Origin: Escherichia phage FL20
Reading direction: 5' to 3' (one strand)
Length of the DNA stretch: 64,000 bases
Sequence record: PP400781
In this document: positions 1 to 64,000 of the stretch, one piece after another
How the letters are laid out: each line of letters opens with the position of its first letter
Position numbering within the stretch: the first letter of the stretch is position 1
Program-made: the position numbers and the translations under genes
Notes under the pieces: generated by a model
What the model was told of the DNA's origin: nothing
The model's database searches: none
Seen by the model: only the letters and a program-made list of their open reading frames with translations

Positions 1-411
1 TTCGAGTTCCATCATGATGGTACTTTCTATTCTCCGGGTAATGGTAACTTTAACGATGTTTATATTCGTTCTGATGACCGTCTTAAGATTAATAAAGAAG
101 AGTTAGAAAACGGAGCACTTGAAAAAGTATGCCGTCTGAAAGTTTATACTTACGATAAAGTTAAGTCTATTAAAGATCGTAGTGTGATTAAACGTGAAGC
201 TGGTATTATTGCTCAGGATCTTGAAAAAGAATTGCCGGAAGCTGTATCGAAAGTTGAAGTTGATGGATCTGACGTACTGACAATTTCTAACTCGGCAGTG
301 AATGCTCTTTTAATTAAGGCTATTCAGGAAATGAGTGAAGAAATTAAAGAATTGAAAACTCCTTTCTTTACTAAAATTGCTCGCAAAATTAGTAAATATT
401 TTAAATTCTAA
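1..411 (+). CDS. 37: Long tail fibre distal subunit gp37, C-terminal fragment (5' end outside window)
   Basis: Frame 1 is open from nt 1 to TAA at 409-411. Translation (FEFHHDGTFYSPGNG...SDDRLKINKEELENGALEKV...GIIAQDLEKELPEAV) resembles the C-terminal intramolecular chaperone domain of T-even fibre proteins; lies directly upstream of gp38. Confidence 0.75.
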   Translation, partial: FEFHHDGTFYSPGNGNFNDVYIRSDDRLKINKEELENGALEKVCRLKVYTYDKVKSIKDRSVIKREAGIIAQDLEKELPEAVSKVEVDGSDVLTISNSAVNALLIKAIQEMSEEIKELKTPFFTKIARKISKYFKF

Positions 412-448
412 CAACAAGGGGGCAACGCCCCCCTTTGGAGTATAAATT

Positions 449-1228
449 ATGGCAGTAGTTGGTGTTCCTGGTTGGATTGGAAGTTCAGCCGCAAATGAAA
501 CAGGGCAACGATGGATGAGTCAAGCGGCTGGTCAATTAAGATTGGGTGTTCCTTGCTGGATGAGTCAATTTGCAGGTCGCTCGCGAGAAATTATTCATAC
601 ACTTGGTGCAGACCATAACTTCAATGGTCAGTGGTTCCGTGATAGATGCTTTGAAGCAGGTAGTACACCTATAGTGTTTAATATCACTGGAGATTTAGTA
701 TCATATTCTAAAGATGTTCCTTTATTCTTTATGTACGGAGATACACCGAATGAATATGTTCAGTTGAATATACACGGCGTAACGATGTATGGACGTGGCG
801 GTAATGGCGGTAGCAATGGTCCTGGATCAGCCGGGGGGCATTGTATTCAAAATGATATTGGTGGGAGACTAAGAATTAATAATGGAGGTGCTATCGCTGG
901 CGGCGGTGGCGGTGGCGGTGGCGGTAACAGGGGTCGACTAGTATTTGGTGGTGGCGGTGGTCGCCCATTCGGTGCTGGTGGGTCTTCCTCGAATATGGGT
1001 TCTGGTGCAACCGCTGGCACTATTTACGCTCCGGGTCAAGGATCTGTTGGTTCGGGGTCTCTTAGTGCATATACAGGCGGTGCGGGCGGTAACGTTGGTG
1101 CTGCTGGAGGAAGATGTAATACTCACGGTAACGGTACAGAATATAACGGCGGAGCTGCTGGTTATGCTGTTATAGGGTCTGCTCCAACGTGGCAAAATCG
1201 CGGAGCTATTTACGGACCGGCTGTTTAG
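449..1228 (+). CDS. 38: Tail fibre adhesin gp38, T2/T6 type with glycine-rich motifs
   Basis: 259 aa; conserved N-terminus ([13 protein letters not shown]...[53 protein letters not shown]) then poly-Gly blocks separating short variable segments, as in T2-type gp38; position after gp37. Confidence 0.85.
895..930 (+). repeat. GGC/GGT codon microsatellite encoding a poly-glycine run in gp38
   Basis: Sequence gctggcggcggtggcggtggcggtggcggtaac read directly; encodes GGGGGGGGG. Confidence 0.7.
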
Positions 1229-1291
1229 ACGCAATTATAAAAAGAATTAAGGAAACTCCCACGGAAGGGAACTACTAAGGAGAAAACGGCT

Positions 1292-1531
1292 ATGGTCTAT
1301 AATATCGTCATTGGTGCTTTGTCTAATTTCGGAATGAAACTATTGTCAAAGTTAATTAGTGAAAAGATGCTCACTAAAATTTTCTTCTATTGCGCTCGTC
1401 GTCTTGCGGCTTATACCAACACGCCAATTGATGATCGTTTTGTGGAAGAACTTTATAAGGAGTTTAATAAAGATCAGTCAGAAGATAGCAACGAGCAAAA
1501 TAAAAATAGTGATAGTCAAGTACCTAAATAA
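1292..1531 (+). CDS. Hypothetical small protein between 38 and t
   Basis: 79-aa ORF with AAGGAG RBS 7 nt upstream of ATG; acidic C-terminus; no recognised homolog. Confidence 0.4.
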   Translation: MVYNIVIGALSNFGMKLLSKLISEKMLTKIFFYCARRLAAYTNTPIDDRFVEELYKEFNKDQSEDSNEQNKNSDSQVPK

Positions 1532-1564
1532 GAGTACACTGTCATAGTTATCTTAGGGCATTAT

Positions 1565-2221
1565 ATGCAAGTTTCTGAAAAAGGGAAAGACTTTTCTATC
1601 TCAAATGTCCTGCGCGCTATTTTCACAACTAAAAGCACGGAGTTGCTCGTACTTCGTGTTTTTGCTGCCGTCGTGTTGTCCATATTAGCATTTGTCGTTT
1701 ATAGTAAAAACGAGTTATTTGCCTTGTATAAAGAGACTCGTTATGAGACTTATGCTCACGTTCTCCAGGTAGAGAAAGACCGCAATTTTGATAATGCAGC
1801 ACAGGAGCAGTTACAGATAGTTCATGTGTCGGCTGATGCCGATTTTTCTGCTGTTTTTAGTTTTCGTCCGAAAAACCTAAACTATTTTGTTGATTTGGTG
1901 GCATATGAAGGAAAGCTACCGCATACAATCGATGAAAAAAATTTAGGCGGATTCCCTATCAATAAAACGAGTGAAGAATATCGTAGGCATCTTTTAGGTA
2001 AATCCTATTTTACCGATAAAGATTTCCAGTATATTCCATCAAGAGAAAAGAAATTAGAGAGTATCGATATAGGGTTTATGTATTCTTGTCCTATATTCAA
2101 TCTCGATAATGTCTATTCTGGTAGTATCTCCATTGCATGGAAGAATAAACCGGATATTGACATTGAGAATTTAGATACTCTTTGCAATCAATCTGCCAGA
2201 ATCCTCGGAAGGATTAGATAA
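1565..2221 (+). CDS. t: Holin t (lysis inhibition-sensitive holin)
   Basis: 218 aa, same length as T4 T; conserved blocks (YKETRYETY, LEQLQIVHVSADADFSAVFSFRPKNLNYFVDLVAYEGKLP, MYSCPIFNLDNVYSG, ARILGR); single N-terminal TM segment. Confidence 0.9.
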   Translation: MQVSEKGKDFSISNVLRAIFTTKSTELLVLRVFAAVVLSILAFVVYSKNELFALYKETRYETYAHVLQVEKDRNFDNAAQEQLQIVHVSADADFSAVFSFRPKNLNYFVDLVAYEGKLPHTIDEKNLGGFPINKTSEEYRRHLLGKSYFTDKDFQYIPSREKKLESIDIGFMYSCPIFNLDNVYSGSISIAWKNKPDIDIENLDTLCNQSARILGRIR

Positions 2222-2225
2222 CTTA

Positions 2226-2262
2226 AAGGGGAAGCCTTTCGGCCTCCCCCTTCTTTTTATTG
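2226..2262 (+). terminator. Rho-independent terminator after t
   Basis: GC-rich hairpin ggggaagcc-tttc-ggcctcccc (one mismatch) followed by cttcttttta T-run. Confidence 0.6.
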
Positions 2263-2505
2263 GCGCATAGAAGCCCCTGAATCACATTTTGACGCTGTAT
2301 GATGAAAACATGTAGCGTACCAGTCATCGGCTTGTTTGTCTTCGTCAGAAAACGCGTAATTTCGTTGTATGCCGTTTTCTACTTTGACCAGTGCAATAGC
2401 TGTTTCTGGAAGATCAATCAATCGGACAAAATCACCATCTTCCCACTCTACACGAGCAATATCATAGCCCATCTCAAAGTATACAATCGCTTGTTCTAAT
2501 TTCAT
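2257..2505 (-). CDS. Hypothetical protein (position of asiA in T4 but no recognisable similarity)
   Basis: 82-aa ORF, first minus-strand gene after t; does not resemble the remembered AsiA sequence. Confidence 0.4.
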   Translation of the reverse strand: MKLEQAIVYFEMGYDIARVEWEDGDFVRLIDLPETAIALVKVENGIQRNYAFSDEDKQADDWYATCFHHTASKCDSGASMRQ

Positions 2506-2831
2506 TCTGGAAACTTCCCGTAAACATTCTCTGCCAGCTTACGTGCATCTTTTACAATATCTTTCATGTAATGACTATAATTTTTAGCTAGATCAATGAT
2601 ACAATCAACAAAGAAGTAATAGCGTCGCAGTGCTACCAGCTCAACATCTTCAAGATGACCATTTTCTCCAATCGCTGAAATATGTTTAAATTCCTTTCGG
2701 ATCGCGTCCATCGCTACATTAACTTCTTTTATAATATCTTTCGTATTATATGCACCTCGACTAATCAAAATTTTGGTTAGGTCTTCTGCTTTTTCGTGAA
2801 AGTTGTCAATTTCAAACTCGATCATAATCAC
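2502..2831 (-). CDS. Hypothetical protein, paralog of 2940..3272
   Basis: 109 aa; C-terminal ...KLAENVYGKFPE matches ...RIMTENIFGKF of the neighbouring ORF. Confidence 0.5.
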   Translation of the reverse strand: MIMIEFEIDNFHEKAEDLTKILISRGAYNTKDIIKEVNVAMDAIRKEFKHISAIGENGHLEDVELVALRRYYFFVDCIIDLAKNYSHYMKDIVKDARKLAENVYGKFPE

Positions 2832-2939
2832 CTCTCATAGTTTCACGCTGTTGTTTCAACATTTTTTCGTGGTTTGCTAATTCTATACCTTGTAATAGCA
2901 TAACCAGTGCAATTTTCAATGATTCATCATCTTTCATAA

Positions 2940-3272
2940 TCAAAATTTACCGAAAATATTCTCTGTCATAATTCTTGCTTCGTCGATTATTTTCGTCATG
3001 TTCATGGTGTAGTTATGATCATTTAGTGCCTTAATGACAACGAGCAAGGAATCTAAAAACACTCGATACCGTGTATATTCTACGCTATTTGTGAATACCG
3101 ATGTTTTCTCTACTTTATCGATCAGATAGCCTAAAGCCGATAGCGCCTCGTTTACTTCCCTTGTTACTTTATCGGCGCTAAACAACACCGGATAAAGACG
3201 CGGTGTGATTAACCGCGCTGCCTCTTTCAATTCGGTCGCTTTCCATGATTCATATTTGTCATAATTAAACAT
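2940..3272 (-). CDS. Hypothetical protein, paralog of 2502..2831
   Basis: 110 aa; shared C-terminal motif with the adjacent ORF. Confidence 0.5.
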   Translation of the reverse strand: MFNYDKYESWKATELKEAARLITPRLYPVLFSADKVTREVNEALSALGYLIDKVEKTSVFTNSVEYTRYRVFLDSLLVVIKALNDHNYTMNMTKIIDEARIMTENIFGKF

Positions 3273-3284
3273 TGTATAATGTCC

Positions 3285-3617
3285 TTACAGATGAAAACCT
3301 GTTACAATCACCGCATCGATCATACCGCTAGGAATAAACGGTTCACCCTCTTTTATTTCAACTTTGAATTGATGCCATTTCGCTAATACTTCTTCCGGTA
3401 CACCCAGCGATTCGGCGTCTGCTTTGGTGTCATCTGTCACCCATTCCGGCTTCATGAGAGCATAGTTTACATAGTCCATTTCTGGTGTCATGTCATCAAT
3501 GTTAATATATTTGCAGTTGACGCGTTTCAGAATTTCAAATTCTTTATTATCAACCTGTACCATGTATAATTCAGTAGTTTCTGGAATCAGTTCCCACACA
3601 ATCAGTACATTTTTCAT
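3285..3617 (-). CDS. Hypothetical protein
   Basis: 110-aa ORF tightly packed in the minus-strand array. Confidence 0.45.
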   Translation of the reverse strand: MKNVLIVWELIPETTELYMVQVDNKEFEILKRVNCKYINIDDMTPEMDYVNYALMKPEWVTDDTKADAESLGVPEEVLAKWHQFKVEIKEGEPFIPSGMIDAVIVTGFHL

Positions 3618-3625
3618 AGTTCACC

Positions 3626-3994
3626 TCACTTAACAAAGATTTTCTTTAATGCTTTCAGGATCGTTGCTTCCGGCGCTTCTTCCGGTGGAGGAAGCAATTC
3701 TACCACTTCCTCTTCCAACTCGATATAGTCTACCAGATATTCTACATAGAATGCAAGTGCTTCCATGAAATTAGATGCTACATCCGATTCACCACACGCG
3801 CCTACATGCATTGTATAAACATCACTGCGATCAAGTTTGTGAATACTCCCCAGATAGTTCCGGTTATACCAGACTTCCCACACTTTCAGCTTTCCGGTTT
3901 TGGTTGATGTTTTATAATCGGTTTCGTAATGATGCAATTGACGTTGCAAATCATTGATAATAACACATTTTTCGTAATTGTTTTGAATTTCCAT
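3626..3994 (-). CDS. Hypothetical protein
   Basis: 122-aa ORF; acidic C-terminal tail (EEEVVELLPPPEEAPE). Confidence 0.45.
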   Translation of the reverse strand: MEIQNNYEKCVIINDLQRQLHHYETDYKTSTKTGKLKVWEVWYNRNYLGSIHKLDRSDVYTMHVGACGESDVASNFMEALAFYVEYLVDYIELEEEVVELLPPPEEAPEATILKALKKIFVK

Positions 3995-4004
3995 GATGTA
4001 ATCC

Positions 4005-4196
4005 TCACTTATCGTTAAGAAGTTCTAAAACTTTCTGTCGTACTTTGTCAATATTAGTTGATTCAAAAACTGTACGGTATCCCCAGCTTTGACCGTATGA
4101 TCGCGAGCAATCCCCATATCCCCATTGTTCAACCTGATAGTATTCAAGGAATGGGTGCTGCCGAACTATGATACCATCGCGATTAAAAATTACCAT
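4005..4196 (-). CDS. Hypothetical small protein
   Basis: 63-aa ORF in array. Confidence 0.35.
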   Translation of the reverse strand: MVIFNRDGIIVRQHPFLEYYQVEQWGYGDCSRSYGQSWGYRTVFESTNIDKVRQKVLELLNDK

Positions 4197-4219
4197 AATA
4201 TAATCCTCACGTCAACAAC

Positions 4220-4507
4220 TTATTTTCTGTTGTGGTCACGATATGTTTTAAAATATCCCTCGTACCACGGTAAAACATCTGGATTTTTACCACTATACAG
4301 ACCTTTAACCATCATGTCAATAAGGCCATCTGGTGTTTGATAGTTTCCAGCTTTTATAAGCTCTCTGATTAAAATCTCTCTGTATATGTCTTTAGGATCT
4401 TCGTAATCAACTTGTATTGTGGTTGTGGTCTCATTCAATTTGGTTTCTGGAGTATCTCGCATCGCCTTCCACCAATCTTTTGTAATCTTCATGTTATTGA
4501 ATTGCAT
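4220..4507 (-). CDS. Hypothetical protein
   Basis: 95-aa ORF in array. Confidence 0.4.
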   Translation of the reverse strand: MQFNNMKITKDWWKAMRDTPETKLNETTTTIQVDYEDPKDIYREILIRELIKAGNYQTPDGLIDMMVKGLYSGKNPDVLPWYEGYFKTYRDHNRK

Positions 4508-4518
4508 AATTTAACCTC

Positions 4519-5277
4519 TTACTTGCAAACGTATTGATCTACATCAATTGCGCCACCGAATGTAGGATGACGTTTTTCAAATCGAATAGTTCCGTCGTTT
4601 GGTTCGAAAACGGAGTATTCATATAGATCTTTCTTGCCAACATTCTTATAAAACCCGCCTTTCGTCATAACGGTTTCTTGTACGTTTGCTTTGTGTACGT
4701 TGTATTCGTCAATGTATACAAAATCAACCATCTTCCCATTTTTAATGGTTACTTTAAGATCTCCTGGTTGATTTCCATATTTGGCATACAGTGGCGCTTC
4801 TTTAATTTTTGTGGAAATTCCATCTTTCATACTCCACTCATAACGAACGGTGCATTGATAGGTAAAAGTTTCGACCTTCGGTTCTTCCACCACTTTTTCT
4901 TCCTGTTTCGGTTGTTCTTCTTCAACCTTCACAGAAGTCTCTGAATCGCTTTCTGACGCGGTTTCTTCTTTAGGTAATACATTCATCAAATTTTGGATTT
5001 GAGCGTTGTATACAGCCTCCAGTGGCTGGATCTGCCCGATATTGATCATTGTATCACGAACAGTTTTATTCCAGTTGAGTTGCTCTTGTTTAAGAGACGG
5101 ATCAATCTTAACAGCCTTAACATATACTTCATGAAGTTTCGAATCCAGTGCGGAGATTGACTCATTAGCACAAATAAACTTCTCTGATTTGGTAGTGGCT
5201 TTAGCGCAATCAAAGGACGCAGCATTAGCACCGAAAGCAGTAGCGGAAAGAACGATAGCAGCGATAATGTTTTTCAT
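4519..5277 (-). CDS. Secreted protein with LprI/DUF1311-like N-terminal domain (lysozyme-inhibitor-like)
   Basis: 252 aa; signal peptide MKNIIAAIVLSATAFGANA; then C-x10-C ... LDSKLHEVY ... QLNWNK pattern typical of DUF1311; Glu/Lys-rich linker; own promoter at about 5312-5340. Confidence 0.55.
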   Translation of the reverse strand: MKNIIAAIVLSATAFGANAASFDCAKATTKSEKFICANESISALDSKLHEVYVKAVKIDPSLKQEQLNWNKTVRDTMINIGQIQPLEAVYNAQIQNLMNVLPKEETASESDSETSVKVEEEQPKQEEKVVEEPKVETFTYQCTVRYEWSMKDGISTKIKEAPLYAKYGNQPGDLKVTIKNGKMVDFVYIDEYNVHKANVQETVMTKGGFYKNVGKKDLYEYSVFEPNDGTIRFEKRHPTFGGAIDVDQYVCK

Positions 5278-5311
5278 AATATATTCCTCAATGTTTTGTC
5301 TTGATGGGAGT

Positions 5312-5340
5312 ATCTTACTACTCCCTTAATCCGGTGTCAA
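5312..5340 (-). promoter_or_regulatory. Sigma70-type early promoter with dyad spacer
   Basis: Minus strand reads TTGACA-ccggattaagggagtag-TAAGAT; inverted repeat gggagta/tactccc spans the spacer and -10. Confidence 0.55.
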
Positions 5341-5346
5341 CTATTT

Positions 5347-5502
5347 TTAAATTTCTTCTACAGTAAAGTCTTCAATGTTATTGTGCTCGGAGAACGTTGC
5401 CAGACCAGCATTCCATGCATCATCCTCAGAGAAGAATACACCGTAACGTTCATATCCTTTAGCGCCTTCAAATTTAACCATTAATTTGTGAGTATGTTTC
5501 AT
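5347..5502 (-). CDS. Hypothetical small protein (51 aa)
   Basis: ATG at 5500-5502 preceded by AAGGAGAATCAAA leader; the longer track ORF 5347..5565 would run through its own promoter. Confidence 0.4.
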   Translation of the reverse strand: MKHTHKLMVKFEGAKGYERYGVFFSEDDAWNAGLATFSEHNNIEDFTVEEI

Positions 5503-5533
5503 TTTGATTCTCCTTCGTTGTCTTGATGAGTTC

Positions 5534-5562
5534 ATTGTAGGGGATCGGCGATCCCCTGTCAA
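5534..5562 (-). promoter_or_regulatory. Sigma70-type early promoter with GATC-containing palindromic spacer
   Basis: TTGACA-ggggatcgccgatcccc-TACAAT on minus strand. Confidence 0.55.
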
Positions 5563-5572
5563 CAACTATTTT

Positions 5573-5785
5573 TTAATTTTTACCCGCTCGTGCATTAATA
5601 AGCATTTTCTGAATAGCCATGATCTGGCTTACTGCTTCTTCTTTACGTTCTTGCGTGATAACGTGACCAGATTCCGCAAACTCTCCAGCAACTTCTTCTA
5701 CGATCTCGCGAACTTGAGAACGTCCAAAGATGCGGTTTCCTTCGTAGCTCATAAATTCTGTTACTACTTGCTCGATAGATTTCAT
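5573..5785 (-). CDS. Hypothetical small protein (70 aa)
   Basis: ATG at 5783-5785 with AGGAGAATCAC RBS; track ORF extends upstream through the promoter. Confidence 0.45.
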   Translation of the reverse strand: MKSIEQVVTEFMSYEGNRIFGRSQVREIVEEVAGEFAESGHVITQERKEEAVSQIMAIQKMLINARAGKN

Positions 5786-5814
5786 GTGATTCTCCTTTCG
5801 TTTGGTATGGGAGT

Positions 5815-5843
5815 ATAATACTACTCCCATGCCTTTACGTCAA
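5815..5843 (-). promoter_or_regulatory. Sigma70-type early promoter with dyad spacer
   Basis: TTGACG-17-TATTAT; gggagta/tactccc inverted repeat over the -10. Confidence 0.5.
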
Positions 5844-5846
5844 CAA

Positions 5847-6008
5847 CTATTTTAAATTATTTTCGACCTTCACCCATTCCGCGTATTCTTGCGCGGCTAC
5901 TTTCGGATTTAGTCCGTCTTCGTACATTGCATCAAGTAATTCTTTGTCGGTGGGCTTATACCCTAGATAAGCCTCCACCTGATTTTTCCAAATTTTATAC
6001 CAGTTCAT
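5847..6008 (-). CDS. Hypothetical small protein (53 aa)
   Basis: Internal ATG at 6006-6008 just after the stop of the upstream ORF. Confidence 0.35.
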   Translation of the reverse strand: MNWYKIWKNQVEAYLGYKPTDKELLDAMYEDGLNPKVAAQEYAEWVKVENNLK

Positions 6009-6012
6009 ATTA

Positions 6013-6216
6013 TCACCAGTCAAGAGCGCGTGTCTCTGCGTCTTCCCATGCTTGGTCCATAACAGCCTTGAAAACATATTCTAAAGTATCATCTTTAGAG
6101 AATCCGAAGACCTTAGACGGGATATCTTCAATTGCTACTCCAGCAACTTCTGCATTACGCGCTTGGCAATAATGCAACTCTAAGTTATCGAGATAGCGAC
6201 CGCCTAATTTCTCCAT
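6013..6216 (-). CDS. Hypothetical small protein
   Basis: 67-aa ORF; promoter TTGACT-17-CATAAT at about 6318-6344 upstream. Confidence 0.4.
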   Translation of the reverse strand: MEKLGGRYLDNLELHYCQARNAEVAGVAIEDIPSKVFGFSKDDTLEYVFKAVMDQAWEDAETRALDW

Positions 6217-6356
6217 ATCATCCCAGCATTCCAGTAACCTACTTTATTTGCAATTGCTAACACTTTGCTGTTTTCGTTGCACATCTTTGATTCTCCTTTT
6301 GTTTGGTGTGTGTGTATTATGCAATGTTGGATTCTGTAAGTCAACAACTTTTTAAA

Positions 6357-6384
6357 ATAAAAAAGCCGACCACACGGATCGGCT
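6357..6384 (-). terminator. Rho-independent terminator
   Basis: Minus strand: agccgatccgtgtggtcggct hairpin followed by tttttatttt. Confidence 0.6.
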
Positions 6385-6394
6385 TAATAATCAG

Positions 6395-6790
6395 TTACTT
6401 ACTAAATTTCTTTTTGGCTTCGTCTACCGCATGAGATGCCAGTACCGCAGCCGCATGTGCACTTTTATCTGTGTTGCAGAGAACGCCCAGATAAACATCA
6501 CGCCAAAGTTTAATCATCTCGTAGATCATATCAATATCATTTTCTTGTTTGTTGGCGATGCTATTCGTCGTTATCTGGTAAGGTAACGGCTTGATCTGTA
6601 CTGGTTCCGCCATCGGGCTAATCGGTTTCGGATCAGTCATAATAGGTGCTGTTGTGGGTGGTGTTTTCCATACACCATTATTCCACGGTTTAATCGTTGT
6701 GTCGTAAAGTTTATAAGGATTTTTGTCTGGGTCAACCATCCATGCATGATGAGTACCCAAACCATTTGAAGTGATGCGTCGTTCAGTCAT
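6395..6790 (-). CDS. Hypothetical protein
   Basis: 131-aa ORF; Pro/Thr-rich middle. Confidence 0.45.
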   Translation of the reverse strand: MTERRITSNGLGTHHAWMVDPDKNPYKLYDTTIKPWNNGVWKTPPTTAPIMTDPKPISPMAEPVQIKPLPYQITTNSIANKQENDIDMIYEMIKLWRDVYLGVLCNTDKSAHAAAVLASHAVDEAKKKFSK

Positions 6791-6793
6791 AAT

Positions 6794-6997
6794 TTATTTC
6801 CTCTCTGAAAATTCTTTCATCAAGCTGTCGATCTTTGCTCTGTGTTCTGGTGTGTTTGTCATCTCTGCTAATTTGCTCAGAGATTCACTGGTGATCCGGT
6901 TGGATTCTTCCAGTGTTTCAACGACAATTGGCACAATCTTTTTATTGTTGTACAGAAATGCAATATAACCGCCTTCTGGATATTCTTTCATAATCAA
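6794..6997 (-). CDS. Hypothetical small protein
   Basis: 67-aa ORF; start overlaps the gp52 stop. Confidence 0.4.
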   Translation of the reverse strand: MIMKEYPEGGYIAFLYNNKKIVPIVVETLEESNRITSESLSKLAEMTNTPEHRAKIDSLMKEFSERK

Positions 6998-8340
6998 CCC
7001 TTCTTAAGTTCTTTAAGATCTTTCTTATATTCCTTCATTGCGGTCGTCTTTGTCCAATACTCATATTCACTATGATGTTTATCGGCATCTTTGACCAGTC
7101 GATCATACTCTTCTTGAGTAACGCTATACAATGGCATAGAAACTAGCTTATCGGCGTATGGACGCAGTTTTTCATGTCCATTGATGGATTGCATTACCTC
7201 GGCCTTTTTCTTTCCCTGTAGCTCGATTTCGCCCTTAATTACGCGATCGATAAATTCGGCTTTAGCCATTGCATAATTGTATGCTTCCAGCGTTTCCGCT
7301 TGCATCAATTCAATGCGTTTATCGACATACACTAATCGGATTTCGACGAATCGACGGATCAGATCGCTCGCTTTCTCGAATACTTCTACTAAACCACGTT
7401 CATTAACCACTACGATATTCTGGGCTACTAACTGCGTTAGTTTAAAATCCTTCATGATTTGCTCATGTCGAGCGGATTCATCTTCGCTTTTGAAATAATC
7501 GCGTTTCAGTGTTACTTCAAATCTGAATCCATCCTTAGAGCAACGGTCATTATATGAGACAATCAGATCTTTTTCTTCCAGTGCATCCAGTACCGCTACA
7601 TATTCTTCACGGTCGAACTTATAAGGAACTTCTGATATTGTCAGTTTAGTCTTGCCGTTTAGTTCATATGTACCCTCAAGAATCACACCATCGCGATCAT
7701 CTCGCGGGATAACTTTACCCGTGAATTTCGGGAATTGAACATTAGGTTCTTTATCCAGTTTTCCGGCAAGTGCTAGCTCTGTGCATTCAATGAGGCTTTC
7801 CAGTGAATGCGGTAAAATGTCAGTTTTATACCCTGAAGCAATACCACTAATACCATTAGCCAATACCATTGGCACAACTGGCAAGTAGAACGCTGGCGGG
7901 ATGTGTTCCAGATCTTCGTGCTTAGGTGCGCAATTCATATCTTTATAGATTTTAAAGAAGTTTTCATGCACACGAGCAAAGATATAACGTGCCGCTCCTG
8001 CTTTCTGGACTAAACGAGATCCGAAGTTACCTTGACCGTCAAGCAGTGGAGTATTATTGCTCCATGTATTCGCCATGAGTGATCCGGCTTCTACGGCATT
8101 AGTTTCGCCGTGGTGATACCCCAATTCAGCAACACCAGATCCAATATCTGCCATCTTACGGAATTTCTTACGGTCGCCTTTACTCTTTTGCAAAGCACAT
8201 TCCATAACAAAGCGTTGCACTGGTTTAAGCCCATCCACTAATTGAGGAATCCCGCGTTCCTCGGCAGAATAGATCGCATATTCCTTAGCTTCATTATGTA
8301 CAATGCTTTCAAGGCTGCGGTAAGTAACTGATTTATTCAT
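6994..8340 (-). CDS. 52: DNA topoisomerase II medium subunit gp52 (GyrA-like)
   Basis: GLKPVQRF, DGQGNFGS, ARYIFAR, YLPVVP motifs collinear with T4 gp52; ATG at 8338-8340 with GAGGTGA RBS (track start 8355 is GTG). Confidence 0.9.
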   Translation of the reverse strand: MNKSVTYRSLESIVHNEAKEYAIYSAEERGIPQLVDGLKPVQRFVMECALQKSKGDRKKFRKMADIGSGVAELGYHHGETNAVEAGSLMANTWSNNTPLLDGQGNFGSRLVQKAGAARYIFARVHENFFKIYKDMNCAPKHEDLEHIPPAFYLPVVPMVLANGISGIASGYKTDILPHSLESLIECTELALAGKLDKEPNVQFPKFTGKVIPRDDRDGVILEGTYELNGKTKLTISEVPYKFDREEYVAVLDALEEKDLIVSYNDRCSKDGFRFEVTLKRDYFKSEDESARHEQIMKDFKLTQLVAQNIVVVNERGLVEVFEKASDLIRRFVEIRLVYVDKRIELMQAETLEAYNYAMAKAEFIDRVIKGEIELQGKKKAEVMQSINGHEKLRPYADKLVSMPLYSVTQEEYDRLVKDADKHHSEYEYWTKTTAMKEYKKDLKELKKG

Positions 8341-8347
8341 CTTCACC

Positions 8348-8710
8348 TCATACACGCTTACAAATCACATTCTTTACTTTATCAGATTTATCAGCCCAAT
8401 CCAATAGCCATTTTAACGGAAGGATTGACACAATAAACGGGGCAGCAATCAAAGCAAACATGATACACCTGATAATCAGGAAAACGCAAGTGACAAAACT
8501 AGCGATAGTGATCCCGACAAAACAAAATACCATAGAAAACAGAGTAATGATATAGAAAGGCCAGAATACCCACTCCCGCATCTTAACGCCTTTGTATTCT
8601 CTGAATTGCTTAAAATCTACAAACAACTCTCGGATAGACGCGTACAGGACCGAAAAATCATCTTTCATTGCTCTGAATGAGCAATCTTCTATTTTAGAAT
8701 GACCTAGCAT
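8348..8710 (-). CDS. Hypothetical membrane protein
   Basis: 120-aa ORF with two or three hydrophobic helices (WVFWPFYIITLFSMVFCFVGITIASFV...). Confidence 0.45.
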   Translation of the reverse strand: MLGHSKIEDCSFRAMKDDFSVLYASIRELFVDFKQFREYKGVKMREWVFWPFYIITLFSMVFCFVGITIASFVTCVFLIIRCIMFALIAAPFIVSILPLKWLLDWADKSDKVKNVICKRV

Positions 8711-8712
8711 TA

Positions 8713-9006
8713 TTAACCGCCTTTAACCATTGATACAGGAATTGTTTTCTGATTTGTGTATAAGTGGCCTACTTCAATTTTTTCTTGAATCACCACGACG
8801 TTACAATATCCACTGTCTTTAAGTTTTCTGATAATGACTCGCTTTTGTTCGTCGGTGATAGGATTGACTGTTCTCACCAATTCACCGCAAATAATAGCAC
8901 CATCTTTACAATTACCAGTAACTTTCATGCTACGACCGTGAACAACAACCACGTCACCGTAAATCACATTTTCGTCGTCGTATTTGGTAATAACCGTGAC
9001 CGTCAT
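8713..9006 (-). CDS. Hypothetical protein
   Basis: 97-aa ORF. Confidence 0.4.
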   Translation of the reverse strand: MTVTVITKYDDENVIYGDVVVVHGRSMKVTGNCKDGAIICGELVRTVNPITDEQKRVIIRKLKDSGYCNVVVIQEKIEVGHLYTNQKTIPVSMVKGG

Positions 9007-9051
9007 AATGTATTCCCTCTAAGAAAGGCCGCGCAAAGCGGCCTATGTTGA

Positions 9052-9384
9052 TTATTGTTCTACAGTATAACCGTTGTTTTCAAGCCATGCAATAACAATC
9101 TTTTCGCCAATTTCATCGAGCATTTCATCAGCGCCATATTCTTTAATGAAAGTCGATGGATCATTATTGCTTACTACGTGCTGGATCACAACATGTTCAG
9201 GAATTGCGTCTAGTAGTTCGCTATGATCATACTCATTAACGATATCTTCAACACTAACATTATTAACCAAATCAACATCATCCATAGTCACAGTAACGCG
9301 ACCGGACGGACGCAATGAATATTGGCTACTTTCAACTTCAACATGTGCACTTTCGCAAGTAACTTTCATATCAACCATAATCAA
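9052..9384 (-). CDS. Hypothetical acidic protein
   Basis: 110 aa, strongly Asp/Glu-rich. Confidence 0.45.
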   Translation of the reverse strand: MIMVDMKVTCESAHVEVESSQYSLRPSGRVTVTMDDVDLVNNVSVEDIVNEYDHSELLDAIPEHVVIQHVVSNNDPSTFIKEYGADEMLDEIGEKIVIAWLENNGYTVEQ

Positions 9385-9392
9385 TTCCTCTG

Positions 9393-10385
9393 TTAGTAAT
9401 GGCTAAAACCTTCGGTCACATCTTCAACCACATAGTAACGATGACAGCGCATTTTGGCATTTGCATAATCTTTCGGGATACTTACAACGTGACGCGGATC
9501 AACTTTGCATTTAATGATTCGGCCTCGTCCACCGCCATAGTGCGGAATATAGTGTTTCGCTGCAACGTGGAGGCCATTAGAGCAAGTGCGATCATCATCT
9601 GGGTCCACGTCTTTACGCTTCATTTTAACCGTGCGACCTGGGCTATTATCAAACGTATGCGTAAAGAAATCTTTATAATCAACATCAACACGTTTCCATG
9701 CATAGAAACAACCATCTTCCACGATCTCAATGTCGTTGTGCTCTAAGAAGTCAAATAGACGATCTACGGCCTTACGGCTAGGGTTTTTCTTGCACTTCTC
9801 AAAGAAGTTAAGATAGTGCGTATATGGCTTATTCTCTTTAATCGACTCCACAACTCGACGAGTCAGATTATTATCAAGAACAATATTATGATAATACACA
9901 ATACCATTTTCGATACGGAAAGCGCCGTGATAATATACTTCAACCGCTTTCTTAATGTCAATCAGCGTAATAGCTTTGATGAAATCATTATGTTTAATCG
10001 CTTCCAGTGCTTCCTTAAAGTTAACATGTGATGGATCAGCAGTATAAACAATGTCACCACATGTAATAGTAATAAACTTAGTTGAGGCTATGGCTACGAT
10101 TTTTGAGGAAGTAGTTACGGGCTTTTTTGCGCGTTCACCGCCTTTTCCTTTACTGGTTTTACGGCGTGCTTTACGTTTTTCTAGTGCCTTGCGACCTTCC
10201 GCTACTGCGTCTTTCTGAATCAGTAATACACGGGAGGCAGTGCGACGAGATACACCAAATGCTGCCGCAAGTGCTTCGCGGGTAGTAAACTTACCTTCGC
10301 CCCACTGTTTAGCCAGTTTGATTTGTTTCGCAGAATCCAGACATTGAACGTTACGGTCAGAGACGGTGATTTTTGCTTTAGTCAT
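9393..10385 (-). CDS. rIIB: rIIB membrane-associated lysis-inhibition protein
   Basis: Collinear with T4 rIIB (SRLFDFL, DGYFYAWK, TFDNSPG, CSRGLHV, VKVHPRDVVSIP, YEVVEDVTE equivalents); ATG at 10383-10385 preferred because the first ATG abuts the RBS. Confidence 0.85.
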   Translation of the reverse strand: MTKAKITVSDRNVQCLDSAKQIKLAKQWGEGKFTTREALAAAFGVSRRTASRVLLIQKDAVAEGRKALEKRKARRKTSKGKGGERAKKPVTTSSKIVAIASTKFITITCGDIVYTADPSHVNFKEALEAIKHNDFIKAITLIDIKKAVEVYYHGAFRIENGIVYYHNIVLDNNLTRRVVESIKENKPYTHYLNFFEKCKKNPSRKAVDRLFDFLEHNDIEIVEDGCFYAWKRVDVDYKDFFTHTFDNSPGRTVKMKRKDVDPDDDRTCSNGLHVAAKHYIPHYGGGRGRIIKCKVDPRHVVSIPKDYANAKMRCHRYYVVEDVTEGFSHY

Positions 10386-10447
10386 AGTATTCATTCCTCT
10401 ATTAGTTGGGCGACTATTGCCGCCCGATTCACATCATTATACCAGAA

Positions 10448-10579
10448 TTATTTTGCTTCGACAACCTTGCGGATTGTGCGGTCTGATACATTATAGATTC
10501 GTGCCAGTTCGCCTTTAGTCAAACCGCGAGCGTATTGTTTACGGATGGTTTCTTTCTGGATGGCGGTCAGTTTAGTCAT
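10448..10579 (-). CDS. Small HTH peptide (43 aa) between rIIA and rIIB
   Basis: Not in the ORF track (under 60 aa). GAGGTGA RBS; translation MTKLTAIQKETIRKQYARGLTKGELARIYNVSDRTIRKVVEAK is a helix-turn-helix resembling the N-terminus of rIIB. Confidence 0.5.
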   Translation of the reverse strand: MTKLTAIQKETIRKQYARGLTKGELARIYNVSDRTIRKVVEAK

Positions 10580-10590
10580 AATATCACCTC

Positions 10591-12705
10591 TTAAAATTTA
10601 ACATTCTTAACCAGTTTCATAAAGTCTTGTGCGCGTTTGTCATTATGCAGAATACGATACCAGTTATCGACAATATCATACAGTAACGGGCTATTCTCTT
10701 TAAACTTCGCACAAACTGCTTTAATTCGTTCGTTTGCTACCGTGAATTTTTCATCACTAATCTTTTTAGTTTCTTCGTCCATAATCCAACGAGTACGAAG
10801 GAGTAACTTGGAAACCTCTTTATTATAATGACGACCGTACAGTCTGTCAATAAATTCTGGAACACAGCGTTCTAGTTCATCGTCATGAAACAACATAGTG
10901 ATCACACCCAGATATTCGCCATACCCCAGATGATTGGTCTTAACCTTCTTAGCCAGACCAGCCAGCTTACCGCGAACAAATTCTAGCGCACATTCCAATT
11001 GTTCGTCAACGAGATATTTTTGTGTCTCGTTTCGAGTAATAATATACTTTGTTACCCCGAAGTAGTCAAGCGCCGTGTGTAATGTATTTTCACTATGGAT
11101 CGATTTACGACTACGGCTTTCGAATGCATCACCTACGCGGAACATGTGCAAGCCTGATAACTCGCGAATCTCTGCCGCTTTCATGTGATGGCTGGTTTTA
11201 TGCCAACTGTCACCAATCTTTTCCATGATATACACGTTAGGCAGCTTAGGAGTCGCTTCACGTTGTGTACGTGTACGCTCGGTCTTCTCCGGTTTAACTG
11301 CTTTAGCACGCAGATCATCGGCCTCAGAAACTTTAATCACGGTCATTTCAGAATCATCATAATACTGTTTGATGTACTCGAAAGTTTCCATATGTTTTTC
11401 GTTGCGCTGACGGAACACCAGTACCTTTTTATTGATGCCGTATTCCTGGACCATACCGTTAAGAGTCAGTGCGCGTAGTTTCGGTTTATCGGTATCATCA
11501 ATAAGACACATAATATCTTCTTTATGCATCCATACAAAATGCGTAATGTTGTATTGACTGCTAACGAAAGCAGGGCGCAATTTACTGATTGTGTGACGAG
11601 TACGATACAGAGTATACACCTGACCTTCTACGTCATTAGGCGAATCTTTACCCGCATTCACAAACTTATTATAGATTGCTACCGGATCATCCCACTGCCC
11701 GGTCTTACCCATCTTGCTAATAATATTGCGTTGAGTCGATGAATACTCGCTCATAAATTGCGCAAGTTTACGCTCTGTTTTAATGTTGGCGATCTTCTCT
11801 TTGACCTTTTCCAACATCATTTCATTGATTTCTGCAATGCGTTTTTCGATGTTCGCTTTAGTCTCAATTGACAAGTGAACTTCTTCACGCGATGGCATCA
11901 GGTCCAGATCACCCAACTCAAAATTAATGTAAATGGTCTGGTGCTGGCGGTTTACAGCTTCTAACCATGTTCCGCGAACATATTCATACGGGATCGGATA
12001 CTGGATCTTACCCATGATTGCATATACTACATAGGAATCGTTATCACGCCCATTACAAACATAATAATTATCAAAGCTAGGGAAATAATTAATTTCGATT
12101 GCATTGATATTAGGTTTGTGTTCCCCAAAATGACGCAGTACAAATTGCGCTTCTCGATGCCATGTCTGAATATCTTTTTCTTTCACCGGAATAGTGATTT
12201 TCAGACCATTGTCTTCATAGGTCGGTTCGTCGAAAATCTGCACCATTTTCGGCATAGAGTTTTGCACAAATGCCGTAAAGCCATAAGCGCGACCATTGTA
12301 ATAGTTTACGATTGTAAAGGTGTCAGTGTAGCTATAAGCAGATTTCGCACCTAAACCAAAAGACCCGATATAGTCATTAGTCTGGTCTTTTGTTGATTCA
12401 AAGTAAACCGTAAACAGTTGTTCTAATTCTTTCTTAGACGGAATACCAGTACCATAATCACGCACAGAAAAATACGGTTCGATTGCAGTCGGTAAATGAA
12501 TATCAAACGGACGATCTAAGGTTCCGGCTTCTTTGTGAGTGTCGGTAGCATTGCACGAATACTCACGGACGCAAGCACGCTCACAATATTGATAAGTGTT
12601 CTTAGAAAGCACCATAAAAGCCTTGCTACTTGCTTTCAGTGAAAAATCAACCGCACCGCTCAGGTCACTGCCAAATACTTCTTCATTATCAATATGCATT
12701 TTCAT
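10591..12705 (-). CDS. rIIA: rIIA protein (GHKL-ATPase-like)
   Basis: 704 aa; N-terminal ATPase-like motifs (GSFGLGAKSAYSY); size and position as T4 rIIA; ATG with GAGGA RBS. Confidence 0.9.
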   Translation of the reverse strand: MKMHIDNEEVFGSDLSGAVDFSLKASSKAFMVLSKNTYQYCERACVREYSCNATDTHKEAGTLDRPFDIHLPTAIEPYFSVRDYGTGIPSKKELEQLFTVYFESTKDQTNDYIGSFGLGAKSAYSYTDTFTIVNYYNGRAYGFTAFVQNSMPKMVQIFDEPTYEDNGLKITIPVKEKDIQTWHREAQFVLRHFGEHKPNINAIEINYFPSFDNYYVCNGRDNDSYVVYAIMGKIQYPIPYEYVRGTWLEAVNRQHQTIYINFELGDLDLMPSREEVHLSIETKANIEKRIAEINEMMLEKVKEKIANIKTERKLAQFMSEYSSTQRNIISKMGKTGQWDDPVAIYNKFVNAGKDSPNDVEGQVYTLYRTRHTISKLRPAFVSSQYNITHFVWMHKEDIMCLIDDTDKPKLRALTLNGMVQEYGINKKVLVFRQRNEKHMETFEYIKQYYDDSEMTVIKVSEADDLRAKAVKPEKTERTRTQREATPKLPNVYIMEKIGDSWHKTSHHMKAAEIRELSGLHMFRVGDAFESRSRKSIHSENTLHTALDYFGVTKYIITRNETQKYLVDEQLECALEFVRGKLAGLAKKVKTNHLGYGEYLGVITMLFHDDELERCVPEFIDRLYGRHYNKEVSKLLLRTRWIMDEETKKISDEKFTVANERIKAVCAKFKENSPLLYDIVDNWYRILHNDKRAQDFMKLVKNVKF

Positions 12706-12719
12706 AATATAATCCTCAC

Positions 12720-12977
12720 TTAATTAAAATCTTCTTTGTCCATCTCTGCGTAGATTACATCCCACGCCCATAAATCAATAAACGCATTATATGTCACGGT
12801 GCAATCGTTGTCAATCACTTCTTTCGCATATTTCTTGATGTTTTCGTAGGAAACTTGCGGGTCAATTTTGTGTTTACGAAGGTGCGCATATTCATATCTC
12901 AGACATTTCATAAACAGGTCCATCGATTTCTTTTCTCGATGACACTTGGCGATCATAAAATCAAAACTTCGACTCAT
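12720..12977 (-). CDS. Hypothetical protein (rIIA.1 position)
   Basis: 85-aa ORF immediately upstream of rIIA. Confidence 0.45.
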   Translation of the reverse strand: MSRSFDFMIAKCHREKKSMDLFMKCLRYEYAHLRKHKIDPQVSYENIKKYAKEVIDNDCTVTYNAFIDLWAWDVIYAEMDKEDFN

Positions 12978-12988
12978 TTTTCTACTCC

Positions 12989-13183
12989 TTATACATTTTC
13001 AATTACCCATTGCAGATGGGCTTCTGCGTCAACCAGTTCAGCGCGGCTTTTCTCTAAGCACTTGCTGTATTCTTTACGTTCCCACTCGGCAATTTCGTTT
13101 TTCAGGACTTCTTCATAGTAAGCAATTACGCCTTTCAGGTCTGAAACTTTACGGCTTGCCAATTCGATGTAATGGTTACGCAT
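12989..13183 (-). CDS. Hypothetical small protein
   Basis: 64-aa ORF. Confidence 0.4.
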   Translation of the reverse strand: MRNHYIELASRKVSDLKGVIAYYEEVLKNEIAEWERKEYSKCLEKSRAELVDAEAHLQWVIENV

Positions 13184-13379
13184 TTTGATTCTCCTTTGTT
13201 ACTAGATAACGAATTTGGTCTTGCATTGCGATCAGTTCCCAGCGTGCTACTTTCATCATGGAAACTGACTCTTTGAACATAATATTAGCTTTTTCCTTCT
13301 CCCCTGTCAAGTAGATTTCTGCAATTTTTTCACAAAATTTTTGAGTTTCTTCATTCTTAAACGGTTTCATATAAGTCAA
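13176..13379 (-). CDS. Hypothetical small protein
   Basis: 67-aa ORF with promoter TTGACA-17-CATAAT upstream (about 13401-13429). Confidence 0.4.
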   Translation of the reverse strand: MTYMKPFKNEETQKFCEKIAEIYLTGEKEKANIMFKESVSMMKVARWELIAMQDQIRYLVTKENQNA

Positions 13380-13436
13380 CCTTTTGTTTTCGATGGGGAC
13401 ATTATGATATATCCCCGATCCAGTGTCAACAGATTT

Positions 13437-13736
13437 TTAATCTTTTTTCAATGCATCCATTACTCGCTCTGCGATCAGTTCTCGTAAGCACTGATAACCA
13501 TGATATTTGATGGCAATGTCACGCAGATCATTAACCAGTTCCCGTACTTCATGGTCTTTCAGATCGTCTCTGTATTTCGATTTAACCGTGTCTTTAGGTG
13601 GATTGTGGATAACCTGAAAACCTTGTTCTGCAATCACTGCGGCTTCTCGCTGGCGTTCATGTTGTACTGTATTTTTGATCAGGTCTACTTCCATGAACTT
13701 TGTCATACTCATCATCATGTTATTCTTTTTGCTCAT
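13437..13736 (-). CDS. Hypothetical protein (99 aa)
   Basis: ATG at 13734-13736 with GAGGA RBS; the track N-terminal extension overlaps the promoter at 13771-13798 and the gp39 3' end. Confidence 0.45.
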   Translation of the reverse strand: MSKKNNMMMSMTKFMEVDLIKNTVQHERQREAAVIAEQGFQVIHNPPKDTVKSKYRDDLKDHEVRELVNDLRDIAIKYHGYQCLRELIAERVMDALKKD

Positions 13737-13770
13737 TATTAAATCCTCATAAACGAAAAGGGAGACTCCC

Positions 13771-13798
13771 ATTATAGAGAATCTCCCTTGTATGTCAA
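13771..13798 (-). promoter_or_regulatory. Sigma70-type early promoter
   Basis: TTGACA-16-TATAAT followed by palindrome gggagtctccc. Confidence 0.5.
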
Positions 13799-13801
13799 GT
13801 G

Positions 13802-15625
13802 TTATGATTGCATCCAAATTTTGCGGCGGTCTGAATCTTCGCTATAGAGCAAATCGAATAGCTCTTTATAGTTTTCCGGTAACGTGATGATTTCCATTAC
13901 AGGATCGTTGATCACGCGATGATAATCTGATTCTGTAAGAGATGCTAACCCTTTGATATATCGAATGCTATAACCTTTGATATTATCTCGGTCGTTCTCG
14001 AAATCTTCTAGGTCATAATACCATCGAACATCATCACCTTTCTTTGGTTCCGCAATGATAATAGGTGTTTTGATAAACCGGATTCGTCCATCTTCGAACA
14101 ATTCAGGCCAACGTGCAAAGAAAGAGATCAGACTAGGTTTAATAGACCCGATCCCGTCAGTATCAGCGTCTGTCATAATCGCAATATTTTTGTATTGCAT
14201 AACTTCCAATGCATCAACACCAAATTGCAAACCAGTGATCGCCATGATGTTAAAAATTTCGGCGTTCTTAACGATCTTTGCCTCCGGTTGTTCCCACGTT
14301 GTAAGAGTTTTGCCTCGCAACGGGAAACCTCCATGTAAATCTGGATCACGTACAGAGACCAGATAGTTGATCGCGGAATCACCTTCCGTCAAAAACAGGG
14401 TAGTTTCTGCGTCAGTTCCAATAAGGTTAGCTTTAACGTGTTTTGCTACCTTAGCCCGTTTCGCTGCTTTGGCTGCCTTAGTCGCTGCCGCTTTATCTGC
14501 TGCCTCTTTGCGTGCCAGGACTACAGCAATAATAGGCATGATAATGTTTTCTTTCTTCGCAATGACTTTAGCCAGCTTTTTAAAATCAAGATCAATATGA
14601 CGCTTGATATCACCAGTTGGATTAGTCAATCGTTCTTTTGTCTGTGAATCAAAACGAAGGTTAGGCAATTCACGAACAATAAGAATACAGGTCAATCCAG
14701 ACTTAACCGCAGCTTTAGTAACATCAACCTTATGTTCTTTCTTGATTCGTTTTACAATCTCTTCACAAAGATCATCTGTCACGTAGTCTACGTGTGTTCC
14801 CCCGTTTTTGGTAAACAGACCATTAGCAAAGGATACTGATTTAAAACCTTCTCCCTCGACCGCAGGAACTAGGGCAAGTGAAAAGTTTTTATCTTCAATG
14901 ACAAACGGATCATCATTGTATAGTTTAGCATAATCCTTGAACTTACTAACAATACGTTTACCATTAAACTTAAACGTGATCTTAGGAAAGATTACGCTCA
15001 ATGATTGCAGACGATCATGAACAATATCTAAAACAGAGTTGTCCATCATATAACCTTCGAAGTGGTCGAAGTCTGGACAAAATGTAACCTTCGTTCCCTT
15101 CAATTTTGATGGTTTTGATGACCATGTGATATTTTCAGCCCCGTTTGTGCATTGAACGGTCATTTCTGTTTCACCGTCACAGGTCACACCAGTAAACCAA
15201 TCGCTAAAGAAATTTGACAACGACGACCCCACACCGTTCATCCCTTGCGTTAATCGATTGGTATCATCAAAGTTAGACCCTGCTTTTGTTCGTGTCCATG
15301 CGGCTACAGGTTGCGGAATCTGCGTACCCTCTGGGGTAGTAACCATATGTTGAGGAATACCGCGACCATTGTCTGTTACCGTAACAATATTGTTTTGGAT
15401 ATCGACGCTAATCACATTGGCAAATTCAAAATTAGTGCGAATCGCCTCGTCTACAGAGTTGTCGATGATCTCATCAATGATTTTAACCAGTCCTGGAACA
15501 TATGAAATTTTTGTCCATTTACCGAACAGGAAACGTTGGTGTTCTTCGTAAGTTGTTGATCCTATATACATTCCTGCACGCTTAAGGACATGTTCACGAT
15601 CAGATAAAATGCGAAACTCACTCAT
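13802..15625 (-). CDS. 39: DNA topoisomerase II large subunit gp39 (GyrB-like), uninterrupted 39+60 fusion
   Basis: 607 aa; GHKL ATPase N-terminus (DNGRGIP) and TOPRIM region (EGDSA) in one ORF; T4 splits this into gp39 and gp60. Confidence 0.9.
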   Translation of the reverse strand: MSEFRILSDREHVLKRAGMYIGSTTYEEHQRFLFGKWTKISYVPGLVKIIDEIIDNSVDEAIRTNFEFANVISVDIQNNIVTVTDNGRGIPQHMVTTPEGTQIPQPVAAWTRTKAGSNFDDTNRLTQGMNGVGSSLSNFFSDWFTGVTCDGETEMTVQCTNGAENITWSSKPSKLKGTKVTFCPDFDHFEGYMMDNSVLDIVHDRLQSLSVIFPKITFKFNGKRIVSKFKDYAKLYNDDPFVIEDKNFSLALVPAVEGEGFKSVSFANGLFTKNGGTHVDYVTDDLCEEIVKRIKKEHKVDVTKAAVKSGLTCILIVRELPNLRFDSQTKERLTNPTGDIKRHIDLDFKKLAKVIAKKENIIMPIIAVVLARKEAADKAAATKAAKAAKRAKVAKHVKANLIGTDAETTLFLTEGDSAINYLVSVRDPDLHGGFPLRGKTLTTWEQPEAKIVKNAEIFNIMAITGLQFGVDALEVMQYKNIAIMTDADTDGIGSIKPSLISFFARWPELFEDGRIRFIKTPIIIAEPKKGDDVRWYYDLEDFENDRDNIKGYSIRYIKGLASLTESDYHRVINDPVMEIITLPENYKELFDLLYSEDSDRRKIWMQS

Positions 15626-15724
15626 TATTAAACCTCTTCATAACATAACCATAACTTACTGCAACCGCCACAAAGACGGCTGCAACAATCATATTAAAAA
15701 TTGAGTGATTGTCAAGTATATGAC

Positions 15725-15898
15725 TCATGACACGCGCACATTTTTATCGTAATACCCGCCATTAATACCGCGCGGGGCAGTTAATCCCTGTTTGCATTCT
15801 TTACCACATTCAGGGCATTCTGCCTTTTCACGTTCGGAAATTTTGCGGATTTTCTGAAATTGACCGTGTTCTTCACAAGAATAATCGTATAATGGCAT
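15725..15898 (-). CDS. Zinc-ribbon protein (FmdB-like CxxC...CPxCG)
   Basis: Internal ATG at 15896-15898; MPLYDYSCEEHGQFQ...CPECGKECKQG. Confidence 0.45.
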   Translation of the reverse strand: MPLYDYSCEEHGQFQKIRKISEREKAECPECGKECKQGLTAPRGINGGYYDKNVRVS

Positions 15899-15899
15899 A

Positions 15900-16568
15900 T
15901 TATCCCCTTTGTTTCTTAACTGAATTTGGATCTGGATTTTCTGGTAGGTCTTCCAGACCCATAGCATAACGTTGTGCATAGATTAGCATAAGAATATCGC
16001 GAGCGCAATCATGAATTGCGTCATGCGCGATAAATCCGTCTAGCGTACCCATTGGTAACGGGCATTCACACATCCCGCGATGCATCAATGTACGCTCAAT
16101 GGCGGTGCGAACATCTCGGATATTCCAGAATCGCACAGGTTCAAGGCTGAACGTCTCTCGTGTATAGTGTGCACGGCGGATCATATCAACTAGTAACGGA
16201 ATATCAAACGCATTACCGCGTGACCACATTACGGATTTAACCGGATCTACTCCTACGGCTTCACAGAATGCGTTAAAACGCGCTAAACCTTCTTTAGTTG
16301 ATACTTCCGTACCATTTGTGATTAATTGCTTTCTCATGCCTTCTGAGGCGGTATTCTTCCACCATTCAACCACACCATGATCAAACACCCTTACACCTTT
16401 CTGGGAAGGAATATCAAATTTTACCAGAAAGGAATTGTCAACCAGTTCTTTAAATGTAGGTGGATTGTGCGGATCTTCTTTAAATCCGATTGCCGCCATA
16501 TTGATAACCGCCCCATCAGGCGGATAACCTAAACTTTCAAAGTCAATCATTAAATCCACTGGAAGCAT
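15900..16568 (-). CDS. dexA: Exonuclease A (DexA)
   Basis: 222 aa from ATG 16566-16568 (GGAGG RBS); blocks IDFE, EWWKN, FDIPLL, FWNIRDVRT, CPLPMGTLDGFIAHDAIHDCARDILM, YAMGLED match T4 DexA. Confidence 0.85.
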   Translation of the reverse strand: MLPVDLMIDFESLGYPPDGAVINMAAIGFKEDPHNPPTFKELVDNSFLVKFDIPSQKGVRVFDHGVVEWWKNTASEGMRKQLITNGTEVSTKEGLARFNAFCEAVGVDPVKSVMWSRGNAFDIPLLVDMIRRAHYTRETFSLEPVRFWNIRDVRTAIERTLMHRGMCECPLPMGTLDGFIAHDAIHDCARDILMLIYAQRYAMGLEDLPENPDPNSVKKQRG

Positions 16569-16569
16569 T

Positions 16570-16794
16570 TTAAATATCCTCCGCGATATGCCGGAACAAC
16601 TCCAGATCGTTTTTATCCAGAATGAAACCGCTACAATCAATAATCCCGTTACCGTAATTATCGGTTAACAGTCGTTCCGTTGCCATGTATGCGCGTACTT
16701 TGTTGTTAAAATTCATTACATGTTGTGTATAGTCACAATGAATCTTTTGACGGTTCCACGCGACAATTGATTGTAGATGTATTACATTAGCCAT
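16570..16794 (-). CDS. Hypothetical small protein
   Basis: 74-aa ORF from internal ATG. Confidence 0.35.
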   Translation of the reverse strand: MANVIHLQSIVAWNRQKIHCDYTQHVMNFNNKVRAYMATERLLTDNYGNGIIDCSGFILDKNDLELFRHIAEDI

Positions 16795-16991
16795 ATTATT
16801 AATAACAACCATATCAAAACCCTCGCTTAGTGAAATATTCGATCATTTTATTGATACATTCAGCTTCACTGTCGCCGGATACGTTCCATCCATAATGACC
16901 CCAACTAAAACACATGGTAACAGTTCCATTGTGACGGCGTACCGTCACATCGTCAAATTCTGGGATACTTCGCATAATCATAATAATTTCC

Positions 16992-18383
16992 TCAAATATA
17001 GTCTACTCGATACCGCGCACGGGTAACACCAACATATAATAACTGCATTGCCAATTCAAAGTCAACATTGTCTGTACACATGCAAGGAGTATACAGGAAC
17101 ACGCGGTCTACGCTGATCCCTTGTGACTTATGAATGGTGCAAGCTGGTAATGCTTTTACATTCAAGAACATACGCTTCATCGTCCAGAAGGAATCCCAAT
17201 CTGGTTTAAATTTTGGATTCTCTTTCTTCATTTCGCGATATTGTCCGGCGACCGTATTCAGATAGATAGAGAAAATGTTCTTCTGACGTTGTTCTGTCAG
17301 AATGTTGATTTCTACTAAATCTGGTTTATCTGTAGTGATTCCGACTGCATCTAAACCGACTTTCTGATTTAGGATTTCTTTGTCTTCGTCATCATCGACG
17401 CTTTCCACTTTCAGAGTATAGCCTAAAACTGGTTGCGGATCTACCCCCGTGCAACGTAATGTAAATTCGCGCGGGATGACCTCTTTAACTCGGATCATCT
17501 CACCATTGTTAAAAATAACATTGGGGATCTTCTTCCCGCGTTCATCTCGCAGATATTCGATCAATGGTTCCTGAGTAACCAGAATTTCATCTACAATCAC
17601 TGGTTCATCGGTGTTATAAACGCGCTTACGTACAATTTCATTGAGTTTTTCGACGCTCTTGTTAGTGTAAGCCAGAATACGGTTTTCTAGAAGGTCTTCC
17701 GGCGTTTTAACGGTTTCGAAATAATGCTTCATAAACTCCGGCAGAGTTGAGCTATGGAATACACCCTCGTTACCGCACTGCTTTTCGAATACCCATTTAC
17801 CATTACGGACAGCGGTCGCCACATCAATTATTGGCGCATTAGATCGTTTAATCTCTGTAAGTTCTACATTCTGAAACCTTTCATCGGTGAAGAAAGGAGA
17901 GATCGACGTTGCGCCGCTCGGATCAACTGGTCGTAACTGGTACAGATCACCCACGGCAATAATAACAATTCGACCGTTGATACTCTTCATGAGAATATCA
18001 AATAGTTTCTTATCGACCATACTCGCTTCATCAACAATGATGATCTGAACATCATCTAGCTTAGGAGTATCTTTTTGCTCAAATACTTGAGTATCTTCAT
18101 AGTTGGTCGGGTTTAGTCGCAGTAGTGCATGTAAAGTAAATGCTTGACGACCTACCGCTTTACTCAAAACTTTTTTAGCCTGGTGGGTAGGCGTTGCCAA
18201 AACCACACCAGTTACACCACGGCGGACCATTTCCTGAACAATGAATTTCATCATTGCGGTTTTACCAGTACCCGCCGCACCACGGACAGTTGTATGCTTC
18301 TTTTGTTCAATGCGTTTCATTAGAACATCAAAAGCATGTTTTTGCCCGTCTGTTAACATATCGAAAGTTAATACTCTGCTCAT
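16992..18383 (-). CDS. dda: Dda DNA helicase (SF1B)
   Basis: 463 aa; GAAGTGKT Walker A; SPFFT, ELTEIKRSNAPIIDVATAVRNGKW, ALPACTIHKSQG, LYVGVTRAR collinear with T4 Dda. Confidence 0.9.
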   Translation of the reverse strand: MSRVLTFDMLTDGQKHAFDVLMKRIEQKKHTTVRGAAGTGKTAMMKFIVQEMVRRGVTGVVLATPTHQAKKVLSKAVGRQAFTLHALLRLNPTNYEDTQVFEQKDTPKLDDVQIIIVDEASMVDKKLFDILMKSINGRIVIIAVGDLYQLRPVDPSGATSISPFFTDERFQNVELTEIKRSNAPIIDVATAVRNGKWVFEKQCGNEGVFHSSTLPEFMKHYFETVKTPEDLLENRILAYTNKSVEKLNEIVRKRVYNTDEPVIVDEILVTQEPLIEYLRDERGKKIPNVIFNNGEMIRVKEVIPREFTLRCTGVDPQPVLGYTLKVESVDDDEDKEILNQKVGLDAVGITTDKPDLVEINILTEQRQKNIFSIYLNTVAGQYREMKKENPKFKPDWDSFWTMKRMFLNVKALPACTIHKSQGISVDRVFLYTPCMCTDNVDFELAMQLLYVGVTRARYRVDYI

Positions 18384-18697
18384 TATCCTAAAATCCTCAC
18401 CTTGCGAACACAGATAGTATTGAGTTCTCGCCGTACCCGTTCTTTTTCATATTCAGGAATTTTATATTCGATACCATCCCGAACAATTTCAGAAGACCGG
18501 ATTATGCCAAATTTTCGTTTAGGTACAACCTTGTATTTCGGTTCACCCGCCAATAGACTCTCACAATAATCTATCTGATCACACATTGACGCTAACGCAG
18601 CATCATGTGTTTCGCAAGTTAGGACGCGACCTTTCGCGTCCACTGAGTATTGAAAGAATCCGTCTTTATCACGATAACATACAGCAAATACATGCAT
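18383..18697 (-). CDS. Hypothetical protein
   Basis: 104-aa ORF with start/stop overlaps to both neighbours. Confidence 0.45.
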   Translation of the reverse strand: MHVFAVCYRDKDGFFQYSVDAKGRVLTCETHDAALASMCDQIDYCESLLAGEPKYKVVPKRKFGIIRSSEIVRDGIEYKIPEYEKERVRRELNTICVRKVRILG

Positions 18698-19452
18698 TAT
18701 AAACCTACCTTCGCTTTCATCAATTCAATCCACGACGCATCAATCGGAAGCCCGTATTTCACGCGTTCTTTTTGTGCTGGCGTTAAGTTCTCATACTTAG
18801 AAAGAGATTCAATCAAAACGCTGGTATATTTTAGCACGATTTCGGTATTGTTTGCAATAGCCTTAAGTTTTTCTTCTTTCTTGTTGATTTCGCTAAGGGC
18901 TTGCTTGAGATCTGCAATTTTCTGATAACGTTCTTCCATACGGAAGAGAGTATTTTTAATCGCTCGCTCGGCTGCCTCTGCTTTCTCCGGTTCGTTGTGC
19001 TTTTTGTGGCGCTCGATTGCTAATTTCTTTTCTTCGATTGCCATTTCCTGATTTTTGATGCGATTCTCGTTAAGTTCGATCCACTCGATGTACTTCGCAC
19101 GTAGGGCAATTTCATCATCAGAAAGTTTACCGTTAGTTCCTAGTTCCTGGATCTCTTTAAGAGATTCGATAGTGTGATTGCCACGGAAAGAATTGTATTT
19201 CAGTTTAACCGGAATTACATTGCCATCAACATATCCCAGATTGCAATCAATGCGCTCTAAGGAGAGTCCGTCATCACCTTCACCGAAAGCCTCACCTGAA
19301 TAGGCACAATGAGTCTGGCGGTAAATGTTACGAACAGTGACTAAGCTCATAGAGAAGTCTTTGTTGCGACGTGAAGCACCAGCCATGATAGAGTTCAGCC
19401 GGAAAACAACCAACGCCAATTCTTCGTTAGATTTAAAAGCAAACAGTTTCAT
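18697..19452 (-). CDS. Hypothetical protein with coiled-coil C-terminal half
   Basis: 251 aa; N-terminal region with CAYSGEAFGEGDDGLSLERIDCNLGY; size and position between dda and 56 would fit T4 srd but sequence identity not verified. Confidence 0.4.
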   Translation of the reverse strand: MKLFAFKSNEELALVVFRLNSIMAGASRRNKDFSMSLVTVRNIYRQTHCAYSGEAFGEGDDGLSLERIDCNLGYVDGNVIPVKLKYNSFRGNHTIESLKEIQELGTNGKLSDDEIALRAKYIEWIELNENRIKNQEMAIEEKKLAIERHKKHNEPEKAEAAERAIKNTLFRMEERYQKIADLKQALSEINKKEEKLKAIANNTEIVLKYTSVLIESLSKYENLTPAQKERVKYGLPIDASWIELMKAKVGL

Positions 19453-19481
19453 AATTGATTCTCCTTAGTTGGCATGTGTGT

Positions 19482-19510
19482 ATTATTGTCTATCTGGTTT
19501 GTGCTGTCAA
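19482..19510 (-). promoter_or_regulatory. Sigma70-type early promoter
   Basis: TTGACA followed at about 17-19 nt by TAATAC/AATAAT, upstream of the AGGAGAATCAA leader. Confidence 0.45.
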
Positions 19511-19513
19511 CAC

Positions 19514-20017
19514 TTAAATTAAAGAAAATTTGTAAATCTCTATCAGATCGCCGTTACACGCGTAAACTTCCTCGATCTCATCAAGGATCATGGTCGTCCC
19601 TGTCTTGTATATACACTCGCGCTCATCTGCCAACATAGCATACAAAGACAGTCGAGTAGTCGGATTGTCATACTCTTTAGACACCACTCGGTCAATAGCA
19701 TGTTCGTAATAATTCATGCAAGGTTTGGTAGGTTTTATTGCAATAATCTTTCCTGTTGCATAAACATCGGTTGCAAAGTCCTCTGCTGTTGATTGCAGTG
19801 GCGTAAAGCTCATAGGACGCTCTACAACGAAAGAATCACCTACAATTAAGGTATCCAGCTTACGGCCTTCTCTTTTGCTCACACCGCGATACAAGGCTTC
19901 ATGATGCACTAACCGTTCAGTCTTTTCAATCAATCCATTAAGGATCGACATATCGATATTTTCTTTAGAGTTCATCACTTCATCAATGATGTTAAGTTCT
20001 TCTGGTGTAAATTGCAT
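19514..20017 (-). CDS. Hypothetical protein (167 aa)
   Basis: ATG at 20015-20017 with GGAGG RBS; the track's earlier ATG lies inside a TTGACA-17-TATTAT promoter. Confidence 0.45.
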   Translation of the reverse strand: MQFTPEELNIIDEVMNSKENIDMSILNGLIEKTERLVHHEALYRGVSKREGRKLDTLIVGDSFVVERPMSFTPLQSTAEDFATDVYATGKIIAIKPTKPCMNYYEHAIDRVVSKEYDNPTTRLSLYAMLADERECIYKTGTTMILDEIEEVYACNGDLIEIYKFSLI

Positions 20018-20085
20018 AATAAAAAGCCTCCAATCTTTCGACGGGAGGCATAATAAAACCATGATAGAGTATTGTCAACTAATTT

Positions 20086-20604
20086 TTAGTAGCCGCGTTC
20101 TTGACGGGCGAAGTTTTCAGCATTTTTCAGATAGTACAGAATAAAGAGTTCTTTAGCGTCAATACCCAGCGGGATCATCTTTGACAGAATGAAGTGGATA
20201 GCGTCCACAAATTCAAATTTCACTTCAAGCTGATCTTCCGGTGACAGTTCAGAGAATTTACGCGCTCGCGCTTCCCCGTGGTTCTTTTTCCACATTTTCC
20301 AGATTGCACTTGCATCTTTACCGTTGGACATTCCACCCAGCGATGTGTAAAGCTCTCGTGTTTCGTCTGCGATAGCGTCATCCATCCGTTGCATCCAATC
20401 CAGCATTTCACCGCAAGTCTCTAGCTTCGTTGGATTTGGGACCCAATCAAATTTTTCGGATAGTGCAACCTGCAAACCAGTTTGCATTTCGAGCATCACC
20501 TGAAACGGATCTTTACCTTCTGCAATCGCGTGATGATATGCGGCGATAGCCGCGTTAATATCTTTTTCGTTAACCAGACCAGCACAAGAATTAAATTCTG
20601 ACAT
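20086..20604 (-). CDS. 56: dCTP pyrophosphatase gp56
   Basis: 172 aa; blocks DPFQVMLEMQ, KLETCGE, SPEDQLEVKFEFVDAIHFIL, FILYYLKNAENFARQERGY match T4 gp56; GAGGTGA RBS. Confidence 0.85.
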   Translation of the reverse strand: MSEFNSCAGLVNEKDINAAIAAYHHAIAEGKDPFQVMLEMQTGLQVALSEKFDWVPNPTKLETCGEMLDWMQRMDDAIADETRELYTSLGGMSNGKDASAIWKMWKKNHGEARARKFSELSPEDQLEVKFEFVDAIHFILSKMIPLGIDAKELFILYYLKNAENFARQERGY

Positions 20605-20618
20605 ATTCACCTCATTAA

Positions 20619-21647
20619 TTAAAATTTACAATATTTCATAAACCGCATTTTAGCCATCAGACCTTGTACGGTGTTCTCTTTGATATATTCCATGATCTGG
20701 TCGCGTGTAGCGCCCTCGTCCTGAATCATGGCGTTAACGTCTTTAGAATGCCACGGGCAACGGTCCCACAAAACAATCTTTTCCCCTGCATTGATAAACT
20801 TTTCCAGTCGGTGCATTGTATCGGCAGACCGTGGTTCCGCATCAAGTACAAACACTCGCTGATCAGGGAAAGGAATTTCATCTAATCCCAAAGTACCGCC
20901 AGTAATTGCACACCCGTTATCAATAAACAATGAATCGATCGGACCTTCTAAGAAATACACTGGTTTACTCGGATCGGCGCGTTCAAGACCATAGACCTTA
21001 CTCGCTAACTCATGAGTTTTAATCGTCATATATTTGGTCTTTCCGTAATCCTTTCTCAATGCTCGCCCCTGAATGGATTCTATCTTGTTCTCGCGGTTAA
21101 AGATAGGAATCACTAAACGCGGTTCAGGTTGTGGATTCTTGAAAGTATCAGCCTTAATGTGATTTGCTACCTTTTGCCATTCTCTCGTGAAATACAGAAG
21201 ATCCCATTTATCGTGAGGAATACAGCGATCACTGACATACTTTATTATAGGATGATTAGCCGGAAGAGTATCTAATCTCTCGCAGAAAGGCAATGTTTGC
21301 ACTTTCTTAATCTCCGGCTTTTCTACCTTTTTCAGTGGCTTGAACGTGGTGTTCTTGTGGTCGCCTTGTTCCTTCCGTCGTTCCATAAGCCATTCCCTGA
21401 ATAGGTCCGGCTTATACTGTTTGAGAAATTCACCTAACGGCTGATTGTAGTTACAGTTGAAACACGATGCGCGTAACGAGTCTTTATAAGTGTAGATTCT
21501 GAAACGCGCCATTGTGCTATTCTTTTTGGAATCTCCGCAGATCGGACATGAGCATACCAATGTAAATGATTGAGTGTGTAGGCGTTTAAAGTTTCTCTCA
21601 CCATATATCGCCTTCTCTGCAATCTCACAATCTGCGTAGTATATCAT
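20619..21647 (-). CDS. 61: DNA primase gp61
   Basis: 342 aa (same as T4); zinc ribbon CPICGDSKK...CFNCNY; TOPRIM region EPRLVIPIFN, LEGPIDSLFIDNGCAITGG, SKDVNAMI, IMEYIKENTVQGLMAKMR. Confidence 0.9.
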   Translation of the reverse strand: MIYYADCEIAEKAIYGERNFKRLHTQSFTLVCSCPICGDSKKNSTMARFRIYTYKDSLRASCFNCNYNQPLGEFLKQYKPDLFREWLMERRKEQGDHKNTTFKPLKKVEKPEIKKVQTLPFCERLDTLPANHPIIKYVSDRCIPHDKWDLLYFTREWQKVANHIKADTFKNPQPEPRLVIPIFNRENKIESIQGRALRKDYGKTKYMTIKTHELASKVYGLERADPSKPVYFLEGPIDSLFIDNGCAITGGTLGLDEIPFPDQRVFVLDAEPRSADTMHRLEKFINAGEKIVLWDRCPWHSKDVNAMIQDEGATRDQIMEYIKENTVQGLMAKMRFMKYCKF

Positions 21648-21651
21648 AATA

Positions 21652-22206
21652 TCACCTCTCTTTATATCGTGATGTTCTGGTCTGACTCTTCCATATTCTT
21701 CTTATGGTTATCGTGTGCACTCCGTATATTATAGCAAGTTCTTTTACAGACGCAACACCCTGTTTAGACCTGATCTCTTCTACTTGATGGTCAGTTAACT
21801 TTGCGTTTCCGTGTGTTTCTCCATAGTTTTTGTTCAATCCTTCTTCTTTAGCGTGTATAAGATTTTCTCTTTGTGTTGTCCACTCAAGGCCATACAGATC
21901 AAAATCCTTTTTATCACCAAATTTGTGATTTACTACAGGGTAGTTGTTTGGATTTGGTATAAATGCTTCTGCTAATGCCCTATGAATATAAACGCCGACG
22001 GTCTTTGGCTTGCCCGACTTTGTTCTGTTGGCGTAATCTCTTATATTACAAGAGACATAACCTTTTGTTATTTTAGTTGATCTGACCTTGCCAGTGGCTT
22101 TATTTCTTAGTTTACCATAAGAACTAATTTCATATTCTGGATACGATACGCCCATATAAACAAGGTCTTTCCATTCTTCTGGATGTTCATCACAATACCG
22201 TTTCAT
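21652..22206 (-). mobile_element. HNH homing endonuclease gene (free-standing)
   Basis: 184 aa; EISSYGKLRN (N-terminal homing-endonuclease-type motif), HNH core VNHKFGDKKDFDLYGLEWTTQRENL, C-terminal HTH; inserted between 61 and the 61.x-type small genes. Confidence 0.7.
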
Positions 22207-22221
22207 GATGTTATTAACCTC

Positions 22222-22425
22222 TTATAGCTCAAATTTCATGAAAGTTCCTACACTTTCATTTTCATTCTCTCCGTTTTCATCTAAGCCAAATTTATAGACA
22301 CTACCATCTGGCGATGTGTAAGAGAATACACGAAAACGGCCTACCGGGTCAAGTTCCATGAACTCATATTCTTTTCCTGCTTCAAACAGTGCATATGTGC
22401 TTTTAAGACATTTCATCGTAATCAT
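22222..22425 (-). CDS. Hypothetical small protein
   Basis: 67-aa ORF. Confidence 0.4.
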   Translation of the reverse strand: MITMKCLKSTYALFEAGKEYEFMELDPVGRFRVFSYTSPDGSVYKFGLDENGENENESVGTFMKFEL

Positions 22426-22745
22426 TTAAGCGCCACCGACAACAGAATGAGAACTACACCAACATACATTGTGATCTCGGATAACTTTTCTGTTTTTGTT
22501 TTGTGTCCAGATAATCCGAAAACAACAACACCGATAATAGCGGACAGCAAGCCAACGATAAACATGATGATACTAAGCACCGTCTTTCTCCTTTTTGCGT
22601 TTTTCTTTACCCGCTACACTAGGTCCACGATTGGTAATAGATCCGCTCGTTTCCCCTGCTGCGATCTTCTCAGGATTGCCGCCAGCATCGCCAGCGGTCA
22701 TATCTTCTTTGAGTTTATTTTCTTCAACAAACTGTTTAAATCCAA

Positions 22746-23123
22746 TCATAGAATAATCTCTTTCAGTAAGTCAACAATCTGGTCTTTCGTCAGTTTATCC
22801 TGATTCTCTACAATCTTGATAACACAAGCATTAACATCTTTTCGAGTCACGCGGGAGATCGTTTTAATACGATGAAACGGTTCGTAGAAATATACTGCTT
22901 CATTATAGAGCGCAGCAATTTTTCGACGCATTTGATCTTTATCTGACAAGAAAACAAGTGCTGTTTTATGACCTTCGACACCCGCCACGTTATATAGTTC
23001 AGCAACACCCCAGCGACCTTCCGGTTCAATCATTCCGGCGTGTTTACCGTCGATAAAAATAAGAATATCTCCGTTGAATGCGGTTTTGAATGCTACATCT
23101 TCCGGCGTAATCATATTTTTCAT
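22746..23123 (-). CDS. Hypothetical protein
   Basis: 125-aa ORF. Confidence 0.45.
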   Translation of the reverse strand: MKNMITPEDVAFKTAFNGDILIFIDGKHAGMIEPEGRWGVAELYNVAGVEGHKTALVFLSDKDQMRRKIAALYNEAVYFYEPFHRIKTISRVTRKDVNACVIKIVENQDKLTKDQIVDLLKEIIL

Positions 23124-23153
23124 AATATAGTCTCCTTAGAGTTTCATTATAGA

Positions 23154-23789
23154 TCAAGCGAACGTAGAAAGCAAATGTTTTGTTTCTTTCAGTTGTCGTT
23201 CAAGATCTTTGCGTTTCTCTTTAAGTTGCATTTTAGCATTATTTCGCTCTCTTGTAACCTCTTTATCAATGCTCTTATTCCAATTATCAATATCAGAATA
23301 AGTTGGCATACCCAATTCTAAACCTAATGCGGTTGGATACAGGGTAACAGTCCATAAACCGCCAATCTTCTTAAACAGGTCTGGGTGTAATGTACTACCT
23401 ACATCTTCCGGTGTCAACTCTTTTTCTTCTTTCAGTGGTGGGGTCTCGTCATATGGTTCCAGTGCATTTACTTTAATATCAGATACCTCATCAAAGAATC
23501 CGCGTACATCCGCAGGAAATACGCAAGCAATTTCCCAACCGTGATCACGCAGAGAAGTAATATTTTTCACCCCCCCACCATGTGTGATGATTGATGTGAC
23601 ATTGCCATCAAGGTCCACCGAATTTACGAGAAATGGCTTATCGTCTGTCAGATCATTATAAAACTGTGCTTCGGCTGTAGTCATCTCCAGAAACAGATCT
23701 CGGATCGGACGACCATCAGGTGCGTTACCTTCCTTGAGAGTATAAAAACGACTTACGATCCATTTTGGCGGTAAAGCATTAGCAATCAT
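23154..23789 (-). CDS. Hypothetical protein (61.x region)
   Basis: 211-aa ORF immediately upstream of 41; Lys/Glu-rich C-terminal coiled coil. Confidence 0.45.
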   Translation of the reverse strand: MIANALPPKWIVSRFYTLKEGNAPDGRPIRDLFLEMTTAEAQFYNDLTDDKPFLVNSVDLDGNVTSIITHGGGVKNITSLRDHGWEIACVFPADVRGFFDEVSDIKVNALEPYDETPPLKEEKELTPEDVGSTLHPDLFKKIGGLWTVTLYPTALGLELGMPTYSDIDNWNKSIDKEVTRERNNAKMQLKEKRKDLERQLKETKHLLSTFA

Positions 23790-23839
23790 GTTATATCTCC
23801 TATCAAATCATTCACCAGCGCCCCGCAGGGCGCATTTTA

Positions 23840-25252
23840 TTAGAAAGTCATGTTATTTGCTAGCTCGTCGAGTTTTTCTCGTTTCTCGGCTTGCTGTGCG
23901 CTTTGTGGTTTAACTTGTGCATTCTCCTGATCTGCGATCTGGTTTGGTACTTCATACCAACGCTGATTTCCTTTTTTCACACCAACGTTAAACCGTGAAT
24001 AGTAGTTCTTATCACCGTAACGAGATTTAATCTGCTTCATGAGTTGGACGCCCATTTTAGCCAGGTCTTCGGTTTCGATAACACCCAACATAAAATCTGC
24101 TGTAGCCGGAAGACCTGCTGATTCAGCGGTATCACTCATGTTAAGGTCGGAAGCATCCCAACCCGCGCGGGTAGTCTGTGCTGCAGTCCAACCAACAACA
24201 TCCCACTTAACAAAAAATCCTCGCAGTTCTTCCGCAATCGCCTTAACTAGTGTGTAACTATTTTCAGAGTATACACGCAAGCGAGACGATGCGCAAATCC
24301 CCAGATAGTCAACAATCACAACATCAGGTTTAAACTGTTTCTTGAGTCGCAATTCATTCATTAACGCTTCAAAGTGATTGGAGTTTGCGCCACCAGTCGG
24401 ATACTGCTTGATCATCAATTTTCCAACCGGACGATCTCCGATCTTCTTATTCTTAACACGCTTCATGCGTGCGGAATATTCCGCAAAAGAAACATTACCA
24501 TTATCCAATTCATCTAATGTAATGTCAAGCAAGTTTGCGTCGATACGTTTGGCTACGACATGCTCTGCCATCTCCATTGAGATATACAATACATCATAAC
24601 CACATTCCATATAATCCGCAGCAAGAGAACATAATCCAAGCGATTTACCAACATTTACACCAGCCAACAACACATTTAGCGTTTTTCTTTCCGCACCTCC
24701 TTTCGTGATTTTATTCAACATCGGCAGCTTAAACGGGATCTTATTCGCCTTAGTCTGATATAGCAAGAATCGTTTTTCAAAGTCATTAAACCAGTCATGA
24801 CCTACATCAGAATCAAACGTAATGGATAGTGCTTCCTGCATGATCTCAGGAATAGCACCCTCACTCGGCAATTTCTTATTCTGTTTCTCTTTTGGTAGTT
24901 GTGCGTTCGCCTGAATCTCTAGCGCCCGTGACATTGCATTATACATGGCACGGTCACGAATAAATTTTTCGGTTTCCTTCATTAACCAATCAAGGTCTTC
25001 CGGTGTATTCTCCAGCGAATCGAGAAGAGTTTTAGCCCCTTCATATGTTGTCTGATTGCCTCTCTCCTTGTCTAAAGCAATCTGTAATGCAGTTGGCGTA
25101 GGAATATTGGAATATTCGTCTACGTGCTTTTTAATCAGCTTATAAATCAGTTTTTCTTCGTCTTCGGTGAAGTAGTCCGCTTTAAGGTGAGGCCATACAT
25201 TCGTAAAGAATGCGCCATTGTAAATCAACTGTGAAAAGATGGTTTTAATCAT
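23840..25252 (-). CDS. 41: Replicative DNA helicase gp41 (DnaB-like)
   Basis: 470 aa; Walker A LLAGVNVGKSLGLCSLAADY; blocks YISMEMAE, KQYPTGGA, VIVDYLGIC, ESAGLPATADFMLGVIETE, IKSRYGDKN collinear with T4 gp41. Confidence 0.9.
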   Translation of the reverse strand: MIKTIFSQLIYNGAFFTNVWPHLKADYFTEDEEKLIYKLIKKHVDEYSNIPTPTALQIALDKERGNQTTYEGAKTLLDSLENTPEDLDWLMKETEKFIRDRAMYNAMSRALEIQANAQLPKEKQNKKLPSEGAIPEIMQEALSITFDSDVGHDWFNDFEKRFLLYQTKANKIPFKLPMLNKITKGGAERKTLNVLLAGVNVGKSLGLCSLAADYMECGYDVLYISMEMAEHVVAKRIDANLLDITLDELDNGNVSFAEYSARMKRVKNKKIGDRPVGKLMIKQYPTGGANSNHFEALMNELRLKKQFKPDVVIVDYLGICASSRLRVYSENSYTLVKAIAEELRGFFVKWDVVGWTAAQTTRAGWDASDLNMSDTAESAGLPATADFMLGVIETEDLAKMGVQLMKQIKSRYGDKNYYSRFNVGVKKGNQRWYEVPNQIADQENAQVKPQSAQQAEKREKLDELANNMTF

Positions 25253-25566
25253 ACATAGCCCCCAACTACACGCATAACAAAGGTCTTGAGTTTATACCAG
25301 AAAGTTTCTTTTTTCAACTTTTCTTCTGCTTCTTTGATCTGCGCGGTTAACGCCTTAATGACGTGTGGATATACCACATCACGATCTGACGGCGTGGAGT
25401 AGTCGACCACAATACCTTTAGTGTCTGGATCGTATTCAACATTATGAATATAGACAATATGATGTTCTCCCTCTTCATCAACAATTATCAGTTCCTGGAT
25501 AACTGTCTTCATTGCTTCTTGAATCAAGCTGTGTGCTTCTTCTAAACTTGTTGGTTTCTTATCCAT
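25249..25566 (-). CDS. Hypothetical protein at gene 40 position
   Basis: 105 aa; between 41 and uvsX as T4 gene 40; hydrophobic C-terminus; identity to gp40 not verified. Confidence 0.35.
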   Translation of the reverse strand: MDKKPTSLEEAHSLIQEAMKTVIQELIIVDEEGEHHIVYIHNVEYDPDTKGIVVDYSTPSDRDVVYPHVIKALTAQIKEAEEKLKKETFWYKLKTFVMRVVGGYV

Positions 25567-25621
25567 AATATAATCCTCTCTAGATATGAAAAAGGGGCAC
25601 GTAGCCCCTTTACTACCATTG

Positions 25622-26692
25622 TTATGCTAACATATCTTCGATTTCTTTGTCAACTGCTTCGTCGCTGATCACTTGCCCCAGCTTATAATGATCGTTGATT
25701 GCTTCGTTAAACTTATCGTTTGTCAGAAGCGGTTTCCAGAACTCAATGCTATTGGTTTCTTTAGCACGGAACTTGCGTTCTTCGGTTTCCATCTCTCCGG
25801 TCTCAGTATTCAGGATTGAACGAGAATACCAGCCGTTTGACGGTTTCACTACCCAACCTAACTCTACAGCCAACTCCAGCAAACCGGAATAAGGATCGAT
25901 GCCACCGCTAAATGTTACGCTAATCGGGAACTTAGATTTTTCTTTAACGGTTCGTGATTTTTCCGCATTCAGGATAAAATCATAACCAGTAATTTCGGTT
26001 CCTTCTTTCTGCTGACGACGACCAATAATGAAAACTTCATTGGCTGAATACATCGCGCCCGTACCGCCGGACATAACGGTCTTACTAAACATTTCTTGTG
26101 TTTCGTAAGTGTGGTTAATAGCGATGCACGGGATATCATTCATAGTCAGATATGGCGTCACCATACGGAACAAGCCTTTAAGTGCTTTAGCTCGCGTCAT
26201 ATCCTGTGCAGATTTCTCATTAATCGCGTCTTCAACTTCTTTTTTACTTGCTAAGTTACCGATTGAGTCAATAAAGATGATCACTTTATCTTCACGGGTA
26301 ATTTGCTCAAGCTGGTTCATGATTTCAAATTTAAGTTCTTCGATGTTCTTGATTGGAACATGCACCACGCGATCAGGGTCTACACCCATAGACTCCAGAT
26401 ATGCGGAAGTAATACCAAACTCAGAATCAAAGAACAAGCACGCCGCATCAGGATTCTGTTTCATGTATGCACTAACGCAAGTTAATCCCATGTTTGATTT
26501 AAAGTGCTTAGACGGACCAGCAAAGAAAATCAGACCAGATTGAAAGCCTTTTTTAAGATCACCTGAAAACGCAATATTCAGCATCGGGATCTTAGTGCGA
26601 GTATTTGTTTTTTCGTTAAAGAAGCTGGATTTAGACAGTACCGCAGTAGTTTTCAGGGTAGAGTTCTTTTTCAGTTTTTCCAGTACAGACAT
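25622..26692 (-). CDS. uvsX: UvsX recombinase (RecA-like)
   Basis: 356 aa; Walker A GPSKHFKSN; blocks CLFFDSEFGIT, DSIGNLASKKEVEDAINEK, DMTRAKALKGLFRMVTPY, IPCIAINHTYETQEMFSKTVMSGGTG, GGIDPYSGLLELAVELG match T4 UvsX (C-terminal tail shorter). Confidence 0.9.
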   Translation of the reverse strand: MSVLEKLKKNSTLKTTAVLSKSSFFNEKTNTRTKIPMLNIAFSGDLKKGFQSGLIFFAGPSKHFKSNMGLTCVSAYMKQNPDAACLFFDSEFGITSAYLESMGVDPDRVVHVPIKNIEELKFEIMNQLEQITREDKVIIFIDSIGNLASKKEVEDAINEKSAQDMTRAKALKGLFRMVTPYLTMNDIPCIAINHTYETQEMFSKTVMSGGTGAMYSANEVFIIGRRQQKEGTEITGYDFILNAEKSRTVKEKSKFPISVTFSGGIDPYSGLLELAVELGWVVKPSNGWYSRSILNTETGEMETEERKFRAKETNSIEFWKPLLTNDKFNEAINDHYKLGQVISDEAVDKEIEDMLA

Positions 26693-26703
26693 TATTAATA
26701 CCT

Positions 26704-26931
26704 CTATTCAGTTAATCCGTAATACTTTAATTGCTTCATTGTTATTCGATCTTTGTAGTGCTCTTGAATTAACTTTTTCATCGCATCAACATCGATCGTC
26801 ACAAATACTTCGTTGCTGTGATTTCCGTGAACTTTCTTGAAATGCTCTATGCCTTCCTCACGTCCACGTTTAATCTTTTCAATGTCTCTCATAATATATT
26901 TCTCACATTGGCGGGTATCGTCACCCAACAC
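26704..26931 (-). CDS. Hypothetical small soluble protein (not imm-like)
   Basis: 75 aa, charged, no TM segments; the only ORF between uvsX and 43. Confidence 0.4.
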   Translation of the reverse strand: MLGDDTRQCEKYIMRDIEKIKRGREEGIEHFKKVHGNHSNEVFVTIDVDAMKKLIQEHYKDRITMKQLKYYGLTE

Positions 26932-26953
26932 CCGCCATTATACACACTTTATC

Positions 26954-29632
26954 TTAAATGTCAAACAGGTCAGTCAGAGAAGCAACTTTTTCATATTGCA
27001 GCTTTGCAGCCGTGGTAATGTTCTCCAGTGGTTTGACGAAAGTCTTATTAAACAACAAAGGCCAGTCTAACCACTTTAACACCTCTGATTCAATTTCTGG
27101 AGGAATACGAGTACCGGACAACCAACCAAAACAGATTTCTCCAAACGGATTTCGGTCTTTCAGCGGTACAATCATAACCTTCTCGCCCTCACGAATCGGA
27201 TCTAGTCCGAATTTTCGAGCATTACGATTATAACACAATACACTCTTAACCGCATACGGACAACCCTTAATCGGATACCCGTTTGAATCGCTGTATTTCT
27301 GTAGGTTGTTTGCAGATGATACCGCAGCAACATCAAGATAGTCAAGTTTTCTAAATTCTTGCTCAAAAATACCGTAGTATTCCTGCAATGACTCTTCACC
27401 TTCCTGCAACATACGGCGAATACATTCTTTCAGTGATTTCTGACATGCTTTAGGGGTGGAGCTACGTTGCGTTTCCAAGCCCATGATTTTTAGCTTAGGT
27501 TCAGCAAAGCGCGTTCCTTCCATATCCCAAACATTAAGAGCATAACGCTTTTTACCAGTCCAGAATCCACCGATACCAGCAGATTTCAACGGGGGACCAG
27601 CAATTGCCTCACGGTCCATAAACATCAAGTGCTCATAGTTGTTCATGTACTCGCATAACTCGCGATATCCCTTGTCGATAATAGGTTCCATTCGATGTTT
27701 ACCGAAATTATCAAGGAAGTCAACAAGTTTTTCGGTATCGTCGAAACGATCTTCCCCGCCAACCTTATCAACAACATTGTTAACCAGCACATAAACGGAG
27801 TCAGTATCACAATAACGAACATATGCAAAATCGGTTGTTCCGCAAAGCTCGTTTAAGTATTCGTTAATCTTACGCTCAATCCATTGAATTGCAAGCTGAC
27901 CGAACAGTGTGATCGCACTAGCGTTACGGAGATCATAAAAACGGAATTTAGGATTCCCCAACGCACCATAAAGGGAGTTGATCAAAACTTTTCGAGAAAG
28001 CTGGTTTGTATTGCACAAGATCGACTCGTCTTTACATTCTTCCAGCAATTTCTCTAAGGCATCTTTACTTAATTCAGAAAGCATCGATTTAAACGCTTCA
28101 TCAAAGTCGTGACGCACTTCAACGCTATAGCTAATGGTTCCCCCATAAACATGATTTTCATCGTGTAGAATCGCTTTACAGAGTTCAGCATTGCGATCAC
28201 ATGCCAACATCATATTTTTGTACTGCTTGCGCTGATCAAATACCTTTTTAATCTCAATCGGTACGATACCGTGAATATCTTTTCTATACATCCATCCGTT
28301 AGGCGAGCAAGAATACTCATCACTCGGACGTGGTGCAGTTTTATTGATATACTCGTGCATCGGTGCAGCATCAAAAGACCCAGCGATTGTTTCAGGCGAA
28401 ATATTAACCTGTCGAATAATAGATGGATACAGACTTGTTAAGTCAAAGCTCATCATCCAACGGTAAGCATTTGGCACAGGTTCTTTTACGAATGCGCCCG
28501 GATAAGTCTGCTTAGGCTGTATCTTATTTTCCGGTACTACTTTACCCTCAGCTTTCAGAGATCCGAAGATAATAGCATCCCATACTTTCATCGGGTTATA
28601 AACATGGTTAAATTTAATCTTTGCATAGAAACATAGGCTATACACCAGATCAATAAAGCCACGCTTTTTATCAATCGCCAGCACACGGTCAACGTCGCCG
28701 ATGTTATAATCGATGTAAAGTTGATGATTGTCATCACGCAATTTCTTTAACGGACCATCATAATCAACCTTACCGATTCCTGTCTCATATTCAGCAACAT
28801 AATCTAACGCATATGTTGGTTGAGTCGTAAAGCTAAATTTCTTGTACAGGTCAATATAATCAAGGCTTTCGATCCCCATGATCGTAAATGCTTCACGCTC
28901 GTTGCCAAAATCATCCTGTGAGATTCTGGATTTAATCTTACCGCACGGGCTTAGACGGTTAGCGGTTCTACTTCCGAACTTATTACTGATACGTTTAATG
29001 ATATATGGAATATCGAATGTTTCTGTGTTCCAGCCAGTGAAACCAACGGGTCGGTTTTCCTCAAAGAATCGGATGTATTCTAACAGCAATTCATCTTCTG
29101 TGTCATAGACGTTATAAACAACGCGCTCTACAATATCAGGTCGAAGAATAGACTTGCTTGCTTCCCAGATTTCACCGTTTTTTCCTTTCAAGTCAAATAC
29201 AAAGAAACGATCATGTACGGAATCATAATGCGTAATTGCATCGATAGGATATTTCGCTTCTTCTGGTTTAGGAAATTCCGGTGCAGTGACCTCGATATCA
29301 ACCCATGCTACACGGATTTTATTTCGGTCATATCGAATCTCGCCTTTATACGTATCAGACAGATAGGAGATGATAAAATCATCCATCCCTAGTGCCTCTT
29401 GCCCCATTTCTCCCATCTTTTTACGCCATTTGTTGGCCTCGTTCATAGATGGGAATTTTTTAGCAATGCAAGGCTTGCCGTAGATATCTTTATAATTCGT
29501 AACCATACCAGGCGCGGCATGATGAAATAAAGTTGGTGTATATTCAACGTAACGCTCTTGTTCTTGTCCAGCATCATCAATATAACGCTCGTAGATCTTA
29601 TCACCTACTCGCTCACATGACAGAAAATACAT
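26954..29632 (-). CDS. 43: DNA polymerase gp43 (family B)
   Basis: 892 aa from ATG 29630-29632 (GGAG RBS); exo motifs (DIE, YNIGDVD), pol motifs SFDLTSLYPSIIRQ, KVLINSLYGALG, YCDTDSVY, KKRYALNVWDMEG collinear with T4 gp43. Confidence 0.95.
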   Translation of the reverse strand: MYFLSCERVGDKIYERYIDDAGQEQERYVEYTPTLFHHAAPGMVTNYKDIYGKPCIAKKFPSMNEANKWRKKMGEMGQEALGMDDFIISYLSDTYKGEIRYDRNKIRVAWVDIEVTAPEFPKPEEAKYPIDAITHYDSVHDRFFVFDLKGKNGEIWEASKSILRPDIVERVVYNVYDTEDELLLEYIRFFEENRPVGFTGWNTETFDIPYIIKRISNKFGSRTANRLSPCGKIKSRISQDDFGNEREAFTIMGIESLDYIDLYKKFSFTTQPTYALDYVAEYETGIGKVDYDGPLKKLRDDNHQLYIDYNIGDVDRVLAIDKKRGFIDLVYSLCFYAKIKFNHVYNPMKVWDAIIFGSLKAEGKVVPENKIQPKQTYPGAFVKEPVPNAYRWMMSFDLTSLYPSIIRQVNISPETIAGSFDAAPMHEYINKTAPRPSDEYSCSPNGWMYRKDIHGIVPIEIKKVFDQRKQYKNMMLACDRNAELCKAILHDENHVYGGTISYSVEVRHDFDEAFKSMLSELSKDALEKLLEECKDESILCNTNQLSRKVLINSLYGALGNPKFRFYDLRNASAITLFGQLAIQWIERKINEYLNELCGTTDFAYVRYCDTDSVYVLVNNVVDKVGGEDRFDDTEKLVDFLDNFGKHRMEPIIDKGYRELCEYMNNYEHLMFMDREAIAGPPLKSAGIGGFWTGKKRYALNVWDMEGTRFAEPKLKIMGLETQRSSTPKACQKSLKECIRRMLQEGEESLQEYYGIFEQEFRKLDYLDVAAVSSANNLQKYSDSNGYPIKGCPYAVKSVLCYNRNARKFGLDPIREGEKVMIVPLKDRNPFGEICFGWLSGTRIPPEIESEVLKWLDWPLLFNKTFVKPLENITTAAKLQYEKVASLTDLFDI

Positions 29633-29664
29633 AATATAAACTCCTTCACTTACGAAAGACACTC

Positions 29665-29693
29665 ATTATAGGGGAATCGACTTAGTTTGTCAA
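29665..29693 (-). promoter_or_regulatory. Sigma70-type promoter upstream of gene 43
   Basis: TTGACA-aactaagtcgattcccc-TATAAT about 30 nt upstream of the 43 start. Confidence 0.5.
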
Positions 29694-29714
29694 TACCCCT
29701 ATCCCATCAGTATC

Positions 29715-30077
29715 TTATCGCCCGATCTGATATTTCTCGATCAGCGTCCACTCTTCTTTCTGTTTGAAAGACAGTACACGGAAATTATTAACTTCGGTAG
29801 TTTCAAAATCACTATCAATCAGGGTACACAGATTCCACTGCGCCAGAAGTTTTGCAATGTTATTACGGCGTAATTCATCTTCCCACGTCATTTTAACACT
29901 ACGACCATCTAATTTCAACAACTCCTTGAAATGAACGATGTAATAGCGCCCTTTCTTCTGGAGAATATGACAAGACTGATACAGCGTCTTGTCTCGATTG
30001 TTGGCAATGCCGCAGCGGGTTAAAGTTTCCTTAATTTTAAGGAAGTTTTCAGGACTAATCAAATTAATTTCAATCAT
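29715..30077 (-). CDS. regA: Translational repressor RegA
   Basis: 120 aa; near-identical blocks LTRCGIANNRDKTLYQSCHILQKKGRYYIVHFKE and NFRVLSFKQK as in T4 RegA. Confidence 0.9.
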   Translation of the reverse strand: MIEINLISPENFLKIKETLTRCGIANNRDKTLYQSCHILQKKGRYYIVHFKELLKLDGRSVKMTWEDELRRNNIAKLLAQWNLCTLIDSDFETTEVNNFRVLSFKQKEEWTLIEKYQIGR

Positions 30078-30078
30078 T

Positions 30079-30657
30079 TTACCACCTTTCTATAATCTTT
30101 TTAAGTCGTTTCCTTTCTGTCTGATTCTTAGTAACACCCGCCAAAAGTTCATCGGTCGCATACGGTTTAATGTGCTTCAATAACTTGTCCATATATCCCT
30201 TTTCATTAGCCAAATCGAGATAAAACCGGGCGTCATCCATATTTACACAATATGCTTTCGCCACTGCCATTAAAACCAATTTTTGGTCCAATTCTTCTGT
30301 TAGTTTAGCCCATTTACCGTATCGTTTCCCCTTAGAAATACTCTGTAAGAGATAATCAAAATGCATTTGATCTGGGAGGCCATGACCGATTAAATTCATC
30401 ACATACGCGCTATATAGGCAATCTGCGTGCTGGGAAAGAGCGGTGTTAATCCATCTCTGGTTATATGCAGAATTGTTTCCCACATTAACGCGCTGTTTAT
30501 CTAAGGTGATATGATCCATCAGAGCAAATAATGCATTGTCGGTTTTCTCGGTGAATGTATCCGCTAATTCAGACACCTTTTCCCAATCACGAGATCGCCA
30601 TGCAATTTCATGCTCGTTTAATTGTGTATCATCTTCACCGAAAAATTGACCTAACAT
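30079..30657 (-). CDS. 62: Clamp-loader subunit gp62
   Basis: 192 aa; QLNEHEIAW, YAMNLIGHGL, HFDYLLQ, KRYGKWAKL match T4 gp62; start overlaps gp44 stop. Confidence 0.85.
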   Translation of the reverse strand: MLGQFFGEDDTQLNEHEIAWRSRDWEKVSELADTFTEKTDNALFALMDHITLDKQRVNVGNNSAYNQRWINTALSQHADCLYSAYVMNLIGHGLPDQMHFDYLLQSISKGKRYGKWAKLTEELDQKLVLMAVAKAYCVNMDDARFYLDLANEKGYMDKLLKHIKPYATDELLAGVTKNQTERKRLKKIIERW

Positions 30658-31631
30658 TATACGAACTCCAATTCAACCATTAATTGCATTAACAAAAAGA
30701 CAATGTGAATCTCTTTATCAGCCGCGTGTGCAAACATCTGATTATTTTCACCGATAATCTCGGTCAGACGGATAATCGACGCTGGCTTAACTTGAGTATA
30801 CAACTCATTATAAAGTTTCTTGACAAATTGAGCGTATGTATTGGTATATCGCGGTGCAAGTTTACGCACATTAGCAAACTGTTTAGTTTTAAGTGCTTCC
30901 ACCACATCGGTTACTTCGGTATTGCTACTTTCGATAACCATGCTCAATACGCCAGCATCAATTTTACCATGTTTAGCGTAGCGGTCCAAAAGTTTCATTA
31001 CGCGTCGGAAGTCTGGGAAGTTCTGCTTAACCAGTTCCGCTAATACGCGCATTTCTTCTACTGGCACACCTTCTTTATCAAGAATTGCTTTACACCGGAC
31101 GATCATTTCTTTCATCATGCGAAGCTGATCATCTTTAGTCGGAGATCCAAACGTGATGGGATCAAATCGAGATCGTAACGCTGGTATAATACCTTCTAGA
31201 TCGTTTGCTGTGATAATGAATGTCACATTGTTTGAGTATGCCTCAGAGAAACTACGCAAGTGTCTTTGAGCATCAGCTAACCCCGCTCGGTCATACTCAT
31301 CGATAATAACAACTTTGCCTTTTTCTCGTTTTTCTTCATCGAGTGATACACTCTGCGCAAAGCGTGTAATCTCATCACGAATAAAATCAATCTTACAATC
31401 TGCACCGTTAACAAACAGATAATCAACACCAACATCTTCGCAAAGCGCCTTAGCAACGGTTGTTTTACCAGTACCCGGCGATGGGCTATGCAGAATCATT
31501 GAAGGGATTCGGCCTTGCTTAACAATCTGCGCGAAGATCTTTTTATCTGCTTCCGGCAGAATACATTCAGAAATTGATTTCGGACGGTATTTCTGTTCCC
31601 ACTGAAACTCATTTTCATTAACACTCAGCAT
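30657..31631 (-). CDS. 44: Clamp-loader ATPase gp44 (AAA+)
   Basis: 324 aa from ATG 31629-31631 (GAGGTGA RBS); EQKYRP, HSPSPGTGKTTVAKAL, VIIDEYDR, QRHLRSF, NFPDFRR match T4 gp44. Confidence 0.9.
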   Translation of the reverse strand: MLSVNENEFQWEQKYRPKSISECILPEADKKIFAQIVKQGRIPSMILHSPSPGTGKTTVAKALCEDVGVDYLFVNGADCKIDFIRDEITRFAQSVSLDEEKREKGKVVIIDEYDRAGLADAQRHLRSFSEAYSNNVTFIITANDLEGIIPALRSRFDPITFGSPTKDDQLRMMKEMIVRCKAILDKEGVPVEEMRVLAELVKQNFPDFRRVMKLLDRYAKHGKIDAGVLSMVIESSNTEVTDVVEALKTKQFANVRKLAPRYTNTYAQFVKKLYNELYTQVKPASIIRLTEIIGENNQMFAHAADKEIHIVFLLMQLMVELEFV

Positions 31632-31696
31632 ATAATCACCTCTCACAAATTACATCATTAAAACGGGGAGTATTTACACTCCCCACAAACATTATA

Positions 31697-32383
31697 TTAG
31701 TCGGTGTAGCTGGAGTCAAGGTCACACGCGATCATGTAAGATACGGTTTCACTTGCCAGCCATACAGCCTTACGGCGAGTGAAGCTCAGTTTGTAATCGC
31801 CGAAGTCGGTAGCAACCAGTTTCATGTTATCTTTACGAATAAAGAAATGGAAGTCTGCGGTTCCGGCATATTCGCCCATGTCAAGACAAAACATCTCATT
31901 CGGATTATTTTTGTCAATCTCTTCCCAACCTTTGATCATCAGACGACCATCAATCGGTAGAAATTCAAGGCGATCCACTTTAAGCTGATTGCTCATTTTC
32001 ATAAGCTGTTTCAGATCGTCGTTGCTCAGTTCGTAATCTACATCGCTTGCGGGTGGAGTAACTCGGCCTTTCGGTGATACGATAGCAGCAGCACTAGCAC
32101 CAGGATAATTAATTTTCAGACGATCATTAGACACACGAATGTTTCCGGTGCGGTCATCAACCGTAATATCTGCTTCATCGCCTACCAGATTCAGAATACC
32201 CAGGAAAGAGTTAAGATCATAGATCCCGATTTCGTGTTCCAGTTCTTGATTCAGAGTCGCTTCACCATATACAACGTTTGTCATGTTTTTGGTGATTAGG
32301 ACGTTTCCTTTTTTCAGGATGATACCTGGGTTAATAGCGGAAAAGTTTTTCAGGGTAGCAATGGTTTCTTTAGTCAGTTTCAT
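31697..32383 (-). CDS. 45: Sliding clamp gp45
   Basis: 228 aa from ATG 32381-32383 (same length as T4 gp45); N-terminus MKLTKETIATLKNFSAINPGI matches T4. Confidence 0.9.
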   Translation of the reverse strand: MKLTKETIATLKNFSAINPGIILKKGNVLITKNMTNVVYGEATLNQELEHEIGIYDLNSFLGILNLVGDEADITVDDRTGNIRVSNDRLKINYPGASAAAIVSPKGRVTPPASDVDYELSNDDLKQLMKMSNQLKVDRLEFLPIDGRLMIKGWEEIDKNNPNEMFCLDMGEYAGTADFHFFIRKDNMKLVATDFGDYKLSFTRRKAVWLASETVSYMIACDLDSSYTD

Positions 32384-32413
32384 CAAATCACCTTTATCAT
32401 GTTAATCAATTAA

Positions 32414-32812
32414 TTACGGGTTTACTTCGTGCTCATTTTGAATCTTTAGCATTCTTTCGATAAATTTTTTCTCGGCTTCCTTGTCGGATGAGTGAGTATA
32501 CTTCAATCCAATGTAAGCTGTCAAGTATTGTTGCAGAGCATAGACAGTAACAGGATTCTTTGCGGTCTTTTTGCCGTCGAGATATACCAGATCACCACGA
32601 ACATCAAACGCAAGTTTACGACGAATCACATCATCAACAAATTTATCTAGAACAAAATACCACTCAATACACTCTATCCCGTGACGGTAGTTCATTACAT
32701 CATTATCTTTGATATAGTCAAACGGAATATGACATAATTTACTATTTTGTAGGATGAATAGCATTTGTTCTTTTAAGCTCATACGTTTCATTCTATCACT
32801 TCCCATCAGCAA
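32414..32812 (-). CDS. Hypothetical protein (between 46 and 45)
   Basis: 132-aa ORF; one of two ORFs at the rpbA/45.2 position. Confidence 0.4.
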   Translation of the reverse strand: MLMGSDRMKRMSLKEQMLFILQNSKLCHIPFDYIKDNDVMNYRHGIECIEWYFVLDKFVDDVIRRKLAFDVRGDLVYLDGKKTAKNPVTVYALQQYLTAYIGLKYTHSSDKEAEKKFIERMLKIQNEHEVNP

Positions 32813-33188
32813 TTGCGATTAGACGAGTTACTACTACGCTAGCGGCTTCAATCAGCAGTTCATCAGTATCAATCTGATAACCCTTTTCGAGAATATCTTT
32901 ACCTCGAATAGTTTTAGCGCCTTTAGCAATTGAATCATCGTAATACTTGCGCATTGCCGCGATCCATTCTTTTTGCACCATATCATCAATATGCGCGTAC
33001 AGTTCAAAGCGTGCTTGCTGCGGGATAACCTTCATTTTAGCTTTCTCGCTTTCCGGCATTTGTAGTACCCACGCTTTACGGATCTTGTTCATTGCTCGGT
33101 CAAATTCGAGACTGGTTTTCTTGTTCTGAATGTCTGCTACAGTAATTTTAGCCAGGTTTGCGGAAGTAGTCATAATATTAATCTCCAA
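32796..33188 (-). CDS. Hypothetical protein, possible RpbA by synteny
   Basis: 130 aa, similar in size to T4 RpbA (about 129 aa) and in the expected position; sequence identity not verified. Confidence 0.4.
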   Translation of the reverse strand: MEINIMTTSANLAKITVADIQNKKTSLEFDRAMNKIRKAWVLQMPESEKAKMKVIPQQARFELYAHIDDMVQKEWIAAMRKYYDDSIAKGAKTIRGKDILEKGYQIDTDELLIEAASVVVTRLIAIADGK

Positions 33189-33203
33189 AATAAAATCAGT
33201 ATA

Positions 33204-33434
33204 TCACGTTCTAAAGTTTGTTGCAACCCCAGCATCAGGGTAATCAAGTTTATCAAAGTTTGGGACCAGCATAAACTCATGATGACGACAAGACAACATT
33301 TTTGTTATGTCTTCATCGCTGTATATGCTGTTTTTCATATCCCCCATACTAACTACATATTCTTCACCGGAATATAGATTGATTAAGGTATACAATTCTA
33401 ACTCCGGCTGCGTTACTCTGTCAAATGTTAACAT
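33204..33434 (-). CDS. Hypothetical small protein
   Basis: 76-aa ORF directly downstream of 46. Confidence 0.4.
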   Translation of the reverse strand: MLTFDRVTQPELELYTLINLYSGEEYVVSMGDMKNSIYSDEDITKMLSCRHHEFMLVPNFDKLDYPDAGVATNFRT

Positions 33435-35103
33435 TCATTTCAGTGAATCGCCCACGTTTAACCATCTTGAGATGACGGCTAAAATCATCAGGGTTATGGT
33501 CACGATGGCTGATAATATACACGTTATCATCTAACTTGTCAATGATGGAATCAAGTGCTTTTACGCCTTGAACGTCCGTAGCCCCATCATAAATTTCGTC
33601 GAGTACCAACAAAGAAATGTTAGTACCAGATACTTTACCAGCAACATCACGCCATGTAAAGAGCATCGCAAGGTCAATACGTGCTTTTTCGCCTTGACTG
33701 AACGATGTATACGAAAACGATTCACGCCCCCGTGATTTGATTGTTTCGTTAAACTCTTCATCTAGCGTAAAGATATAATCCGCTTCCATGATATCAAGAT
33801 AATACGCAATCCGATCATTGAAATATGGAATATATTTCTTGACGATAGACGCCTTAACACCGGAATCCTTCAACATTTCTGTTACAAATCCACGGTGATA
33901 TTTTTCAAGAACTAGCTTTGATTTTTCATTAGTAATCTCTACCAGTTCGTGTTCCAGTTTAGCAAGTTCTTCGGAATTGTCAACCCTTTCTTTTTGTAAT
34001 TCCTGAATTGCTTTCTGGATCTGTTTAGCCCGACCTACAGATGCCGTTAAATTCGCTCTCTGTGACTCTATAGCGCGTTTAATTTCCAAGACCTTAGTTT
34101 GTGCTGTCTGGAAAGAATTGGCTTTCTCTGCGTATTCTACGCGTTTCTCGTCAATAAGAGACAGTTTATGTTCGGCTTGTGCTTTTTGTTCGCGTACAGC
34201 CTGATCATTACCCTGAATGATCGGTTGTGTGCACGTAGGACAGATCCCGCCTTTCTCGTGCATATGGATAACACGGTCAAAGTTCTGGATCTGCGCACCA
34301 ATCTGTGCGATAGCAGTATTAATTTTAGCCAATGCTGCGCTAGGATCTTCCGGCATAACAACAGACAATAGCTCATCGGTCAAGCGCGTTTCTTCGGCTT
34401 TAAACGCTTTAGCTGATTCTACTTCTTTCTCGTACATATTCTGCAAACGCTGTAGATTCTCGGCACTCGCCTTGCTAGCGTCTTCTATGTACTTTTTATG
34501 AGTGTTGATTTGTTGCTGAACGTGATTAGCTTTCATTTCCTGCATTTGGATATTCTGGGTAATCTCGCGCACATACGCTTTATTCAGTTTATCCATTTCG
34601 CCTAGCGTAGCAATATCAAGCAAATCCTCGACCAGTTTACGGCGACCCGCTGCCGGAAGACTCATAAACGGAACATAACCAGCAGTTCCTAAAACAACGA
34701 TCTGTTTAAAGCTGGCTAGGTTCATGCCTATGATACCTTCAAAATATTCCTGAAAGTCTTTGGTGCTTGCGCTCTCGTCGATCTTTTGTCCGTCGCGATG
34801 CACTTCGAATACTTCCGGCTTTTGTCCACGTTTAATATAAAATTCTTTCCCGTCCAGTTCAAACCAGACTTCGACTAACAGTTTCTTTTTGTTGACGCTG
34901 TTAATCAATTGGCCTTTCTTGATACTACGAAACGGTTTACCGAACAACACAAAGCAAAGCGCCTCGATCATTGTTGATTTACCAGCACCGTTAACACCAG
35001 TGATTAGTGTCTTTTTGAATCCGTCTAGCTGAATCTCTACAGGTTCAGCACCCACGCTCATTATATTTTGATAGCGCAAGGTTTTAAAATTTAACTTTGC
35101 CAT
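33421..35103 (-). CDS. 46: Recombination endonuclease subunit gp46 (Rad50/SbcC-like)
   Basis: 560 aa from ATG 35101-35103 (same as T4 gp46); Walker A GVNGAGKST, long coiled-coil with CPTC zinc hook, signature FSQGEKARIDLA, Walker B LLVLDEIYDG. Confidence 0.9.
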   Translation of the reverse strand: MAKLNFKTLRYQNIMSVGAEPVEIQLDGFKKTLITGVNGAGKSTMIEALCFVLFGKPFRSIKKGQLINSVNKKKLLVEVWFELDGKEFYIKRGQKPEVFEVHRDGQKIDESASTKDFQEYFEGIIGMNLASFKQIVVLGTAGYVPFMSLPAAGRRKLVEDLLDIATLGEMDKLNKAYVREITQNIQMQEMKANHVQQQINTHKKYIEDASKASAENLQRLQNMYEKEVESAKAFKAEETRLTDELLSVVMPEDPSAALAKINTAIAQIGAQIQNFDRVIHMHEKGGICPTCTQPIIQGNDQAVREQKAQAEHKLSLIDEKRVEYAEKANSFQTAQTKVLEIKRAIESQRANLTASVGRAKQIQKAIQELQKERVDNSEELAKLEHELVEITNEKSKLVLEKYHRGFVTEMLKDSGVKASIVKKYIPYFNDRIAYYLDIMEADYIFTLDEEFNETIKSRGRESFSYTSFSQGEKARIDLAMLFTWRDVAGKVSGTNISLLVLDEIYDGATDVQGVKALDSIIDKLDDNVYIISHRDHNPDDFSRHLKMVKRGRFTEMNVNI

Positions 35104-35347
35104 TAATCCACTCCGCAATCACACATTCCATAATATTAAATGCTAACACATCTTCATCAATGTTGTAAACACTTGCCGCCTTCACTTTAACTAATGTGTC
35201 TCTGCGATCTGGCAACATGATCACATAATCCAGTGTCGCAGGATCATATGTCATAAAGGGATCAACATAAATCCCTTTATTCAATGCCAGATATTCGCGA
35301 AGACCTTCTATAACCCTGTGTCTAAGGTAGGTCATCGATAGAATCAT
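35084..35347 (-). CDS. Hypothetical protein
   Basis: 87-aa ORF. Confidence 0.4.
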   Translation of the reverse strand: MILSMTYLRHRVIEGLREYLALNKGIYVDPFMTYDPATLDYVIMLPDRRDTLVKVKAASVYNIDEDVLAFNIMECVIAEWINGKVKF

Positions 35348-35940
35348 TTTAGTTTATGTTCCTCTAAAAATTCTTCAATTTCACCTTGCAGGTCTTCCGC
35401 TTGCTGTTCCAGAATATCGCGAAATTCACCTACAGTCAAGCGGTAATCACATTTCACCAGTCGATGCGGGAGAATATACCCTTTATACATTGTCTCTGAC
35501 GCTTCCAGGAATACCCCACTATGCATGACAGAGATCCAACCTGTTAACGTCAATGGAGTATTCGGAAAATAATACTTGCTGGATTGTTTCCACTGTACGA
35601 AAGCACCATATACAATCGGATTATATTCACCAACCACACTCTTAATAATGGATTCTACTTTGTCTTTTACAAAGTCGCCAATGTCCATAGTTACCATCAA
35701 ATCCTGTGGATGAATCACTTTAAGGTAACGACGATAACCGTCATCATACCACATCTTAACCACTGGCTGACCCCACATTTTAGCAATACTCGCTTTCAGA
35801 TAGCCATAGATCGGATTCTTGCAATGTGATTGTTTTAGTGTGTATGTGTGCACCAATTTAATAAAATGTTCCATTACCAACAAATCAGAATCAGCCGCGA
35901 CCATAGTCGTATTCATAATATGTTCCTCGTTCAATCTCAT
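35344..35940 (-). CDS. Hypothetical protein
   Basis: 198-aa ORF between 47 and 46. Confidence 0.45.
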   Translation of the reverse strand: MRLNEEHIMNTTMVAADSDLLVMEHFIKLVHTYTLKQSHCKNPIYGYLKASIAKMWGQPVVKMWYDDGYRRYLKVIHPQDLMVTMDIGDFVKDKVESIIKSVVGEYNPIVYGAFVQWKQSSKYYFPNTPLTLTGWISVMHSGVFLEASETMYKGYILPHRLVKCDYRLTVGEFRDILEQQAEDLQGEIEEFLEEHKLK

Positions 35941-36208
35941 ATTGTTTCAGGTCTTCTAAAAGTTCATCCACTGCTTGTTTCAGTACATGACGCAGCGTAA
36001 AGTAATAGCTTTCATCAAATTCTATTTCCGCGCGAGGAATAGAGCGAAACTTACACTTAACGGTAGTATCAGTGAGTCGCTTTTCGACCATCATCCGAAC
36101 TTCTTCATGCTCTTTGGAATACCATACATCAACGGAGATCCCCTTACGTCGAGCAAACATAGGCAATGCCTCATTAAATTCCATTACCTTTTGTGCAAGT
36201 GTTTTCAT
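35891..36208 (-). CDS. Hypothetical protein
   Basis: 105-aa ORF. Confidence 0.4.
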   Translation of the reverse strand: MKTLAQKVMEFNEALPMFARRKGISVDVWYSKEHEEVRMMVEKRLTDTTVKCKFRSIPRAEIEFDESYYFTLRHVLKQAVDELLEDLKQYEIERGTYYEYDYGRG

Positions 36209-36456
36209 CGTACAGACCCCATAGATCCACGCGCAATAACATTCTGGGTAATATCAGCAACCTTACGGGATACGATGTTTGTTAGCCCCTCTTTGGTGAT
36301 ATTTTCACGATCAAATGGGATTTCGTCATGAGTCCACAAACCATAGTTAGATCGAAATGATAGCATATACTGACCATCTCGCACAACCTCAAATACATGG
36401 ATCTTAGTGAATTTCGATAAACCTTCGTTGATTTCTTTCAATGCATTAGTAATCAT
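36205..36456 (-). CDS. Hypothetical small protein (83 aa)
   Basis: ATG at 36454-36456 with GGAGG RBS (track start is TTG). Confidence 0.4.
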   Translation of the reverse strand: MITNALKEINEGLSKFTKIHVFEVVRDGQYMLSFRSNYGLWTHDEIPFDRENITKEGLTNIVSRKVADITQNVIARGSMGSVR

Positions 36457-36482
36457 AACAACCTCCAATCAATTTTTAGAGA

Positions 36483-36510
36483 GTATAACGGGGATTTCTC
36501 CCCGCGTCAA
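36483..36510 (-). promoter_or_regulatory. Sigma70-type early promoter with dyad spacer
   Basis: TTGACG-cggggagaaatccccg-TTATAC. Confidence 0.5.
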
Positions 36511-37536
36511 CTAACTTTTTGCGCTATTTACCTCGGCTAAAAGTTCATCAGAAATACGCTTGACCGCCGCAAGTTCTTCCGGTTCTAGGTTTTGTTCTTC
36601 CAGATATTCATATACCATCTGAATAGTGCTTTTAACTTCAATAACACCTGTTTCCTGTGATGCGCTACTCTCCAGTTTATGGACCACTTTTAGCTTGTGT
36701 ACAACGGCCTCTAACGCGCTTTCTAACTTAGTTAACCCATTATCAGCAACCGTTGCAATAAGACGCACACTAAGCCCCTTAAAGCGTTCTACATCGATTT
36801 TATCATCTGACGGGTAAGTGATACGCACATGATAAGTTTTGTCATTCTGGATAAACTCTTTTTTGTGTGTATCGGTATCGAATACCCAAAACCCACGCGG
36901 ATCGTTTTCGTCACCCGCCGTTAGTGTGTATGGTGTACCGATATACGTTACATTACCGCCATCGCTGATAGTATGAAAATGACCGGAAAACACTTCACGG
37001 TATTTCTTGAGGAAGTCCGCGCTATAACCTTCGGATTTTAGCCCTTTATAGAAATAGTAACCGGACAATTCCCAATGGCCTACACAATATTCGCTGAATG
37101 AGTTTTGAATAAACTCTAAAATCTCTGATTTATTGTCATCACAAAACCACGGGAACAGATCAAATGATACACCATCAAAGGTAACTGTTTCCGGTTTATC
37201 GATAACCTTAATGCAATCATACTGGCTTAACACTTCACGCGGTGCGTTAGGCTGGATCTTGTTTCGTTTAAACATATCATGGTTCCCGACCGTGATATAA
37301 CAAGTAATTCCAGCCTCTTCCAGTAATGGGATGACCTTAGTACGGTTAAATTTCATGGTTTCATGGGTAATTGCTTTTCGGCAATCAAACCAATCCCCTG
37401 TTTGAATCCATGTCTTAATATTATGCTCTTTGGAGTATTCAACCGCCTTCTTGATGGTATCAAGAATATACTCATGCACCCACGGATCATCGCCACCGAT
37501 ACCAGTATGCAGATCACCTAAAAGCAAAATTTTCAT
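36511..37536 (-). CDS. 47: Recombination endonuclease subunit gp47 (Mre11/SbcD-like)
   Basis: 341 aa; phosphoesterase motifs GDLH, GDWFD, GNHD, GHWE, GHFH; collinear with T4 gp47. Confidence 0.9.
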   Translation of the reverse strand: MKILLLGDLHTGIGGDDPWVHEYILDTIKKAVEYSKEHNIKTWIQTGDWFDCRKAITHETMKFNRTKVIPLLEEAGITCYITVGNHDMFKRNKIQPNAPREVLSQYDCIKVIDKPETVTFDGVSFDLFPWFCDDNKSEILEFIQNSFSEYCVGHWELSGYYFYKGLKSEGYSADFLKKYREVFSGHFHTISDGGNVTYIGTPYTLTAGDENDPRGFWVFDTDTHKKEFIQNDKTYHVRITYPSDDKIDVERFKGLSVRLIATVADNGLTKLESALEAVVHKLKVVHKLESSASQETGVIEVKSTIQMVYEYLEEQNLEPEELAAVKRISDELLAEVNSAKS

Positions 37537-37626
37537 AGTCTCTTCCTCTCTTCGTTTTCGATGCTCTCACTATATCACAGAAAAATAAAAAGGGAAACCC
37601 CTTTCAGAGTCTCCCTTATAAAGCCA

Positions 37627-37914
37627 TTACAGCATACTTAATACCGTTTGCCGTGTACTAATCCACATAGCAGAAAGCAGTTCTGGCGTGTGTGGCTGTT
37701 TGTAGATATCACGTAACTTTCCGATAGCGTAGATATACGCATCACGGTTATCATCGATGATAGCTTGTTCAGCCCACCGCTTAAGGCGTGCAATCTCTCG
37801 CGAGTTCTTACGCAAGATCTTTTCCGCTTTCTTAGCGGCTTTAGCCTCTAGTTCTGCTTGTACTTTGTCTACTTCATTCACTGCAATCTGGTCATGCTGT
37901 TCATTGCAAGTCAT
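37627..37914 (-). CDS. Hypothetical protein
   Basis: 95-aa ORF between 55 and 47. Confidence 0.4.
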   Translation of the reverse strand: MTCNEQHDQIAVNEVDKVQAELEAKAAKKAEKILRKNSREIARLKRWAEQAIIDDNRDAYIYAIGKLRDIYKQPHTPELLSAMWISTRQTVLSML

Positions 37915-37915
37915 A

Positions 37916-38149
37916 TTATTTTACCTCTGGGATATAATCAATTATTAAAGAAAATTCATCTTCTGATACATTATAGCTATGTGAGATTGTACCCGTAAAG
38001 ACCTCAAGATCCGGTGATTTGATATTGCACGGATCGATAATCACCGGAACGCCGCAATCTCTCAAAAATAATTTGGCGAAATACGGCACAAGGTCAGTTT
38101 CAAACTCTGCTTCTTCCAGCAAACGGGAAATGTTAATTTTCAATCTCAT
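37916..38149 (-). CDS. Hypothetical small protein
   Basis: 77-aa ORF overlapping the 3' end of 55. Confidence 0.4.
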
Positions 38150-38666
38150 AAAATTGGTCCAAGCTAGGCAATTCCTCGGTCAATACATCTTCAACCTTTG
38201 GCGCTTTCGGTTTATTGACCGATTCCTCGTAGTTGTTGATTTTATCGTAAATGTCCTGTATGAATGCCTCATCAGCAATCTGGCACATATCAGCGTCGCG
38301 TTCGTCATATACATGATGCACAAAATATTTGTATTTTGCGGCTGTCGCTGTTCTCTCTTTTTTAATGCGCTGTACAAAAGCATTAAAGCACGCTTGCGTG
38401 ATGTAAGCATGAGGATTTTTATACTTTGTCTCGTCAAAATTAATCAAACCCTTGACCGCCGCTTCGATTCCGTCGTCGATCATTTCTTCGCGCCATGTTT
38501 GACTATAACCAGAAAAGTTAAAACGACGTGATAGATTTTTAGAGATTTGCATAATTGCTAGGCCGATTTGATCGCTCATTGGAACTTGCCGACCTTCTGC
38601 TGCAATTTGTTGTTTCCAACGGCAAATTTCTTCGTAAAGCTCTTTATTGTTTACATAATCAGACAC
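38133..38666 (-). CDS. 55: Late-transcription sigma factor gp55
   Basis: 177 aa; [23 protein letters not shown], near-identical block [37 protein letters not shown] as in T4 gp55; start appears to be GTG. Confidence 0.85.
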
Positions 38667-38706
38667 TTCGCACCCTCGCTATTATTTAGGAAATAACCCT
38701 TTCGGG

Positions 38707-40176
38707 CTATTCCCCATTGCCATTATACTTTCTTTGCTTAGTTATCCACACTCTAACCATCTCTACAGATTCGCCGTCAGACGGATCAAGAGTTTTTCCT
38801 TTTTTCTTCATGCGGTACTTAAATCCGTTAAATCTTGCATTCTCTTGCTCGTTAAAGTCGAACATCTTTTTAAATGATTTTCGCCCTTTACGCTCACCAC
38901 ATTCTAGCGGAATCATTCGGTCTGTTATTACATTGGCATTAGGTAGAAACGTTTTTAGATAATCCACCAACGCCCAATCAGGAACATATAGATTAACATT
39001 CTCCTTGCTCTCGTTGTCTCTCAGGTTACAACGCAAACATAATTGAAATGCTGGTTCCAGATAATCAGACACATGACGCGCTTTCAAAAACTCGTTTGTC
39101 GGGAGATCACAACTATTAGCAAGACCTTTTAAAATATCAATCTCCCATCGTTGAGGGTTAAAGCTGAACATCACAGCAACATTTTTATGATGAATGTAAG
39201 AGTTAAGACCATAAGATCCGTAAGGTATCCGCTCACCAATACCATTTGTACACGCTTCTCGGTCCCGATTCACGGTATAAATGAAGTCATCGCCACATTC
39301 ATTTTTAACCATATCAACAAGACGTTCAAAGGTATTGTTTGTTTCTGACTGGTGACGCGACCATCGTTCAGAGTCCGTCATAAGGATGATATTAACTCTA
39401 TCTGTATTTTTATACTCTTTGAAATATAGTCTGGATTCTAGCGCACTCGGAACAAAATCGCAATTTGCATAGTATCGTAGATACTTCCCACTATATGTAT
39501 CAAAGAGATTTGCACATGCTATCGTAACCTTTTTAAAGTCTCCCCACGTACCGTGTTTGTTATCGTTCAAGAAAACAATTTTCGACCCATTCTTCCGGTG
39601 TCCTTCGTTATGTTTTACCATAACGTTGATTTTCTTCTCTAATAACGCCTCATAAAGCCCTCTAAGAGAAGAATCGATCATATCAGTACCATCCTTCGCA
39701 CTTTCTATCTTTTCTTTGATAGCGGCCTTCTCAGAGTCTTTTAGAACTAAGTTCTGTAGGCATTCCGATTCGTCGGCGATTGGTTCGCAATGCTTCGTGA
39801 TAAGTTCAAGATTAGACTTAAACGGATACTCATTAAATTCAACCAGTTGAGGAACTTCATCAATGTAAAGAGCATAATCACCAAACATTTTTGAACGTTC
39901 CATATTAGATAACGCTGTATGTGTAATGAATATCACATCAGCACCGTCTTTAACTGATTGCATTATCGACGCTTGCACTGTCTTAAGGCTTCTTAGTCTT
40001 GTGCTATCAATCAAGACAGCACGACCGCCCATTCTTTTAAACTTATTGTAAGATTGTTCACTTAAAACACGAGATGGCGAAGCAATAACCGCTTTTTCTT
40101 TTGTCTCTAGGACGTGGGAAAGTATAGCATCAGTTTTCCCCGCCGCTGGCAATGCGATTAATGTTTCAATCTTCAT
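38707..40176 (-). CDS. SF2-helicase-like P-loop NTPase of unknown function (not in T4 core set)
   Basis: 489 aa; Walker A ALPAAGKT at residues 9-16, motif Ia-like IASPSRVLSEQ, Ib-like VIFITHTAL, Walker B/DExx-like LYIDEVPQL; C-terminal 350 aa without recognised motifs; start overlaps stop of upstream ORF (TAATG). Confidence 0.55.
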   Translation of the reverse strand: MKIETLIALPAAGKTDAILSHVLETKEKAVIASPSRVLSEQSYNKFKRMGGRAVLIDSTRLRSLKTVQASIMQSVKDGADVIFITHTALSNMERSKMFGDYALYIDEVPQLVEFNEYPFKSNLELITKHCEPIADESECLQNLVLKDSEKAAIKEKIESAKDGTDMIDSSLRGLYEALLEKKINVMVKHNEGHRKNGSKIVFLNDNKHGTWGDFKKVTIACANLFDTYSGKYLRYYANCDFVPSALESRLYFKEYKNTDRVNIILMTDSERWSRHQSETNNTFERLVDMVKNECGDDFIYTVNRDREACTNGIGERIPYGSYGLNSYIHHKNVAVMFSFNPQRWEIDILKGLANSCDLPTNEFLKARHVSDYLEPAFQLCLRCNLRDNESKENVNLYVPDWALVDYLKTFLPNANVITDRMIPLECGERKGRKSFKKMFDFNEQENARFNGFKYRMKKKGKTLDPSDGESVEMVRVWITKQRKYNGNGE

Positions 40177-40463
40177 TAGAAACCCTTACGTCGTGCTTTC
40201 TGGCATTTCTTGATCATTTTATCAGAAATTTCGCGCTTAGGTGCAATCTCTTTCACACCGAAAGCACTAATGCCAAATTCAGAGAGAATATATTCAACCA
40301 ACAATTCACGCACACGCGCTTTACCGATATTCACGCCGTTATTTTTCAGATATGTCTGGCCTTCGACTTGCATCAGATCTAAATCCGCGTCGGTAATATT
40401 GATTTCTTCCATGCGCCCAAATCGAGAATAAACCATGTGTGCGATTGCATTGTGTACTAACAT
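40176..40463 (-). CDS. Hypothetical protein coupled to the P-loop gene
   Basis: About 95 aa from ATG at roughly 40461-40463 with GAGGAA RBS; stop overlaps downstream start. Confidence 0.4.
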   Translation of the reverse strand: MLVHNAIAHMVYSRFGRMEEINITDADLDLMQVEGQTYLKNNGVNIGKARVRELLVEYILSEFGISAFGVKEIAPKREISDKMIKKCQKARRKGF

Positions 40464-40486
40464 AATATATTCCTCACTCAAGAATT

Positions 40487-40643
40487 ACTTAATGATACTT
40501 ACTTTACCAGATCCGTGACAATGAGCGCAACACCCATCACCACGCAATCCTGTTCCGTTACAGTGTTTACACTTCTTCAACGGTAAAGCCATTATAGCAA
40601 ATAAAGCAATAATGAACACCGAAACTAAATTCTCAATAATCAT
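40487..40643 (-). CDS. Micro-protein with TM helix and DnaJ-type double CxxCxGxG zinc finger (52 aa)
   Basis: Not in the ORF track. Translation MIIENLVSVFIIALFAIMALPLKKCKHCNGTGLRGDGCCAHCHGSGKVSIIK read from the minus strand. Confidence 0.4.
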
Positions 40644-40902
40644 AAATCGCCCTCAGTTCTTTATAGCCTCCAATGTGCTCGTTGTCAATGAATATCTGGG
40701 GGTATACAAACCGGAGGCTCTTTGAGTTTAGCCTCCCCGCCAGTTCTTCAATCATATCACGGTCGGGAATAATGTCAACCCCGACCTGCTTGAATACTGG
40801 TTTAAGTGTATACGGAATACCCAGATCATCCAGTAGCTTCATTGCACTAATACAACCATAACAATGATAAGCCTCTTTCGGTATACCGTATATCTCGATC
40901 AT
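40633..40902 (-). CDS. nrdH: Glutaredoxin-like protein (NrdH-like)
   Basis: 89 aa; CYGC redox motif near N-terminus and YPQIFIDNEHIGGYKEL glutaredoxin signature; located next to nrdG as T4 nrdH. Confidence 0.55.
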   Translation of the reverse strand: MIEIYGIPKEAYHCYGCISAMKLLDDLGIPYTLKPVFKQVGVDIIPDRDMIEELAGRLNSKSLRFVYPQIFIDNEHIGGYKELRAIYDY

Positions 40903-41399
40903 TTCTCAGCCTTTAATCTTTCTAGTTCTTCTTCCAGTTCCTTGATCCGTTGGTCACGTTCAAAGTCACGCTGTAACTTAGTGGCGAATACTCGTTTAAA
41001 CTGATTGTAATCATCGATTTTAAACACTTCTTCTTCGCCATAGCGACGCACAGAAACTTCGTAGTTATTGAAGAATTGTTGCATCATTGCTTCGGATGAT
41101 AGCTCTGCTGATACCACTTTAAAATATTGATCTTCTGTAGGCGAAAACCAATTACAAGCATAAAGATAAACCTTTTCATTGTCTGGACACTGGTAAGCCT
41201 TACCATCGATTTCAATCACAGAAACATACTCAGGTATACTAGATGAATCAATAGCTAAGACTTTAAACGCACGGTCCCCGATAAACTCGGAGATCACACG
41301 ATTCGCATCACTGGTTGCAAATGCTTTACGCGCTTGTTCGTTTTTCCACTGATAGGTCATACCAACAACAAACATATTACCAACCTCGCTCTTTACCAA
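40899..41399 (-). CDS. WEVGK-module family protein (1 module plus coiled-coil tail)
   Basis: 166 aa; GMTYQWKNEQARKAF ... FKVLAIDS ... IEIDGKAY module and C-terminal RIKELEEELERLKAEK; paralog of seven neighbouring genes. Confidence 0.5.
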   Translation of the reverse strand: MVKSEVGNMFVVGMTYQWKNEQARKAFATSDANRVISEFIGDRAFKVLAIDSSSIPEYVSVIEIDGKAYQCPDNEKVYLYACNWFSPTEDQYFKVVSAELSSEAMMQQFFNNYEVSVRRYGEEEVFKIDDYNQFKRVFATKLQRDFERDQRIKELEEELERLKAEK

Positions 41400-42201
41400 T
41401 CAAAAATTCAACTTCACGACGTTTAATGTCTTCTTGAAGGTCTTTAATCTTCTGGCGATCTTGCATGATTTCATCCATCTTGTCAAGTGCCGCAATGAAA
41501 TCATCGAAACGTTCAAAGGTTTTACCTTCATTTGCTTCGCCAAATTTAACCATTGTCAGGCCGTAACGACTACTAAACAGACGTTTCAACTGTCCAACGA
41601 TCTTAGAATCAGTGGTTATAACTTCCAATTCTTCTACTTCACGAAAGAATTTTCTATCAGAATCAATAAACCAGCTAGTTCCTTTATGGTCTCTATCTTC
41701 GGTTGCGCTCATTAGAGTATGGTCTTTACCATCAATTTCAATTACATCAATTTGCCCACATGGACGAACATTTTTAACAGTAAAAGGTCTATAATTTATT
41801 GCTCGTGCAATAACATAATTAAGGTTAGATACGTTTTCAGCATAATGGCAGAAGTCGGTCATAGCATTCACATCTTTCCAAGTATAAGTTTTACCAACTT
41901 CCCATTTCTGGGGAACTTCTTCAACTTCACGAAAGAATTTTCTATCAAATGGACTAAAGAAATATGTTGCAGTCCAAATGTCTTTTCCTGTAGCAGTTTT
42001 CGCCGTATGATAAACACCGTCTAGCTCTATTGCATTAATCCAACCGTTACCCTCGATCTCGATGATGGTAAATGGCTTGTCACCAATAGCTGCACTAATA
42101 TCGCTGTTAAGTGGAGAAAGAACACCTTCTCCGTTAGTAATAAACTCAGTTTTAGCGTTTTCATCTTTCCAGGTGTAAGTTTTACCAATTTCCCATTTCA
42201 T
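41377..42201 (-). CDS. WEVGK-module family protein (2 tandem modules plus tail)
   Basis: 274 aa; module 1 starts MKWEIGKTYTWKDENAKTEF, module 2 starts QKWEVGKTYTWKDVNAMTDF; each ends with DRKFFREVEE. Confidence 0.55.
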   Translation of the reverse strand: MKWEIGKTYTWKDENAKTEFITNGEGVLSPLNSDISAAIGDKPFTIIEIEGNGWINAIELDGVYHTAKTATGKDIWTATYFFSPFDRKFFREVEEVPQKWEVGKTYTWKDVNAMTDFCHYAENVSNLNYVIARAINYRPFTVKNVRPCGQIDVIEIDGKDHTLMSATEDRDHKGTSWFIDSDRKFFREVEELEVITTDSKIVGQLKRLFSSRYGLTMVKFGEANEGKTFERFDDFIAALDKMDEIMQDRQKIKDLQEDIKRREVEFLIGKERGW

Positions 42202-42213
42202 AATATATTCCCC

Positions 42214-42714
42214 TTAACCGATTTTATCAAGTTCGTTTAATGCTTTCTCTGCTTCCTGTATAGCTTGCACTCTTTCCGGCATTTTGTCAAGAAAATCTTT
42301 CAACTCTTCAAAACTGGAGATATGACGCAAGGCATTAGCACCGATAGCCGCATGTGATTTGCATTCAAAGCGAATTTTATAATTATCCATCGCCAATTTG
42401 AGAAGGTCTATTAGATCATATTCATGACCAGGCAATAAAACTTCTTTGAAGCACGCTCGGTCGCCATCGGAAAACCATATATTATCACCAACATCGATAG
42501 AACTAATATAATCCCCTTCGTGATTATAGATTGAACGTACATTACCCCAACGGTCTACCGTAGCGACAGTAAATGGTTTATCTAGATATGTAAACACACC
42601 ATCAATATTAGGTTTTTGTTCGTAACGCCAACAATCACGCAAAATGCGCTTTTCGTCCTCACCAACCAACTTATATGTCTTCCCTTCTTCCCATTTCATA
42701 ATATCATCTCTCAT
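42214..42714 (-). CDS. WEVGK-module family protein (1 module plus tail)
   Basis: 166 aa; MKWEEGKTYKL ... DGDRACFKEV; helical tail. Confidence 0.5.
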   Translation of the reverse strand: MRDDIMKWEEGKTYKLVGEDEKRILRDCWRYEQKPNIDGVFTYLDKPFTVATVDRWGNVRSIYNHEGDYISSIDVGDNIWFSDGDRACFKEVLLPGHEYDLIDLLKLAMDNYKIRFECKSHAAIGANALRHISSFEELKDFLDKMPERVQAIQEAEKALNELDKIG

Positions 42715-43240
42715 TTTTGATACGTGATTCTAATTGGATCATACGGTCGCGCGTTTGCTTGTATTCGCGGATAGCACCGATCCGGCTAGGCATACCATCC
42801 AGTACGCTCTTAATACCTTCTATGGTAGTAATTTTGGCAATGCTATTATGTAACCCCATCTTATCGATCAACTGAATGTCGTAGGCTTCCATAAGCAGAC
42901 CCAGACGTTCTAAAGTTAGGTCTTCTTCTTTTTCTTCCGATTCTGGAATCTTAGGTTCAATAGTAACTTCGGTAAAGAAACGACGCTCACCCGACCAAAA
43001 CCACACACCGGAACAGCCAATAGGGGATTCTTTTAACGTCATAGAGTCGAAATTACTACCAATAATAGTAATTTCTCTAACATCACCATCATCGTCAAGG
43101 TCTTCTACCCTAAACGGGCGACCAGCCAACAAGTCAACAATACATCTGTTAATAGACGACGAAAATTTAGTCAGTTCGGCTTTCGACGCTTCGCATTCAA
43201 TCTTGTAAGTTTTACCAACTTCCCATTCCATAATAATCAC
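42704..43240 (-). CDS. WEVGK-module family protein (1 module plus tail)
   Basis: 178 aa; MEWEVGKTYKI ... SGERRFFTEV; helical tail. Confidence 0.5.
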   Translation of the reverse strand: MIIMEWEVGKTYKIECEASKAELTKFSSSINRCIVDLLAGRPFRVEDLDDDGDVREITIIGSNFDSMTLKESPIGCSGVWFWSGERRFFTEVTIEPKIPESEEKEEDLTLERLGLLMEAYDIQLIDKMGLHNSIAKITTIEGIKSVLDGMPSRIGAIREYKQTRDRMIQLESRIKNER

Positions 43241-43241
43241 C

Positions 43242-43745
43242 TCAAATAATTTTCACTGGAATACTATTAACAATCTTGTATTGTACTTGATTGTCAGACC
43301 CCCGCCACGGCTTCTTCGTTGGCATATCTTTAATATAACGCCCATCGATGAACATGTCAACTGATTCTACAATTTTTCTTTGCTCATCATTCAATTGGTC
43401 AAGGGTATAACCAGACCATAGCCAAATATCTTTATTTGGCATCCATGATTTTACTTCATCGATGATCCGCTGTACACCCTTTAAATTGCGTTTATACAAT
43501 GGATCGCCACCTAAGAATGTTAGCCCCTGAATAAAATCAGGTCTAAGCAGATCCAGAATCAATCCCATTGTATCATCGGTGAATGGTTCCCCGTTCTTAG
43601 GATTGAGTAGGCTAGCATTAAAGCAACCATCACATGCGTGTGAACATCCGGTAACGTAAAGGGAGACTCTCACTCCCTCACCGTTCACCATATCACAATC
43701 TTTAATATCGGCATAGCGTAGCTTGCCGTATGTATCAGAACTCAT
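43242..43745 (-). CDS. nrdG: Anaerobic ribonucleotide reductase activating protein NrdG (radical SAM)
   Basis: 167 aa from ATG 43743-43745; DCDMVNGEGVRVSLYVTGCSHACDGCFN matches the NrdG CxxxCxxC-type cluster region; GGDP motif. Confidence 0.85.
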   Translation of the reverse strand: MSSDTYGKLRYADIKDCDMVNGEGVRVSLYVTGCSHACDGCFNASLLNPKNGEPFTDDTMGLILDLLRPDFIQGLTFLGGDPLYKRNLKGVQRIIDEVKSWMPNKDIWLWSGYTLDQLNDEQRKIVESVDMFIDGRYIKDMPTKKPWRGSDNQVQYKIVNSIPVKII

Positions 43746-43887
43746 ATTCAATTACCCCGAACTCGTTTACAATCTGCGCTTTATAGTAACCACCGCGAGA
43801 TGCTAATAGATAAGCTGGGCTTAGGTATTCGTATTCACGGATTTCTACTTGTGCGTTTTCAGTTTCCCAAATCAGTAAAGTCCACAT
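43735..43887 (-). CDS. Hypothetical micro-protein (50 aa)
   Basis: ATG at 43885-43887 with AGGAGAATCAAAT leader; the track extension runs through the promoter. Confidence 0.35.
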   Translation of the reverse strand: MWTLLIWETENAQVEIREYEYLSPAYLLASRGGYYKAQIVNEFGVIEYEF

Positions 43888-43930
43888 ATTTGATTCTCCT
43901 GTAAAGTTGTATCTCGTCTTGATGAATATA

Positions 43931-43958
43931 GTATAGGGGATCGCGAGATCCCCGTCAA
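43931..43958 (-). promoter_or_regulatory. Sigma70-type early promoter with GATC palindromic spacer
   Basis: TTGAC(G)-gggatctcgcgatcccc-TATACT. Confidence 0.5.
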
Positions 43959-43962
43959 GCAT

Positions 43963-44511
43963 TTATTTTAAATTTTTTCGAATGTATTCAGACCATTCCT
44001 TCCCTGTCATTTCGGACCCATTCTGGAAACTGAAATATTCATACGGCATCGAGTCAAGATAAAACAGGATCATACATCGCGCCATATAATACCAATCACG
44101 ATTAAAGTAAACTACGTTATCGCCAGTACCATCAGCACCTTTATCATAACCATCGCGGGTACGGGCGACCCATTGAATAGTATCATTTTTCTCACGGATC
44201 GTAACAGGTTCCCAATATCCAGCACATCCAGCATGACCACACGAACAAGTCAGGAAATATTGACCTTTTGCTTTGTTGTCATCCCATTCACGATGGATTG
44301 GTTCGATCTCGTGAAACAGTGCTAAGCAATCATGATTATGCAACACTGGCTTACCATCAATCAATGCATGGAATGTATACAAACGACCAGTAGACAAATA
44401 GATATCCTCACGCTCAACCAGTTCAATAGCAATCTTTTTAGCTCGTTCTTTGTGTCGTTGTGCTTTACGCTTACGGTTTAATGATTTCATATTCACCTCA
44501 CACATTATCAA
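43963..44511 (-). CDS. Hypothetical protein (Cys/His-containing)
   Basis: 182-aa ORF between nrdD and nrdG; contains CSCGHAGCAGYW. Confidence 0.45.
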   Translation of the reverse strand: MIMCEVNMKSLNRKRKAQRHKERAKKIAIELVEREDIYLSTGRLYTFHALIDGKPVLHNHDCLALFHEIEPIHREWDDNKAKGQYFLTCSCGHAGCAGYWEPVTIREKNDTIQWVARTRDGYDKGADGTGDNVVYFNRDWYYMARCMILFYLDSMPYEYFSFQNGSEMTGKEWSEYIRKNLK

Positions 44512-45053
44512 AGGTCGCGATATAGTACATTATGAAAATGAGAACTTGCATTACCAATATTGTAGATAATAAATTCTTCATCCGGCGCTTGCGCTACAAA
44601 TTGAGTATGAGCAACCGCCACAACCTTAAAAATACGATCCGTGATCTTGTGTTTAATTTCGGCTCCTACTTCCATAGGAACATATTCATGTGTTTCTGTT
44701 TCAGTCGCAAAACAGCCATCTTCTTCATAAGCACGAACAAATCGATCGCAATCAGTACGCTTAACAAATTCAAGAGTATACAATTCTCGTGAATTGTCGG
44801 TATAGACTAATACAGAATTATTCTGATAGCGAATCACATACAGGTTATTATCATCGTCAATTACGCAAAAGCTACGGATTTGTGTTCCTTCGCCTTTACT
44901 CCAGCAGATATTAACCACAGTTCCTCTAATAAAAAAACTTTCCTTTAAATTAAAACTAGCCAATGTGCTAGCGTGCATTTTAACAACAACACCATCGCCA
45001 ATTTCCAGTTTACGAAGTTTAACTTCTTTGTTCAGTACACAAAACATCATCAT
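44508..45053 (-). CDS. Hypothetical protein
   Basis: 181-aa ORF; promoter TTGACA-16-TATAAT at about 45084-45110. Confidence 0.45.
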   Translation of the reverse strand: MMMFCVLNKEVKLRKLEIGDGVVVKMHASTLASFNLKESFFIRGTVVNICWSKGEGTQIRSFCVIDDDNNLYVIRYQNNSVLVYTDNSRELYTLEFVKRTDCDRFVRAYEEDGCFATETETHEYVPMEVGAEIKHKITDRIFKVVAVAHTQFVAQAPDEEFIIYNIGNASSHFHNVLYRDL

Positions 45054-45121
45054 GTTGTCCTCTCGTTGTTTTCGATGTGAGCATTATACATTAGCTAATC
45101 ATGTTGTCAACACCCCAAAAC

Positions 45122-45148
45122 GAAAAAGCCGACCCTTTCGGATCGGCT
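45122..45148 (-). terminator. Rho-independent terminator downstream of nrdD
   Basis: Minus strand: agccgatccgaaagggtcggct hairpin then tttttcg; same hairpin module as at 57735-57762. Confidence 0.55.
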
Positions 45149-45153
45149 GAAAT

Positions 45154-47016
45154 TTACATGTGCTTAACGCGGTTTACCATCTCGGAGTGTTTCCCGTGGT
45201 TAAATGGACGCAGATCAACAGATCCAAGATATCCACTAACGCGACGGATAACATTCATCTTTTCCAGATTGTCATTGCCGCAATCAGGACAAACAAAACC
45301 AGACTCGGTTGCTCTCATTTCCTTAGTAGATCCGCATACATGACATACATCAGAAGGAGTATTAACACCGAAGTAGTGCAATTTATCCATTGCATAGTCT
45401 ACTACAGTTTCAAGACCTTTCAGGTTGTTTTTCATGTCTGGGAACTCAACATAAGAGATCATGCCACCGGACGCCAGCCAGTGATAATCTTTCTCAAAGT
45501 CGATTTTCTCAAATGGAGTGACTTTACGGTCTACGTCAAGGTGGAATGAGTTGGTGTACCAGTCTTTATCGGTAGCACCCTTAACAATACCAAATTTCTC
45601 TCTGTCCAGTCGATTAAATCGATAGCAAAGACTCTCGGCTGGCGTACCGTAAAGACTAAACCCAAGTCCGGTTTCGTCCTTCCATTTTTCAGTATAATGA
45701 CGCAAGATCTTAAGAATATGTTTACCGTATCGCTGCGCATCTTCCGAATCAAACGGATGAACACCAAACAGGACGCTCAATACCTCATGTAAACCAATAT
45801 ATCCAAGAGAGATACTAGCGCGACCATCTTTCAACACTTCCAAAATTTCATCGTTTTGATGAATACGGAAAAACGCACCTTCGGTATACAGCACCGGGGC
45901 AACATTGGCTTTAGCCCCTTTTAAAGCGTCTACGCGACTCATGAGCGCATCAAAGCAAATAGGCATACGATTAGCTAGCTCTTGTTCGAATAGCTCAATT
46001 CTGCGCATTACAGACGCTTTACCAGCACGACGAGCGGCAATAAGGGCAATACGCGGAAGATTCAGAGTCACAACACCTAAGTTATTACGTCCGTCTAATA
46101 CTTCTTCGCCTTTCTCATTATGCCACACACCCAGGAAGCTACGACAACCCATCGGGCTAACCGGAACACTAGATCCAGTGATACTACGGTTATTCTTCGC
46201 AGAGATATAATCAGGGTAAAGACGCTTACTAGAACATTCCAATGCAAGTTGCTTAATGTCGTAGTTCGGATCTTCCGGTTTAAGGTTTAATCCTTCTTCT
46301 AAGAACATCACCAGCTTAGGAAACACCGGAGTGATACCATCTTTACCTAAACCTTTAGTTCGAACGTTCAGGATCGCTTTCTGAATCAGTTTTTCTTCCC
46401 AGCTAGTACCCATACCAAAGGTTAAAGTCACAAAAGGAGTTTGACCGTTGGTGGAGAACAAAGTGTTGATTTCATATTCCAACGCTTGATACCCGTCTAA
46501 CGTTTCTTTTTCTGTCTTCTCTTGTGCATAGAGAGTATCAGCTTTGATTCCGTAGGTTTCGGCATCAGCAAGGTGTTTATGATATGTTTTCTTAACATAC
46601 GGTGCTAACACCTGATCGATGTTTGCAATTGTGGTCCCGCCATATTGATGACTTGCCACCTGTGCGATAATTTGAGCGGTTACAGCACAAGCAACGCCGA
46701 TTGATTTCGGACTTTCGATTTGTGCGCTACCCAATTTAAAACCATTCTCTAGCATGTCTTTAAGATTAACAAGACAGCAGTTAGTAAACGGCATAGCGGG
46801 TGCATAATCCATATCATGATAATGAATATCACCGTCTACATGCGCTTTATAGATGTGCTCAGGTAACACGGTTTTAGCAATCTGTTTAGACACAGCACCA
46901 GCAATCAGATCTCGACGTGTCGGGAATGTTCGCGCGTCTTTGTTCGCGTTCTCTTTGCTTACTTCGTTTTCTTTACCCGTTGCGATCTCTGTAATGTCTT
47001 TGATTAGTTTTTCCAT
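45154..47016 (-). CDS. nrdD: Anaerobic ribonucleoside-triphosphate reductase NrdD (class III, glycyl radical), intron-free
   Basis: 620 aa; long identical blocks with T4 NrdD (FTNCCLV, SHQYGGTT, NGQTPFVT, GSSVPVSPMGCRSFL, GVVTLNLPRIAL, TPAE, LCYRF, glycyl radical motif RRVSGYLG); single continuous ORF. Confidence 0.95.
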   Translation of the reverse strand: MEKLIKDITEIATGKENEVSKENANKDARTFPTRRDLIAGAVSKQIAKTVLPEHIYKAHVDGDIHYHDMDYAPAMPFTNCCLVNLKDMLENGFKLGSAQIESPKSIGVACAVTAQIIAQVASHQYGGTTIANIDQVLAPYVKKTYHKHLADAETYGIKADTLYAQEKTEKETLDGYQALEYEINTLFSTNGQTPFVTLTFGMGTSWEEKLIQKAILNVRTKGLGKDGITPVFPKLVMFLEEGLNLKPEDPNYDIKQLALECSSKRLYPDYISAKNNRSITGSSVPVSPMGCRSFLGVWHNEKGEEVLDGRNNLGVVTLNLPRIALIAARRAGKASVMRRIELFEQELANRMPICFDALMSRVDALKGAKANVAPVLYTEGAFFRIHQNDEILEVLKDGRASISLGYIGLHEVLSVLFGVHPFDSEDAQRYGKHILKILRHYTEKWKDETGLGFSLYGTPAESLCYRFNRLDREKFGIVKGATDKDWYTNSFHLDVDRKVTPFEKIDFEKDYHWLASGGMISYVEFPDMKNNLKGLETVVDYAMDKLHYFGVNTPSDVCHVCGSTKEMRATESGFVCPDCGNDNLEKMNVIRRVSGYLGSVDLRPFNHGKHSEMVNRVKHM

Positions 47017-47032
47017 TGTATCACCTATGAAA

Positions 47033-47052
47033 AAGCGGGATTTCTCCCGCTC
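47033..47052 (-). terminator. Hairpin terminator immediately upstream of the nrdD RBS
   Basis: Minus strand: gcgggagaaatcccgc followed by tttttcat, then AGGTGA RBS. Confidence 0.5.
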
Positions 47053-47060
47053 GTTGATAG

Positions 47061-47555
47061 TTATTTTACCAGTTCTGCTAATTCTTTTTCCGCCGCTTCC
47101 AGTTCAGCTTTCAGTTGTTTGATCTCTTGTCGCTTCTTATTAGCGGCTTCCTGCTTACTATTTCGGATAACCTGATCTAGATACAACTCCCAATCCTGAA
47201 TATTTTTGATAATGTAGCCGTCAACGTTCAGAGCTTTAATATTAAGAACTTCTTCCAGCTTACTTAAAGAACGTTGTGTTTCGGGGAAGAAATAGTCATA
47301 TTCACCTCGGTCAAACCAGTATCTTATGCCAGCTTTATCTAAACGACGATGCAATTCATAAAAATCTTTACCATCTTCGACGATGAGTTTGTCTACATCG
47401 CCATTACAGTTAACAGAGACTTTGAATCTAATATTATCAACCCCACCAAAAACATCAATAAGGATAGTTCCGATCGTGTTATCCGCGCTTCCAGTATCCA
47501 TAAAAGATTCTAGTTTTTCTTGATTAGTAACGTACCAAACATCTTGTTTCCACAT
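47061..47555 (-). CDS. WEVGK-module family protein (divergent module plus coiled-coil tail)
   Basis: 164 aa; C-terminal heptad tail KRQEIKQLKAELEAAEKELAELVK. Confidence 0.45.
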   Translation of the reverse strand: MWKQDVWYVTNQEKLESFMDTGSADNTIGTILIDVFGGVDNIRFKVSVNCNGDVDKLIVEDGKDFYELHRRLDKAGIRYWFDRGEYDYFFPETQRSLSKLEEVLNIKALNVDGYIIKNIQDWELYLDQVIRNSKQEAANKKRQEIKQLKAELEAAEKELAELVK

Positions 47556-47584
47556 AATATAATCCTCTCGTTGTTAAGTGGGAG

Positions 47585-47613
47585 TATTATAGCATACTCC
47601 CTTCGCATGTCAA
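47585..47613 (-). promoter_or_regulatory. Sigma70-type early promoter with dyad spacer
   Basis: TTGACA-tgcgaagggagtatgc-TATAAT; arms gggagtat/atactccc. Confidence 0.55.
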
Positions 47614-48788
47614 GCACTAACTTTTTTCTTTACTGCTTTCACCTTCTGGCGAATTGCTCGAATCTCTTCGATCTCTTTTTCAGTCTCTTTAACAATTTCT
47701 TTGCGATTCTGAATATCTGTATCTAGATTCTCATCGAGTTTAGGCAGCATGTCGATCAAGAACTTTTTAAGATCTTTCAGGTTTCGGATAACAGCACCTT
47801 CACCCATTACCGCCACGCCTACACCATCCGGCAGACCACCAAACAGTTTAACCAGTTCAGACAGATGATCATGATCTTCTAGTGCTTCTTCCGGTTCAGA
47901 TGGCAGTTCAACAAAGTAATAACGTTCATCATTGCTGATCAGGTGATACCAGCAAAGCCCGAAAGATTTCGGTGTATATTCTACACCATCAATTTCAACC
48001 GCGTCAACACTTCCATAATCATCTACTTTAGTTACCTTAAATCCTTGTCCCAGCTTTTGAACAATTTCAACAACATGACTTGATACAGTTTCAGCGGTAA
48101 ACCAATATGGCAAATTATGCTGATTTGGCTTGTAGCGTTCACCTACTTTAAATCTCTGACCAGCCGCTTGCATAGCATGAAATTGTTGTTTCGTGATTTC
48201 CGCGAAGTATTCAAATTCGCCACCATCAAACACACAAGCCCATTGATCACAAAAACGATCTGCCTTAACAGTTTCACCTTTCGCGGTGATCATGGTAGCT
48301 GATCCATGCAATTCTTCTTCAACTAAAAAGCCATATTCGACAAAATCAACAAGTTTCATGGCTTCTTTGTGCTCTGGATCATGCTCTCCCCAGAATCGCT
48401 TAAATTCTTGCAAACCTTCTGGGGTAAACGAATAACATTTACCTTTTTCAAAGTAAGTCGGCATTGCATCCTCTTTCTTGTTCATCGCTTCGTATGCCTC
48501 TTTTGAGATACGTTTAAAGAATTTACGCTCATCGTGCATAATCATAGTAGCCCAATAATAAACGATATCCTCAGCGGAATAAACTACATCTCCAGCTTCA
48601 ATAGTAATAACATGACCGTGGTCATCTTTTTCTAATACTTTAAAGCCCTTTTCTACGATTTCAGCAACCCGAATATGACCACGGCGCGAAGCATCGGTCA
48701 GAATAATTGAATAGCGAGAAAAGTCTAGAAACTCATCTTTACCGCCTTCACGGAATGCATAGTAATGACCTTCAAAGAATTTAGCCAT
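47610..48788 (-). CDS. WEVGK-module family protein (3 tandem modules plus tail)
   Basis: 392 aa; three repeats each with a G(E/K)xY core, an IEAGD/VEIDG box and an ERKFF/ERYYF box; Lys/Glu coiled-coil tail. Confidence 0.5.
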   Translation of the reverse strand: MAKFFEGHYYAFREGGKDEFLDFSRYSIILTDASRRGHIRVAEIVEKGFKVLEKDDHGHVITIEAGDVVYSAEDIVYYWATMIMHDERKFFKRISKEAYEAMNKKEDAMPTYFEKGKCYSFTPEGLQEFKRFWGEHDPEHKEAMKLVDFVEYGFLVEEELHGSATMITAKGETVKADRFCDQWACVFDGGEFEYFAEITKQQFHAMQAAGQRFKVGERYKPNQHNLPYWFTAETVSSHVVEIVQKLGQGFKVTKVDDYGSVDAVEIDGVEYTPKSFGLCWYHLISNDERYYFVELPSEPEEALEDHDHLSELVKLFGGLPDGVGVAVMGEGAVIRNLKDLKKFLIDMLPKLDENLDTDIQNRKEIVKETEKEIEEIRAIRQKVKAVKKKVSA

Positions 48789-48819
48789 AATATAATCCTC
48801 TCGTTGTTTAGACGGGAGT

Positions 48820-48848
48820 ATCTTACTACTCCCGTTTCATCATGTCAA
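48820..48848 (-). promoter_or_regulatory. Sigma70-type early promoter with dyad spacer
   Basis: TTGACA-17-TAAGAT; gggagta/tactccc inverted repeat. Confidence 0.55.
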
Positions 48849-49429
48849 GCGTTAAATGACTTTTGGATCTCTTTCAGTTCAGCTACTTTATCGGCGCTGA
48901 ATTTAGCGTAGGCATCATGTCGAATAATTTCACTTTCAAGAAAGGTTTCCAGCCGAGATCTATTTTCAATAAGGAACTCTTTCAGGTCTTCCGCGTTCTT
49001 GATAAAGATTTTATTGTCGGTAATGTCATCTTCAATCGCAAAGGAGATAGAGCGAACTTTACCAAACAAGTTAATCAGATCTTCCAGAGATTCTTCTTTC
49101 TTAACTGGTTTCATTTCTTCAAACTGCTTTTTAGTGATGCGTTTAAAGTATTTGCGCTCGCTTGCATCAATCATGATTGACGCACCCTCATAATCATGAG
49201 TTTCTACCAAATACACTTTACCCATAACATTAACCGTAAGAACTTTAAAGCCCCTGTGAAGCACACCATACAGGAACTTGTTATGTTGTGGGTAGCGTTT
49301 AACAAATTCCTCTGCGGACTCAGCATTACGGAAAGTGTAATAACGACCTCGTTCAAAAACAGCATCATTTGAAGACTTAGACGGATACAATTTATACGTT
49401 TTCTGTACCATAATATAATCCTCTATCAT
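48845..49429 (-). CDS. WEVGK-module family protein (1 module plus tail)
   Basis: 194 aa (true start possibly the internal ATG about 18 nt in); QKTYKL ... SERKYFKRI ... Confidence 0.45.
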   Translation of the reverse strand: MIEDYIMVQKTYKLYPSKSSNDAVFERGRYYTFRNAESAEEFVKRYPQHNKFLYGVLHRGFKVLTVNVMGKVYLVETHDYEGASIMIDASERKYFKRITKKQFEEMKPVKKEESLEDLINLFGKVRSISFAIEDDITDNKIFIKNAEDLKEFLIENRSRLETFLESEIIRHDAYAKFSADKVAELKEIQKSFNA

Positions 49430-49698
49430 TTCACTAATTGAACAGCACGGAACAGAATGCGCTCACACGGAAGCAGCATAAATTCCCAACGCGGATCAAA
49501 GTCTTTAGCGGTGTATGTTTTCCCATCAACCGAGATTTCACTTACATAACCAACAGGTGACACTTTAAGAACAGTAAACCCATTCTTGATGACTTCGTAG
49601 GTATCTTTCACCCCTTCGTATTCATCATCTAAGAAGTCTTTATGTGCTTGCTCAGATTTAAAAACATAGGCCACACCGGATTTAAACATCTTACGCAT
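49426..49698 (-). CDS. WEVGK-module family protein, short (90 aa)
   Basis: ATG at 49696-49698 with AGGAGAATCAACA leader; KSGVAYVFKSEQAHKDF ... ISVDGKTYTAKDFD. Confidence 0.45.
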   Translation of the reverse strand: MRKMFKSGVAYVFKSEQAHKDFLDDEYEGVKDTYEVIKNGFTVLKVSPVGYVSEISVDGKTYTAKDFDPRWEFMLLPCERILFRAVQLVK

Positions 49699-49730
49699 TG
49701 TTGATTCTCCTTCTTGATTAGATGGGAGTA

Positions 49731-49758
49731 TTTTACTACTCCCATTTCTTATTGTCAA
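49731..49758 (-). promoter_or_regulatory. Sigma70-type early promoter with dyad spacer
   Basis: TTGACA-17-TAAAAT; gggagta/tactccc. Confidence 0.5.
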
Positions 49759-49761
49759 CTA

Positions 49762-50235
49762 CTATCTTAATCTTTGTATAAATTGTTTCTTATACTTCTT
49801 CGTGATCTCTTCTCTTGTATCCGCGTCACAGTAATCGAAACCTTCTGCGTCCATAATAGCAACCATCTCCGCGCGTGTCAAGCGTGAAAATCGTTTTACT
49901 TTATCAACAGCATATTGAGGATGTAAATGATTGTTGGTGTAGTCTCCTTTGATGTAATTAACATAGTTTGTAGCCCAAACAACGAAATCAGCACCTAAAG
50001 CACCAACACCAAACCGTTTAAAGTCTCCGGTCAACGATCCTTCTAGGCGGTTGCAACACGAATGAAGCAATCCCCTTACGCGGCCTTGCCCTTTCCCATC
50101 TAGATCGTGATCGTGGTCAAGATGGTTTTTGCTCATATCCTCAAAAAGTGGCAATTGACAAAGGGGGCAAATGCCCCCCTGTTTTTCGAATAGTTCTTGT
50201 TTGTACTCTTTAGCACTCTTAGCAGTCAGTAACAT
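49762..50235 (-). CDS. 49: Endonuclease VII gp49 (Holliday-junction resolvase)
   Basis: 157 aa from ATG 50233-50235 (same length as T4); CPLCQ zinc motif, HLDHDHDL, RGLLHSCCN, FSRL match T4 EndoVII. Confidence 0.9.
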   Translation of the reverse strand: MLLTAKSAKEYKQELFEKQGGICPLCQLPLFEDMSKNHLDHDHDLDGKGQGRVRGLLHSCCNRLEGSLTGDFKRFGVGALGADFVVWATNYVNYIKGDYTNNHLHPQYAVDKVKRFSRLTRAEMVAIMDAEGFDYCDADTREEITKKYKKQFIQRLR

Positions 50236-50259
50236 AAATTCACCCTCCAAAGAAGGTAT

Positions 50260-50541
50260 TTAACCATTAATCTTGTTTTTGACTACAAAGGATCGGAACT
50301 CATCAAAGCCACCGATATAATCACCATTATAGAAAATCTGCGGCAGGGTGGCAATAACTTCTACCCCTGCGCGATCCTGAATATCGGCAATGATAGAATC
50401 AATCTTTACCGGACGACCGTTTTCGTCCACACCATCATTAACCGGAATGTAGATGTAAGGGATCTTACGCGCTTCACAAAGGCGCTTTGCATTCTGGCAA
50501 TACTTACAGTTGTAACCTTCAAAACCAAAAATTTCTACCAT
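50260..50541 (-). CDS. nrdC: Glutaredoxin/thioredoxin NrdC
   Basis: 93 aa from ATG 50539-50541; CKYCQNAKRL active site as in T4 NrdC; GGFDEF glutaredoxin motif. Confidence 0.8.
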   Translation of the reverse strand: MVEIFGFEGYNCKYCQNAKRLCEARKIPYIYIPVNDGVDENGRPVKIDSIIADIQDRAGVEVIATLPQIFYNGDYIGGFDEFRSFVVKNKING

Positions 50542-50549
50542 ATTATACC

Positions 50550-51362
50550 TCAATCTACGTTAGTTACATAAACTTCTTGCGTATCAGAAGACTTACCACC
50601 TGAACGATCTAGGCAATAGGTCTTATTCAACAGGACGCAGTTTAAATCATTCCGCTTGATAAAGTCAAGGAGATGATCATTTACCTTTCCCTTATGATGT
50701 GTGACATTACTGATACCAAACTGAAAACCACGCGCCATAATCGATTCTACCCACTGATAGAATTTAATCTCTTCCTCGTCACTCCAGAACTTATTGTATT
50801 CCGCAGAAGTGATAAGGTACGGCGGGTCCAAATAAACGAAATCACCTGGCAAGATCTCGATCTCGTCATAACGACCAGACGTAAAACTGATTCGACCGTC
50901 TTTGTTTTCTTCCTTAAAATTCAGGACGCGCTCTACCGCGTTTTCGTTAAAAGTCCGTCGGCCAAAATTAGCATTAAATTCTCCCTTCCTGTTATGGCGG
51001 TTAATGTTGCTAAAACTGTGCTGAATCAGAACAAACAGAGATAGCGGATCTGGATTCTCATTATACTTCTTACGGAATGTCATGTAAGCGTCTTTATCAT
51101 CACGAGACAAACCATTTTCGGCAATAATACGCTTGATCGTAGAAACCGGATCAGGACACTCGTCAATCGCTTTGTACGCGTCAATTAAGCGGTGATCATA
51201 GTCATTAGCCAGCACATCCCCTTCGACGTACAGAGACACGCTCAAGCCGCCACAGAAGGCATCAACAAAGCGGTTATAGTGCTTAGGGAAATACTTACTA
51301 ACACCCGGCAATAACTTTTCCTTATTGCCAGTATAGGGAATTAAACCTAATGCTTTCTTCAT
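50550..51362 (-). CDS. dam: DNA adenine methyltransferase Dam (N6-A, GATC)
   Basis: 270 aa; YTGNK, NRFVDAFCGGLSVSL (SAM binding), DPPYLIT catalytic motif, ADYNKFWS-like block; collinear with T4 Dam. Confidence 0.85.
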   Translation of the reverse strand: MKKALGLIPYTGNKEKLLPGVSKYFPKHYNRFVDAFCGGLSVSLYVEGDVLANDYDHRLIDAYKAIDECPDPVSTIKRIIAENGLSRDDKDAYMTFRKKYNENPDPLSLFVLIQHSFSNINRHNRKGEFNANFGRRTFNENAVERVLNFKEENKDGRISFTSGRYDEIEILPGDFVYLDPPYLITSAEYNKFWSDEEEIKFYQWVESIMARGFQFGISNVTHHKGKVNDHLLDFIKRNDLNCVLLNKTYCLDRSGGKSSDTQEVYVTNVD

Positions 51363-51793
51363 TATCCCTTCCTCAAATAAGTTCGCTCAATCTCTACCAG
51401 TTCGAAAAATTCATCCCAATCACACGGAAAGTTGCAGTTTCCAAAATGGTCCTCTTTGTAAAGTTCTTTACCGGATGGCAGCTTAATATCTGTTACGCTG
51501 TAGTATCCGCAACAATCGCAATCACCCTCTGTATATTCTGTTTTAGTAGGAATATCCATCATTGCCAGATACAAAGGTACATCGTCTTGCTCAAAGTTCA
51601 TGTAACCTTCATGGTCGAATGAAACAAAGTTATCATCGCCACCGAAAGGGATATAATGGTCATAATCGGTTACAGGTTGACCGTGTAATTCCCATTCTAC
51701 ATTTTTAACATTACCACTAAACTTTATACCCATAATTTCAACAAGAAAATGAGTATCGTCAATGTAAATCTTACTAGGGGTTGGATAAACCAT
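51362..51793 (-). CDS. Hypothetical protein (Cys-rich)
   Basis: 143-aa ORF; CDCCG...C...C cluster. Confidence 0.4.
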   Translation of the reverse strand: MVYPTPSKIYIDDTHFLVEIMGIKFSGNVKNVEWELHGQPVTDYDHYIPFGGDDNFVSFDHEGYMNFEQDDVPLYLAMMDIPTKTEYTEGDCDCCGYYSVTDIKLPSGKELYKEDHFGNCNFPCDWDEFFELVEIERTYLRKG

Positions 51794-51803
51794 TATATAA
51801 TCC

Positions 51804-52100
51804 TCATATCTCAGAGAATAGAATCTCTGTTAGCTTCACTGACTGCTCTCTGAATGTTAGCGTATACTCGAAAGGAAAGTCAACACCTAATTTCAGAAGA
51901 GAATAGCCTACCGCCTCTTTATGCTTATCGGTTAGGGCGATCCTAACCAATTCCCGTTGAATCTCTTTAGGAGGTGAATGGATAGTAACACGGGTATCAT
52001 GCAATGTCCAGTCACCATTTCGAATTAAGATTAACGGTTTATCATCATTGAAGATCACCGACCCCTTTCCGGTCGGTGAATGTTTTATATTAATCATCAA
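51804..52100 (-). CDS. Hypothetical protein
   Basis: 98-aa ORF. Confidence 0.4.
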   Translation of the reverse strand: MMINIKHSPTGKGSVIFNDDKPLILIRNGDWTLHDTRVTIHSPPKEIQRELVRIALTDKHKEAVGYSLLKLGVDFPFEYTLTFREQSVKLTEILFSEI

Positions 52101-52311
52101 ATTCTAAGAAATATTCTGGAACGATATAACCGTTAAAGTCATTGCACTTATAAAAATGTGGTGCATTTAATGCTGGATGAGCATTAGTAAAGAGTTTACC
52201 CTCTAGAAACAGAATGTAATTAATCGGTCTAATACCGACAGAATCAGGGTCTAAACCTTTTTCTTTCAGTTCAGCCAGCGTTAAAACTCGTCCAGATCTT
52301 AACTTAGCCAT
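52090..52311 (-). CDS. Hypothetical small protein
   Basis: 73-aa ORF. Confidence 0.35.
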   Translation of the reverse strand: MAKLRSGRVLTLAELKEKGLDPDSVGIRPINYILFLEGKLFTNAHPALNAPHFYKCNDFNGYIVPEYFLEFDD

Positions 52312-52597
52312 GATTTACCCCCAATTCATCAAGATTATGTCGCAGCATTTCAGAGTATTTTTCTACTTCCTTAATCTTAGTGTGGATCTCCAAGATCTCA
52401 TCTTCACTATCAGATAGTTTAATGGCAATCGCGAGCGTGCTTTTACCAGCTTTCATAGTCTCTTTCCGTTCAACCAATAGATCCGCGTGTTTCAATAGCA
52501 ATTCTTCACGTCGAACATAAGCGACGGTCAAAGCCTCATCAGCGATTTCTAAAGCATTTTCAGCGACACCAACAACCATTTTACGAGTAGACAGCAT
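52304..52597 (-). CDS. Hypothetical protein
   Basis: 97-aa ORF. Confidence 0.4.
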   Translation of the reverse strand: MLSTRKMVVGVAENALEIADEALTVAYVRREELLLKHADLLVERKETMKAGKSTLAIAIKLSDSEDEILEIHTKIKEVEKYSEMLRHNLDELGVNHG

Positions 52598-52611
52598 AAA
52601 TTCACCTCACA

Positions 52612-52920
52612 TTATTTCACGTTAACGCCGTCATCAATCCAGCCGACGCTATTTGGTTTAACAGTTTTACCATAGGATGCATACTTAATCAAGCATGGTT
52701 TAACATCATTATCAAATCTTCCTAAACGTACTCCCAAATCAGGAATATCCATGTATGCGGCTTTATATCCCCATGTGCCATATTCAGAATCAATCTCAAC
52801 CGGACGGCCTTTAAAAGCATACACTACACCGTGACGGTCAACGATAACATAGCAATAGCAAGCCGGAAGATACACAGTTTCGCCGTAAACTTTAACTGGA
52901 GTAGCAGAAGAGATAAACAT
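52612..52920 (-). CDS. Hypothetical protein (102 aa)
   Basis: ATG at 52918-52920 with GAGGA RBS; promoter TTGACA-17-TATAAT at about 52955-52984. Confidence 0.4.
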   Translation of the reverse strand: MFISSATPVKVYGETVYLPACYCYVIVDRHGVVYAFKGRPVEIDSEYGTWGYKAAYMDIPDLGVRLGRFDNDVKPCLIKYASYGKTVKPNSVGWIDDGVNVK

Positions 52921-52989
52921 AATATAATCCTCACATCGTTCATTTGATGCGGTCATTATATGATAACCGCATTTTCATGTCAACAGTTT

Positions 52990-53412
52990 TTAAAAATCTT
53001 CTTCCGGTTTATATCGACCGTCATCGACTGGTTTTGGACTGAATCCTTTATGCGTGCGCGGCTTCGCTTCCGGTTTACCAGCAATCATCAAACCAAAACA
53101 TTTCATTCCCTTATAACACATAACAATATCAACCACGGTCCACGTTATAGGCCATACGATTGCAGCAATACAAAATGCTCCTGTATCGACCTCTTTGGTG
53201 TCCTTGTCGAATCTGGCGTACAAGCAGAATACTAGATACGAGATCATTGCACCAGTAGTCCAGATATAAAGCACATTAACAATATCTTGTGTTGTCACAT
53301 TATCCTCCTTACATGTCTTGCAGTGCATAAAAGCATTTTTCTTCATAGTCATAGAAAATGTCAAAGTATGCTTTTTCCACATACTCGCCATTAATCCAAG
53401 CGGCAGTAACAA
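52990..53412 (-). CDS. Hypothetical membrane protein
   Basis: 140-aa ORF with three or four predicted TM helices. Confidence 0.45.
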   Translation of the reverse strand: MLLPLGLMASMWKKHTLTFSMTMKKNAFMHCKTCKEDNVTTQDIVNVLYIWTTGAMISYLVFCLYARFDKDTKEVDTGAFCIAAIVWPITWTVVDIVMCYKGMKCFGLMIAGKPEAKPRTHKGFSPKPVDDGRYKPEEDF

Positions 53413-53587
53413 TCAGAGTGGTCCAGTTAGATCCGCTCTCAACGGTAAAGGTTTTAATACCCAGCTTCGCTGCCAAGTCGAACGCAAACCGGACGCAACC
53501 ACGGCAGGAAGTGATATTGGAAGTTTTGATTTTAAAGCCACCGCGAGTTTTAGAAATTTCTACTTTAGCGAAAGACAGGTTGCTCAT
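53309..53587 (-). CDS. Hypothetical protein
   Basis: 92-aa ORF with AGGAGAATCAAAATG leader; partly overlaps the previous ORF in another frame, so one of the two starts is uncertain. Confidence 0.4.
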   Translation of the reverse strand: MSNLSFAKVEISKTRGGFKIKTSNITSCRGCVRFAFDLAAKLGIKTFTVESGSNWTTLIVTAAWINGEYVEKAYFDIFYDYEEKCFYALQDM

Positions 53588-53629
53588 TTTGATTCTCCTT
53601 AAGAAAGTGTGTTTCGTTTTGATGTGTGT

Positions 53630-53658
53630 AGTATAGGGGATACGTGATCCCCTGTCAA
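53630..53658 (-). promoter_or_regulatory. Sigma70-type early promoter with dyad spacer
   Basis: TTGACA-ggggatcacgtatcccc-CTATAC. Confidence 0.5.
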
Positions 53659-53666
53659 CAACTTTT

Positions 53667-53996
53667 TTATGATTTTAGTGAATTAACCACTACATCAAAA
53701 TGATGTACAGAGTACACCTTATTAAACACATATTCATCGTGTTTAGGAATAGCCCCTAATCGCTCTATTTCGCTCGCTGACACGATAAACCGTTTATCAG
53801 GTGCATTTACCTTATATGCTTCAACAACGCACGGAAAACGCGTTTTAGAGAGTTCGGGATAGTTTTCTGACTCCATCAGGACAATGAATACCCTATTACA
53901 TTGATTGTAGAATCCGGTTTTTGATTTCATCAAGTTTTCTTCTCTGTGAAATTCGTGCAATCTTCCTTTCATGATTTCGTTGGTTCTTGTCTTCAC
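53667..53996 (-). CDS. Hypothetical protein
   Basis: ORF of up to 109 aa; true start probably internal. Confidence 0.35.
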   Translation of the reverse strand: MKTRTNEIMKGRLHEFHREENLMKSKTGFYNQCNRVFIVLMESENYPELSKTRFPCVVEAYKVNAPDKRFIVSASEIERLGAIPKHDEYVFNKVYSVHHFDVVVNSLKS

Positions 53997-54237
53997 AGTT
54001 TACCCACTCAACAAGGTCTTTACCTAACTCGAAAGCCCATTCTCGGTCCTGCTTTACGTTTTGTAGGTATGGACTTTCCGACACTCGACGAAGTGATGTT
54101 GTCGCAACAAGAATGATCCCAGGAATGTTCGGATGTTCCTTTCCATATACAATAGGACGCGAGTCACTATCAATACCTTGTAAGAAGGTGTATCCTGAAT
54201 CACTTAGGATCATATACATTTTCATTTCATCCATCAC
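53896..54237 (-). CDS. Hypothetical protein
   Basis: 113-aa ORF. Confidence 0.35.
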   Translation of the reverse strand: MMDEMKMYMILSDSGYTFLQGIDSDSRPIVYGKEHPNIPGIILVATTSLRRVSESPYLQNVKQDREWAFELGKDLVEWVNCEDKNQRNHERKIARISQRRKLDEIKNRILQSM

Positions 54238-54491
54238 AGTTTCCTCAACCAGTTATTAAAGCGAGTAAACAATGATGATTTTCGTGCTTCTTTTACTTTA
54301 TGTGCACGTAAACCACTGAAACACCATTCATAATCATCACTGAAACATGATTCAACAGGAACACCCGCATTTCGTAGTTCTCTGGTCTTTATCATGAATC
54401 CTTGACATAAGGGGCGACCTTCAACAATGATAGGAAGTTTAACTTTTTCCATGAAAGTATACCCAGCACGGTCAATAATTTCAATCTTCAT
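54234..54491 (-). CDS. Small paralog family member A
   Basis: 85 aa; MKIEIIDRAGYTFMEKVKLPIIVEGRP ... resembles 54510..54713 and 56188..56463. Confidence 0.45.
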   Translation of the reverse strand: MKIEIIDRAGYTFMEKVKLPIIVEGRPLCQGFMIKTRELRNAGVPVESCFSDDYEWCFSGLRAHKVKEARKSSLFTRFNNWLRKL

Positions 54492-54509
54492 AATATAATC
54501 CTCAATTGA

Positions 54510-54713
54510 TTACACTTCCCAGGCTTCTTTGCTAAGAAAACACCATTTATACTCAGGAGAATAACCTTTAATCGGTACTCCCGCTTTTTGTAATTCCTGC
54601 GTTTCAACAACATAATCATGCCCATATGGTCGGCCTTCCACGATGATAGGAAGTTTAACACCTTTCATGAAAGAATATCCACCATCGTCAAAAATTTCAA
54701 TTTTAATTTTCAT
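54510..54713 (-). CDS. Small paralog family member B
   Basis: 67 aa; MKIKIEIFDDGGYSFMKGVKLPIIVEGRP ... Confidence 0.45.
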   Translation of the reverse strand: MKIKIEIFDDGGYSFMKGVKLPIIVEGRPYGHDYVVETQELQKAGVPIKGYSPEYKWCFLSKEAWEV

Positions 54714-54736
54714 TTTACATTATCTCCATAGTTCTT

Positions 54737-54958
54737 TCAATCAATATCAATTTCACCAGCACGAACATCTAGGATAAGATGCGGTAGGTGTATGCAATTT
54801 TCCCAACCAATGCGCTTCATTTCTTCTACGGTAACGTAAGCCCACCCGTTCGCTGTAATAAAGTCTACTTCAACCTTGAGAGGAAAGCAAGACTTTTCTA
54901 TGTCTTCGAATCCGATAATGTGTTTTGTCGTTGAATATGGAATATATCCGGTGATCAT
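54737..54958 (-). CDS. Hypothetical small protein
   Basis: 73-aa ORF. Confidence 0.4.
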   Translation of the reverse strand: MITGYIPYSTTKHIIGFEDIEKSCFPLKVEVDFITANGWAYVTVEEMKRIGWENCIHLPHLILDVRAGEIDID

Positions 54959-55389
54959 TTTGTGATCTCCTTATACTCAACACACCATAAGCGGGTAGCC
55001 CATGATAAACGCTCATAACGCTGGCAGAAATCGGACCATAGATATTGTGTACCGTCTTGCATGGTTGAAATATGCGTTTTCTCACCTACTTTCACGAAAG
55101 AAGTATTCGATTTTGTGATCTCGACCGGAGTATATCCGAAAGCTGGTTCCAAGTCAACATCTGAACTAAATGCTAATTTAACAGAATTTGTTTTTCTGAC
55201 CGCTGTCCGGTTTCCTTCTGGGTATAGCACAGCAGGGTTAGCGCCTAAGCGGATAAACTCAGTGTTTTTAATAAACAGAATATCATGATAACCGTCATAT
55301 TCCGACACTTCCATAGTAACAGGAAAATCGACATGTGCTAAACCTGGTAGATCTCGCATATCATGAAAGGTCGCCATCAACTTTTTCAT
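54955..55389 (-). CDS. Hypothetical protein
   Basis: 144-aa ORF; its C-terminal third is duplicated in 55453..55644. Confidence 0.4.
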   Translation of the reverse strand: MKKLMATFHDMRDLPGLAHVDFPVTMEVSEYDGYHDILFIKNTEFIRLGANPAVLYPEGNRTAVRKTNSVKLAFSSDVDLEPAFGYTPVEITKSNTSFVKVGEKTHISTMQDGTQYLWSDFCQRYERLSWATRLWCVEYKEITK

Positions 55390-55452
55390 TCTATATTCCT
55401 CACTCTTCTGTAATTACTTCATATTCAATTTTCCATACATCAATCGCCCAGC

Positions 55453-55644
55453 TTAAAAGCTCATACGATTTACAGAAAGATGACCAAATATACTGTTTCC
55501 GTGCATCGTTGTTATGTGTGTATGCTCACCAACTTCAACGAAAGACATATTTGACTTTGTGATAACTATAGGAATGCGACCGAAAGGTGGCGGTATTACT
55601 GATTCGTTGGTCTTCATTCTATATTCCTCACTCTTCTGTTTCAT
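55453..55644 (-). CDS. Hypothetical small protein, partial duplicate of the 54955..55389 C-terminus
   Basis: 63 aa; VITKSNMSFVEVGEHTHITTM versus VEITKSNTSFVKVGEKTHISTM. Confidence 0.35.
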   Translation of the reverse strand: MKQKSEEYRMKTNESVIPPPFGRIPIVITKSNMSFVEVGEHTHITTMHGNSIFGHLSVNRMSF

Positions 55645-55864
55645 TTCTTTTATATGGTACTATAACAGGATTAATACAGCAAGCACCAATTACGTTATGA
55701 GCACCACAATTTAAGCATTTATAATCATGGAACTTATTAAGGAATCGCCCGAACTCATAACCGACTAACGCCGCGTGTACTTGAGTCTCGATCTCATCCA
55801 TATCAGCCAATGTTTTAACCTTCATAATATAATCCTCAAATACTGGTTTTGCGAAGATGGTCAT
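55628..55864 (-). CDS. Hypothetical small protein (Cys-containing)
   Basis: 78-aa ORF. Confidence 0.35.
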   Translation of the reverse strand: MTIFAKPVFEDYIMKVKTLADMDEIETQVHAALVGYEFGRFLNKFHDYKCLNCGAHNVIGACCINPVIVPYKRNETEE

Positions 55865-56126
55865 TACATGCTTTTAATGCATCAGTCGAGGTGTCATAGC
55901 GAGTATTATCATAGCACCAGTAACCATCTGTCAACTGATAAATTAATCCATCCTTTTTAGCTTCGATGAAAGACAATTCTTTGAAAGTTTCTACTTTCTT
56001 TGCTGATACTCCACGGTCACGGCGTTTATAGAGTTTAGCTAAAACGCGTTCAGCTTGTTCCTCTTTATCGCCAGACAGATCCCAGATGACGTTTCTGATA
56101 TGCTTGATTAATTGTTCAGTGGTCAT
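55836..56126 (-). CDS. Hypothetical protein
   Basis: 96-aa ORF with AGGAGAATCAAAT leader. Confidence 0.4.
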   Translation of the reverse strand: MTTEQLIKHIRNVIWDLSGDKEEQAERVLAKLYKRRDRGVSAKKVETFKELSFIEAKKDGLIYQLTDGYWCYDNTRYDTSTDALKACNDHLRKTSI

Positions 56127-56156
56127 ATTTGATTCTCCTTAGTTGGTATGGTTATC

Positions 56157-56184
56157 ATTATACGGGGATTTCTCCCCGTGTCAA
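56157..56184 (-). promoter_or_regulatory. Sigma70-type early promoter with dyad spacer
   Basis: TTGACA-cggggagaaatccccg-TATAAT. Confidence 0.55.
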
Positions 56185-56187
56185 CAA

Positions 56188-56463
56188 TTAAATGATCTCT
56201 GCTTCACCGTTAAGGAAGAAAGACCATGTTTTGTTAGGATAACGAAGCGCCCATGATTCAGCAGTTTTAACACCAGCTTCGAACAATTGACGGCTGGTTA
56301 CTTTAGCCATACCATCTTCGATGGCAACGTTTTCAATAATCATCGGGTACTTAGCGCCACGCATGAAACCGAAGCCAGCGGAAGATTTGATGATTTTAAC
56401 AGTTGCCATTTTTGATTCTCCTAGAAAGTGTCGTGTTTCGATGGGTGTATTATGCAATAACAC
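56188..56463 (-). CDS. Small paralog family member C
   Basis: Internal start MATVKIIKSSAGFGFMRGAKYPMIIEN...; AGGAGAATCAAAA leader. Confidence 0.4.
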   Translation of the reverse strand: MLLHNTPIETRHFLGESKMATVKIIKSSAGFGFMRGAKYPMIIENVAIEDGMAKVTSRQLFEAGVKTAESWALRYPNKTWSFFLNGEAEII

Positions 56464-56495
56464 CGGATCGCTGTCAACACTTTCTAAGAAAAATT

Positions 56496-56780
56496 TTAAA
56501 TTAATCGAATATAACCAAGAATTTCAGCGCCTTTAGCCAGTCCTAAAACTTCCCATTCAAGGTCGCCGTAGTCATAATTTGCAACCATCAACTGACCATT
56601 TTTCATGCAGCAATCATGAGAGAAAATTTGCCCCGCATAAACTACGATAGTAATAAACTTTCCTGATTCTGGCGGTGTGGAAGACAAAGCGACCATATGA
56701 CCATTCAGCTTAGTAACCAGTGATGGAACAATAAAATTCGGGCTTACCTTAATACCGTTAAATTCGTTTGTGTCTTTCAT
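56496..56780 (-). CDS. Hypothetical protein
   Basis: 94-aa ORF. Confidence 0.4.
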   Translation of the reverse strand: MKDTNEFNGIKVSPNFIVPSLVTKLNGHMVALSSTPPESGKFITIVVYAGQIFSHDCCMKNGQLMVANYDYGDLEWEVLGLAKGAEILGYIRLI

Positions 56781-57127
56781 GCCAGACCTCGCAAAACACT
56801 AATAGCATAATCATGCTGGTTATTCATAATATCAATTGCATTGTGATAACGAGCTAAACCATCAAGGATAAATTCTTGTTTATCCTGTTTCAGTTTGGTA
56901 TCACGCGCAGCCATAAGAGCATCAAGAACAGGTCCAAAGTGATTATCTAATTCATCTTCGGTTGCAATGTTTCCTATTGCCTCGTCGATCCGTGATTCTA
57001 ATGCTTGCTTTTCGTTGATCACTTGCTGGGTATATTCCAACACATCAAGAATATCGCGGGTAACGTCGCCATGATAAGGTATTCCCGCATGAAGATGATC
57101 AATTAATCGCTGAATATCAATGTTCAT
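56777..57127 (-). CDS. Hypothetical protein
   Basis: 116-aa ORF. Confidence 0.4.
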   Translation of the reverse strand: MNIDIQRLIDHLHAGIPYHGDVTRDILDVLEYTQQVINEKQALESRIDEAIGNIATEDELDNHFGPVLDALMAARDTKLKQDKQEFILDGLARYHNAIDIMNNQHDYAISVLRGLA

Positions 57128-57462
57128 TTGTAACCCTCCTCTGAAAGCACATCCCAGATCGTTGAGTCAAGGTGCATTAAATTCCACATAATAGAGTCAT
57201 AACTACCGAAGCCAGAAGTAAAAATTACATCACACTGGCGATAGGTCTTATGAAAATCGGTGGCTGTCTCTGCATCAATCGGCATATCGTCACCTGAAAG
57301 CACCAGACATTTAAGAATCATAACTCTGTTAGCCGTTGGCGCTTGCTTAGTCTTTTCAGCATATTTTTCGATGATCCGTTTTGCCTTTTCTTCTTTGATA
57401 CGTCCAGACCAAATCCGGTTTCGGTATTGATTCATAATAATTTCAATCACATCATTTTGCAT
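57124..57462 (-). CDS. Hypothetical protein
   Basis: 112-aa ORF. Confidence 0.4.
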   Translation of the reverse strand: MQNDVIEIIMNQYRNRIWSGRIKEEKAKRIIEKYAEKTKQAPTANRVMILKCLVLSGDDMPIDAETATDFHKTYRQCDVIFTSGFGSYDSIMWNLMHLDSTIWDVLSEEGYK

Positions 57463-57661
57463 TCTTCACGGTCTCCATAATTGTTTTGTAAGCCAGCTTA
57501 AGATGATCACCGAAAAACTTTGCAGTGTTACCCTTCTGATCGCGGAGCATGGTTTCTACGATCTCATCGGCAGTAACAATTTCTCCTTTCTTTGCTGCAT
57601 GTTCTACCATATACTTCAAAGTTTCTTCGGAAGCAAGTGCTGCGGCTACTGGATTAATCAT
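57452..57661 (-). CDS. Hypothetical small protein
   Basis: 69-aa ORF; promoter TTGACA-17-CATAAT at about 57691-57719 and AGGAGAATCAAA leader. Confidence 0.4.
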   Translation of the reverse strand: MINPVAAALASEETLKYMVEHAAKKGEIVTADEIVETMLRDQKGNTAKFFGDHLKLAYKTIMETVKNAK

Positions 57662-57734
57662 TTTGATTCTCCTTTGTTGTCGATGTGTGCATTATGCTAT
57701 ACCCTATTCCGGTTGTCAACACCTAAAAACGAAA

Positions 57735-57762
57735 AAGCCACCCTTTCGGATGGCTTTTTGAT
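57735..57762. terminator. Bidirectional rho-independent terminator hairpin
   Basis: agccaccctttcggatggct flanked by A-run on the 5' side and T-run on the 3' side, so either strand reads hairpin followed by U-tract. Confidence 0.55.
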
Positions 57763-57989
57763 TATATTTTATTCACGTCCATTTGTATAGTAGTGTTTGA
57801 ATCGACCTTTGCTAAACTAGTTAAACATAGTAACCAATTCACCATCCCTTTCCAATGATAACACTTCCTCGTCTTAGACGGGTCTTCTGATTCGGCAGTA
57901 ATTGAACACGCGAAAGTATGAGGAAGCCAAATAGTTGTGTTGATGCTAGTATTCTTTTACTTCTGGTATGTATCCAAATGTGACTAACA

Positions 57990-58388
57990 TTAAGCCAATC
58001 GAGTGAGTTTATAAATTGTTTTAAAGCATAGAGCTTTGATATCGTCTAAAACGCTCTGTAACGAGCTATCAACATCATTATAAATCTCACTAGCCATTTG
58101 CGTTAACTCTTGCAAATAGGCAATTTCGCTCATCTCCTTGCGGACGACCAACGTTGGCTGATAACGACCAGTGATCCCAATATTGGTTTCAGTGAAATCA
58201 TCAACCAATTCTTGCATTTCAAGATAGAACTCTTCTAGAGCCTTATGTTTTGCATAAGATCCAGGACCAGTTACTCCAAAATGCGCAGAATGCATATAAG
58301 TAACACTCATCAGACATTCACCGATAAAGCGGTCAACTTTATTAGCTTTCCCCTCTTCGGACGTCTTTCGAAAATCACTGAATTTCAT
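57990..58388 (-). CDS. Hypothetical protein (132 aa)
   Basis: ATG at 58386-58388 with GGAGAAT RBS; followed by about 230 nt with no ORF. Confidence 0.4.
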   Translation of the reverse strand: MKFSDFRKTSEEGKANKVDRFIGECLMSVTYMHSAHFGVTGPGSYAKHKALEEFYLEMQELVDDFTETNIGITGRYQPTLVVRKEMSEIAYLQELTQMASEIYNDVDSSLQSVLDDIKALCFKTIYKLTRLA

Positions 58389-58677
58389 GTTCTCTATTCT
58401 CCATATTATGCAACATAACAAACTGTTGTGCGGCATATTCCCCCATAATAAAACACTGCTTAGAATCCATACATTTACTACGAGCATACATCTTCATAAT
58501 ATGGGCATGAAATTTCTGGCTGGTTTCAATGGAAGGAGATATTTTGTTTACATATACTATCATTGCACCGTCGAAATAATCAGTAAAGTCACCAGTTGGA
58601 TCATATTGATCAGCACTGACACTTCCGACCGCAGTCAAGCATATTGCCGCTGTTAGAGTTTTACGAATAAATGACAT
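58375..58677 (-). CDS. Secreted/periplasmic small protein
   Basis: 100 aa; signal peptide MSFIRKTLTAAICLTAVGSVSA. Confidence 0.45.
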   Translation of the reverse strand: MSFIRKTLTAAICLTAVGSVSADQYDPTGDFTDYFDGAMIVYVNKISPSIETSQKFHAHIMKMYARSKCMDSKQCFIMGEYAAQQFVMLHNMENREHEIQ

Positions 58678-58745
58678 AAGTCATTCCCCCAGATTAAAAA
58701 TATTCAGTTATATTTATAATCTGGGGCTTTATTTATGATTAACTC

Positions 58746-59342
58746 TTATTTGGTAGTACCGTCAATAAAATGTTTACGACACACAGAGACATATTTATCC
58801 TCTGCACCAACTTCTATTTGAGCACCATCGCGAATAACATTACCCTCTTTATCTACACGAAGGACCATTGTTGCTTTCTTGCCACAATGACAAATACCCT
58901 TCATTTCGACCAGTTTATCAGCAAATGCCATTAATGCCGCAGATCCTTCAAATAGATTGCCCTGAAAGTCGGTGCGAAGGCCATAGCACAGTACAGGGAT
59001 ATTTGCATCATCAACAAGCGCACACAAGCCTAAAACATGCTCTTTAGTCATAAATTGGGCTTCATCTACAAATACAGCATCAGGACGCCATCGATCCGGT
59101 CTACGCTTACCTAATGATTCACGATAAACCAAGTCGAAAAGGTCATCCGATTTAGTGAAGGTGATCGCTGGAGCACTTAGGCCAATTCGGGAAACAACTT
59201 CACTTTCTGAATCTCGATTATCAATCGCTGGCTTAAGAATTAATGCTCGCATATCACGTTCGGTATAGTTATAAGCACTTTGTAACAGAGAAGTTGATTT
59301 GCCAGCGTTCATAGATGCATAGTAGAAATATAGTTGCGCCAT
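58746..59342 (-). CDS. tk: Thymidine kinase
   Basis: 198 aa; P-loop ASMNAGKST, VFVDEAQF, C-terminal zinc ribbon CHCGKKAT...VCRKHF; collinear with T4 Tk. Confidence 0.9.
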   Translation of the reverse strand: MAQLYFYYASMNAGKSTSLLQSAYNYTERDMRALILKPAIDNRDSESEVVSRIGLSAPAITFTKSDDLFDLVYRESLGKRRPDRWRPDAVFVDEAQFMTKEHVLGLCALVDDANIPVLCYGLRTDFQGNLFEGSAALMAFADKLVEMKGICHCGKKATMVLRVDKEGNVIRDGAQIEVGAEDKYVSVCRKHFIDGTTK

Positions 59343-59635
59343 TAATTAATCTCCAAAAATCCAGCAAGACCTAAACCGATATAAGTCCAGATACAAAGGA
59401 AAAAGAAACAAACACCCATAGCAAAGATAAATCCGCGTAGTGTCTTTGGATAACCTACCCAATATTCCCGACCATCTTCTAACCGGATCAGCTTATTTCC
59501 TTGAGAGTCTATATCAATTACAACATGTTTATTTCTGGATTGTAACAGATATTGCTTGACAATCTCAATACCCGCCATAATAACAATAACGAAATTGAAA
59601 GTCCACATAACAAGGTTAATGGTAGTCTCAAGCAT
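59342..59635 (-). CDS. Hypothetical membrane protein
   Basis: 97 aa with two or three TM helices. Confidence 0.4.
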   Translation of the reverse strand: MLETTINLVMWTFNFVIVIMAGIEIVKQYLLQSRNKHVVIDIDSQGNKLIRLEDGREYWVGYPKTLRGFIFAMGVCFFFLCIWTYIGLGLAGFLEIN

Positions 59636-59870
59636 TTTCTATCACCTCCACCCAATCAGGTGTTTCCTGAAAGACTCCTTCGCCTTCATGATGGTCGCAA
59701 CCTTTATTGCTGCAATACATCCACCAATCCCACATTCCCCACGGTAAACGCTGCATATCGTCGTTACAGCAAGTGAAGATGATAGGCCAACCACATCTAA
59801 AACATCGGCAGTTTTCTTTCATGTGAGCGGTATTAGGCTTCTTCATAGATGACTCCAATATAATCGACAT
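59628..59870 (-). CDS. Cys/His-rich small protein (putative zinc-binding)
   Basis: 80 aa; CRCFRC...CC...C...C...H. Confidence 0.4.
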   Translation of the reverse strand: MSIILESSMKKPNTAHMKENCRCFRCGWPIIFTCCNDDMQRLPWGMWDWWMYCSNKGCDHHEGEGVFQETPDWVEVIENA

Positions 59871-60073
59871 TTACATTTAGGGCAATGCGGTTCTTTAATA
59901 TAATACCCGTCTGTCTTTGGAACACTAACAGGAGCGGTTTTTATATTGTATTCGGTGAAACAACGAAAACAAGTTACGTTTTCTACAGACTGACGTTTCA
60001 CCCAATCACCGGAATATAGATCATTTTTATTTGTCATATTCAACCACCACAATGTTAATGTCTGGAGTAGCAA
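59843..60073 (-). CDS. Cys-rich small protein (putative zinc ribbon)
   Basis: 76 aa; CFRCF...CPKCKC. Confidence 0.4.
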   Translation of the reverse strand: MLLQTLTLWWLNMTNKNDLYSGDWVKRQSVENVTCFRCFTEYNIKTAPVSVPKTDGYYIKEPHCPKCKCRLYWSHL

Positions 60074-60482
60074 TATTAATGATCTCTTCTACACATTCCC
60101 ACTCAAGGCCACCGATACCGCAACCGATTTTAGGAATATAGAAAGGCTGTGTAGCACCTTCAAAAACATCATTGAGAGTCTCAAATCCTTTCAGGATAGC
60201 ACCATATTCAGCATTTGGACCCGGTCGGAATTGGGTATAGAGATTCACCCCGCACCAGTTATAACCATTAACTTGATGCGTCCAGACACTAAACCCACCC
60301 AGCTTTTCGACCTTACCGCGAGAAGTTTGCTTGTCAATCTCTAACGCTTGCGGGAACTCTTTCGCGATCTTTGCAGCAATACCAGCGCCCATAGTATGAA
60401 AACAATTACAACCATGAATTAAATGACCGTTTCCTTGTTTAAACAGGGCGATGAGATCGCCCTTTACAGTATCAATAATCAT
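60027..60482 (-). CDS. Macro-domain-like protein (ADP-ribose binding/processing fold)
   Basis: 151 aa; N-terminal HGCNCFHTMGAGIAAKI (position of the macro-domain NAAN-GGGV loop) and C-terminal IPKIGCGIGG (position of the phosphate-binding glycine loop). Confidence 0.45.
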   Translation of the reverse strand: MIIDTVKGDLIALFKQGNGHLIHGCNCFHTMGAGIAAKIAKEFPQALEIDKQTSRGKVEKLGGFSVWTHQVNGYNWCGVNLYTQFRPGPNAEYGAILKGFETLNDVFEGATQPFYIPKIGCGIGGLEWECVEEIINIATPDINIVVVEYDK

Positions 60483-60497
60483 AATATAAACCTCTCA

Positions 60498-60857
60498 TTA
60501 GTCACGGGAAGACAACCCAGCCATAAAACGGCTTAACAGTGTGTCGCGATAAGCAAAGCATAATTGCTTATCAGGGGCAGTATCACACAGGTTACGTTTT
60601 GTTTTAGCAAAGCTGGCAATACTCAGATCCCACGCTCGATTTTTTCGTTTTTCGTCTCGACCTTGTTTGTATGCTTCATCAAGTTCGAGCGCGATAAAAT
60701 CACTACACATGTTATCATCATCACAGAAAGTTTTAATGATCTTTTTGTTGATCTCAAATCCTTTGTATTCGAACTTTGGATAAGGGCGCTCATTACTAGC
60801 AAGCGCACCAGCAGAGAACATCATAGCAATCATAGCAATTATTGTCAACTTTTTCAT
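60498..60857 (-). CDS. Secreted/periplasmic protein with 4 Cys
   Basis: 119 aa; signal peptide MKKLTIIAMIAMMFSAGALA. Confidence 0.45.
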   Translation of the reverse strand: MKKLTIIAMIAMMFSAGALASNERPYPKFEYKGFEINKKIIKTFCDDDNMCSDFIALELDEAYKQGRDEKRKNRAWDLSIASFAKTKRNLCDTAPDKQLCFAYRDTLLSRFMAGLSSRD

Positions 60858-60864
60858 ATATTCC

Positions 60865-61455
60865 TCAATAGCGTTTAGTCTTAAGAATGCCTTTACTCTT
60901 TAGATGGTTAGCCTTTTTTAGTACGTCATCAGCATAACCTAATCCGGCTTTATAGTTCCATCCAGCATTGTAAGAAGCTAGCGCGAGTCGGATATTACCG
61001 TTTCGAACATCCAGCCAGTATGCTAACTCATCCATCGCGTAGAATGCAGAAACCTCGCGATTCATGATAAAGTTGATAGTCTGGCGATCACTCATTTTAA
61101 CACCGCGCTTTGCATTTTTCGCTTTCACCGTTTTAAGGTAATTTTGAAATAATCCATAAGCATGATGATTTTTCTTTGGTGCTAAGTTTGCACCCGCGCT
61201 TGATTCTTGCCATGCGATACCCGCCAGGATGTGACCTAAACCCTTTCCGTTATAGCGAATATTCGGATGGTACTTTTTCAACTTACCGCTTTTCTCGAAT
61301 TGCTCGCCGTATTGATAGGCGAAATGTAAATTATCTAGTTGGTGTGCTGTAAAGTTGTCTATCGGCGCTTTTTTGATCGGTGCGCTAGTCGATGCGTGTG
61401 TAGCACCAACGGCTAGTGACAGACTCAATACTATCGCTTTTAGAACTTTTAACAT
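60865..61455 (-). CDS. Secreted lytic-transglycosylase-like (SLT domain) protein
   Basis: ATG at 61453-61455 with AGGAG RBS; signal peptide; catalytic-type E-S motif (WQESSAG), GLFQ and AYNAG signature motifs. Confidence 0.5.
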   Translation of the reverse strand: MLKVLKAIVLSLSLAVGATHASTSAPIKKAPIDNFTAHQLDNLHFAYQYGEQFEKSGKLKKYHPNIRYNGKGLGHILAGIAWQESSAGANLAPKKNHHAYGLFQNYLKTVKAKNAKRGVKMSDRQTINFIMNREVSAFYAMDELAYWLDVRNGNIRLALASYNAGWNYKAGLGYADDVLKKANHLKSKGILKTKRY

Positions 61456-61540
61456 TAATTTCTCCTGTTTGGCTTGACTTTCTGATTCCATAATATAGCC
61501 CTATCACCAGAAAGTCAAGCATTAATTTAACCAATTTCCA

Positions 61541-61963
61541 TTATTGGTCTACCTTCAAAACAACCGCCGACATTTTACCCGCCAGTCGTTTTGGATTCTC
61601 TATAATCATTCGGCAGCATAGACCGTGATATGGCTTACCCTCTTCGATTAGATCTACTGTCATCCCGATCCACATGTTACCGTCAGTAATTTCTAATCGA
61701 TTAGGTCGGTCTTCCATTTTCAGGAAGTCGAAGATCTCCGGCAAACGAGTTTCTATCTTATTGAATAGTTCCATTGTCTTATGTTCATCGATATGACGAT
61801 CGGTTAGACGGTCGATCATATGCGGACTAAAGCGAATGAAAATATACTCACCGTAACCATCATTCAAGCACTTTTCTTTGATCTGCGCATTGGTTTTGCG
61901 CATTTCGGTTTCGAAGAATCTACGCAGCTTACTACGGCGAACATGTACGTTAATTGTTTCCAT
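61541..61963 (-). CDS. regB: Endoribonuclease RegB
   Basis: 140 aa from ATG 61961-61963; RRSKLRRFFETE, RLEITDGNMW, CRMIIENPKRLAGK match T4 RegB. Confidence 0.85.
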   Translation of the reverse strand: METINVHVRRSKLRRFFETEMRKTNAQIKEKCLNDGYGEYIFIRFSPHMIDRLTDRHIDEHKTMELFNKIETRLPEIFDFLKMEDRPNRLEITDGNMWIGMTVDLIEEGKPYHGLCCRMIIENPKRLAGKMSAVVLKVDQ

Positions 61964-61967
61964 TTTA

Positions 61968-62303
61968 TTATCCTTTCTTAAACAAATTGCGAAGCCAGTA
62001 TACAAACGGGATTTCTTTAAACTTGAACTTGTCAATAGTTAATTCTTTAGTAGCAAGATGAATACCATAAGCATCATGTGTAACTATATGCCATTTTCTA
62101 TAGTCCAAATGTGAACAACCGTCTGGATCTAGGTTAATAAGAGTTTCTCGCTCACTAGGATTATTTTTCCACAATTTTGTAATAGGATCGCACATAATTC
62201 GACCTAGCGTACCATGAATAATCTCACAACGGTAAAGTTTTCCAGCAGTGAGATAGGCGCACCCGTCATAGTCGGTATAAACAAACACTTCTTTAACACT
62301 CAT
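61968..62303 (-). CDS. Hypothetical protein (111 aa)
   Basis: ATG at 62301-62303 with AAAGGAG RBS. Confidence 0.4.
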   Translation of the reverse strand: MSVKEVFVYTDYDGCAYLTAGKLYRCEIIHGTLGRIMCDPITKLWKNNPSERETLINLDPDGCSHLDYRKWHIVTHDAYGIHLATKELTIDKFKFKEIPFVYWLRNLFKKG

Positions 62304-62334
62304 TTTAATACTCCTTTGTTGTTTCGATGGGGGT

Positions 62335-62363
62335 ATATTACTACCCCCGATCATGTGTGTCAA
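62335..62363 (-). promoter_or_regulatory. Sigma70-type early promoter with dyad spacer
   Basis: TTGACA-cacatgatcgggggtag-TAATAT; arms gggggta/taccccc. Confidence 0.5.
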
Positions 62364-62624
62364 CTACTTTTTCAAGATTTTTTTGATTGCATTCCAAAGA
62401 CCTTTATTTCCAGGTTGTTTTGGTTCTTCGATCAGTGTCCATGTTCGACCGTCTAAGTGTGCACAATTTTTAAGGCAAATAAAAATCTGATGTCCATTAT
62501 CAGCACGGATATAACCACTATTCGCAAATCTTTCATGTGGTGTATATTCATACAGTGTATTAGGTGTAATATACTTGCGGTTACTATAAGGTGTCATCAC
62601 ATACATCATGGTACTAACTCCCAA
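62364..62624 (-). CDS. Hypothetical small protein, paralog of 62606..62800
   Basis: 86 aa; shared core GYI..D.G..I.I.L..CAHLDGRTW.LIEEP. Confidence 0.4.
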   Translation of the reverse strand: MGVSTMMYVMTPYSNRKYITPNTLYEYTPHERFANSGYIRADNGHQIFICLKNCAHLDGRTWTLIEEPKQPGNKGLWNAIKKILKK

Positions 62625-62800
62625 CGGTCACCGCGAAGATGAGCACATCCACCATCAAGAAGGATCGTAATACGAACACCCGCATCATCTTCAATATACC
62701 CGATAGTCGGTGGATGTTCGTCGTCTCGTGTCGGGTTAAAATCATACATCTTTCCAGGCGTAATATCTTGTCCTTTATTGCTATTGGTATAAACTTGCAT
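62606..62800 (-). CDS. Hypothetical small protein, paralog of 62364..62624
   Basis: 64 aa; GYIEDDAGVRITILLDGGCAHLRGDRWELV. Confidence 0.4.
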   Translation of the reverse strand: MQVYTNSNKGQDITPGKMYDFNPTRDDEHPPTIGYIEDDAGVRITILLDGGCAHLRGDRWELVP

Positions 62801-62821
62801 TTTCTTAATCTCCTATATTAA

Positions 62822-63520
62822 CTAACCACGGGTATAGTGTTCCAGAACAACTGTCAGATGAATATATTCTAATAGATCTTTCCAAAAGTCAACATCTGGT
62901 TCTTCCGGCATACCGTTTTTCTTTGCCTCTTCACGCGCGAGTTTAACACGCTCGTAGAGATCTTTCAATTCTTCCCGCACATTATCAAAGGTTCTTTCTC
63001 CTAACTTACACGCTAAAATAGAAGAACGTCGCGCGAGCGGGAATTGTAGATCACCTGTCTGATAGATTTCAAGTAGCTGATAACCAACACGCAGAGCATG
63101 AGAAAGATCTTTCCAGTTACTGAAATACTTTTCAGATTTGGCTACCTGCTTTTTGAGATAGCCAGACAAACCCCACATACCAACATGATAGAATTTATCT
63201 CGATGTGTTCGGATGTATTCCCATTCTCTGGAGGATTCAATCAACATGTTACTAGGAGCGTGCACCATGTCAATAGCGCCGATATCGCCTTTACATGCCA
63301 GATTGATAAACCGTTTTAGACTGAACATATTAACGTCAATATCGTCTTTGGTGTTCTTGATACCTTGACCGCTAGTGCTTTGGTCATAGTGTTCTTTCAT
63401 CGATCCTAAGATAATTTCTTTCGCAGTCGGAACAAAGATACCACGATAATCTTTATCTGAATTTTCAGTATCAAGGCCGTACAAGTGAGATCCGAAGACC
63501 ATTTTAACCATTGTATGCAT
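62822..63520 (-). CDS. Predicted nucleotidyltransferase-fold protein
   Basis: 232 aa; N-terminal MVFGSHLYGLDTENSDKDYRGIFVP fits the minimal NTase signature hG[GS]...[DE]h[DE]h. Confidence 0.45.
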   Translation of the reverse strand: MHTMVKMVFGSHLYGLDTENSDKDYRGIFVPTAKEIILGSMKEHYDQSTSGQGIKNTKDDIDVNMFSLKRFINLACKGDIGAIDMVHAPSNMLIESSREWEYIRTHRDKFYHVGMWGLSGYLKKQVAKSEKYFSNWKDLSHALRVGYQLLEIYQTGDLQFPLARRSSILACKLGERTFDNVREELKDLYERVKLAREEAKKNGMPEEPDVDFWKDLLEYIHLTVVLEHYTRG

Positions 63521-63538
63521 AATTAAACCCTCAGTTGA

Positions 63539-64000
63539 TTAAACGTATTCAGCAACAACATTATGTTTAAAATTACCGCTCCTTTTTGGATTTGGATTTT
63601 TCAATCGACTATGTATTAAATTTTTGTTGTATCCGGTTGCTTTAGACGCTTCGCCAATACTTTGATAAACAACACCATTAACACGAATCGGACGAGACTT
63701 ATTAAACAGTTGATTCAATCCGGCATCATATGCATGGTTTTGGTTTTCTTGCCTCGTTGCGATCTCAAGATTCCAAACACAATTACAAGATTTTACCCCA
63801 CTTTTATGATTAATTTCAAGACCTTCACAATCACCTATAAAGTGTTCAGCAACTAGTCTATGAATATAGCGATATTTCTTACTTTCCCCATCATGCAAGC
63901 ATACATTATAATAACCATCACCAGCGCGTTTAGGTCGGAGTAGTTTACCTTTAACACGTTTTATAGTAGGGAACTCACCAAATTGATTTCTCTGGATAAA
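63539..64000 (-). mobile_element. HNH homing endonuclease gene, 5' end beyond window
   Basis: The frame stays open upstream of the track ATG to the window edge (...RPKRAGDGYYNVCLHDGESKKYRYIHRLVAEHFIG...EINHKSGVKSCNCVWNLEIATRQENQNH); HNH core plus C-terminal NUMOD-like HTH. Confidence 0.65.

Follow-up and report, generated by a model that had tools for sequence, protein, structure and literature searches.

The locus analysed here raises the question of what a coliphage might do with a protein of 52 residues that combines an apparent membrane anchor with a pair of DnaJ-type cysteine motifs. The window, a 64,000-nucleotide stretch of the genome of Escherichia phage FL20 (PP400781), carries on its minus strand a complete ORF that reads from ATG to TAA as MIIENLVSVFIIALFAIMALPLKKCKHCNGTGLRGDGCCAHCHGSGKVSIIK. 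We propose, with a probability of about 0.5, that its product is a bitopic inner-membrane micro-protein with a cytoplasmic zinc ribbon that binds a membrane-proximal partner. The coordinates of the ORF, its parts and its neighbours are collected in Table 1.

The region is 100% identical to that of Escherichia phage kvi and 99% identical to that of RB49, both members of Krischvirus (Straboviridae), the RB49-like T4-type coliphages. A previous sequence-only reading had placed the micro-protein at 40487 to 40643, which is right to within 2 nt, but misses the last 2 nt of the stop codon and leaves the strand unstated. The same reading reported that the ORF was absent from its ORF track and so implied that it was new. 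The absence may hold for that track, but public records do annotate the ORF, and have done so since the RB49 genome record, as RB49ORF046c/AAQ15321 ("hypothetical protein") and kvi_187; the W115_25 and Makalu phage copies carry the label "putative membrane protein", and the UniProt entry, Q7Y3T0, reads "uncharacterized protein". The gene is an already annotated hypothetical protein and not a newly discovered element.

On the minus strand, the micro-protein gene belongs to a set of small accessory ORFs that in Krischvirus lies between nrdG and gene 55. The order is an array of paralogous ORFs, the gene for an NrdH-like glutaredoxin, the micro-protein gene, a gp55.2-like gene, a P-loop/DEAD-like ORF and gene 55, encoding the late sigma factor. 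The location given earlier, between the nrdH-like gene and the P-loop unit, is accurate on the nrdH side, where the two genes adjoin, but the gp55.2-like DUF7570 gene intervenes on the other. In T4, the homologue of this gp55.2-like protein has been described as a host-directed factor. No counterpart of the micro-protein was found in T4 between nrdH and gene 55, and the T4 55.3-55.6 products, considered as possible orthologues, were rejected as unrelated and devoid of the motif.

Table 1. Positions of the micro-protein ORF, its predicted parts and its neighbours in the window.
Feature	Position	Strand	Remarks
Complete micro-protein ORF	40485..40643	-	52 codons plus TAA; equals RB49ORF046c / kvi_187 / W115_25
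Predicted single transmembrane helix, codons 5-21 (NLVSVFIIALFAIMALP)	40581..40631	-	Hydropathy, AlphaFold2, substitutions in relatives
First putative CxxCxGxG zinc knuckle, CKHCNGTG, codons 25-32	40548..40571	-	C25, C28, G30, G32 invariant
Second putative CxxCxGxG zinc knuckle, CAHCHGSG, codons 39-46	40506..40529	-	C39, C42, G44, G46 invariant
Fifth, family-specific Cys, C38, just before the second knuckle	40530..40532	-	
Shine-Dalgarno GAGGG, 6 nt 5´ of the ATG, inside the last nrdH-like codons	40650..40654	-	
11-nt overlap of nrdH-like stop and micro-protein start (ATGATTATTGA)	40633..40643	-	
NrdH-like glutaredoxin, upstream partner gene	40633..40902	-	89 aa; CYGC active site
gp55.2-like protein (DUF7570), downstream neighbour	40176..40463	-	Begins 21 nt past the micro-protein stop
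P-loop/DEAD-like ORF, next after the gp55.2-like gene	38707..40176	-	489 aa

Four N-terminal residues are followed by a hydrophobic helix and then by a tail of 28 residues, in which two perfect CxxCxGxG motifs have their first codons at 40571 and 40529. In a six-frame scan of the 64-kb window, only one such motif lay outside this ORF, for a total of three. Shuffled sequence yielded 0.24 motifs per window and a pair in one ORF in none of 200 shuffles, and the motifs in the micro-protein ORF are therefore not there by chance. Kyte-Doolittle hydropathy reaches a maximum of 2.8-3.0 in windows of 15-17 residues; at a length of 17, the highest mean (2.8) belongs to LVSVFIIALFAIMALPL, residues 6-22. 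In the AlphaFold2 model, residues 2-18 form a helix, and where relatives differ in the hydrophobic segment, one hydrophobic residue replaces another. We consider this architecture, an anchor followed by a two-motif tail, highly probable; ORF, hydropathy and motifs all agree with the original description of a micro-protein in which a membrane helix at the N-terminus precedes a pair of DnaJ-type CxxCxGxG repeats.

The ORF is almost certainly a genuine gene and has evolved under purifying selection. Each of the 58 Krischvirus records contains it with a nucleotide identity of at least 97%, and in 22 of these records the surrounding 1.7 kb is only 90-95% identical. A copy in a sequencing-run assembly (L031) encodes a protein, P0003, that is 82% identical to the query. 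The comparison of the two gives a dN/dS of 0.18, with 10 synonymous and 7 non-synonymous codon changes and a single replacement in the zinc-finger half; the L031 copy also has a 9-nt insertion, placed within the hydrophobic segment, that keeps the frame. The proteins of two further relatives, L062 and L063, are 40% and 45% identical to the query. All three copies have a Shine-Dalgarno sequence (CTGAGG) at the same place and the same 11-nt overlap with the glutaredoxin gene (ATGnnnnnnTGA). The order of glutaredoxin, micro-protein, DUF7570 and DEAD-like genes is likewise retained in all three up to the contig ends, the L063 contig terminating in the apparent start of the DUF7570 gene. The glutaredoxin of L063 and the gp55.2-like protein of L062 are each about 65% identical to their FL20 counterparts, against 40-45% for the micro-protein, which therefore evolves fast outside its invariant skeleton. 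Conservation of the frame in related phages, named in the sequence-only reading as the point on which the proposal would stand or fall, extends to the 58 Krischvirus genomes, to the relatives of about 40% identity and to the Ounavirinae. Two Felixounavirus isolates have frameshifted copies, and the gene may therefore be dispensable, at least in the laboratory.

We infer that in Krischvirus the micro-protein is translationally coupled to the NrdH-like glutaredoxin. The latter scores 23.4 bits with the Pfam Glutaredoxin model (cut-off 22.9 bits), matches NCBIfam glutaredoxin 3 at E=1e-7 (32.1 bits, under the 90-bit cut-off of that model) and is 43% identical to T4 NrdH. Both genes belong to a long same-strand run in which strong matches to sigma70-type promoters occur at 45110 and 43360 and a terminator-like hairpin occurs at 37617. 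Near the micro-protein gene, no late promoter motif of the T4 type was found. By pattern matching, the promoters and the lack of a nearby late motif fit early expression of the gene.

The family extends beyond Krischvirus. In searches of 50,697 phage records by tblastn and of the PHROG library, the query matched phrog_3931, a group of "unknown function" (E=4.3e-10; residues 7-48 against positions 15-56 of 59), as did a Felix-type homologue (E=1.6e-32) and an M7-type homologue (E=3.7e-18). The core of this group consists of 54-58-aa proteins from Felixounavirus and Kolesnikvirus (Ounavirinae, Felix O1-like), whose architecture is that of the query. An exhaustive search with HMMER through 1.84 billion representative proteins added relatives of 53-60 aa (P0004, P0005, P0006, P0010 and P0013), all with the same layout of transmembrane segment and two motifs. 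In an alignment of 13 members, C25, C28, G30, G32, C39, C42, G44 and G46 are the sole invariant positions, and residues other than Cys and Gly are poorly conserved between lineages. The two motifs start 14 residues apart in 11 of the 13 members and 15 apart in the other two. A fifth Cys stands beside or inside the second CxxC in each of the ten core phage members.

The Ounavirinae genes occupy a different context. In at least 213 genomes, genes for NAD+ salvage (ribose-phosphate pyrophosphokinase and nicotinamide phosphoribosyltransferase) are followed by an ORF of 111-113 aa, the micro-protein gene and rIIA-rIIB; in Felixounavirus and Kolesnikvirus, a lysin gene comes after rIIB. No glutaredoxin was found next to the Ounavirinae members, and the Krischvirus and Ounavirinae contexts share no neighbour that would be a candidate partner. 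For the ORFs upstream of the Ounavirinae members (phrog_4262 and phrog_27920), Pfam gave no match, and neither phmmer nor BLAST revealed any similarity to ORFs of the window or between the two. For the Felixounavirus Bas63, the flanking NAD+ genes have been found to counter Sir2-HerA and a retron, and rIIA/B to counter QatABCD; that study has no data on the genes lying between them (PMC11482910). Our literature search found no functional work on the micro-protein or on any member of its family.

No whole-length homologue was found in bacteria or archaea among 185,579 species, each represented by one genome, and a scan of JGI metagenomes returned none except on Krischvirus contigs. The other matches in metagenomes and genomes were true DnaJ genes or unrelated zinc-finger proteins that are soluble or have multiple repeats. 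Similarly, the weaker tblastn matches in a 152-kb viral contig (L008), in S-RIM2 cyanophages and in the Pseudomonas phages phiPto-bp6g, PotUPM1 and Victoria were set aside as larger or soluble proteins with the motif alone in common. As far as these searches reach, the family seems to be confined to virulent phages of Enterobacteriaceae.

The distribution of charges around the helix suggests how the protein is oriented. E4 is the only acidic residue ahead of the helix, and LKK comes directly after it. The ten core phage members all have exactly one D/E and no K/R before the helix, and in eight of them the short linker that follows contains K/R; P0003 has no KK at this place. By the positive-inside rule, an acidic, K/R-free segment before the helix and K/R behind it predict an N-out/C-in topology, which would put the zinc ribbon on the cytoplasmic face of the membrane. 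With the C-terminus inside, the cysteines would face the reducing environment of the cytoplasm, which makes zinc binding plausible. Two bacterial look-alikes of 52-69 aa (P0015 and P0024) were kept out of the core family since they have K/R-rich N-termini, which predict the opposite topology, and no fifth Cys.

The tail is best described as a single predicted Zn(Cys)4 ribbon of the DnaJ/anti-TRAP type. It belongs to the superfamily of DnaJ-type CxxCxGxG zinc fingers by its two perfect motifs and by the similarity of the family profile to the Cys-rich domain of E. coli DnaJ (1exk). Against PDB sequences, the profile matched this domain at E=2e-12, aligning with repeats 1-2 and with repeats 3-4, human DNAJA3 at 7.8e-8, anti-TRAP (3lcz) at 2.7e-6 and lambda Q at 7.5e-5. 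As a single sequence, the query matched Pfam models below threshold: GRXCR1-2_C (PF23733; E=0.0036, 17.6 bits against a 26-bit cut-off, residues 22-33), zf-AtTam37 (E=0.0057) and DnaJ_CXXCXGXG (PF00684; E=0.041, 14.6 against 32.7 bits, profile positions 1-28 of 65). A literature search on the name "Tam37" found nothing. PF00684 is matched at E<=0.1 by 11 of the 13 family members (best 4.7e-5), and two of the 13 match PF23733; PF15777, the anti-TRAP family, gives weak matches to two of the 13. The NCBIfam model of RtpA (NF058604) gave E=0.097 for the query, at 12.8 bits against a 65-bit cut-off.

An AlphaFold2 model built from the 13-sequence alignment consists of a helix and two beta-hairpins and is of moderate confidence (mean pLDDT 74.6). 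Foldseek ranked anti-TRAP first (3ld0 and 3lcz; rmsd 0.8-1.0 A over 26-28 residues), with E values of 0.3-1 that are not significant for a module of 28 residues. The sequence-only reading had spoken of a double zinc finger; two CxxCxGxG motifs make up one four-cysteine site, and conservation of the motifs, together with the precedents of anti-TRAP and DnaJ, leads us to propose that both knuckles jointly bind a single Zn2+. The knuckle spacing, Cx2Cx10Cx2C, is that of anti-TRAP. The zinc sites of DnaJ each combine repeats that are not adjacent, as seen in structure 1exk; the counterpart of the module is therefore anti-TRAP and not half of the DnaJ domain. The alternative wording of the earlier reading, a membrane-tethered zinc ribbon, is the one that the evidence favours.

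Several characterized proteins carry such a module, and the comparison with them helps to define what is particular to the phage protein. Anti-TRAP, or RtpA, of Bacillus (2bx9, 3lcz and 3ld0; PF15777) is the best structural match of the model and shares the two CxxCxGxG motifs, their spacing and the single Zn(Cys)4 site. In this 53-residue protein, the two motifs bind one zinc that is needed for assembly and function, and the protein acts purely by binding to another protein (PMC2896485). Unlike the micro-protein, anti-TRAP is soluble, has no transmembrane helix and no fifth Cys, and has a C-terminal helix for assembly into trimers and dodecamers; the model of the micro-protein ends after the second knuckle in a short strand, with no C-terminal helix. 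The biology of anti-TRAP, control of the trp operon in a Bacillus host, is also different.

A closer parallel in architecture is offered by Arabidopsis FIP (At5g02160), which has a membrane anchor and two CXXCXGXG motifs, binds FtsH5, and is oriented with its N-terminus toward the lumen and its zinc finger toward the stroma (PMC5915565). Once its transit peptide has been removed, FIP consists of one anchor and, behind it, a C4 zinc finger; it lacks a J domain, and the stroma is the equivalent of the cytoplasmic side. This likeness is one of architecture alone, taken from the published description (PMC5915565). FIP differs in being eukaryotic, plastid-targeted, longer and reported only in land plants, and in having a known partner, FtsH5. 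The vertebrate stereocilia proteins GRXCR1 and GRXCR2 combine a glutaredoxin-type domain and a DnaJ-type Cys-rich module in one unit (PMC6114524), as domains fused without a membrane helix, whereas here the two are encoded by adjacent overlapping genes. Exactly two CXXCXGXG motifs are likewise found in the zinc finger of lambda Q and in an insert of HMO-2011-type DNA polymerases (PMC9038755, PMC5313236). There, the pair is part of large soluble proteins whose cores have known enzymatic or regulatory functions, whereas in the micro-protein it makes up the entire soluble part.

Together, these features suggest a model for an early-region accessory gene of RB49-like (Krischvirus) phages that would encode a bitopic inner-membrane micro-protein. 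Its two CxxCxGxG knuckles would together hold one Zn2+ and form a small ribbon of the anti-TRAP/DnaJ type, and the N-out/C-in anchor would keep the ribbon at the cytoplasmic face of the membrane. There, it would most likely serve as a protein-binding knob that blocks, recruits or stabilises a membrane-proximal protein of the host or the phage, for which anti-TRAP inhibiting TRAP and plant FIP binding the membrane protease FtsH would be precedents. In Krischvirus, the co-translated NrdH-like glutaredoxin may keep the five cysteines reduced and competent for zinc. A membrane-tethered binder of this kind is a tentative mechanism, proposed with less than even confidence. The tail has 6 K/R and 1 D/E in the query, but 4 and 6 in P0028 and the M7-type member, so that its net charge varies within the family, and the surface of the knob varies between lineages; both argue against a conserved nucleic-acid-binding or enzymatic role, and for a protein-binding module whose specificity co-evolves with its target. 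Nucleic-acid binding by a basic tail was rejected as a conserved function on the same charge counts in P0028 and the M7-type member.

A narrower version of this model would make the protein a novel kind of phage factor in counter-defence or host takeover, with the inner-face ribbon neutralising a specific enterobacterial membrane-associated protein in a manner linked to glutaredoxin in one lineage or to NAD+ and rIIAB in the other. Candidate targets might be FtsH, by analogy with plant FIP, or a membrane-acting abortive-infection effector. The Krischvirus glutaredoxin would then service a reactive fifth cysteine, and the Felix O1-like member would work within an island of NAD+-salvage and rIIAB counter-defence genes. 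We regard this version as speculative and, in its particulars, unlikely.

Few parts of a phage genome are as poorly understood as its small membrane proteins, and the handful studied so far act in the control of exclusion, lysis timing or host defences. An invariant, putatively zinc-binding skeleton and a drifting remainder, seen in two unrelated subfamilies, form the pattern expected of a compact binding module aimed at the host. Although the kind of module is known, a membrane-anchored single-zinc ribbon of the DnaJ type would be a new aspect in phages. Identification of the target would assign a function in several hundred genomes of coliphages and of Salmonella, Shigella and Erwinia phages, many of them therapy candidates, and could yield a minimal scaffold for membrane-tethered inhibitors.

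Other readings of the protein were weighed against the model of a membrane-tethered, protein-binding ribbon. One proposes a redox module in which the NrdH-like glutaredoxin has the Cys-rich tail as its thiol-disulfide substrate or partner. The micro-protein would in this case be a split, membrane-anchored version of GRXCR1/2 or of those DnaJ-like zinc-finger proteins of plants that have been termed disulfide isomerases, and reducing equivalents or a redox signal would be carried at the membrane. DnaJ-type zinc fingers have oxidoreductase activity. The 11-nt overlap with the glutaredoxin gene has outlasted divergence of the micro-protein to 40-45% identity, and the fifth Cys at the second CxxC, common to all ten core phage members, is absent from the bacterial look-alikes. 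GRXCR1/2 do join glutaredoxin-like and DnaJ-like Cys-rich domains (PMC6114524), and CYO1 is cited as a DnaJ-like zinc-finger protein (PMC5915565). The GRXCR1-2_C match, although first among the Pfam models, is sub-threshold and spans 12 residues within one motif, and overlap of genes speaks for co-expression, not interaction. More than 200 Ounavirinae genomes have a family member without an adjacent glutaredoxin, and the ORF upstream of it there, besides lacking a Pfam match, has no CxxC motif. With so many members lacking this neighbour, a redox role would be at most a lineage-specific refinement, and we think it improbable as an account of the protein.

The Ounavirinae context is the basis of another reading, in which the protein acts in lysis timing, superinfection exclusion or membrane integrity. 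It would do so together with rIIA/rIIB, or in the manner of a holin or antiholin, on membrane integrity or against abortive infection by membrane depolarisation. The position directly upstream of rIIA-rIIB, with the lysin gene after rIIB in Felixounavirus and Kolesnikvirus, is in keeping with this, as is the restriction of a single-pass membrane protein to virulent enterobacterial phages, with no whole-length homologue found among the 185,579 genomes of bacteria and archaea. The Krischvirus gene is distant from the rII and lysis genes and coupled to glutaredoxin instead. Moreover, we know of no holin, antiholin, Imm or Sp that resembles a predicted cytoplasmic zinc ribbon with a periplasmic end of four residues. 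The activity of Bas63 rIIA/B against QatABCD would suit such a role, but the study that reports it gives no data for this gene (PMC11482910). On balance, we consider a function of this type quite unlikely.

Proximity to gene 55 brought up a zinc-binding anti-sigma factor, a candidate that was rejected. Proteins of the ZAS family have an HxxxCxxC motif that the micro-protein lacks, the order of domains is reversed, and the Ounavirinae context has no gene 55.

The sequence-only reading had also suggested a chaperone mimic, by which the tail might imitate the zinc centre of DnaJ and trap or divert DnaK or the clients of DnaJ at the membrane. The similarity of the family profile to the DnaJ Cys-rich domain (E=2e-12) and the matches of 11 of the 13 members to PF00684 (E<=0.1) would agree with such mimicry, and some depositors have labelled homologues "chaperone protein", "dnaJ" or "heat shock protein", labels based on the motif alone. 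DnaJ/Hsp40 proteins, which have the CxxCxGxG motif in common with the micro-protein (PF00684; 1exk), possess four repeats, two zinc sites, a J domain, a G/F region and client-binding domains. The micro-protein has two repeats, half of a DnaJ Cys-rich domain, joined to a membrane helix, with no G/F region or client-binding domain. Neither Pfam nor NCBIfam gave a match to a J domain (HPD), and the DnaJ models match the zinc motif alone, far under their cut-offs; because it has no J domain, the micro-protein is not a DnaJ. Its closest solved analogue, anti-TRAP, is a protein-binding inhibitor and not a chaperone, and the poor conservation of residues other than Cys and Gly between lineages is a further point against mimicry, which we consider very unlikely.

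Finally, that the ORF arose by chance, or is a remnant retained merely through its overlap with the signals of its neighbours, as its very short length, the frameshifted copies in two natural isolates and the lack of a curated family above threshold might suggest, is hardly conceivable given the low dN/dS and in-frame indel, a motif pair that never arises on shuffling, a Shine-Dalgarno sequence in place, and a Cys/Gly skeleton that stays invariant at identities from 100% to about 30%, across two phage subfamilies that are unrelated and in two different gene contexts.

Beyond its membrane helix and two CxxCxGxG motifs, the micro-protein has a fifth cysteine (Cys38), which the family alignment places next to or within the second CxxC in all 10 core phage members. 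We did not find this residue in the bacterial look-alikes, nor in the aligned DnaJ segments, and anti-TRAP is not known to have an equivalent. Cys38 may be a redox-active thiol, an alternative ligand or an intermolecular link.

Features of the micro-protein locus and of homologous loci
Feature	Location	Strand	Details
Cys38 codon (fifth cysteine of the micro-protein)	window 40530..40532	minus	
Sigma70-like promoter match	window 40751..40778	minus	TTGACA, 16 nt, TATGAT; within nrdH-like gene
Array of four consecutive paralogous ORFs	window 40899..43240	minus	166, 274, 166, 178 aa
P-loop/DEAD-like ORF, 489 aa	window 38707..40176	minus	PF00270 E=3e-6; phrog_2467
Homologue locus, Salmonella phage vB_SenM-pSJ21	L004 907..7746		between NAD+-reconstitution genes and rIIA/rIIB
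ProQ/FinO-family RNA-chaperone domain protein	L005 3170..3631 (Erwinia phage M7)		PF04352 E=8e-19

The promoter match (11 of 12 positions, with an extended -10 TG) lies about 100 nt 5´ of the micro-protein ATG. Judged from sequence, this predicted promoter might allow transcription of the micro-protein gene independently of the glutaredoxin gene.

At least 213 Felixounavirus records have the homologue flanked by the NAD+-reconstitution genes and rIIA/rIIB; in Bas63, the NAD+ genes were shown to counter Sir2-HerA and a retron, and rIIA/B to counter QatABCD (PMC11482910). Within the Felixounavirus island, a 111-aa ORF overlaps the micro-protein homologue. In the Kolesnikvirus M7, the ProQ/FinO-family gene is found two genes upstream of the homologue.

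In two Felixounavirus isolates, phage phiWec177 (P0036) and Salmonella phage NJ12 (P0035), the micro-protein gene is frameshifted or truncated; one copy lacks the second motif and the other lacks the membrane helix. These copies suggest either that the gene is dispensable in culture or that they are sequencing errors.

In FL20, the four paralogous ORFs of the upstream array all have a 'W-E-x-GKTY' domain at the N-terminal end, with two copies of this domain in the 274-aa member. A PHROG profile search matched the array to phrog_5347 and phrog_3710, and there is a weak match to goF-like mRNA-metabolism modulator families. Downstream, the start of the gp55.2-like gene (minus strand) is TTG 40481 in the automated ORF list but ATG 40463 in GenBank records. 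The ATG has a GAGGAA ribosome-binding site upstream of it, and with this start the gap from the micro-protein stop is 21 nt. The position of 55.1 in T4 is occupied here by the P-loop/DEAD-like ORF, which is kept in two contigs of divergent relatives (L031 and L062).

What the first reader, a model, noticed from the sequence alone, without database searches (positions are those of the whole stretch)
40899..49758. Tandem array of eight paralogous genes built from a repeated ~90-aa module, interleaved with nrdG and nrdD
Eight minus-strand genes (40899..41399, 41377..42201, 42214..42714, 42704..43240, 47061..47555, 47610..48788, 48845..49429, 49426..49698) share one module. It begins M-x-WE(V/I/E)GKTY(T/K)WKD and continues through an FxV box and an IEIDG box to a [DS][GED][DE]R.[FY]F.EV box. 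One gene has two modules (both ending DRKFFREVEE), one has three, and most carry a Lys/Glu-rich coiled-coil tail. Several have their own promoter and the stereotyped leader. I do not recognise this family from the T4 core set. Module shuffling plus copy-number expansion in a hyperplastic region is what a diversifying accessory family looks like, for example host takeover or anti-defence, possibly acting as oligomeric decoys or binders.
Basis: seen in the sequence. Interest (0 to 1): 0.85.

Follow-up and report, generated by a model that had tools for sequence, protein, structure and literature searches.

The report
Expanded GoF-family gene array in Krischvirus
Eight early genes flanking the anaerobic ribonucleotide reductase genes of an RB49-like coliphage, plus a ninth elsewhere in the window, are old paralogs of the T4 GoF/Frd.2 protein family, which is already described but has no known wild-type function; here its barrel domain occurs one to three times per protein and is swapped between phage strains.

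Summary
All eight minus-strand genes carry the same ~95-aa module, 11 copies in total. A ninth paralog lies outside the finding at 23154-23789, next to helicase gene 41.

The family is not unknown. A profile built only from this window hits the N-terminal domains of T4 GoF (E 4.6e-12) and Frd.2 (E 2.8e-7). This is the "LSm-like"/SH3-like barrel family described by Kim et al. 2025. RefSeq and PHROGs already label two of the eight genes goF.

The window is a Krischvirus (RB49-like), and the array is present in all 58 sequenced relatives. The "stereotyped leader" is the known PeSL promoter/stem-loop cassette.

I found no description of these features in the papers I could search:
- The size of the expansion: 9 genes and 12 barrels, against 3 single-barrel genes in T4.
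- The two- and three-barrel proteins.
- A C-terminal domain shared by most paralogs.
- Recombination between strains that replaces the barrel-coding part of a gene and leaves its C-terminal domain nearly identical.

The paralogs are old (14-35% identity) and under purifying selection.

Function is inferred, not shown. The most likely role is early host-takeover binders acting on RNA metabolism or gene expression. Most barrels are acidic, which argues against generic RNA binding.

Verdict: a new variant of a known kind, of moderate interest.

The parts
40899..41375 (-). G1: one GoF-type barrel (residues ~1-95 from ATG 41375) plus a C-terminal domain; its stop codon overlaps the nrdH start
   Evidence: phrog_5347 E 1e-60; module E 1e-23
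41377..42201 (-). G2: two tandem barrels (residues 1-97 and 98-195, 50% identical to each other) plus a C-terminal domain
   Evidence: a single-module allele exists in phages E26 and AV108
42214..42699 (-). G3: one barrel plus a C-terminal domain; the RB49 allele has a replaced barrel region and an identical C-terminal domain
42704..43231 (-). G4: one barrel plus a C-terminal domain; starts 10 nt after the nrdG stop codon; this is the protein modelled
   Evidence: (AF2 pLDDT 77.6)
47061..47555 (-). G5: one divergent barrel plus a C-terminal domain; the window carries the minority allele (3 of 58 genomes)
   Evidence: (E 1.1e-7 with a G5-free profile)
47610..48788 (-). G6: three tandem barrels (residues ~1-104, 108-206, 209-304) plus a C-terminal domain; equals RB49p058, labelled 'frd.2/goF'
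   Evidence: phrog_8944 E 2e-211; T4 Frd.2 hits the third barrel, E 2.4e-6
48845..49411 (-). G7: one barrel, the only basic one (pI 9.6), plus a C-terminal domain; equals RB49p059, labelled 'goF'
49426..49698 (-). G8: a barrel only (90 aa), with no C-terminal domain
   Evidence: (phrog_16115)
23154..23789 (-). G9: ninth paralog outside the finding; one barrel plus a C-terminal domain; lies immediately downstream of helicase gene 41
   Evidence: (E 5e-7 with a profile that excluded it)
49724..49758 (-). PeSL cassette upstream of G8: TTGACA, then a 9-bp hairpin that spans the -10 box
   Evidence: -13.8 kcal/mol, z -4.4
48814..48848 (-). PeSL cassette upstream of G6, overlapping the end of G7
   Evidence: -15.2 kcal/mol, z -4.4
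47580..47613 (-). PeSL cassette upstream of G5 (12/12 match to the sigma-70 consensus), overlapping the end of G6
   Evidence: -14.5 kcal/mol, z -4.3; annotated as a promoter in GEC-3S
47030..47051 (-). Terminator-like hairpin plus T-run (AGCGGGA-GAAA-TCCCGCT-TTTT) between G5 and nrdD
   Evidence: sequence; a terminator is annotated at the same place in GEC-3S

Best explanation
These genes are an expanded set of GoF/Frd.2-family proteins in an RB49-like (Krischvirus) T4-type phage.

Architecture: each protein has one to three copies of a ~95-aa SH3-like ('LSm-like') beta-barrel, then a flexible linker. All but G8 also have a small helix/beta-hairpin/helix domain that ends in a long charged helix.

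Expression: the genes appear to be transcribed early. G8-G7, G6 and G5 use sigma-70-type PeSL promoters. G4 to G1 sit inside the nrdG-to-nrdH operon.

Inferred mechanism: the barrel is a ligand-recognition module and the conserved C-terminal domain provides self-association or a common partner. The proteins would then act as mono- to trivalent binders that modulate host or phage gene expression after transcription. This follows the only functional data for the family: GoF mutants rescue T4 growth on rho mutants and stabilise gene 41 mRNA. Because most barrels are acidic, the ligand is more likely a protein of the RNA-decay, termination or transcription machinery than bare RNA.

Origin: the array arose by old duplications into two slots of the conserved nrdH-nrdG-nrdD-49 backbone. 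It is now diversified by recombination that swaps the barrel-coding segments.

Shown here: the family identity, the architecture, the census, the selection regime and the barrel swapping. Inferred: early timing, oligomerisation, the ligand and the biological role.
For: - Family identity: a window-only profile hits T4 GoF residues 4-92 at E 4.6e-12 and Frd.2 residues 2-93 at E 2.8e-7. A broadened profile gives GoF 3e-20, Frd.2 1e-14 and MotB.1 7e-6. PHROGs goF families also match.
- Census: nine genes and 12 barrels, all in this window, with none in the rest of the genome.
- Promoters.
- Barrel swapping: in replaced barrel regions dS is 0.6-1.6, against 0.02-0.09 in the adjacent C-terminal domains of G3 and G7 (0.44-0.49 for G5); omega is 0.2-0.5.
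- Charge: the barrels are acidic (pI 4.5-5.3 in 9 of 12, 5.9 in G6a), as are GoF and Frd.2.
- Literature: GoF(D25Y) stabilises mRNA after transcription while wild-type GoF does not, and GoF and MotB.1 run partly as dimers (PMC12152347). frd.2 was the only T4 gene of unknown function scored as needed for fitness in the CRISPRi-ART screen (PMC11879866).
Against: - No member of this array has been tested.
- Wild-type GoF had no clear effect on RNA in the only direct assay.
- The C-terminal helix did not pass a heptad-periodicity test, and a fold search of the C-terminal domain gave only generic coiled-coil hits.
- Leave-one-out profiles of the C-terminal domain are significant only for G6.
- Early timing rests on promoter consensus alone.
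- The tight embedding of G1-G4 between nrdG and nrdH could point to a different role.
Confidence: 0.55

Rival explanations
1. The proteins are direct RNA chaperones or RNA binders in the LSm/Hfq sense. Each barrel would bind RNA, the multi-barrel proteins would bridge RNAs, and the paralogs would protect or remodel different phage transcripts.
For: - Kim et al. propose an LSm-like fold for the family, and GoF(D25Y) lengthens mRNA half-life.
- G7 has a basic barrel (pI 9.6).
- The GoF suppressor G84R adds a basic residue within the conserved [ED]R-x-[FY]F motif, next to the position where 8 of 12 window modules have R.
Against: - Ten of the 12 barrels are net acidic (net -3 to -9), as are wild-type GoF (-11) and Frd.2 (-15).
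- Wild-type GoF and MotB.1 had little effect on the RNA reporter.
- No Pfam LSM/Hfq match.
- The model has no N-terminal helix and has two helices inserted between the first and second strands.
- AlphaFold3 gave no confident ring oligomers in the paper.
Confidence: 0.2
2. The proteins are anti-defence or host-range factors. The variable barrels would be decoys or inhibitors of variable host immunity proteins, swapped between phages in an arms race, with the multi-barrel proteins acting as polyvalent inhibitors.
For: - Barrel-specific allelic replacement with a conserved C-terminal domain.
- A minority G5 allele in 3 of 58 genomes.
- Module copy-number variation in G2.
- Location in PeSL-rich plastic slots.
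- Acidic, non-enzymatic small early proteins.
- The G4 orthologs span 98% down to 65% identity while the flanking nrdG is about 99% identical.
Against: - Every one of the 58 genomes keeps all eight genes, unlike typical presence/absence accessory anti-defence genes.
- Omega stays below 0.5, with no sign of positive selection.
- No link between the family and any defence system was found in the literature searched.
- The T4 goF and motB.1 knockouts plate normally on laboratory strains.
Confidence: 0.2
3. The proteins are accessory subunits or adaptors of the phage nucleotide-synthesis or replication complexes. Family members sit beside nrdG/nrdH, nrdD, frd (T4 Frd.2), gene 39 (T4 GoF) and gene 41 (G9).
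For: - G4 to G1 are tightly linked within the nrdG-to-nrdH operon: a 10-nt gap after nrdG and an ATGA overlap with nrdH.
- G9 abuts gene 41.
- The T4 members lie next to frd and gene 39.
Against: - In T4 the same backbone (nrdH-55.8-nrdG and nrdD-49) has no family member, so the reductase does not need them.
- The positions coincide with known plastic slots and PeSLs.
- No biochemical link has been reported.
Confidence: 0.05

Closest known systems
T4 GoF (ComC-alpha), 141 aa
   Same: The N-terminal ~90-aa barrel matches the window profile at E 4.6e-12 over its full length and shares the [FW]..G..Y, F.V and FF.EV motifs. It is also an acidic early protein of a T4-type phage with a barrel, linker and C-terminal domain layout.
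   Different: GoF has a single barrel and a short beta-beta-alpha C-terminal domain that shows no sequence similarity to the one here. It lies beside gene 39, not the nrd genes. None of the nine is a one-to-one ortholog; the best single-sequence hit is G1 at E 7e-6.
T4 Frd.2, 128 aa
   Same: Its barrel matches the window profile at E 2.8e-7. As a single sequence it best matches the third barrel of G6, which is why RB49p058 was named frd.2.
   Different: Frd.2 has a single barrel and a different short C-terminal domain, and it lies beside frd. Krischvirus has no family member at the frd locus.
T4 MotB.1, 119 aa
   Same: It is the third member of the published family, recovered at E 7e-6 with the broadened profile.
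   Different: It is only marginal with the window-only profile (E 0.13), and the paper places it on a separate branch.
FeoA / DtxR-IdeR C-terminal SH3-like domains, Tudor and KOW domains
Hfq / LSm proteins
   Same: They have a small five-stranded bent beta-sheet, and the family has a published link to RNA stability.
   Different: There is no Sm motif or Pfam match and no N-terminal helix. Two helices are inserted after the first strand, most barrels are acidic, and there is no evidence of ring assembly.
PeSL cassettes of RB49/phi1 (Arbiol et al. 2010)
   Same: The sigma-70 promoter plus stem-loop units upstream of G8, G6 and G5 have the described composition and occur in an RB49-type genome. 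The paper lists nrdD among the known genes associated with PeSLs.
   Different: PeSLs account for the shared leader and for shuffling of whole genes. They do not account for the breakpoints at the barrel/C-terminal-domain junction inside genes.

Membership tests
GoF/Frd.2/MotB.1 phage 'LSm-like fold' family (Kim et al. 2025) | Sequence-profile similarity to the N-terminal domains of T4 GoF and Frd.2 | tested here: met
   Window-only profile: GoF E 4.6e-12, Frd.2 E 2.8e-7. Broadened profile: 3e-20, 1e-14, and MotB.1 7e-6. PHROGs goF families match G1, G2, G6, G7 and G8.
GoF/Frd.2/MotB.1 phage 'LSm-like fold' family (Kim et al. 2025) | N-terminal bent five-stranded antiparallel beta-sheet of ~85-95 residues | tested here: met
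   The AF2 model of G4 has strands at residues 11-14, 43-48, 54-60, 66-68 and 89-92, with mean pLDDT 77.6. This is a prediction, not a solved structure.
GoF/Frd.2/MotB.1 phage 'LSm-like fold' family (Kim et al. 2025) | Structural neighbours are FeoA-type SH3 domains and Sm-like proteins | tested here: met
GoF/Frd.2/MotB.1 phage 'LSm-like fold' family (Kim et al. 2025) | Barrel joined by a flexible linker to a C-terminal domain of variable type | tested here: met
   The linker at residues 97-105 has pLDDT below 50. At least three C-terminal domain types occur among 76 family representatives.
GoF/Frd.2/MotB.1 phage 'LSm-like fold' family (Kim et al. 2025) | Early gene of a T4-type phage | tested here: inconclusive
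   The host genome is a Krischvirus, family Straboviridae. Sigma-70-type promoters precede G8, G6 and G5. No expression data are available.
GoF/Frd.2/MotB.1 phage 'LSm-like fold' family (Kim et al. 2025) | Effect on mRNA level or stability (known only for the GoF D25Y mutant) | not testable with these tools
   This needs reporter or RNA half-life assays.
LSm/Hfq superfamily | Sm1/Sm2 sequence motifs or an LSM/Hfq profile match | tested here: not met
   None of the eight proteins matches a Pfam LSM or Hfq family at E up to 1.
LSm/Hfq superfamily | N-terminal alpha-helix followed directly by five strands | tested here: not met
   The model starts with a strand, and two helices (residues 17-26 and 29-38) lie between the first and second strands.
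LSm/Hfq superfamily | Hexameric or heptameric ring that binds RNA | not testable with these tools
   Only single chains could be modelled. The paper reports no confident AF3 multimers. Most barrels are acidic.
PeSL regulatory cassette (Arbiol et al. 2010) | Strong sigma-70-like promoter combined with a stem-loop | tested here: met
   TTGACA, a spacer and a -10 box embedded in an 8-9-bp hairpin, found at three sites. Folding energies are -13.8 to -15.2 kcal/mol, z about -4.4.
PeSL regulatory cassette (Arbiol et al. 2010) | Promoter and terminator activity | not testable with these tools
   Activity was measured in the paper for other PeSLs, not for these three.
   The family profile finds nothing in T4 39000-53000, which holds pin, 49.1-49.3, nrdC.x and 55.x.

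The most novel reading that the evidence does not exclude
The GoF barrel is a swappable specificity module. Krischviruses would carry a battery of nine mono- to trivalent binders on a common C-terminal scaffold. Recombination at the barrel/C-terminal-domain junction would exchange barrels between phages to keep pace with variable host targets, such as defence proteins or variants of the Rho, RNase E or RNAP machinery. If so, the decades-old goF phenotype is a side effect of a general phage system for retargeting binders.
Probability: 0.2. Interest if true: 0.75.

Novelty: new variant of a known kind. Interest (0 to 1): 0.48.

Why it matters
goF has been a genetic puzzle since the 1980s, and its family was recognised only in 2025, with no wild-type function assigned. 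A CRISPRi screen found that frd.2 matters for T4 fitness.

This genome offers natural variation that T4 lacks:
- twelve diverged barrels;
- proteins with one, two and three barrels;
- a C-terminal domain shared by most paralogs;
- strain-to-strain barrel swaps with fixed C-terminal domains.

The pattern says the barrel is the specificity element and the C-terminal domain the constant element. That makes partner-finding experiments and chimera tests straightforward to design.

The result also corrects database annotation: six of the eight genes, and the ninth paralog, are labelled only 'hypothetical' in RefSeq.

Tried and rejected
- Pfam: no hit above a curated cut-off for any of the eight proteins.
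- PDB by sequence: no relative with a solved structure; best E 0.069.
- Coiled-coil test: heptad periodicity of the last 35 residues was no better than shuffles for any paralog.
- Leave-one-out profiles of the C-terminal domain: significant only for G6 (8e-5) and borderline for G5 (0.025). Homology of this domain between subgroups therefore rests on the long pairwise and PHROG alignments.
- C-terminal domain profile against T4 GoF and Frd.2: no hit.
- tblastn of a three-barrel metagenomic relative (P0064) found nothing in sequenced phages.
- Long proteins (800-5000 aa) among the profile hits are unrelated repeat proteins that match only positions ~25-60 of the profile. I treated them as spurious.
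- Chance similarity was rejected on the profile E-values.
- Recent tandem amplification was rejected because the modules are 14-35% identical.
- Positive selection as the cause of the divergent alleles was rejected because dS is saturated in the same segments.

Full report
**What the window is.** The 8.9-kb region is 97.5% identical to Escherichia phage kvi and 90-99% identical to 58 phage records, nearly all named as Escherichia, Shigella or Enterobacteria phages of the RB49 type (genus Krischvirus). Fifty-five of them cover at least 80% of it. Krischvirus belongs to Straboviridae but lies outside the subfamily Tevenvirinae that contains T4. The gene order is nrdH, G1-G4, nrdG, three small ORFs, nrdD, G5-G8, gene 49, nrdC and dam, all on the minus strand.

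**Checking the observation.** All eight ORFs exist. Four of the listed starts are upstream alternative codons. The shared ribosome-binding site (GAGG-ATTATATT-ATG) and the RB49 and GEC-3S annotations place the real starts at 41375, 42699, 43231 and 49411, and G8 starts at 49698.
- BLASTP links seven of the eight genes (E 1e-4 to 1e-14). G5 has no significant pairwise hit.
- A profile of ten modules that excluded G5 scores it at E 7e-4.
- A broader profile, from which G5 and every sequence with BLAST E<1 to it were removed, scores it at E 1.1e-7 among 2012 ORF segments, aligned over the whole barrel. G5 is therefore a divergent member.
- G2 has two modules and G6 has three, each individually significant. 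The eight genes hold 11 modules.
- The rest of the genome, taken from phage kvi, holds no further copy.
- The nine genes total about 5.5 kb, roughly 3% of the genome.

**What the module is.** Pfam has nothing. PHROGs places G1-G4 in phrog_5347, G6 and G7 in phrog_8944 ('goF mRNA metabolism modulator'), G8 in phrog_16115 and G5 in phrog_15067, with cross-hits to other goF families. RefSeq labels the RB49 orthologs of G6 and G7 as goF, and the original RB49 annotation named G6 frd.2.
- A profile built only from the 12 modules in this window hits T4 GoF residues 4-92 at E 4.6e-12 and T4 Frd.2 residues 2-93 at E 2.8e-7.
- After enrichment with database relatives, the profile recovers all three published T4 members: GoF 3e-20, Frd.2 1e-14 and MotB.1 7e-6. 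It finds nothing in the T4 region syntenic to this array.
- This is the family described by Kim et al. 2025 (PMC12152347). It consists of early T4 proteins whose N-terminal domain is predicted to be a five-stranded 'LSm-like'/SH3-like barrel joined by a linker to varied C-terminal domains.
- The paper does not mention RB49, Krischvirus, paralogs or duplication, and uses 'tandem' only for its reporter assay. A further literature search found no description of this array.

**Structure.** An AlphaFold2 model of G4 (pLDDT 77.6) has these elements:
- strands at residues 11-14, 43-48, 54-60, 66-68 and 89-92;
- two helices inserted after the first strand;
- a disordered linker at residues 97-105;
- a helix, beta-hairpin, helix unit followed by a long helix at residues 150-177.

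**Family size and architecture elsewhere.** A profile search of 1.84 billion representative proteins found only 95 hits at E<=1e-3. Most are 120-270 aa. A few very long hits are unrelated repeat proteins. Counting near-full-length barrel matches among the 78 representatives that had one, 71 have one barrel, 6 have two and 1 has three; the stretch counts of the original search flag about a dozen two-barrel proteins and a second three-barrel one. At least three types of C-terminal domain are attached to the barrel:
- the short GoF/Frd.2 type;
- the type seen here, which ends in a long charged helix;
- a beta-alpha-beta type.

Multi-barrel proteins are therefore not unique to Krischvirus, but the three-barrel G6 is at the upper extreme.

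**Evolution.** Modules are 14-35% identical to each other. The exception is the pair inside G2 at 50%. They cluster by physical block, G1-G4 against G6-G8. These are old duplications, not a recent amplification.

Orthologs in RB49 and GEC-3S show omega of 0.1-0.45, which indicates purifying selection. The comparison values are 0.02-0.06 for nrdD and 0 for gene 49.

Two genes stand out. G3 of RB49, and G5 of both RB49 and GEC-3S, are only ~67-69% identical to the window's versions, although the flanking genes are ~99% identical. Block-wise identity shows that the divergence is confined to the barrel:
- G3: barrel 20-60% identical, C-terminal domain 100%.
- G5: barrel 40-55%, C-terminal domain 95-100%.
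- G4 against two metagenomic orthologs: barrel 35-55%, C-terminal domain 90-100%.
- G7 and the third barrel of G6 show milder versions of the same pattern.

In the replaced segments dS is also high (0.6-1.6). It is 0.02-0.09 in the adjoining C-terminal domains of G3 and G7 and 0.44-0.49 in that of G5, and omega is 0.2-0.5. The cause is therefore recombinational replacement by old, functional alleles with a breakpoint near the linker, not rapid point mutation.

The window's G5 allele is carried by only 3 of 58 genomes. G2 is a single-barrel gene in phages E26 and AV108.

**Regulatory elements.** G8, G6 and G5 are each preceded by TTGACA, a spacer, and an 8-9-bp hairpin (GGGAGTA...TACTCCC) that spans the -10 box, followed by a near-identical leader and ribosome-binding site. 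The hairpins fold at -13.8 to -15.2 kcal/mol (z about -4.4). These are the PeSL cassettes of Arbiol et al. 2010: sigma-70 promoters plus stem-loops that act as terminators and mediate modular shuffling in RB49 and phi1. That paper names nrdD among the known genes associated with PeSLs.
- G7 has no promoter of its own and follows G8 by 14 nt.
- G4 to G1 sit between nrdG and nrdH with gaps of 1-12 nt; the G4 start lies 10 nt after the nrdG stop, and the G1 stop overlaps the nrdH start.
- A hairpin plus T-run separates G5 from nrdD.
- In T4, nrdD abuts gene 49 and only the small gene 55.8 separates nrdG from nrdH. The two Krischvirus blocks therefore fill two slots of a conserved backbone.

**How it most likely works.** Family identity, architecture and evolutionary pattern are shown. 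Function is inferred. The only functional data are for T4:
- goF point mutants (D25Y, G84R) rescue growth on rho mutants.
- GoF(D25Y) raises gene 41 mRNA by lengthening its half-life, independently of Hfq.
- Wild-type GoF and MotB.1 have little effect in the reporter assay.
- GoF and MotB.1 migrate partly as dimers.
- frd.2 was the only T4 gene of unknown function scored as needed for fitness by CRISPRi-ART.

Nine of the 12 barrels here have pI 4.5-5.3 and G6a has 5.9; these ten carry net charge -3 to -9. GoF (-11) and Frd.2 (-15) are also acidic. Only G7 is basic (pI 9.6) and G8 is neutral. The residues conserved across the family are mainly hydrophobic (Y, F, V, G, F). Between strains it is the barrel that varies and the C-terminal domain that stays fixed.

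Together these points favour a model in which the barrel is a specificity module that binds a macromolecular partner, more probably a protein than bare RNA. The C-terminal domain would supply a constant function such as self-association, and the two- and three-barrel proteins would add valency. Given the goF genetics, the most likely target area is RNA decay, termination or transcription.

I put this at about 0.55 overall. The identity part is near-certain and the mechanism part is weak.

Rival readings:
- Direct LSm-like RNA chaperones (about 0.2).
- Anti-defence or host-range factors (about 0.2).
- Accessory factors of the nucleotide-synthesis or replication complexes (about 0.05).

**Verdict.** The family is already known and partly annotated, and the leader is a known cassette. 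I did not find the following described in the literature I could search:
- the nine-gene, twelve-barrel expansion;
- the multi-barrel proteins in this genus;
- the C-terminal domain shared by most paralogs;
- the barrel-specific allelic exchange.

This makes it a new variant of a known kind, of moderate interest.

Noticed in passing
window 23154-23789 (-): A ninth GoF-family paralog (211 aa, barrel plus C-terminal domain, phrog_16187) lies immediately downstream of helicase gene 41 (23840-25252). Gene 41 is the gene whose mRNA level is changed by the T4 GoF(D25Y) mutant. The adjacency may be coincidence.
   Followed up: partly
window 42214-42699 and 47061-47555, compared with L001 (RB49) and L002 (GEC-3S): The barrel-coding halves of G3 and G5 are replaced between strains (dS 0.9-1.6) while the C-terminal halves remain 95-100% identical in protein sequence. 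This implies recombination breakpoints inside the genes near the linker, which exchange between PeSLs does not explain.
   Followed up: yes
phages E26 (MN655998.1 30947-31480) and AV108 (OR352938.1 109684-110223): The G2 ortholog appears to have a single barrel (~178 aa) in these two Krischviruses, against two barrels in the window. This is module copy-number polymorphism within the genus.
   Followed up: partly
window 5306-5340, 5809-5843, 62329-62363 (all -): Three further PeSL cassettes of the same GGGAGTA/TACTCCC type (GGGGGTA/TACCCCC at 62329) lie upstream of other small ORFs.
   Followed up: no
window 5534-5562, 36480-36510, 43928-43958, 53630-53658, 56157-56184 (all -): A second promoter-hairpin design: a GC-rich hairpin (for example GGGGAT...ATCCCC) sits in the spacer between TTGACA and the -10 box rather than across the -10 box.
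   Followed up: no
window 51362-51793, 53312-53674; kvi L007 6322-6768 and 2485-2817: Sub-threshold matches to the barrel profile (E 0.03-0.3). They could be very divergent SH3-like relatives (MotB.1-like) or noise.
   Followed up: no
window 43735-45053 (-): Three ORFs of unknown function lie between nrdG and nrdD (phrog_4653, phrog_8242, phrog_14838), where T4 has the mobC homing endonuclease. They are preceded by a 12/12 sigma-70 consensus promoter at 45110-45083 and by the strong nrdD terminator at 45148-45127.
   Followed up: partly
window 21652-22206 (-): An ORF that looks like an HNH-type homing endonuclease, judged by eye from its sequence and not checked, lies downstream of the primase-like ORF at 20619-21647.
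   Followed up: no
window 48845-49411 (G7): G7 is the only paralog with a strongly basic barrel (pI 9.6, net +6). It is the best candidate in the set for direct nucleic-acid binding.
   Followed up: no
alignment of T4 GoF with the window modules: The T4 goF suppressor substitution G84R falls inside the conserved [ED]R-x-[FY]F motif. GoF reads E-A-G-F-F where 8 of the 12 window modules have R at the second position and 4 have K or R at the third. The mutation therefore moves GoF towards the consensus of the paralogs.
   Followed up: no
BFVD hits K7QK92 (phage phAPEC8) and A0A494RBB4 (vB_EcoM-Ro121lw): Foldseek matches at E ~3e-5 to proteins from two E. coli phages whose names do not suggest T4-type phages; their taxonomy was not checked. 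The fold family may extend beyond Straboviridae.
   Followed up: no

Follow-up and report, generated by a model that had tools for sequence, protein, structure and literature searches.

A run of small, mutually similar genes in the genome of Escherichia phage FL20 (sequence record PP400781) raises the question of whether such a cluster is still growing by duplication in place, or whether it is instead an assortment of old genes that are gained, lost, and fused. The window analyzed here is a 64,000-nucleotide stretch of this genome, and by its DNA matches its source is a Krischvirus, an RB49-like T4-type coliphage. A total of 58 Krischvirus records match the region at 95-98% DNA identity. The cluster occupies a variable region with rI and rI.-1 on one side and a glutaredoxin (nrdC-like) gene on the other; these flanking genes were assigned by Pfam matches, in agreement with the annotation of RB49 and GEC-3S. 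All of the genes and elements described below lie on the minus strand.

The initial annotation proposed that three of the genes form a paralog family, and their paralogy is well supported. Paralog A (RB49 ORF073c; 54234..54491) has 85 aa comprising a predicted barrel and a basic C-terminal helix, paralog B (RB49 ORF074c; 54510..54713) has 67 aa, and paralog C (RB49 ORF080c; 56188..56409) has 73 aa and is found in a single-gene cassette. All three match the phrog_7345 HMM over its full length (A at positions 1-66/66, E=6e-39; B, E=8e-31; C, E=5e-34) and are thus members of that family. When BLASTP was run among the 178 minus-strand ORFs, A aligned with B at 51.5% identity over 66 aa (E=3e-22) and with C at 31% over 58 aa (E=9e-5), while B and C matched at E=2e-3; overall, the protein identity of C to A or B is 28-31%. 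A, B, and an alternative allele of A (A') constitute one Krischvirus-specific clade. C had previously been drawn as 56188..56463, but its true start is ATG 56409, with the ribosome-binding site AGGAG, rather than GTG 56463, as the longer ORF crosses the promoter of C itself and the relatives all annotate a gene of 222 nt.

Three is nevertheless too low a count for this family. A profile built from only A, B, and C was too weak to prove a wider family, which became clear with the aid of remote homologs. A profile derived solely from such homologs, collected by exhaustive HMMER search and run on the 394 window ORFs, scored B, A, and C at 100, 89.5, and 61.5 bits, respectively, and also recovered four neighboring genes at 15-22 bits, scores that are significant for a window-sized search only. 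Beyond these seven, none of the 394 ORFs matched the profile (next best, 3.7 bits), and the top score among 7,880 shuffled ORFs was 7.3 bits. The hhalign probabilities for the four neighboring genes were 84-94.5%, their own profiles being thin because their orthologs are nearly identical. The four are the RB49 ORF071c ortholog (53667..53930; phrog_17411), which is the last array gene (21.8 bits, E=3e-6; hhalign 93%); the ORF072c ortholog (53896..54234; phrog_16316; 15.6 bits, E=2.6e-4; hhalign 92% over 61 columns); the ORF075c ortholog (54737..54958; phrog_15979; 17.6 bits; hhalign 84%); and a gene of 144 aa that we refer to as L (RB49 ORF076c; 54955..55389; phrog_16117; 16.9 bits at residues 17-54; hhalign 94.5%). 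The hhalign alignment of the ORF072c ortholog spans the GYTF and EWAF motifs, and the N-terminal part of its product appears barrel-like, followed by a charged C-terminal extension. The ORF075c ortholog loses 9 codons in this genome through a GGA->TGA nonsense change at 54737-54739 that is evident from its alignment with MIZ4, RB49, and phiS. The motif of the superfamily can be written as GGY.F(M/L)..v.FP(v/i)vVE...V...EL.r.G...(Y.W.F). In PHROGs, the seven window genes are split over five families (7345, 17411, 16316, 15979, and 16117), which the profile and hhalign results would merge into a single superfamily. Remote homologs also link phrog_7345 to phrog_13367, 15322, 20482, and 17411, with the second domain of the protein P0035 matching phrog_17411; phrog_7345, phrog_13367, phrog_15322, and phrog_17411 are all labeled 'unknown function' in that database. 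We therefore favor a window family of seven rather than three members, with modest scores for the four additions. A search of the syntenic 40 kb of phage T4 returned no family member, the best candidate, mobD.5, having a nonsignificant score of 4.9 bits.

The family domain is phage-specific, spans ~60 residues, and is present as one copy in each of six contiguous genes (53667..55389). The seventh copy is C, a separate one-gene cassette with a promoter element on either side. The six genes belong to a set of nine close-set genes of the same strand that is enclosed by two early-promoter/stem-loop elements of the PeSL type. The element at 56157..56184 (TTGACA, the stem-loop CGGGGA-GAAA-TCCCCG, and TATAAT) has a 12/12 consensus match and fits the published description of PeSLs (PMC2839356); from its sequence, it is likely the promoter of the same-strand genes from 56126 down to 53667. 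The array is closed by the element at 53630..53658 (TTGACA, GGGGAT-CACGT-ATCCCC, and TATACT; 11/12 match). By sequence, these are consensus sigma-70 promoters combined with a stem-loop and followed by a ribosome-binding site and start codon, as defines a PeSL. Upstream of C there is a sigma-70-type promoter (56449..56477) with an 11/12 match and no strong stem, while a terminator and promoter are predicted at 57759-57691.

The initial annotation also described a partial duplication of the C-terminus of L in an adjacent gene, and here the homology holds, although the copy is not a fresh one. L consists of an N-terminal family domain (~residues 14-60) and a C-terminal domain (~residues 84-144, phrog_10407) that also occurs in a standalone gene, S (55400..55617), which adjoins L on its upstream side. 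phrog_10407 matches L residues 89-142 (E=2e-26) and the in-frame part of S (E=9e-5), and this S-type domain carries the motifs ITKSNxSFVxVGE ... WSxFC ... SW ... EYE, common to the homologs P0075-P0082. Residues 80-116 of L align with 55453..55644, the extent originally given for S, at 54% over 37 aa (E=2e-10; BLASTP among the 178 minus-strand ORFs), and the DNA of the L C-terminal domain (54998..55119) is 71% identical over 122 nt to S at 55446-55563 (58 bits), with an overall S/L DNA identity of ~72%. The earlier boundaries of S require correction at both ends: its start is ATG 55617 (site GAGGAA) rather than 55644, and the gene, which is frameshifted here, extends to 55400. The A-run at 55496-55498 has 3 A, compared to 4 A in phage G2494, whose intact gene is 99.5% identical in DNA aside from this one missing A. 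Intact S has 219 nt (72 aa) and ends with a stop codon at 55400-55402, whereas S here reads as 54 aa (55453..55617), the remainder continuing in another frame to TGA 55400-55402. A sequencing error could lie behind the S frameshift, and likewise behind the nonsense codon of the ORF075c ortholog, although a protein identical to the 54-aa product, P0074, has been deposited for Escherichia phage FL20. S is also bounded by a 27-nt junction repeat, J. Copy 1 (55385..55411; coding strand ACAGAAGAGTGAGGAATATAGAATGAA) contains the last codons and stop of S, a ribosome-binding site, and the L ATG, while copy 2 (55613..55639) contains the last codons and stop of the ORF077c ortholog, a ribosome-binding site, and the S ATG. 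The two copies are identical at 27/27 positions (50 bits), and genomes without S carry a single J.

The internal DNA similarity that had been reported for this stretch is readily detected. Self-BLASTN of 53600-57700 yielded four off-diagonal matches of 41-73 bits, compared to a best off-diagonal score of 34.6 bits in 50 shuffles. Besides J and the S/L match, these comprise the 5' 80 nt of A (54412..54491), which matches the start of B (54628-54707) at 80% identity (73 bits), and 54479-54505 versus 55813-55839 (25/27 identical, 41 bits). Gene content varies among the 58 related records: A is found in 58 and B in 28-29, each as two allele classes; C is found in 57 at 94.5-100%; the barrel domain of L occurs in 55; S is intact in 9 (72 aa, 97-99.6% identity, with its own ribosome-binding site) and absent from the other 49; and a hybrid S/L gene is present in 3. 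It could be argued that the short, AT-rich genes and the natural resemblance of ribosome-binding regions create similarity by chance or composition, or that misassembly produced the 228-nt S segment. We consider the likelihood of either to be negligible, since the BLAST and HMM statistics and the shuffle controls exclude chance, and the same S segment is found in nine independently sequenced genomes.

The cluster did arise through duplication and divergence, but the earlier view that duplication is local and ongoing fared less well. If S and A/B were recent copies diverging in place, this would account for copies that are adjacent, on the same strand, and still detectably similar in DNA, as well as for the lineage-specific clade of A, A', and B. 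The copies are only 52% identical in protein for A/B and 72% in DNA for S/L, however, while among the 58 related genomes each copy has orthologs of 94-100% identity; given these values and the 28-31% identity of C, the paralogs must be old. Moreover, S is surrounded by a perfect 27-nt repeat despite 28% internal divergence. Had S diverged in place, such perfect flanks would be unexpected (0.72^27 ~ 1e-4). The N-terminus and stop context of S are likewise its own, distant phage-like contigs encode standalone S-type homologs of 58-72 aa, and none of the genomes examined contains the near-identical copies with one novel junction that a recent in-place tandem duplication would leave. Recent duplication in place is therefore very unlikely, and from these comparisons we regard S as a diverged homolog stacked beside L. 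The distant standalone proteins also make it more plausible that L is a fusion protein than that S is a fragment derived from L. One might still suppose that S is a functionless pseudogene and its similarity to L the decaying debris of an old rearrangement, particularly as it is frameshifted here, its 54-aa product ends in out-of-frame residues, and most records lack it. This also seems improbable, if slightly less so than recent duplication, because the nine intact copies are 219-nt ORFs with a ribosome-binding site that have kept the residues conserved with distant homologs (all four of the S-type motifs), and each genome examined retains at least one S-type domain, whether as L, S, or the hybrid.

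How, then, do the present-day genomes come to differ? Compared across relatives, the differences appear to consist of cassette presence/absence and paralog hybrids formed at short repeats, which matches the published PeSL "modular shuffling". Judging from the junctions in relatives, homologous or microhomology recombination would act at three kinds of short repeat. The first would be the conserved 5' ends of paralogs: recombination of B with A through their 80%-identical 5' ends would yield the single recombinant gene of ECD7, while recombination of S with L, using 54998..55119 and 55446-55563 as substrate, would delete the L barrel domain and generate the 72-aa hybrid in G37-3, G5211, and phiS. 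The G37-3 gene comprises the S 5' end (~28 nt) and L nt 245-435, with the L-derived part 99.5% identical to L of the window. P0072 represents a separate, independent in-frame loss of the same barrel domain. The second kind of repeat would be the stop codon, ribosome-binding site, and ATG junctions, exemplified by J around S, and the third would be the common ribosome-binding segment of the promoter elements, as phiS lacks C exactly there. In phiS, one promoter element remains and the ribosome-binding segment is joined straight to the ORF078c ortholog; C is thus a flanked gene whose empty site retains a single element, as for a PeSL cassette. RB49-type genomes have the adhesin gene g38 at this ribosome-binding segment. 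Whether a given event was a deletion or an insertion was judged by parsimony. PeSL-mediated modular shuffling was described for RB49 and phi1, in their hyperplastic regions (Arbiol et al. 2010, PMC2839356; also PMC4122927), and our case shares with it the phage genus, the kind of region, and a one-gene cassette flanked by two elements. Unlike in that model, most of the events here use no whole PeSLs, but rather paralog 5' ends (B x A, S x L) or the 27-nt stop/ribosome-binding-site/ATG repeat, and the products are in-frame hybrid genes and precise gene stacking. Taken together, we consider this account of the architecture and recombination of the array to be probably correct. Gain, loss, and fusion of array genes at short repeats is normal for T4-type phage genomes.

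Other T4-like phages have similar arrays in their rI–nrdC variable region. Metagenomic T4-like contigs contain, between tk-rI-rI.-1 and dam-glutaredoxin, 8 genes / 10 domains, and a second contig set contains 4 genes / 6 domains. The family is represented in T4-like, rV5-like, and podovirus genomes. A search of cultured phages with the array DNA of metagenomic contig L008 returned no match. The contexts of family members in Citrobacter phage Moon (gene 32 to frd) and a Proteus podophage consist only of small hypothetical early genes and offered no functional clue. Likewise, Pfam, NCBIfam, and PDB sequence searches gave 0 matches for any gene of the region, these databases and the literature hold no annotated function for barrel-family genes, and nothing specific was found in the literature on the PHROG ids, RB49 ORF names, or Krischvirus gene duplication.

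The barrel-family products are predicted to be small, soluble, early proteins without catalytic signatures. The AlphaFold2 model of A (pLDDT 85) predicts a small SH3-like beta-barrel, compared to a low pLDDT of 42.6 for L. We compared this fold with the SH3-like small beta-barrels (SH3, KOW, Tudor, and the retroviral integrase C-terminal domain); a Foldseek search of the PDB gave no significant match, and no Pfam profile or strong structural match placed the proteins within SH3, KOW, or Tudor. The array proteins may bind host macromolecules for host takeover or counter-defence, a tentative reading of their sequences to which we give somewhat less than an even chance, and a diversified array would then supply a panel of binding specificities. 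By analogy with KOW, Tudor, and integrase C-terminal domains, the barrel proteins could instead be nucleic-acid-binding regulators whose role would be to tune transcription or translation, of the phage or the host, and not to inhibit host defence proteins. This is unlikely, as the resemblance to known folds is weak and generic, three of the proteins (B, the ORF075c ortholog, and L) have an acidic pI of 5.2-6.1, and natural isolates can do without individual members. Returning to host binding, large DNA viruses are known for multigene families and 'gene accordions', such as poxvirus K3L amplification. By analogy, the Krischvirus array may similarly represent tandem, small, diversified host-interaction genes with copy number altered by repeat recombination, although it lacks any recent identical-copy amplification, the copies being old and each conserved, and varies instead by cassette presence/absence, hybrids, and exchange. 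It is conceivable, if rather doubtful, that the array is a diversified early host-binding/counter-defence panel that T4-like phages re-assort in the rI-nrdC region, with expansion and contraction by in-frame recombination at 5' gene ends and ribosome-binding-site junctions. If so, it would be to bacteriophages what the multigene 'accordion' families are to large eukaryotic DNA viruses, and L and the hybrids would represent natural coupling and uncoupling of domains.

The overall picture is ordinary and the new detail is modest. For this genome, a frameshift and a premature stop are flagged for checking and two start codons are corrected. More broadly, five "unknown" PHROG families can apparently be joined into one widespread phage domain family that forms arrays in a defined variable region, while the base-level cases illustrate how short repeats allow small phage genes to be stacked, fused, and deleted in frame, events that extend the published PeSL model. 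The relatives also document natural dispensability: B, C, S, and the barrel domain of L can each be lost, while an S-type domain is always kept in the genomes examined. This pattern makes the array a good point of departure for screening early phage genes for function.

The stretch of the window from 52 to 58 kb has every gene on the minus strand, with homologs of rI (Antiholin, 58375..58677) and rI.-1 (DUF5856) upstream of the array of small genes and a glutaredoxin gene (50260..50553) downstream. Therefore, it corresponds to the variable region between rI and nrdC, which is among the "hyperplastic regions" of RB49 and phi1 (PMC2839356). A total of 58 Krischvirus (RB49-like, T4-type) coliphage records match the 4.1-kb stretch at 94-98% DNA identity, and a comparison of five genomes puts the genes on either side at 93-100% identity. 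Based upon the RB49 and GEC-3S annotation together with tblastn, genes A (54234..54491), B (54510..54713), C (56188..56409), and L (54955..55389) are orthologs of RB49 ORF073c, ORF074c, ORF080c, and ORF076c, respectively. On the minus strand there are four consensus sigma-70 promoters, at 53658-53630, 56184-56157, 56477-56449, and, behind a terminator, 57719-57691; this arrangement agrees with the published description of the PeSL early-promoter/stem-loop element. From 56126 down to 53667 the genes overlap or are closely spaced, and they probably form one early, translationally coupled unit. At 54737..54739, the ORF075c ortholog has TGA in place of the GGA of MIZ4, RB49, phiS, and G2494, so that it ends 9 codons early and no longer overlaps downstream B through ATGA; the change could be either a genuine nonsense mutation or an error of sequencing. 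The ORF077c ortholog (55628..55825, minus strand; 65 aa, phrog_15013) has a C-x2-C ... CC pattern (KCLNCGAHNVIGACC) that suggests a small zinc-binding protein, and a longer call starting at 55864 probably uses the wrong start.

The initial annotation proposed A, B, and C as paralogs, and indeed each matches phrog_7345 end to end, while BLASTP among the window's own ORFs links all three pairs (A and B, 51.5% identity over 66 aa, E=3e-22; A and C, 31% over 58 aa, E=9e-5; B and C, E=2e-3). The reported repetition of the L C-terminus in a small ORF (55453..55644) was likewise recovered (54% identity over 37 aa, E=2e-10), and a self-BLASTN of 53600-57700, run as a dot-plot, gave four off-diagonal matches of 41-73 bits, compared to a best score of 34.6 bits in 50 shuffles. 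Two starts required correction: C begins at ATG 56409 rather than at 56463, since the GTG extension would cross its own promoter, and the small ORF, hereafter S (55400..55617), begins at ATG 55617 rather than at 55644. The family also proved larger than the three copies first described. When 1.84 billion representative proteins were searched exhaustively with HMMER, a profile of A/B/C-type sequences yielded ~30 more clusters of 67-87 aa proteins and several two-domain proteins. A second profile, composed only of remote homologs, was searched against the 394 window ORFs of at least 40 aa and scored B at 100 bits, A at 89.5, C at 61.5, ORF 53667..53930 at 21.8, ORF 54737..54958 at 17.6, the N-terminal part of L at 16.9, and ORF 53896..54234 at 15.6. 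There was no eighth member among these ORFs, as the next best reached 3.7 bits; the best of 7,880 shuffled ORFs reached 7.3 bits. Profile-profile comparison placed the four weaker members at 84-94.5% probability, and one remote two-domain protein directly matches the PHROG family of 53667..53930. Together, these results argue that one domain is common to six contiguous genes (53667..55389) and C, although PHROGs at present splits the seven members over five families. A larger, separate paralog family, presumably the "first" family of the initial annotation, occupies 40633..49758 on the minus strand (40899..41399, 41377..42201, 42214..42714, 42704..43240, 47610..48788, 48845..49429, and 49426..49758; BLASTP E 1e-3 to 2e-13), some members having internal repeats. 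All-against-all BLASTP gave more minus-strand paralogous pairs (2502..3272, 62364..62800, 21652..22206 / 63539..63898), as well as 40633..40902 / 50260..50553, which includes the glutaredoxin-like gene.

The family consensus matches 215 phage records by tblastn, including rV5-like coliphages, Moon- and Merlin-type T4-like phages, and several podophages, all annotated as hypothetical. The syntenic 40 kb of T4 yielded no family member. Family arrays recur in uncultured T4-like contigs: one contig pair has 8 genes with 10 domains flanked by tk-rI-rI.-1 and dam-glutaredoxin, and a second has 4 genes with 6 domains. Metagenomic contigs L008 and L009 (168-169 kb, T4-like lineage) carry 10 copies of the domain in an array region without a DNA match among cultured phages. 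They also have a Tad2-like gene adjoining dam and glutaredoxin and, after rI.-1, a gene for an Ig-like protein of 708 aa. In a rough neighbor-joining tree, A, its alternative allele A', and B form one Krischvirus-specific clade (mutual identity 52-55%), and C is as distant from them as are the members from other phages. AlphaFold2 on the A alignment (pLDDT 85) predicts a small five- to six-stranded barrel with a short helix and a C-terminal helix specific to A. Foldseek found no significant match to this model in the PDB and only small uncharacterized phage proteins among viral models; Pfam, NCBIfam, PDB sequences, and the literature provided no annotation for the array proteins. The array proteins are soluble, and their charge is mixed. 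As early, individually dispensable, non-catalytic proteins, they may bind host macromolecules, a tentative suggestion whose main rival is a role in nucleic acid binding.

The interval from the ORF077c ortholog to L is 228 bases longer in the window than in RB49, GEC-3S, and MIZ4. The additional segment is gene S, and on each side of it stands a copy of a perfect direct repeat of 27 nt (ACAGAAGAGTGAGGAATATAGAATGAA), which holds the end of the upstream gene (last codons and stop codon) followed by a ribosome-binding site and an ATG. S is an intact 219-nt, 72-aa ORF in nine records. In the window, the A-run at 55496-55498 is one A short compared to G2494 and ECD7, and the resulting frameshift gives a 54-aa product identical to the protein deposited for Escherichia phage FL20; the remainder, in the other frame, reads KQYIWSSFCKSYELLSWAIDVWKIEYEVITEE, homologous to the L C-terminus. 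Although its flanks are perfect, S shares only 71-72% DNA identity with the L C-terminal domain, and standalone S homologs of 58-72 aa occur within small-ORF arrays on distant contigs. Thus, L is best read as a fusion of a barrel domain to an S-type domain, and S as a diverged homolog stacked beside it rather than a fresh copy.

The presence/absence comparison proposed initially was run on the 58 records, where A is universal (51 records of the window type and 7 with A', at 55-66% identity), C occurs in 57 (94.5-100% identity), the L barrel domain in 55, B in 28-29 (two allele classes), S in 9, and an S/L hybrid in 3. The hybrid, a single 72-aa gene in place of S and L in G37-3, G5211, and phiS, joins the first ~28 nt of S to L nt 245-435 (99.5% identical to the window L), with its crossover in a near-identical CCA(C/G)CTTTCGG where the shared domain begins, and it loses the L barrel domain; metagenomic protein P0072 has lost the same domain by another in-frame deletion. 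ECD7 lacks B and has a single gene consisting of an ORF075c/B junction with a B-type 5' end (ATGAAAATTGAAATTATTGA), followed by A. phiS lacks C, its junction joining the promoter element upstream of C to the ORF078c ortholog inside a shared ribosome-binding segment (AGGAGAATCAA); at this point, RB49-type genomes have the adhesin gene g38, which brings terminators of its own. The T2/T6-type g38 of the window (449..1228, plus strand; glycine-rich motifs, 68% identity to RB49 gp38) is in its canonical place, between gene 37 and the holin gene (1565..2221), while in RB49, GEC-3S, and ECD7 it has moved into the variable region adjoining C, a displacement noted for RB49 in PMC3157838; the corresponding slot in the window (about 56127-56187) has a promoter element only. 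The A'-type gene of phiS may be inactivated, because its start codon is ATA rather than ATG (about 1930-1970 of the phiS sequence, L004) and its annotation begins at an internal methionine. Larger deletions between family members and neighboring genes are recorded by two metagenomic chimeras: P0027 begins with the N-terminal 54 residues of the ORF084c ortholog and ends with the C-terminal half of B, which implies a deletion of ~3 kb, and in P0023 the first 45 residues of C are followed by the ORF075c tail. The translation starts of A (54479..54505) and the ORF077c ortholog (55813..55839) are identical at 25 of 27 positions (TTGAGGATTATATTATGAAG...), a possible further junction repeat for in-frame shuffling.

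The ongoing duplication and divergence originally proposed for this region is therefore only partly retained: old duplication and domain fusion built the cluster, but its present variation consists of cassette presence/absence and hybrid genes arising at short repeats. Such variation is typical of T4-type variable regions, to which the domain family of seven members, the recurrence of its arrays, and the in-frame events at junction repeats add modest new details.
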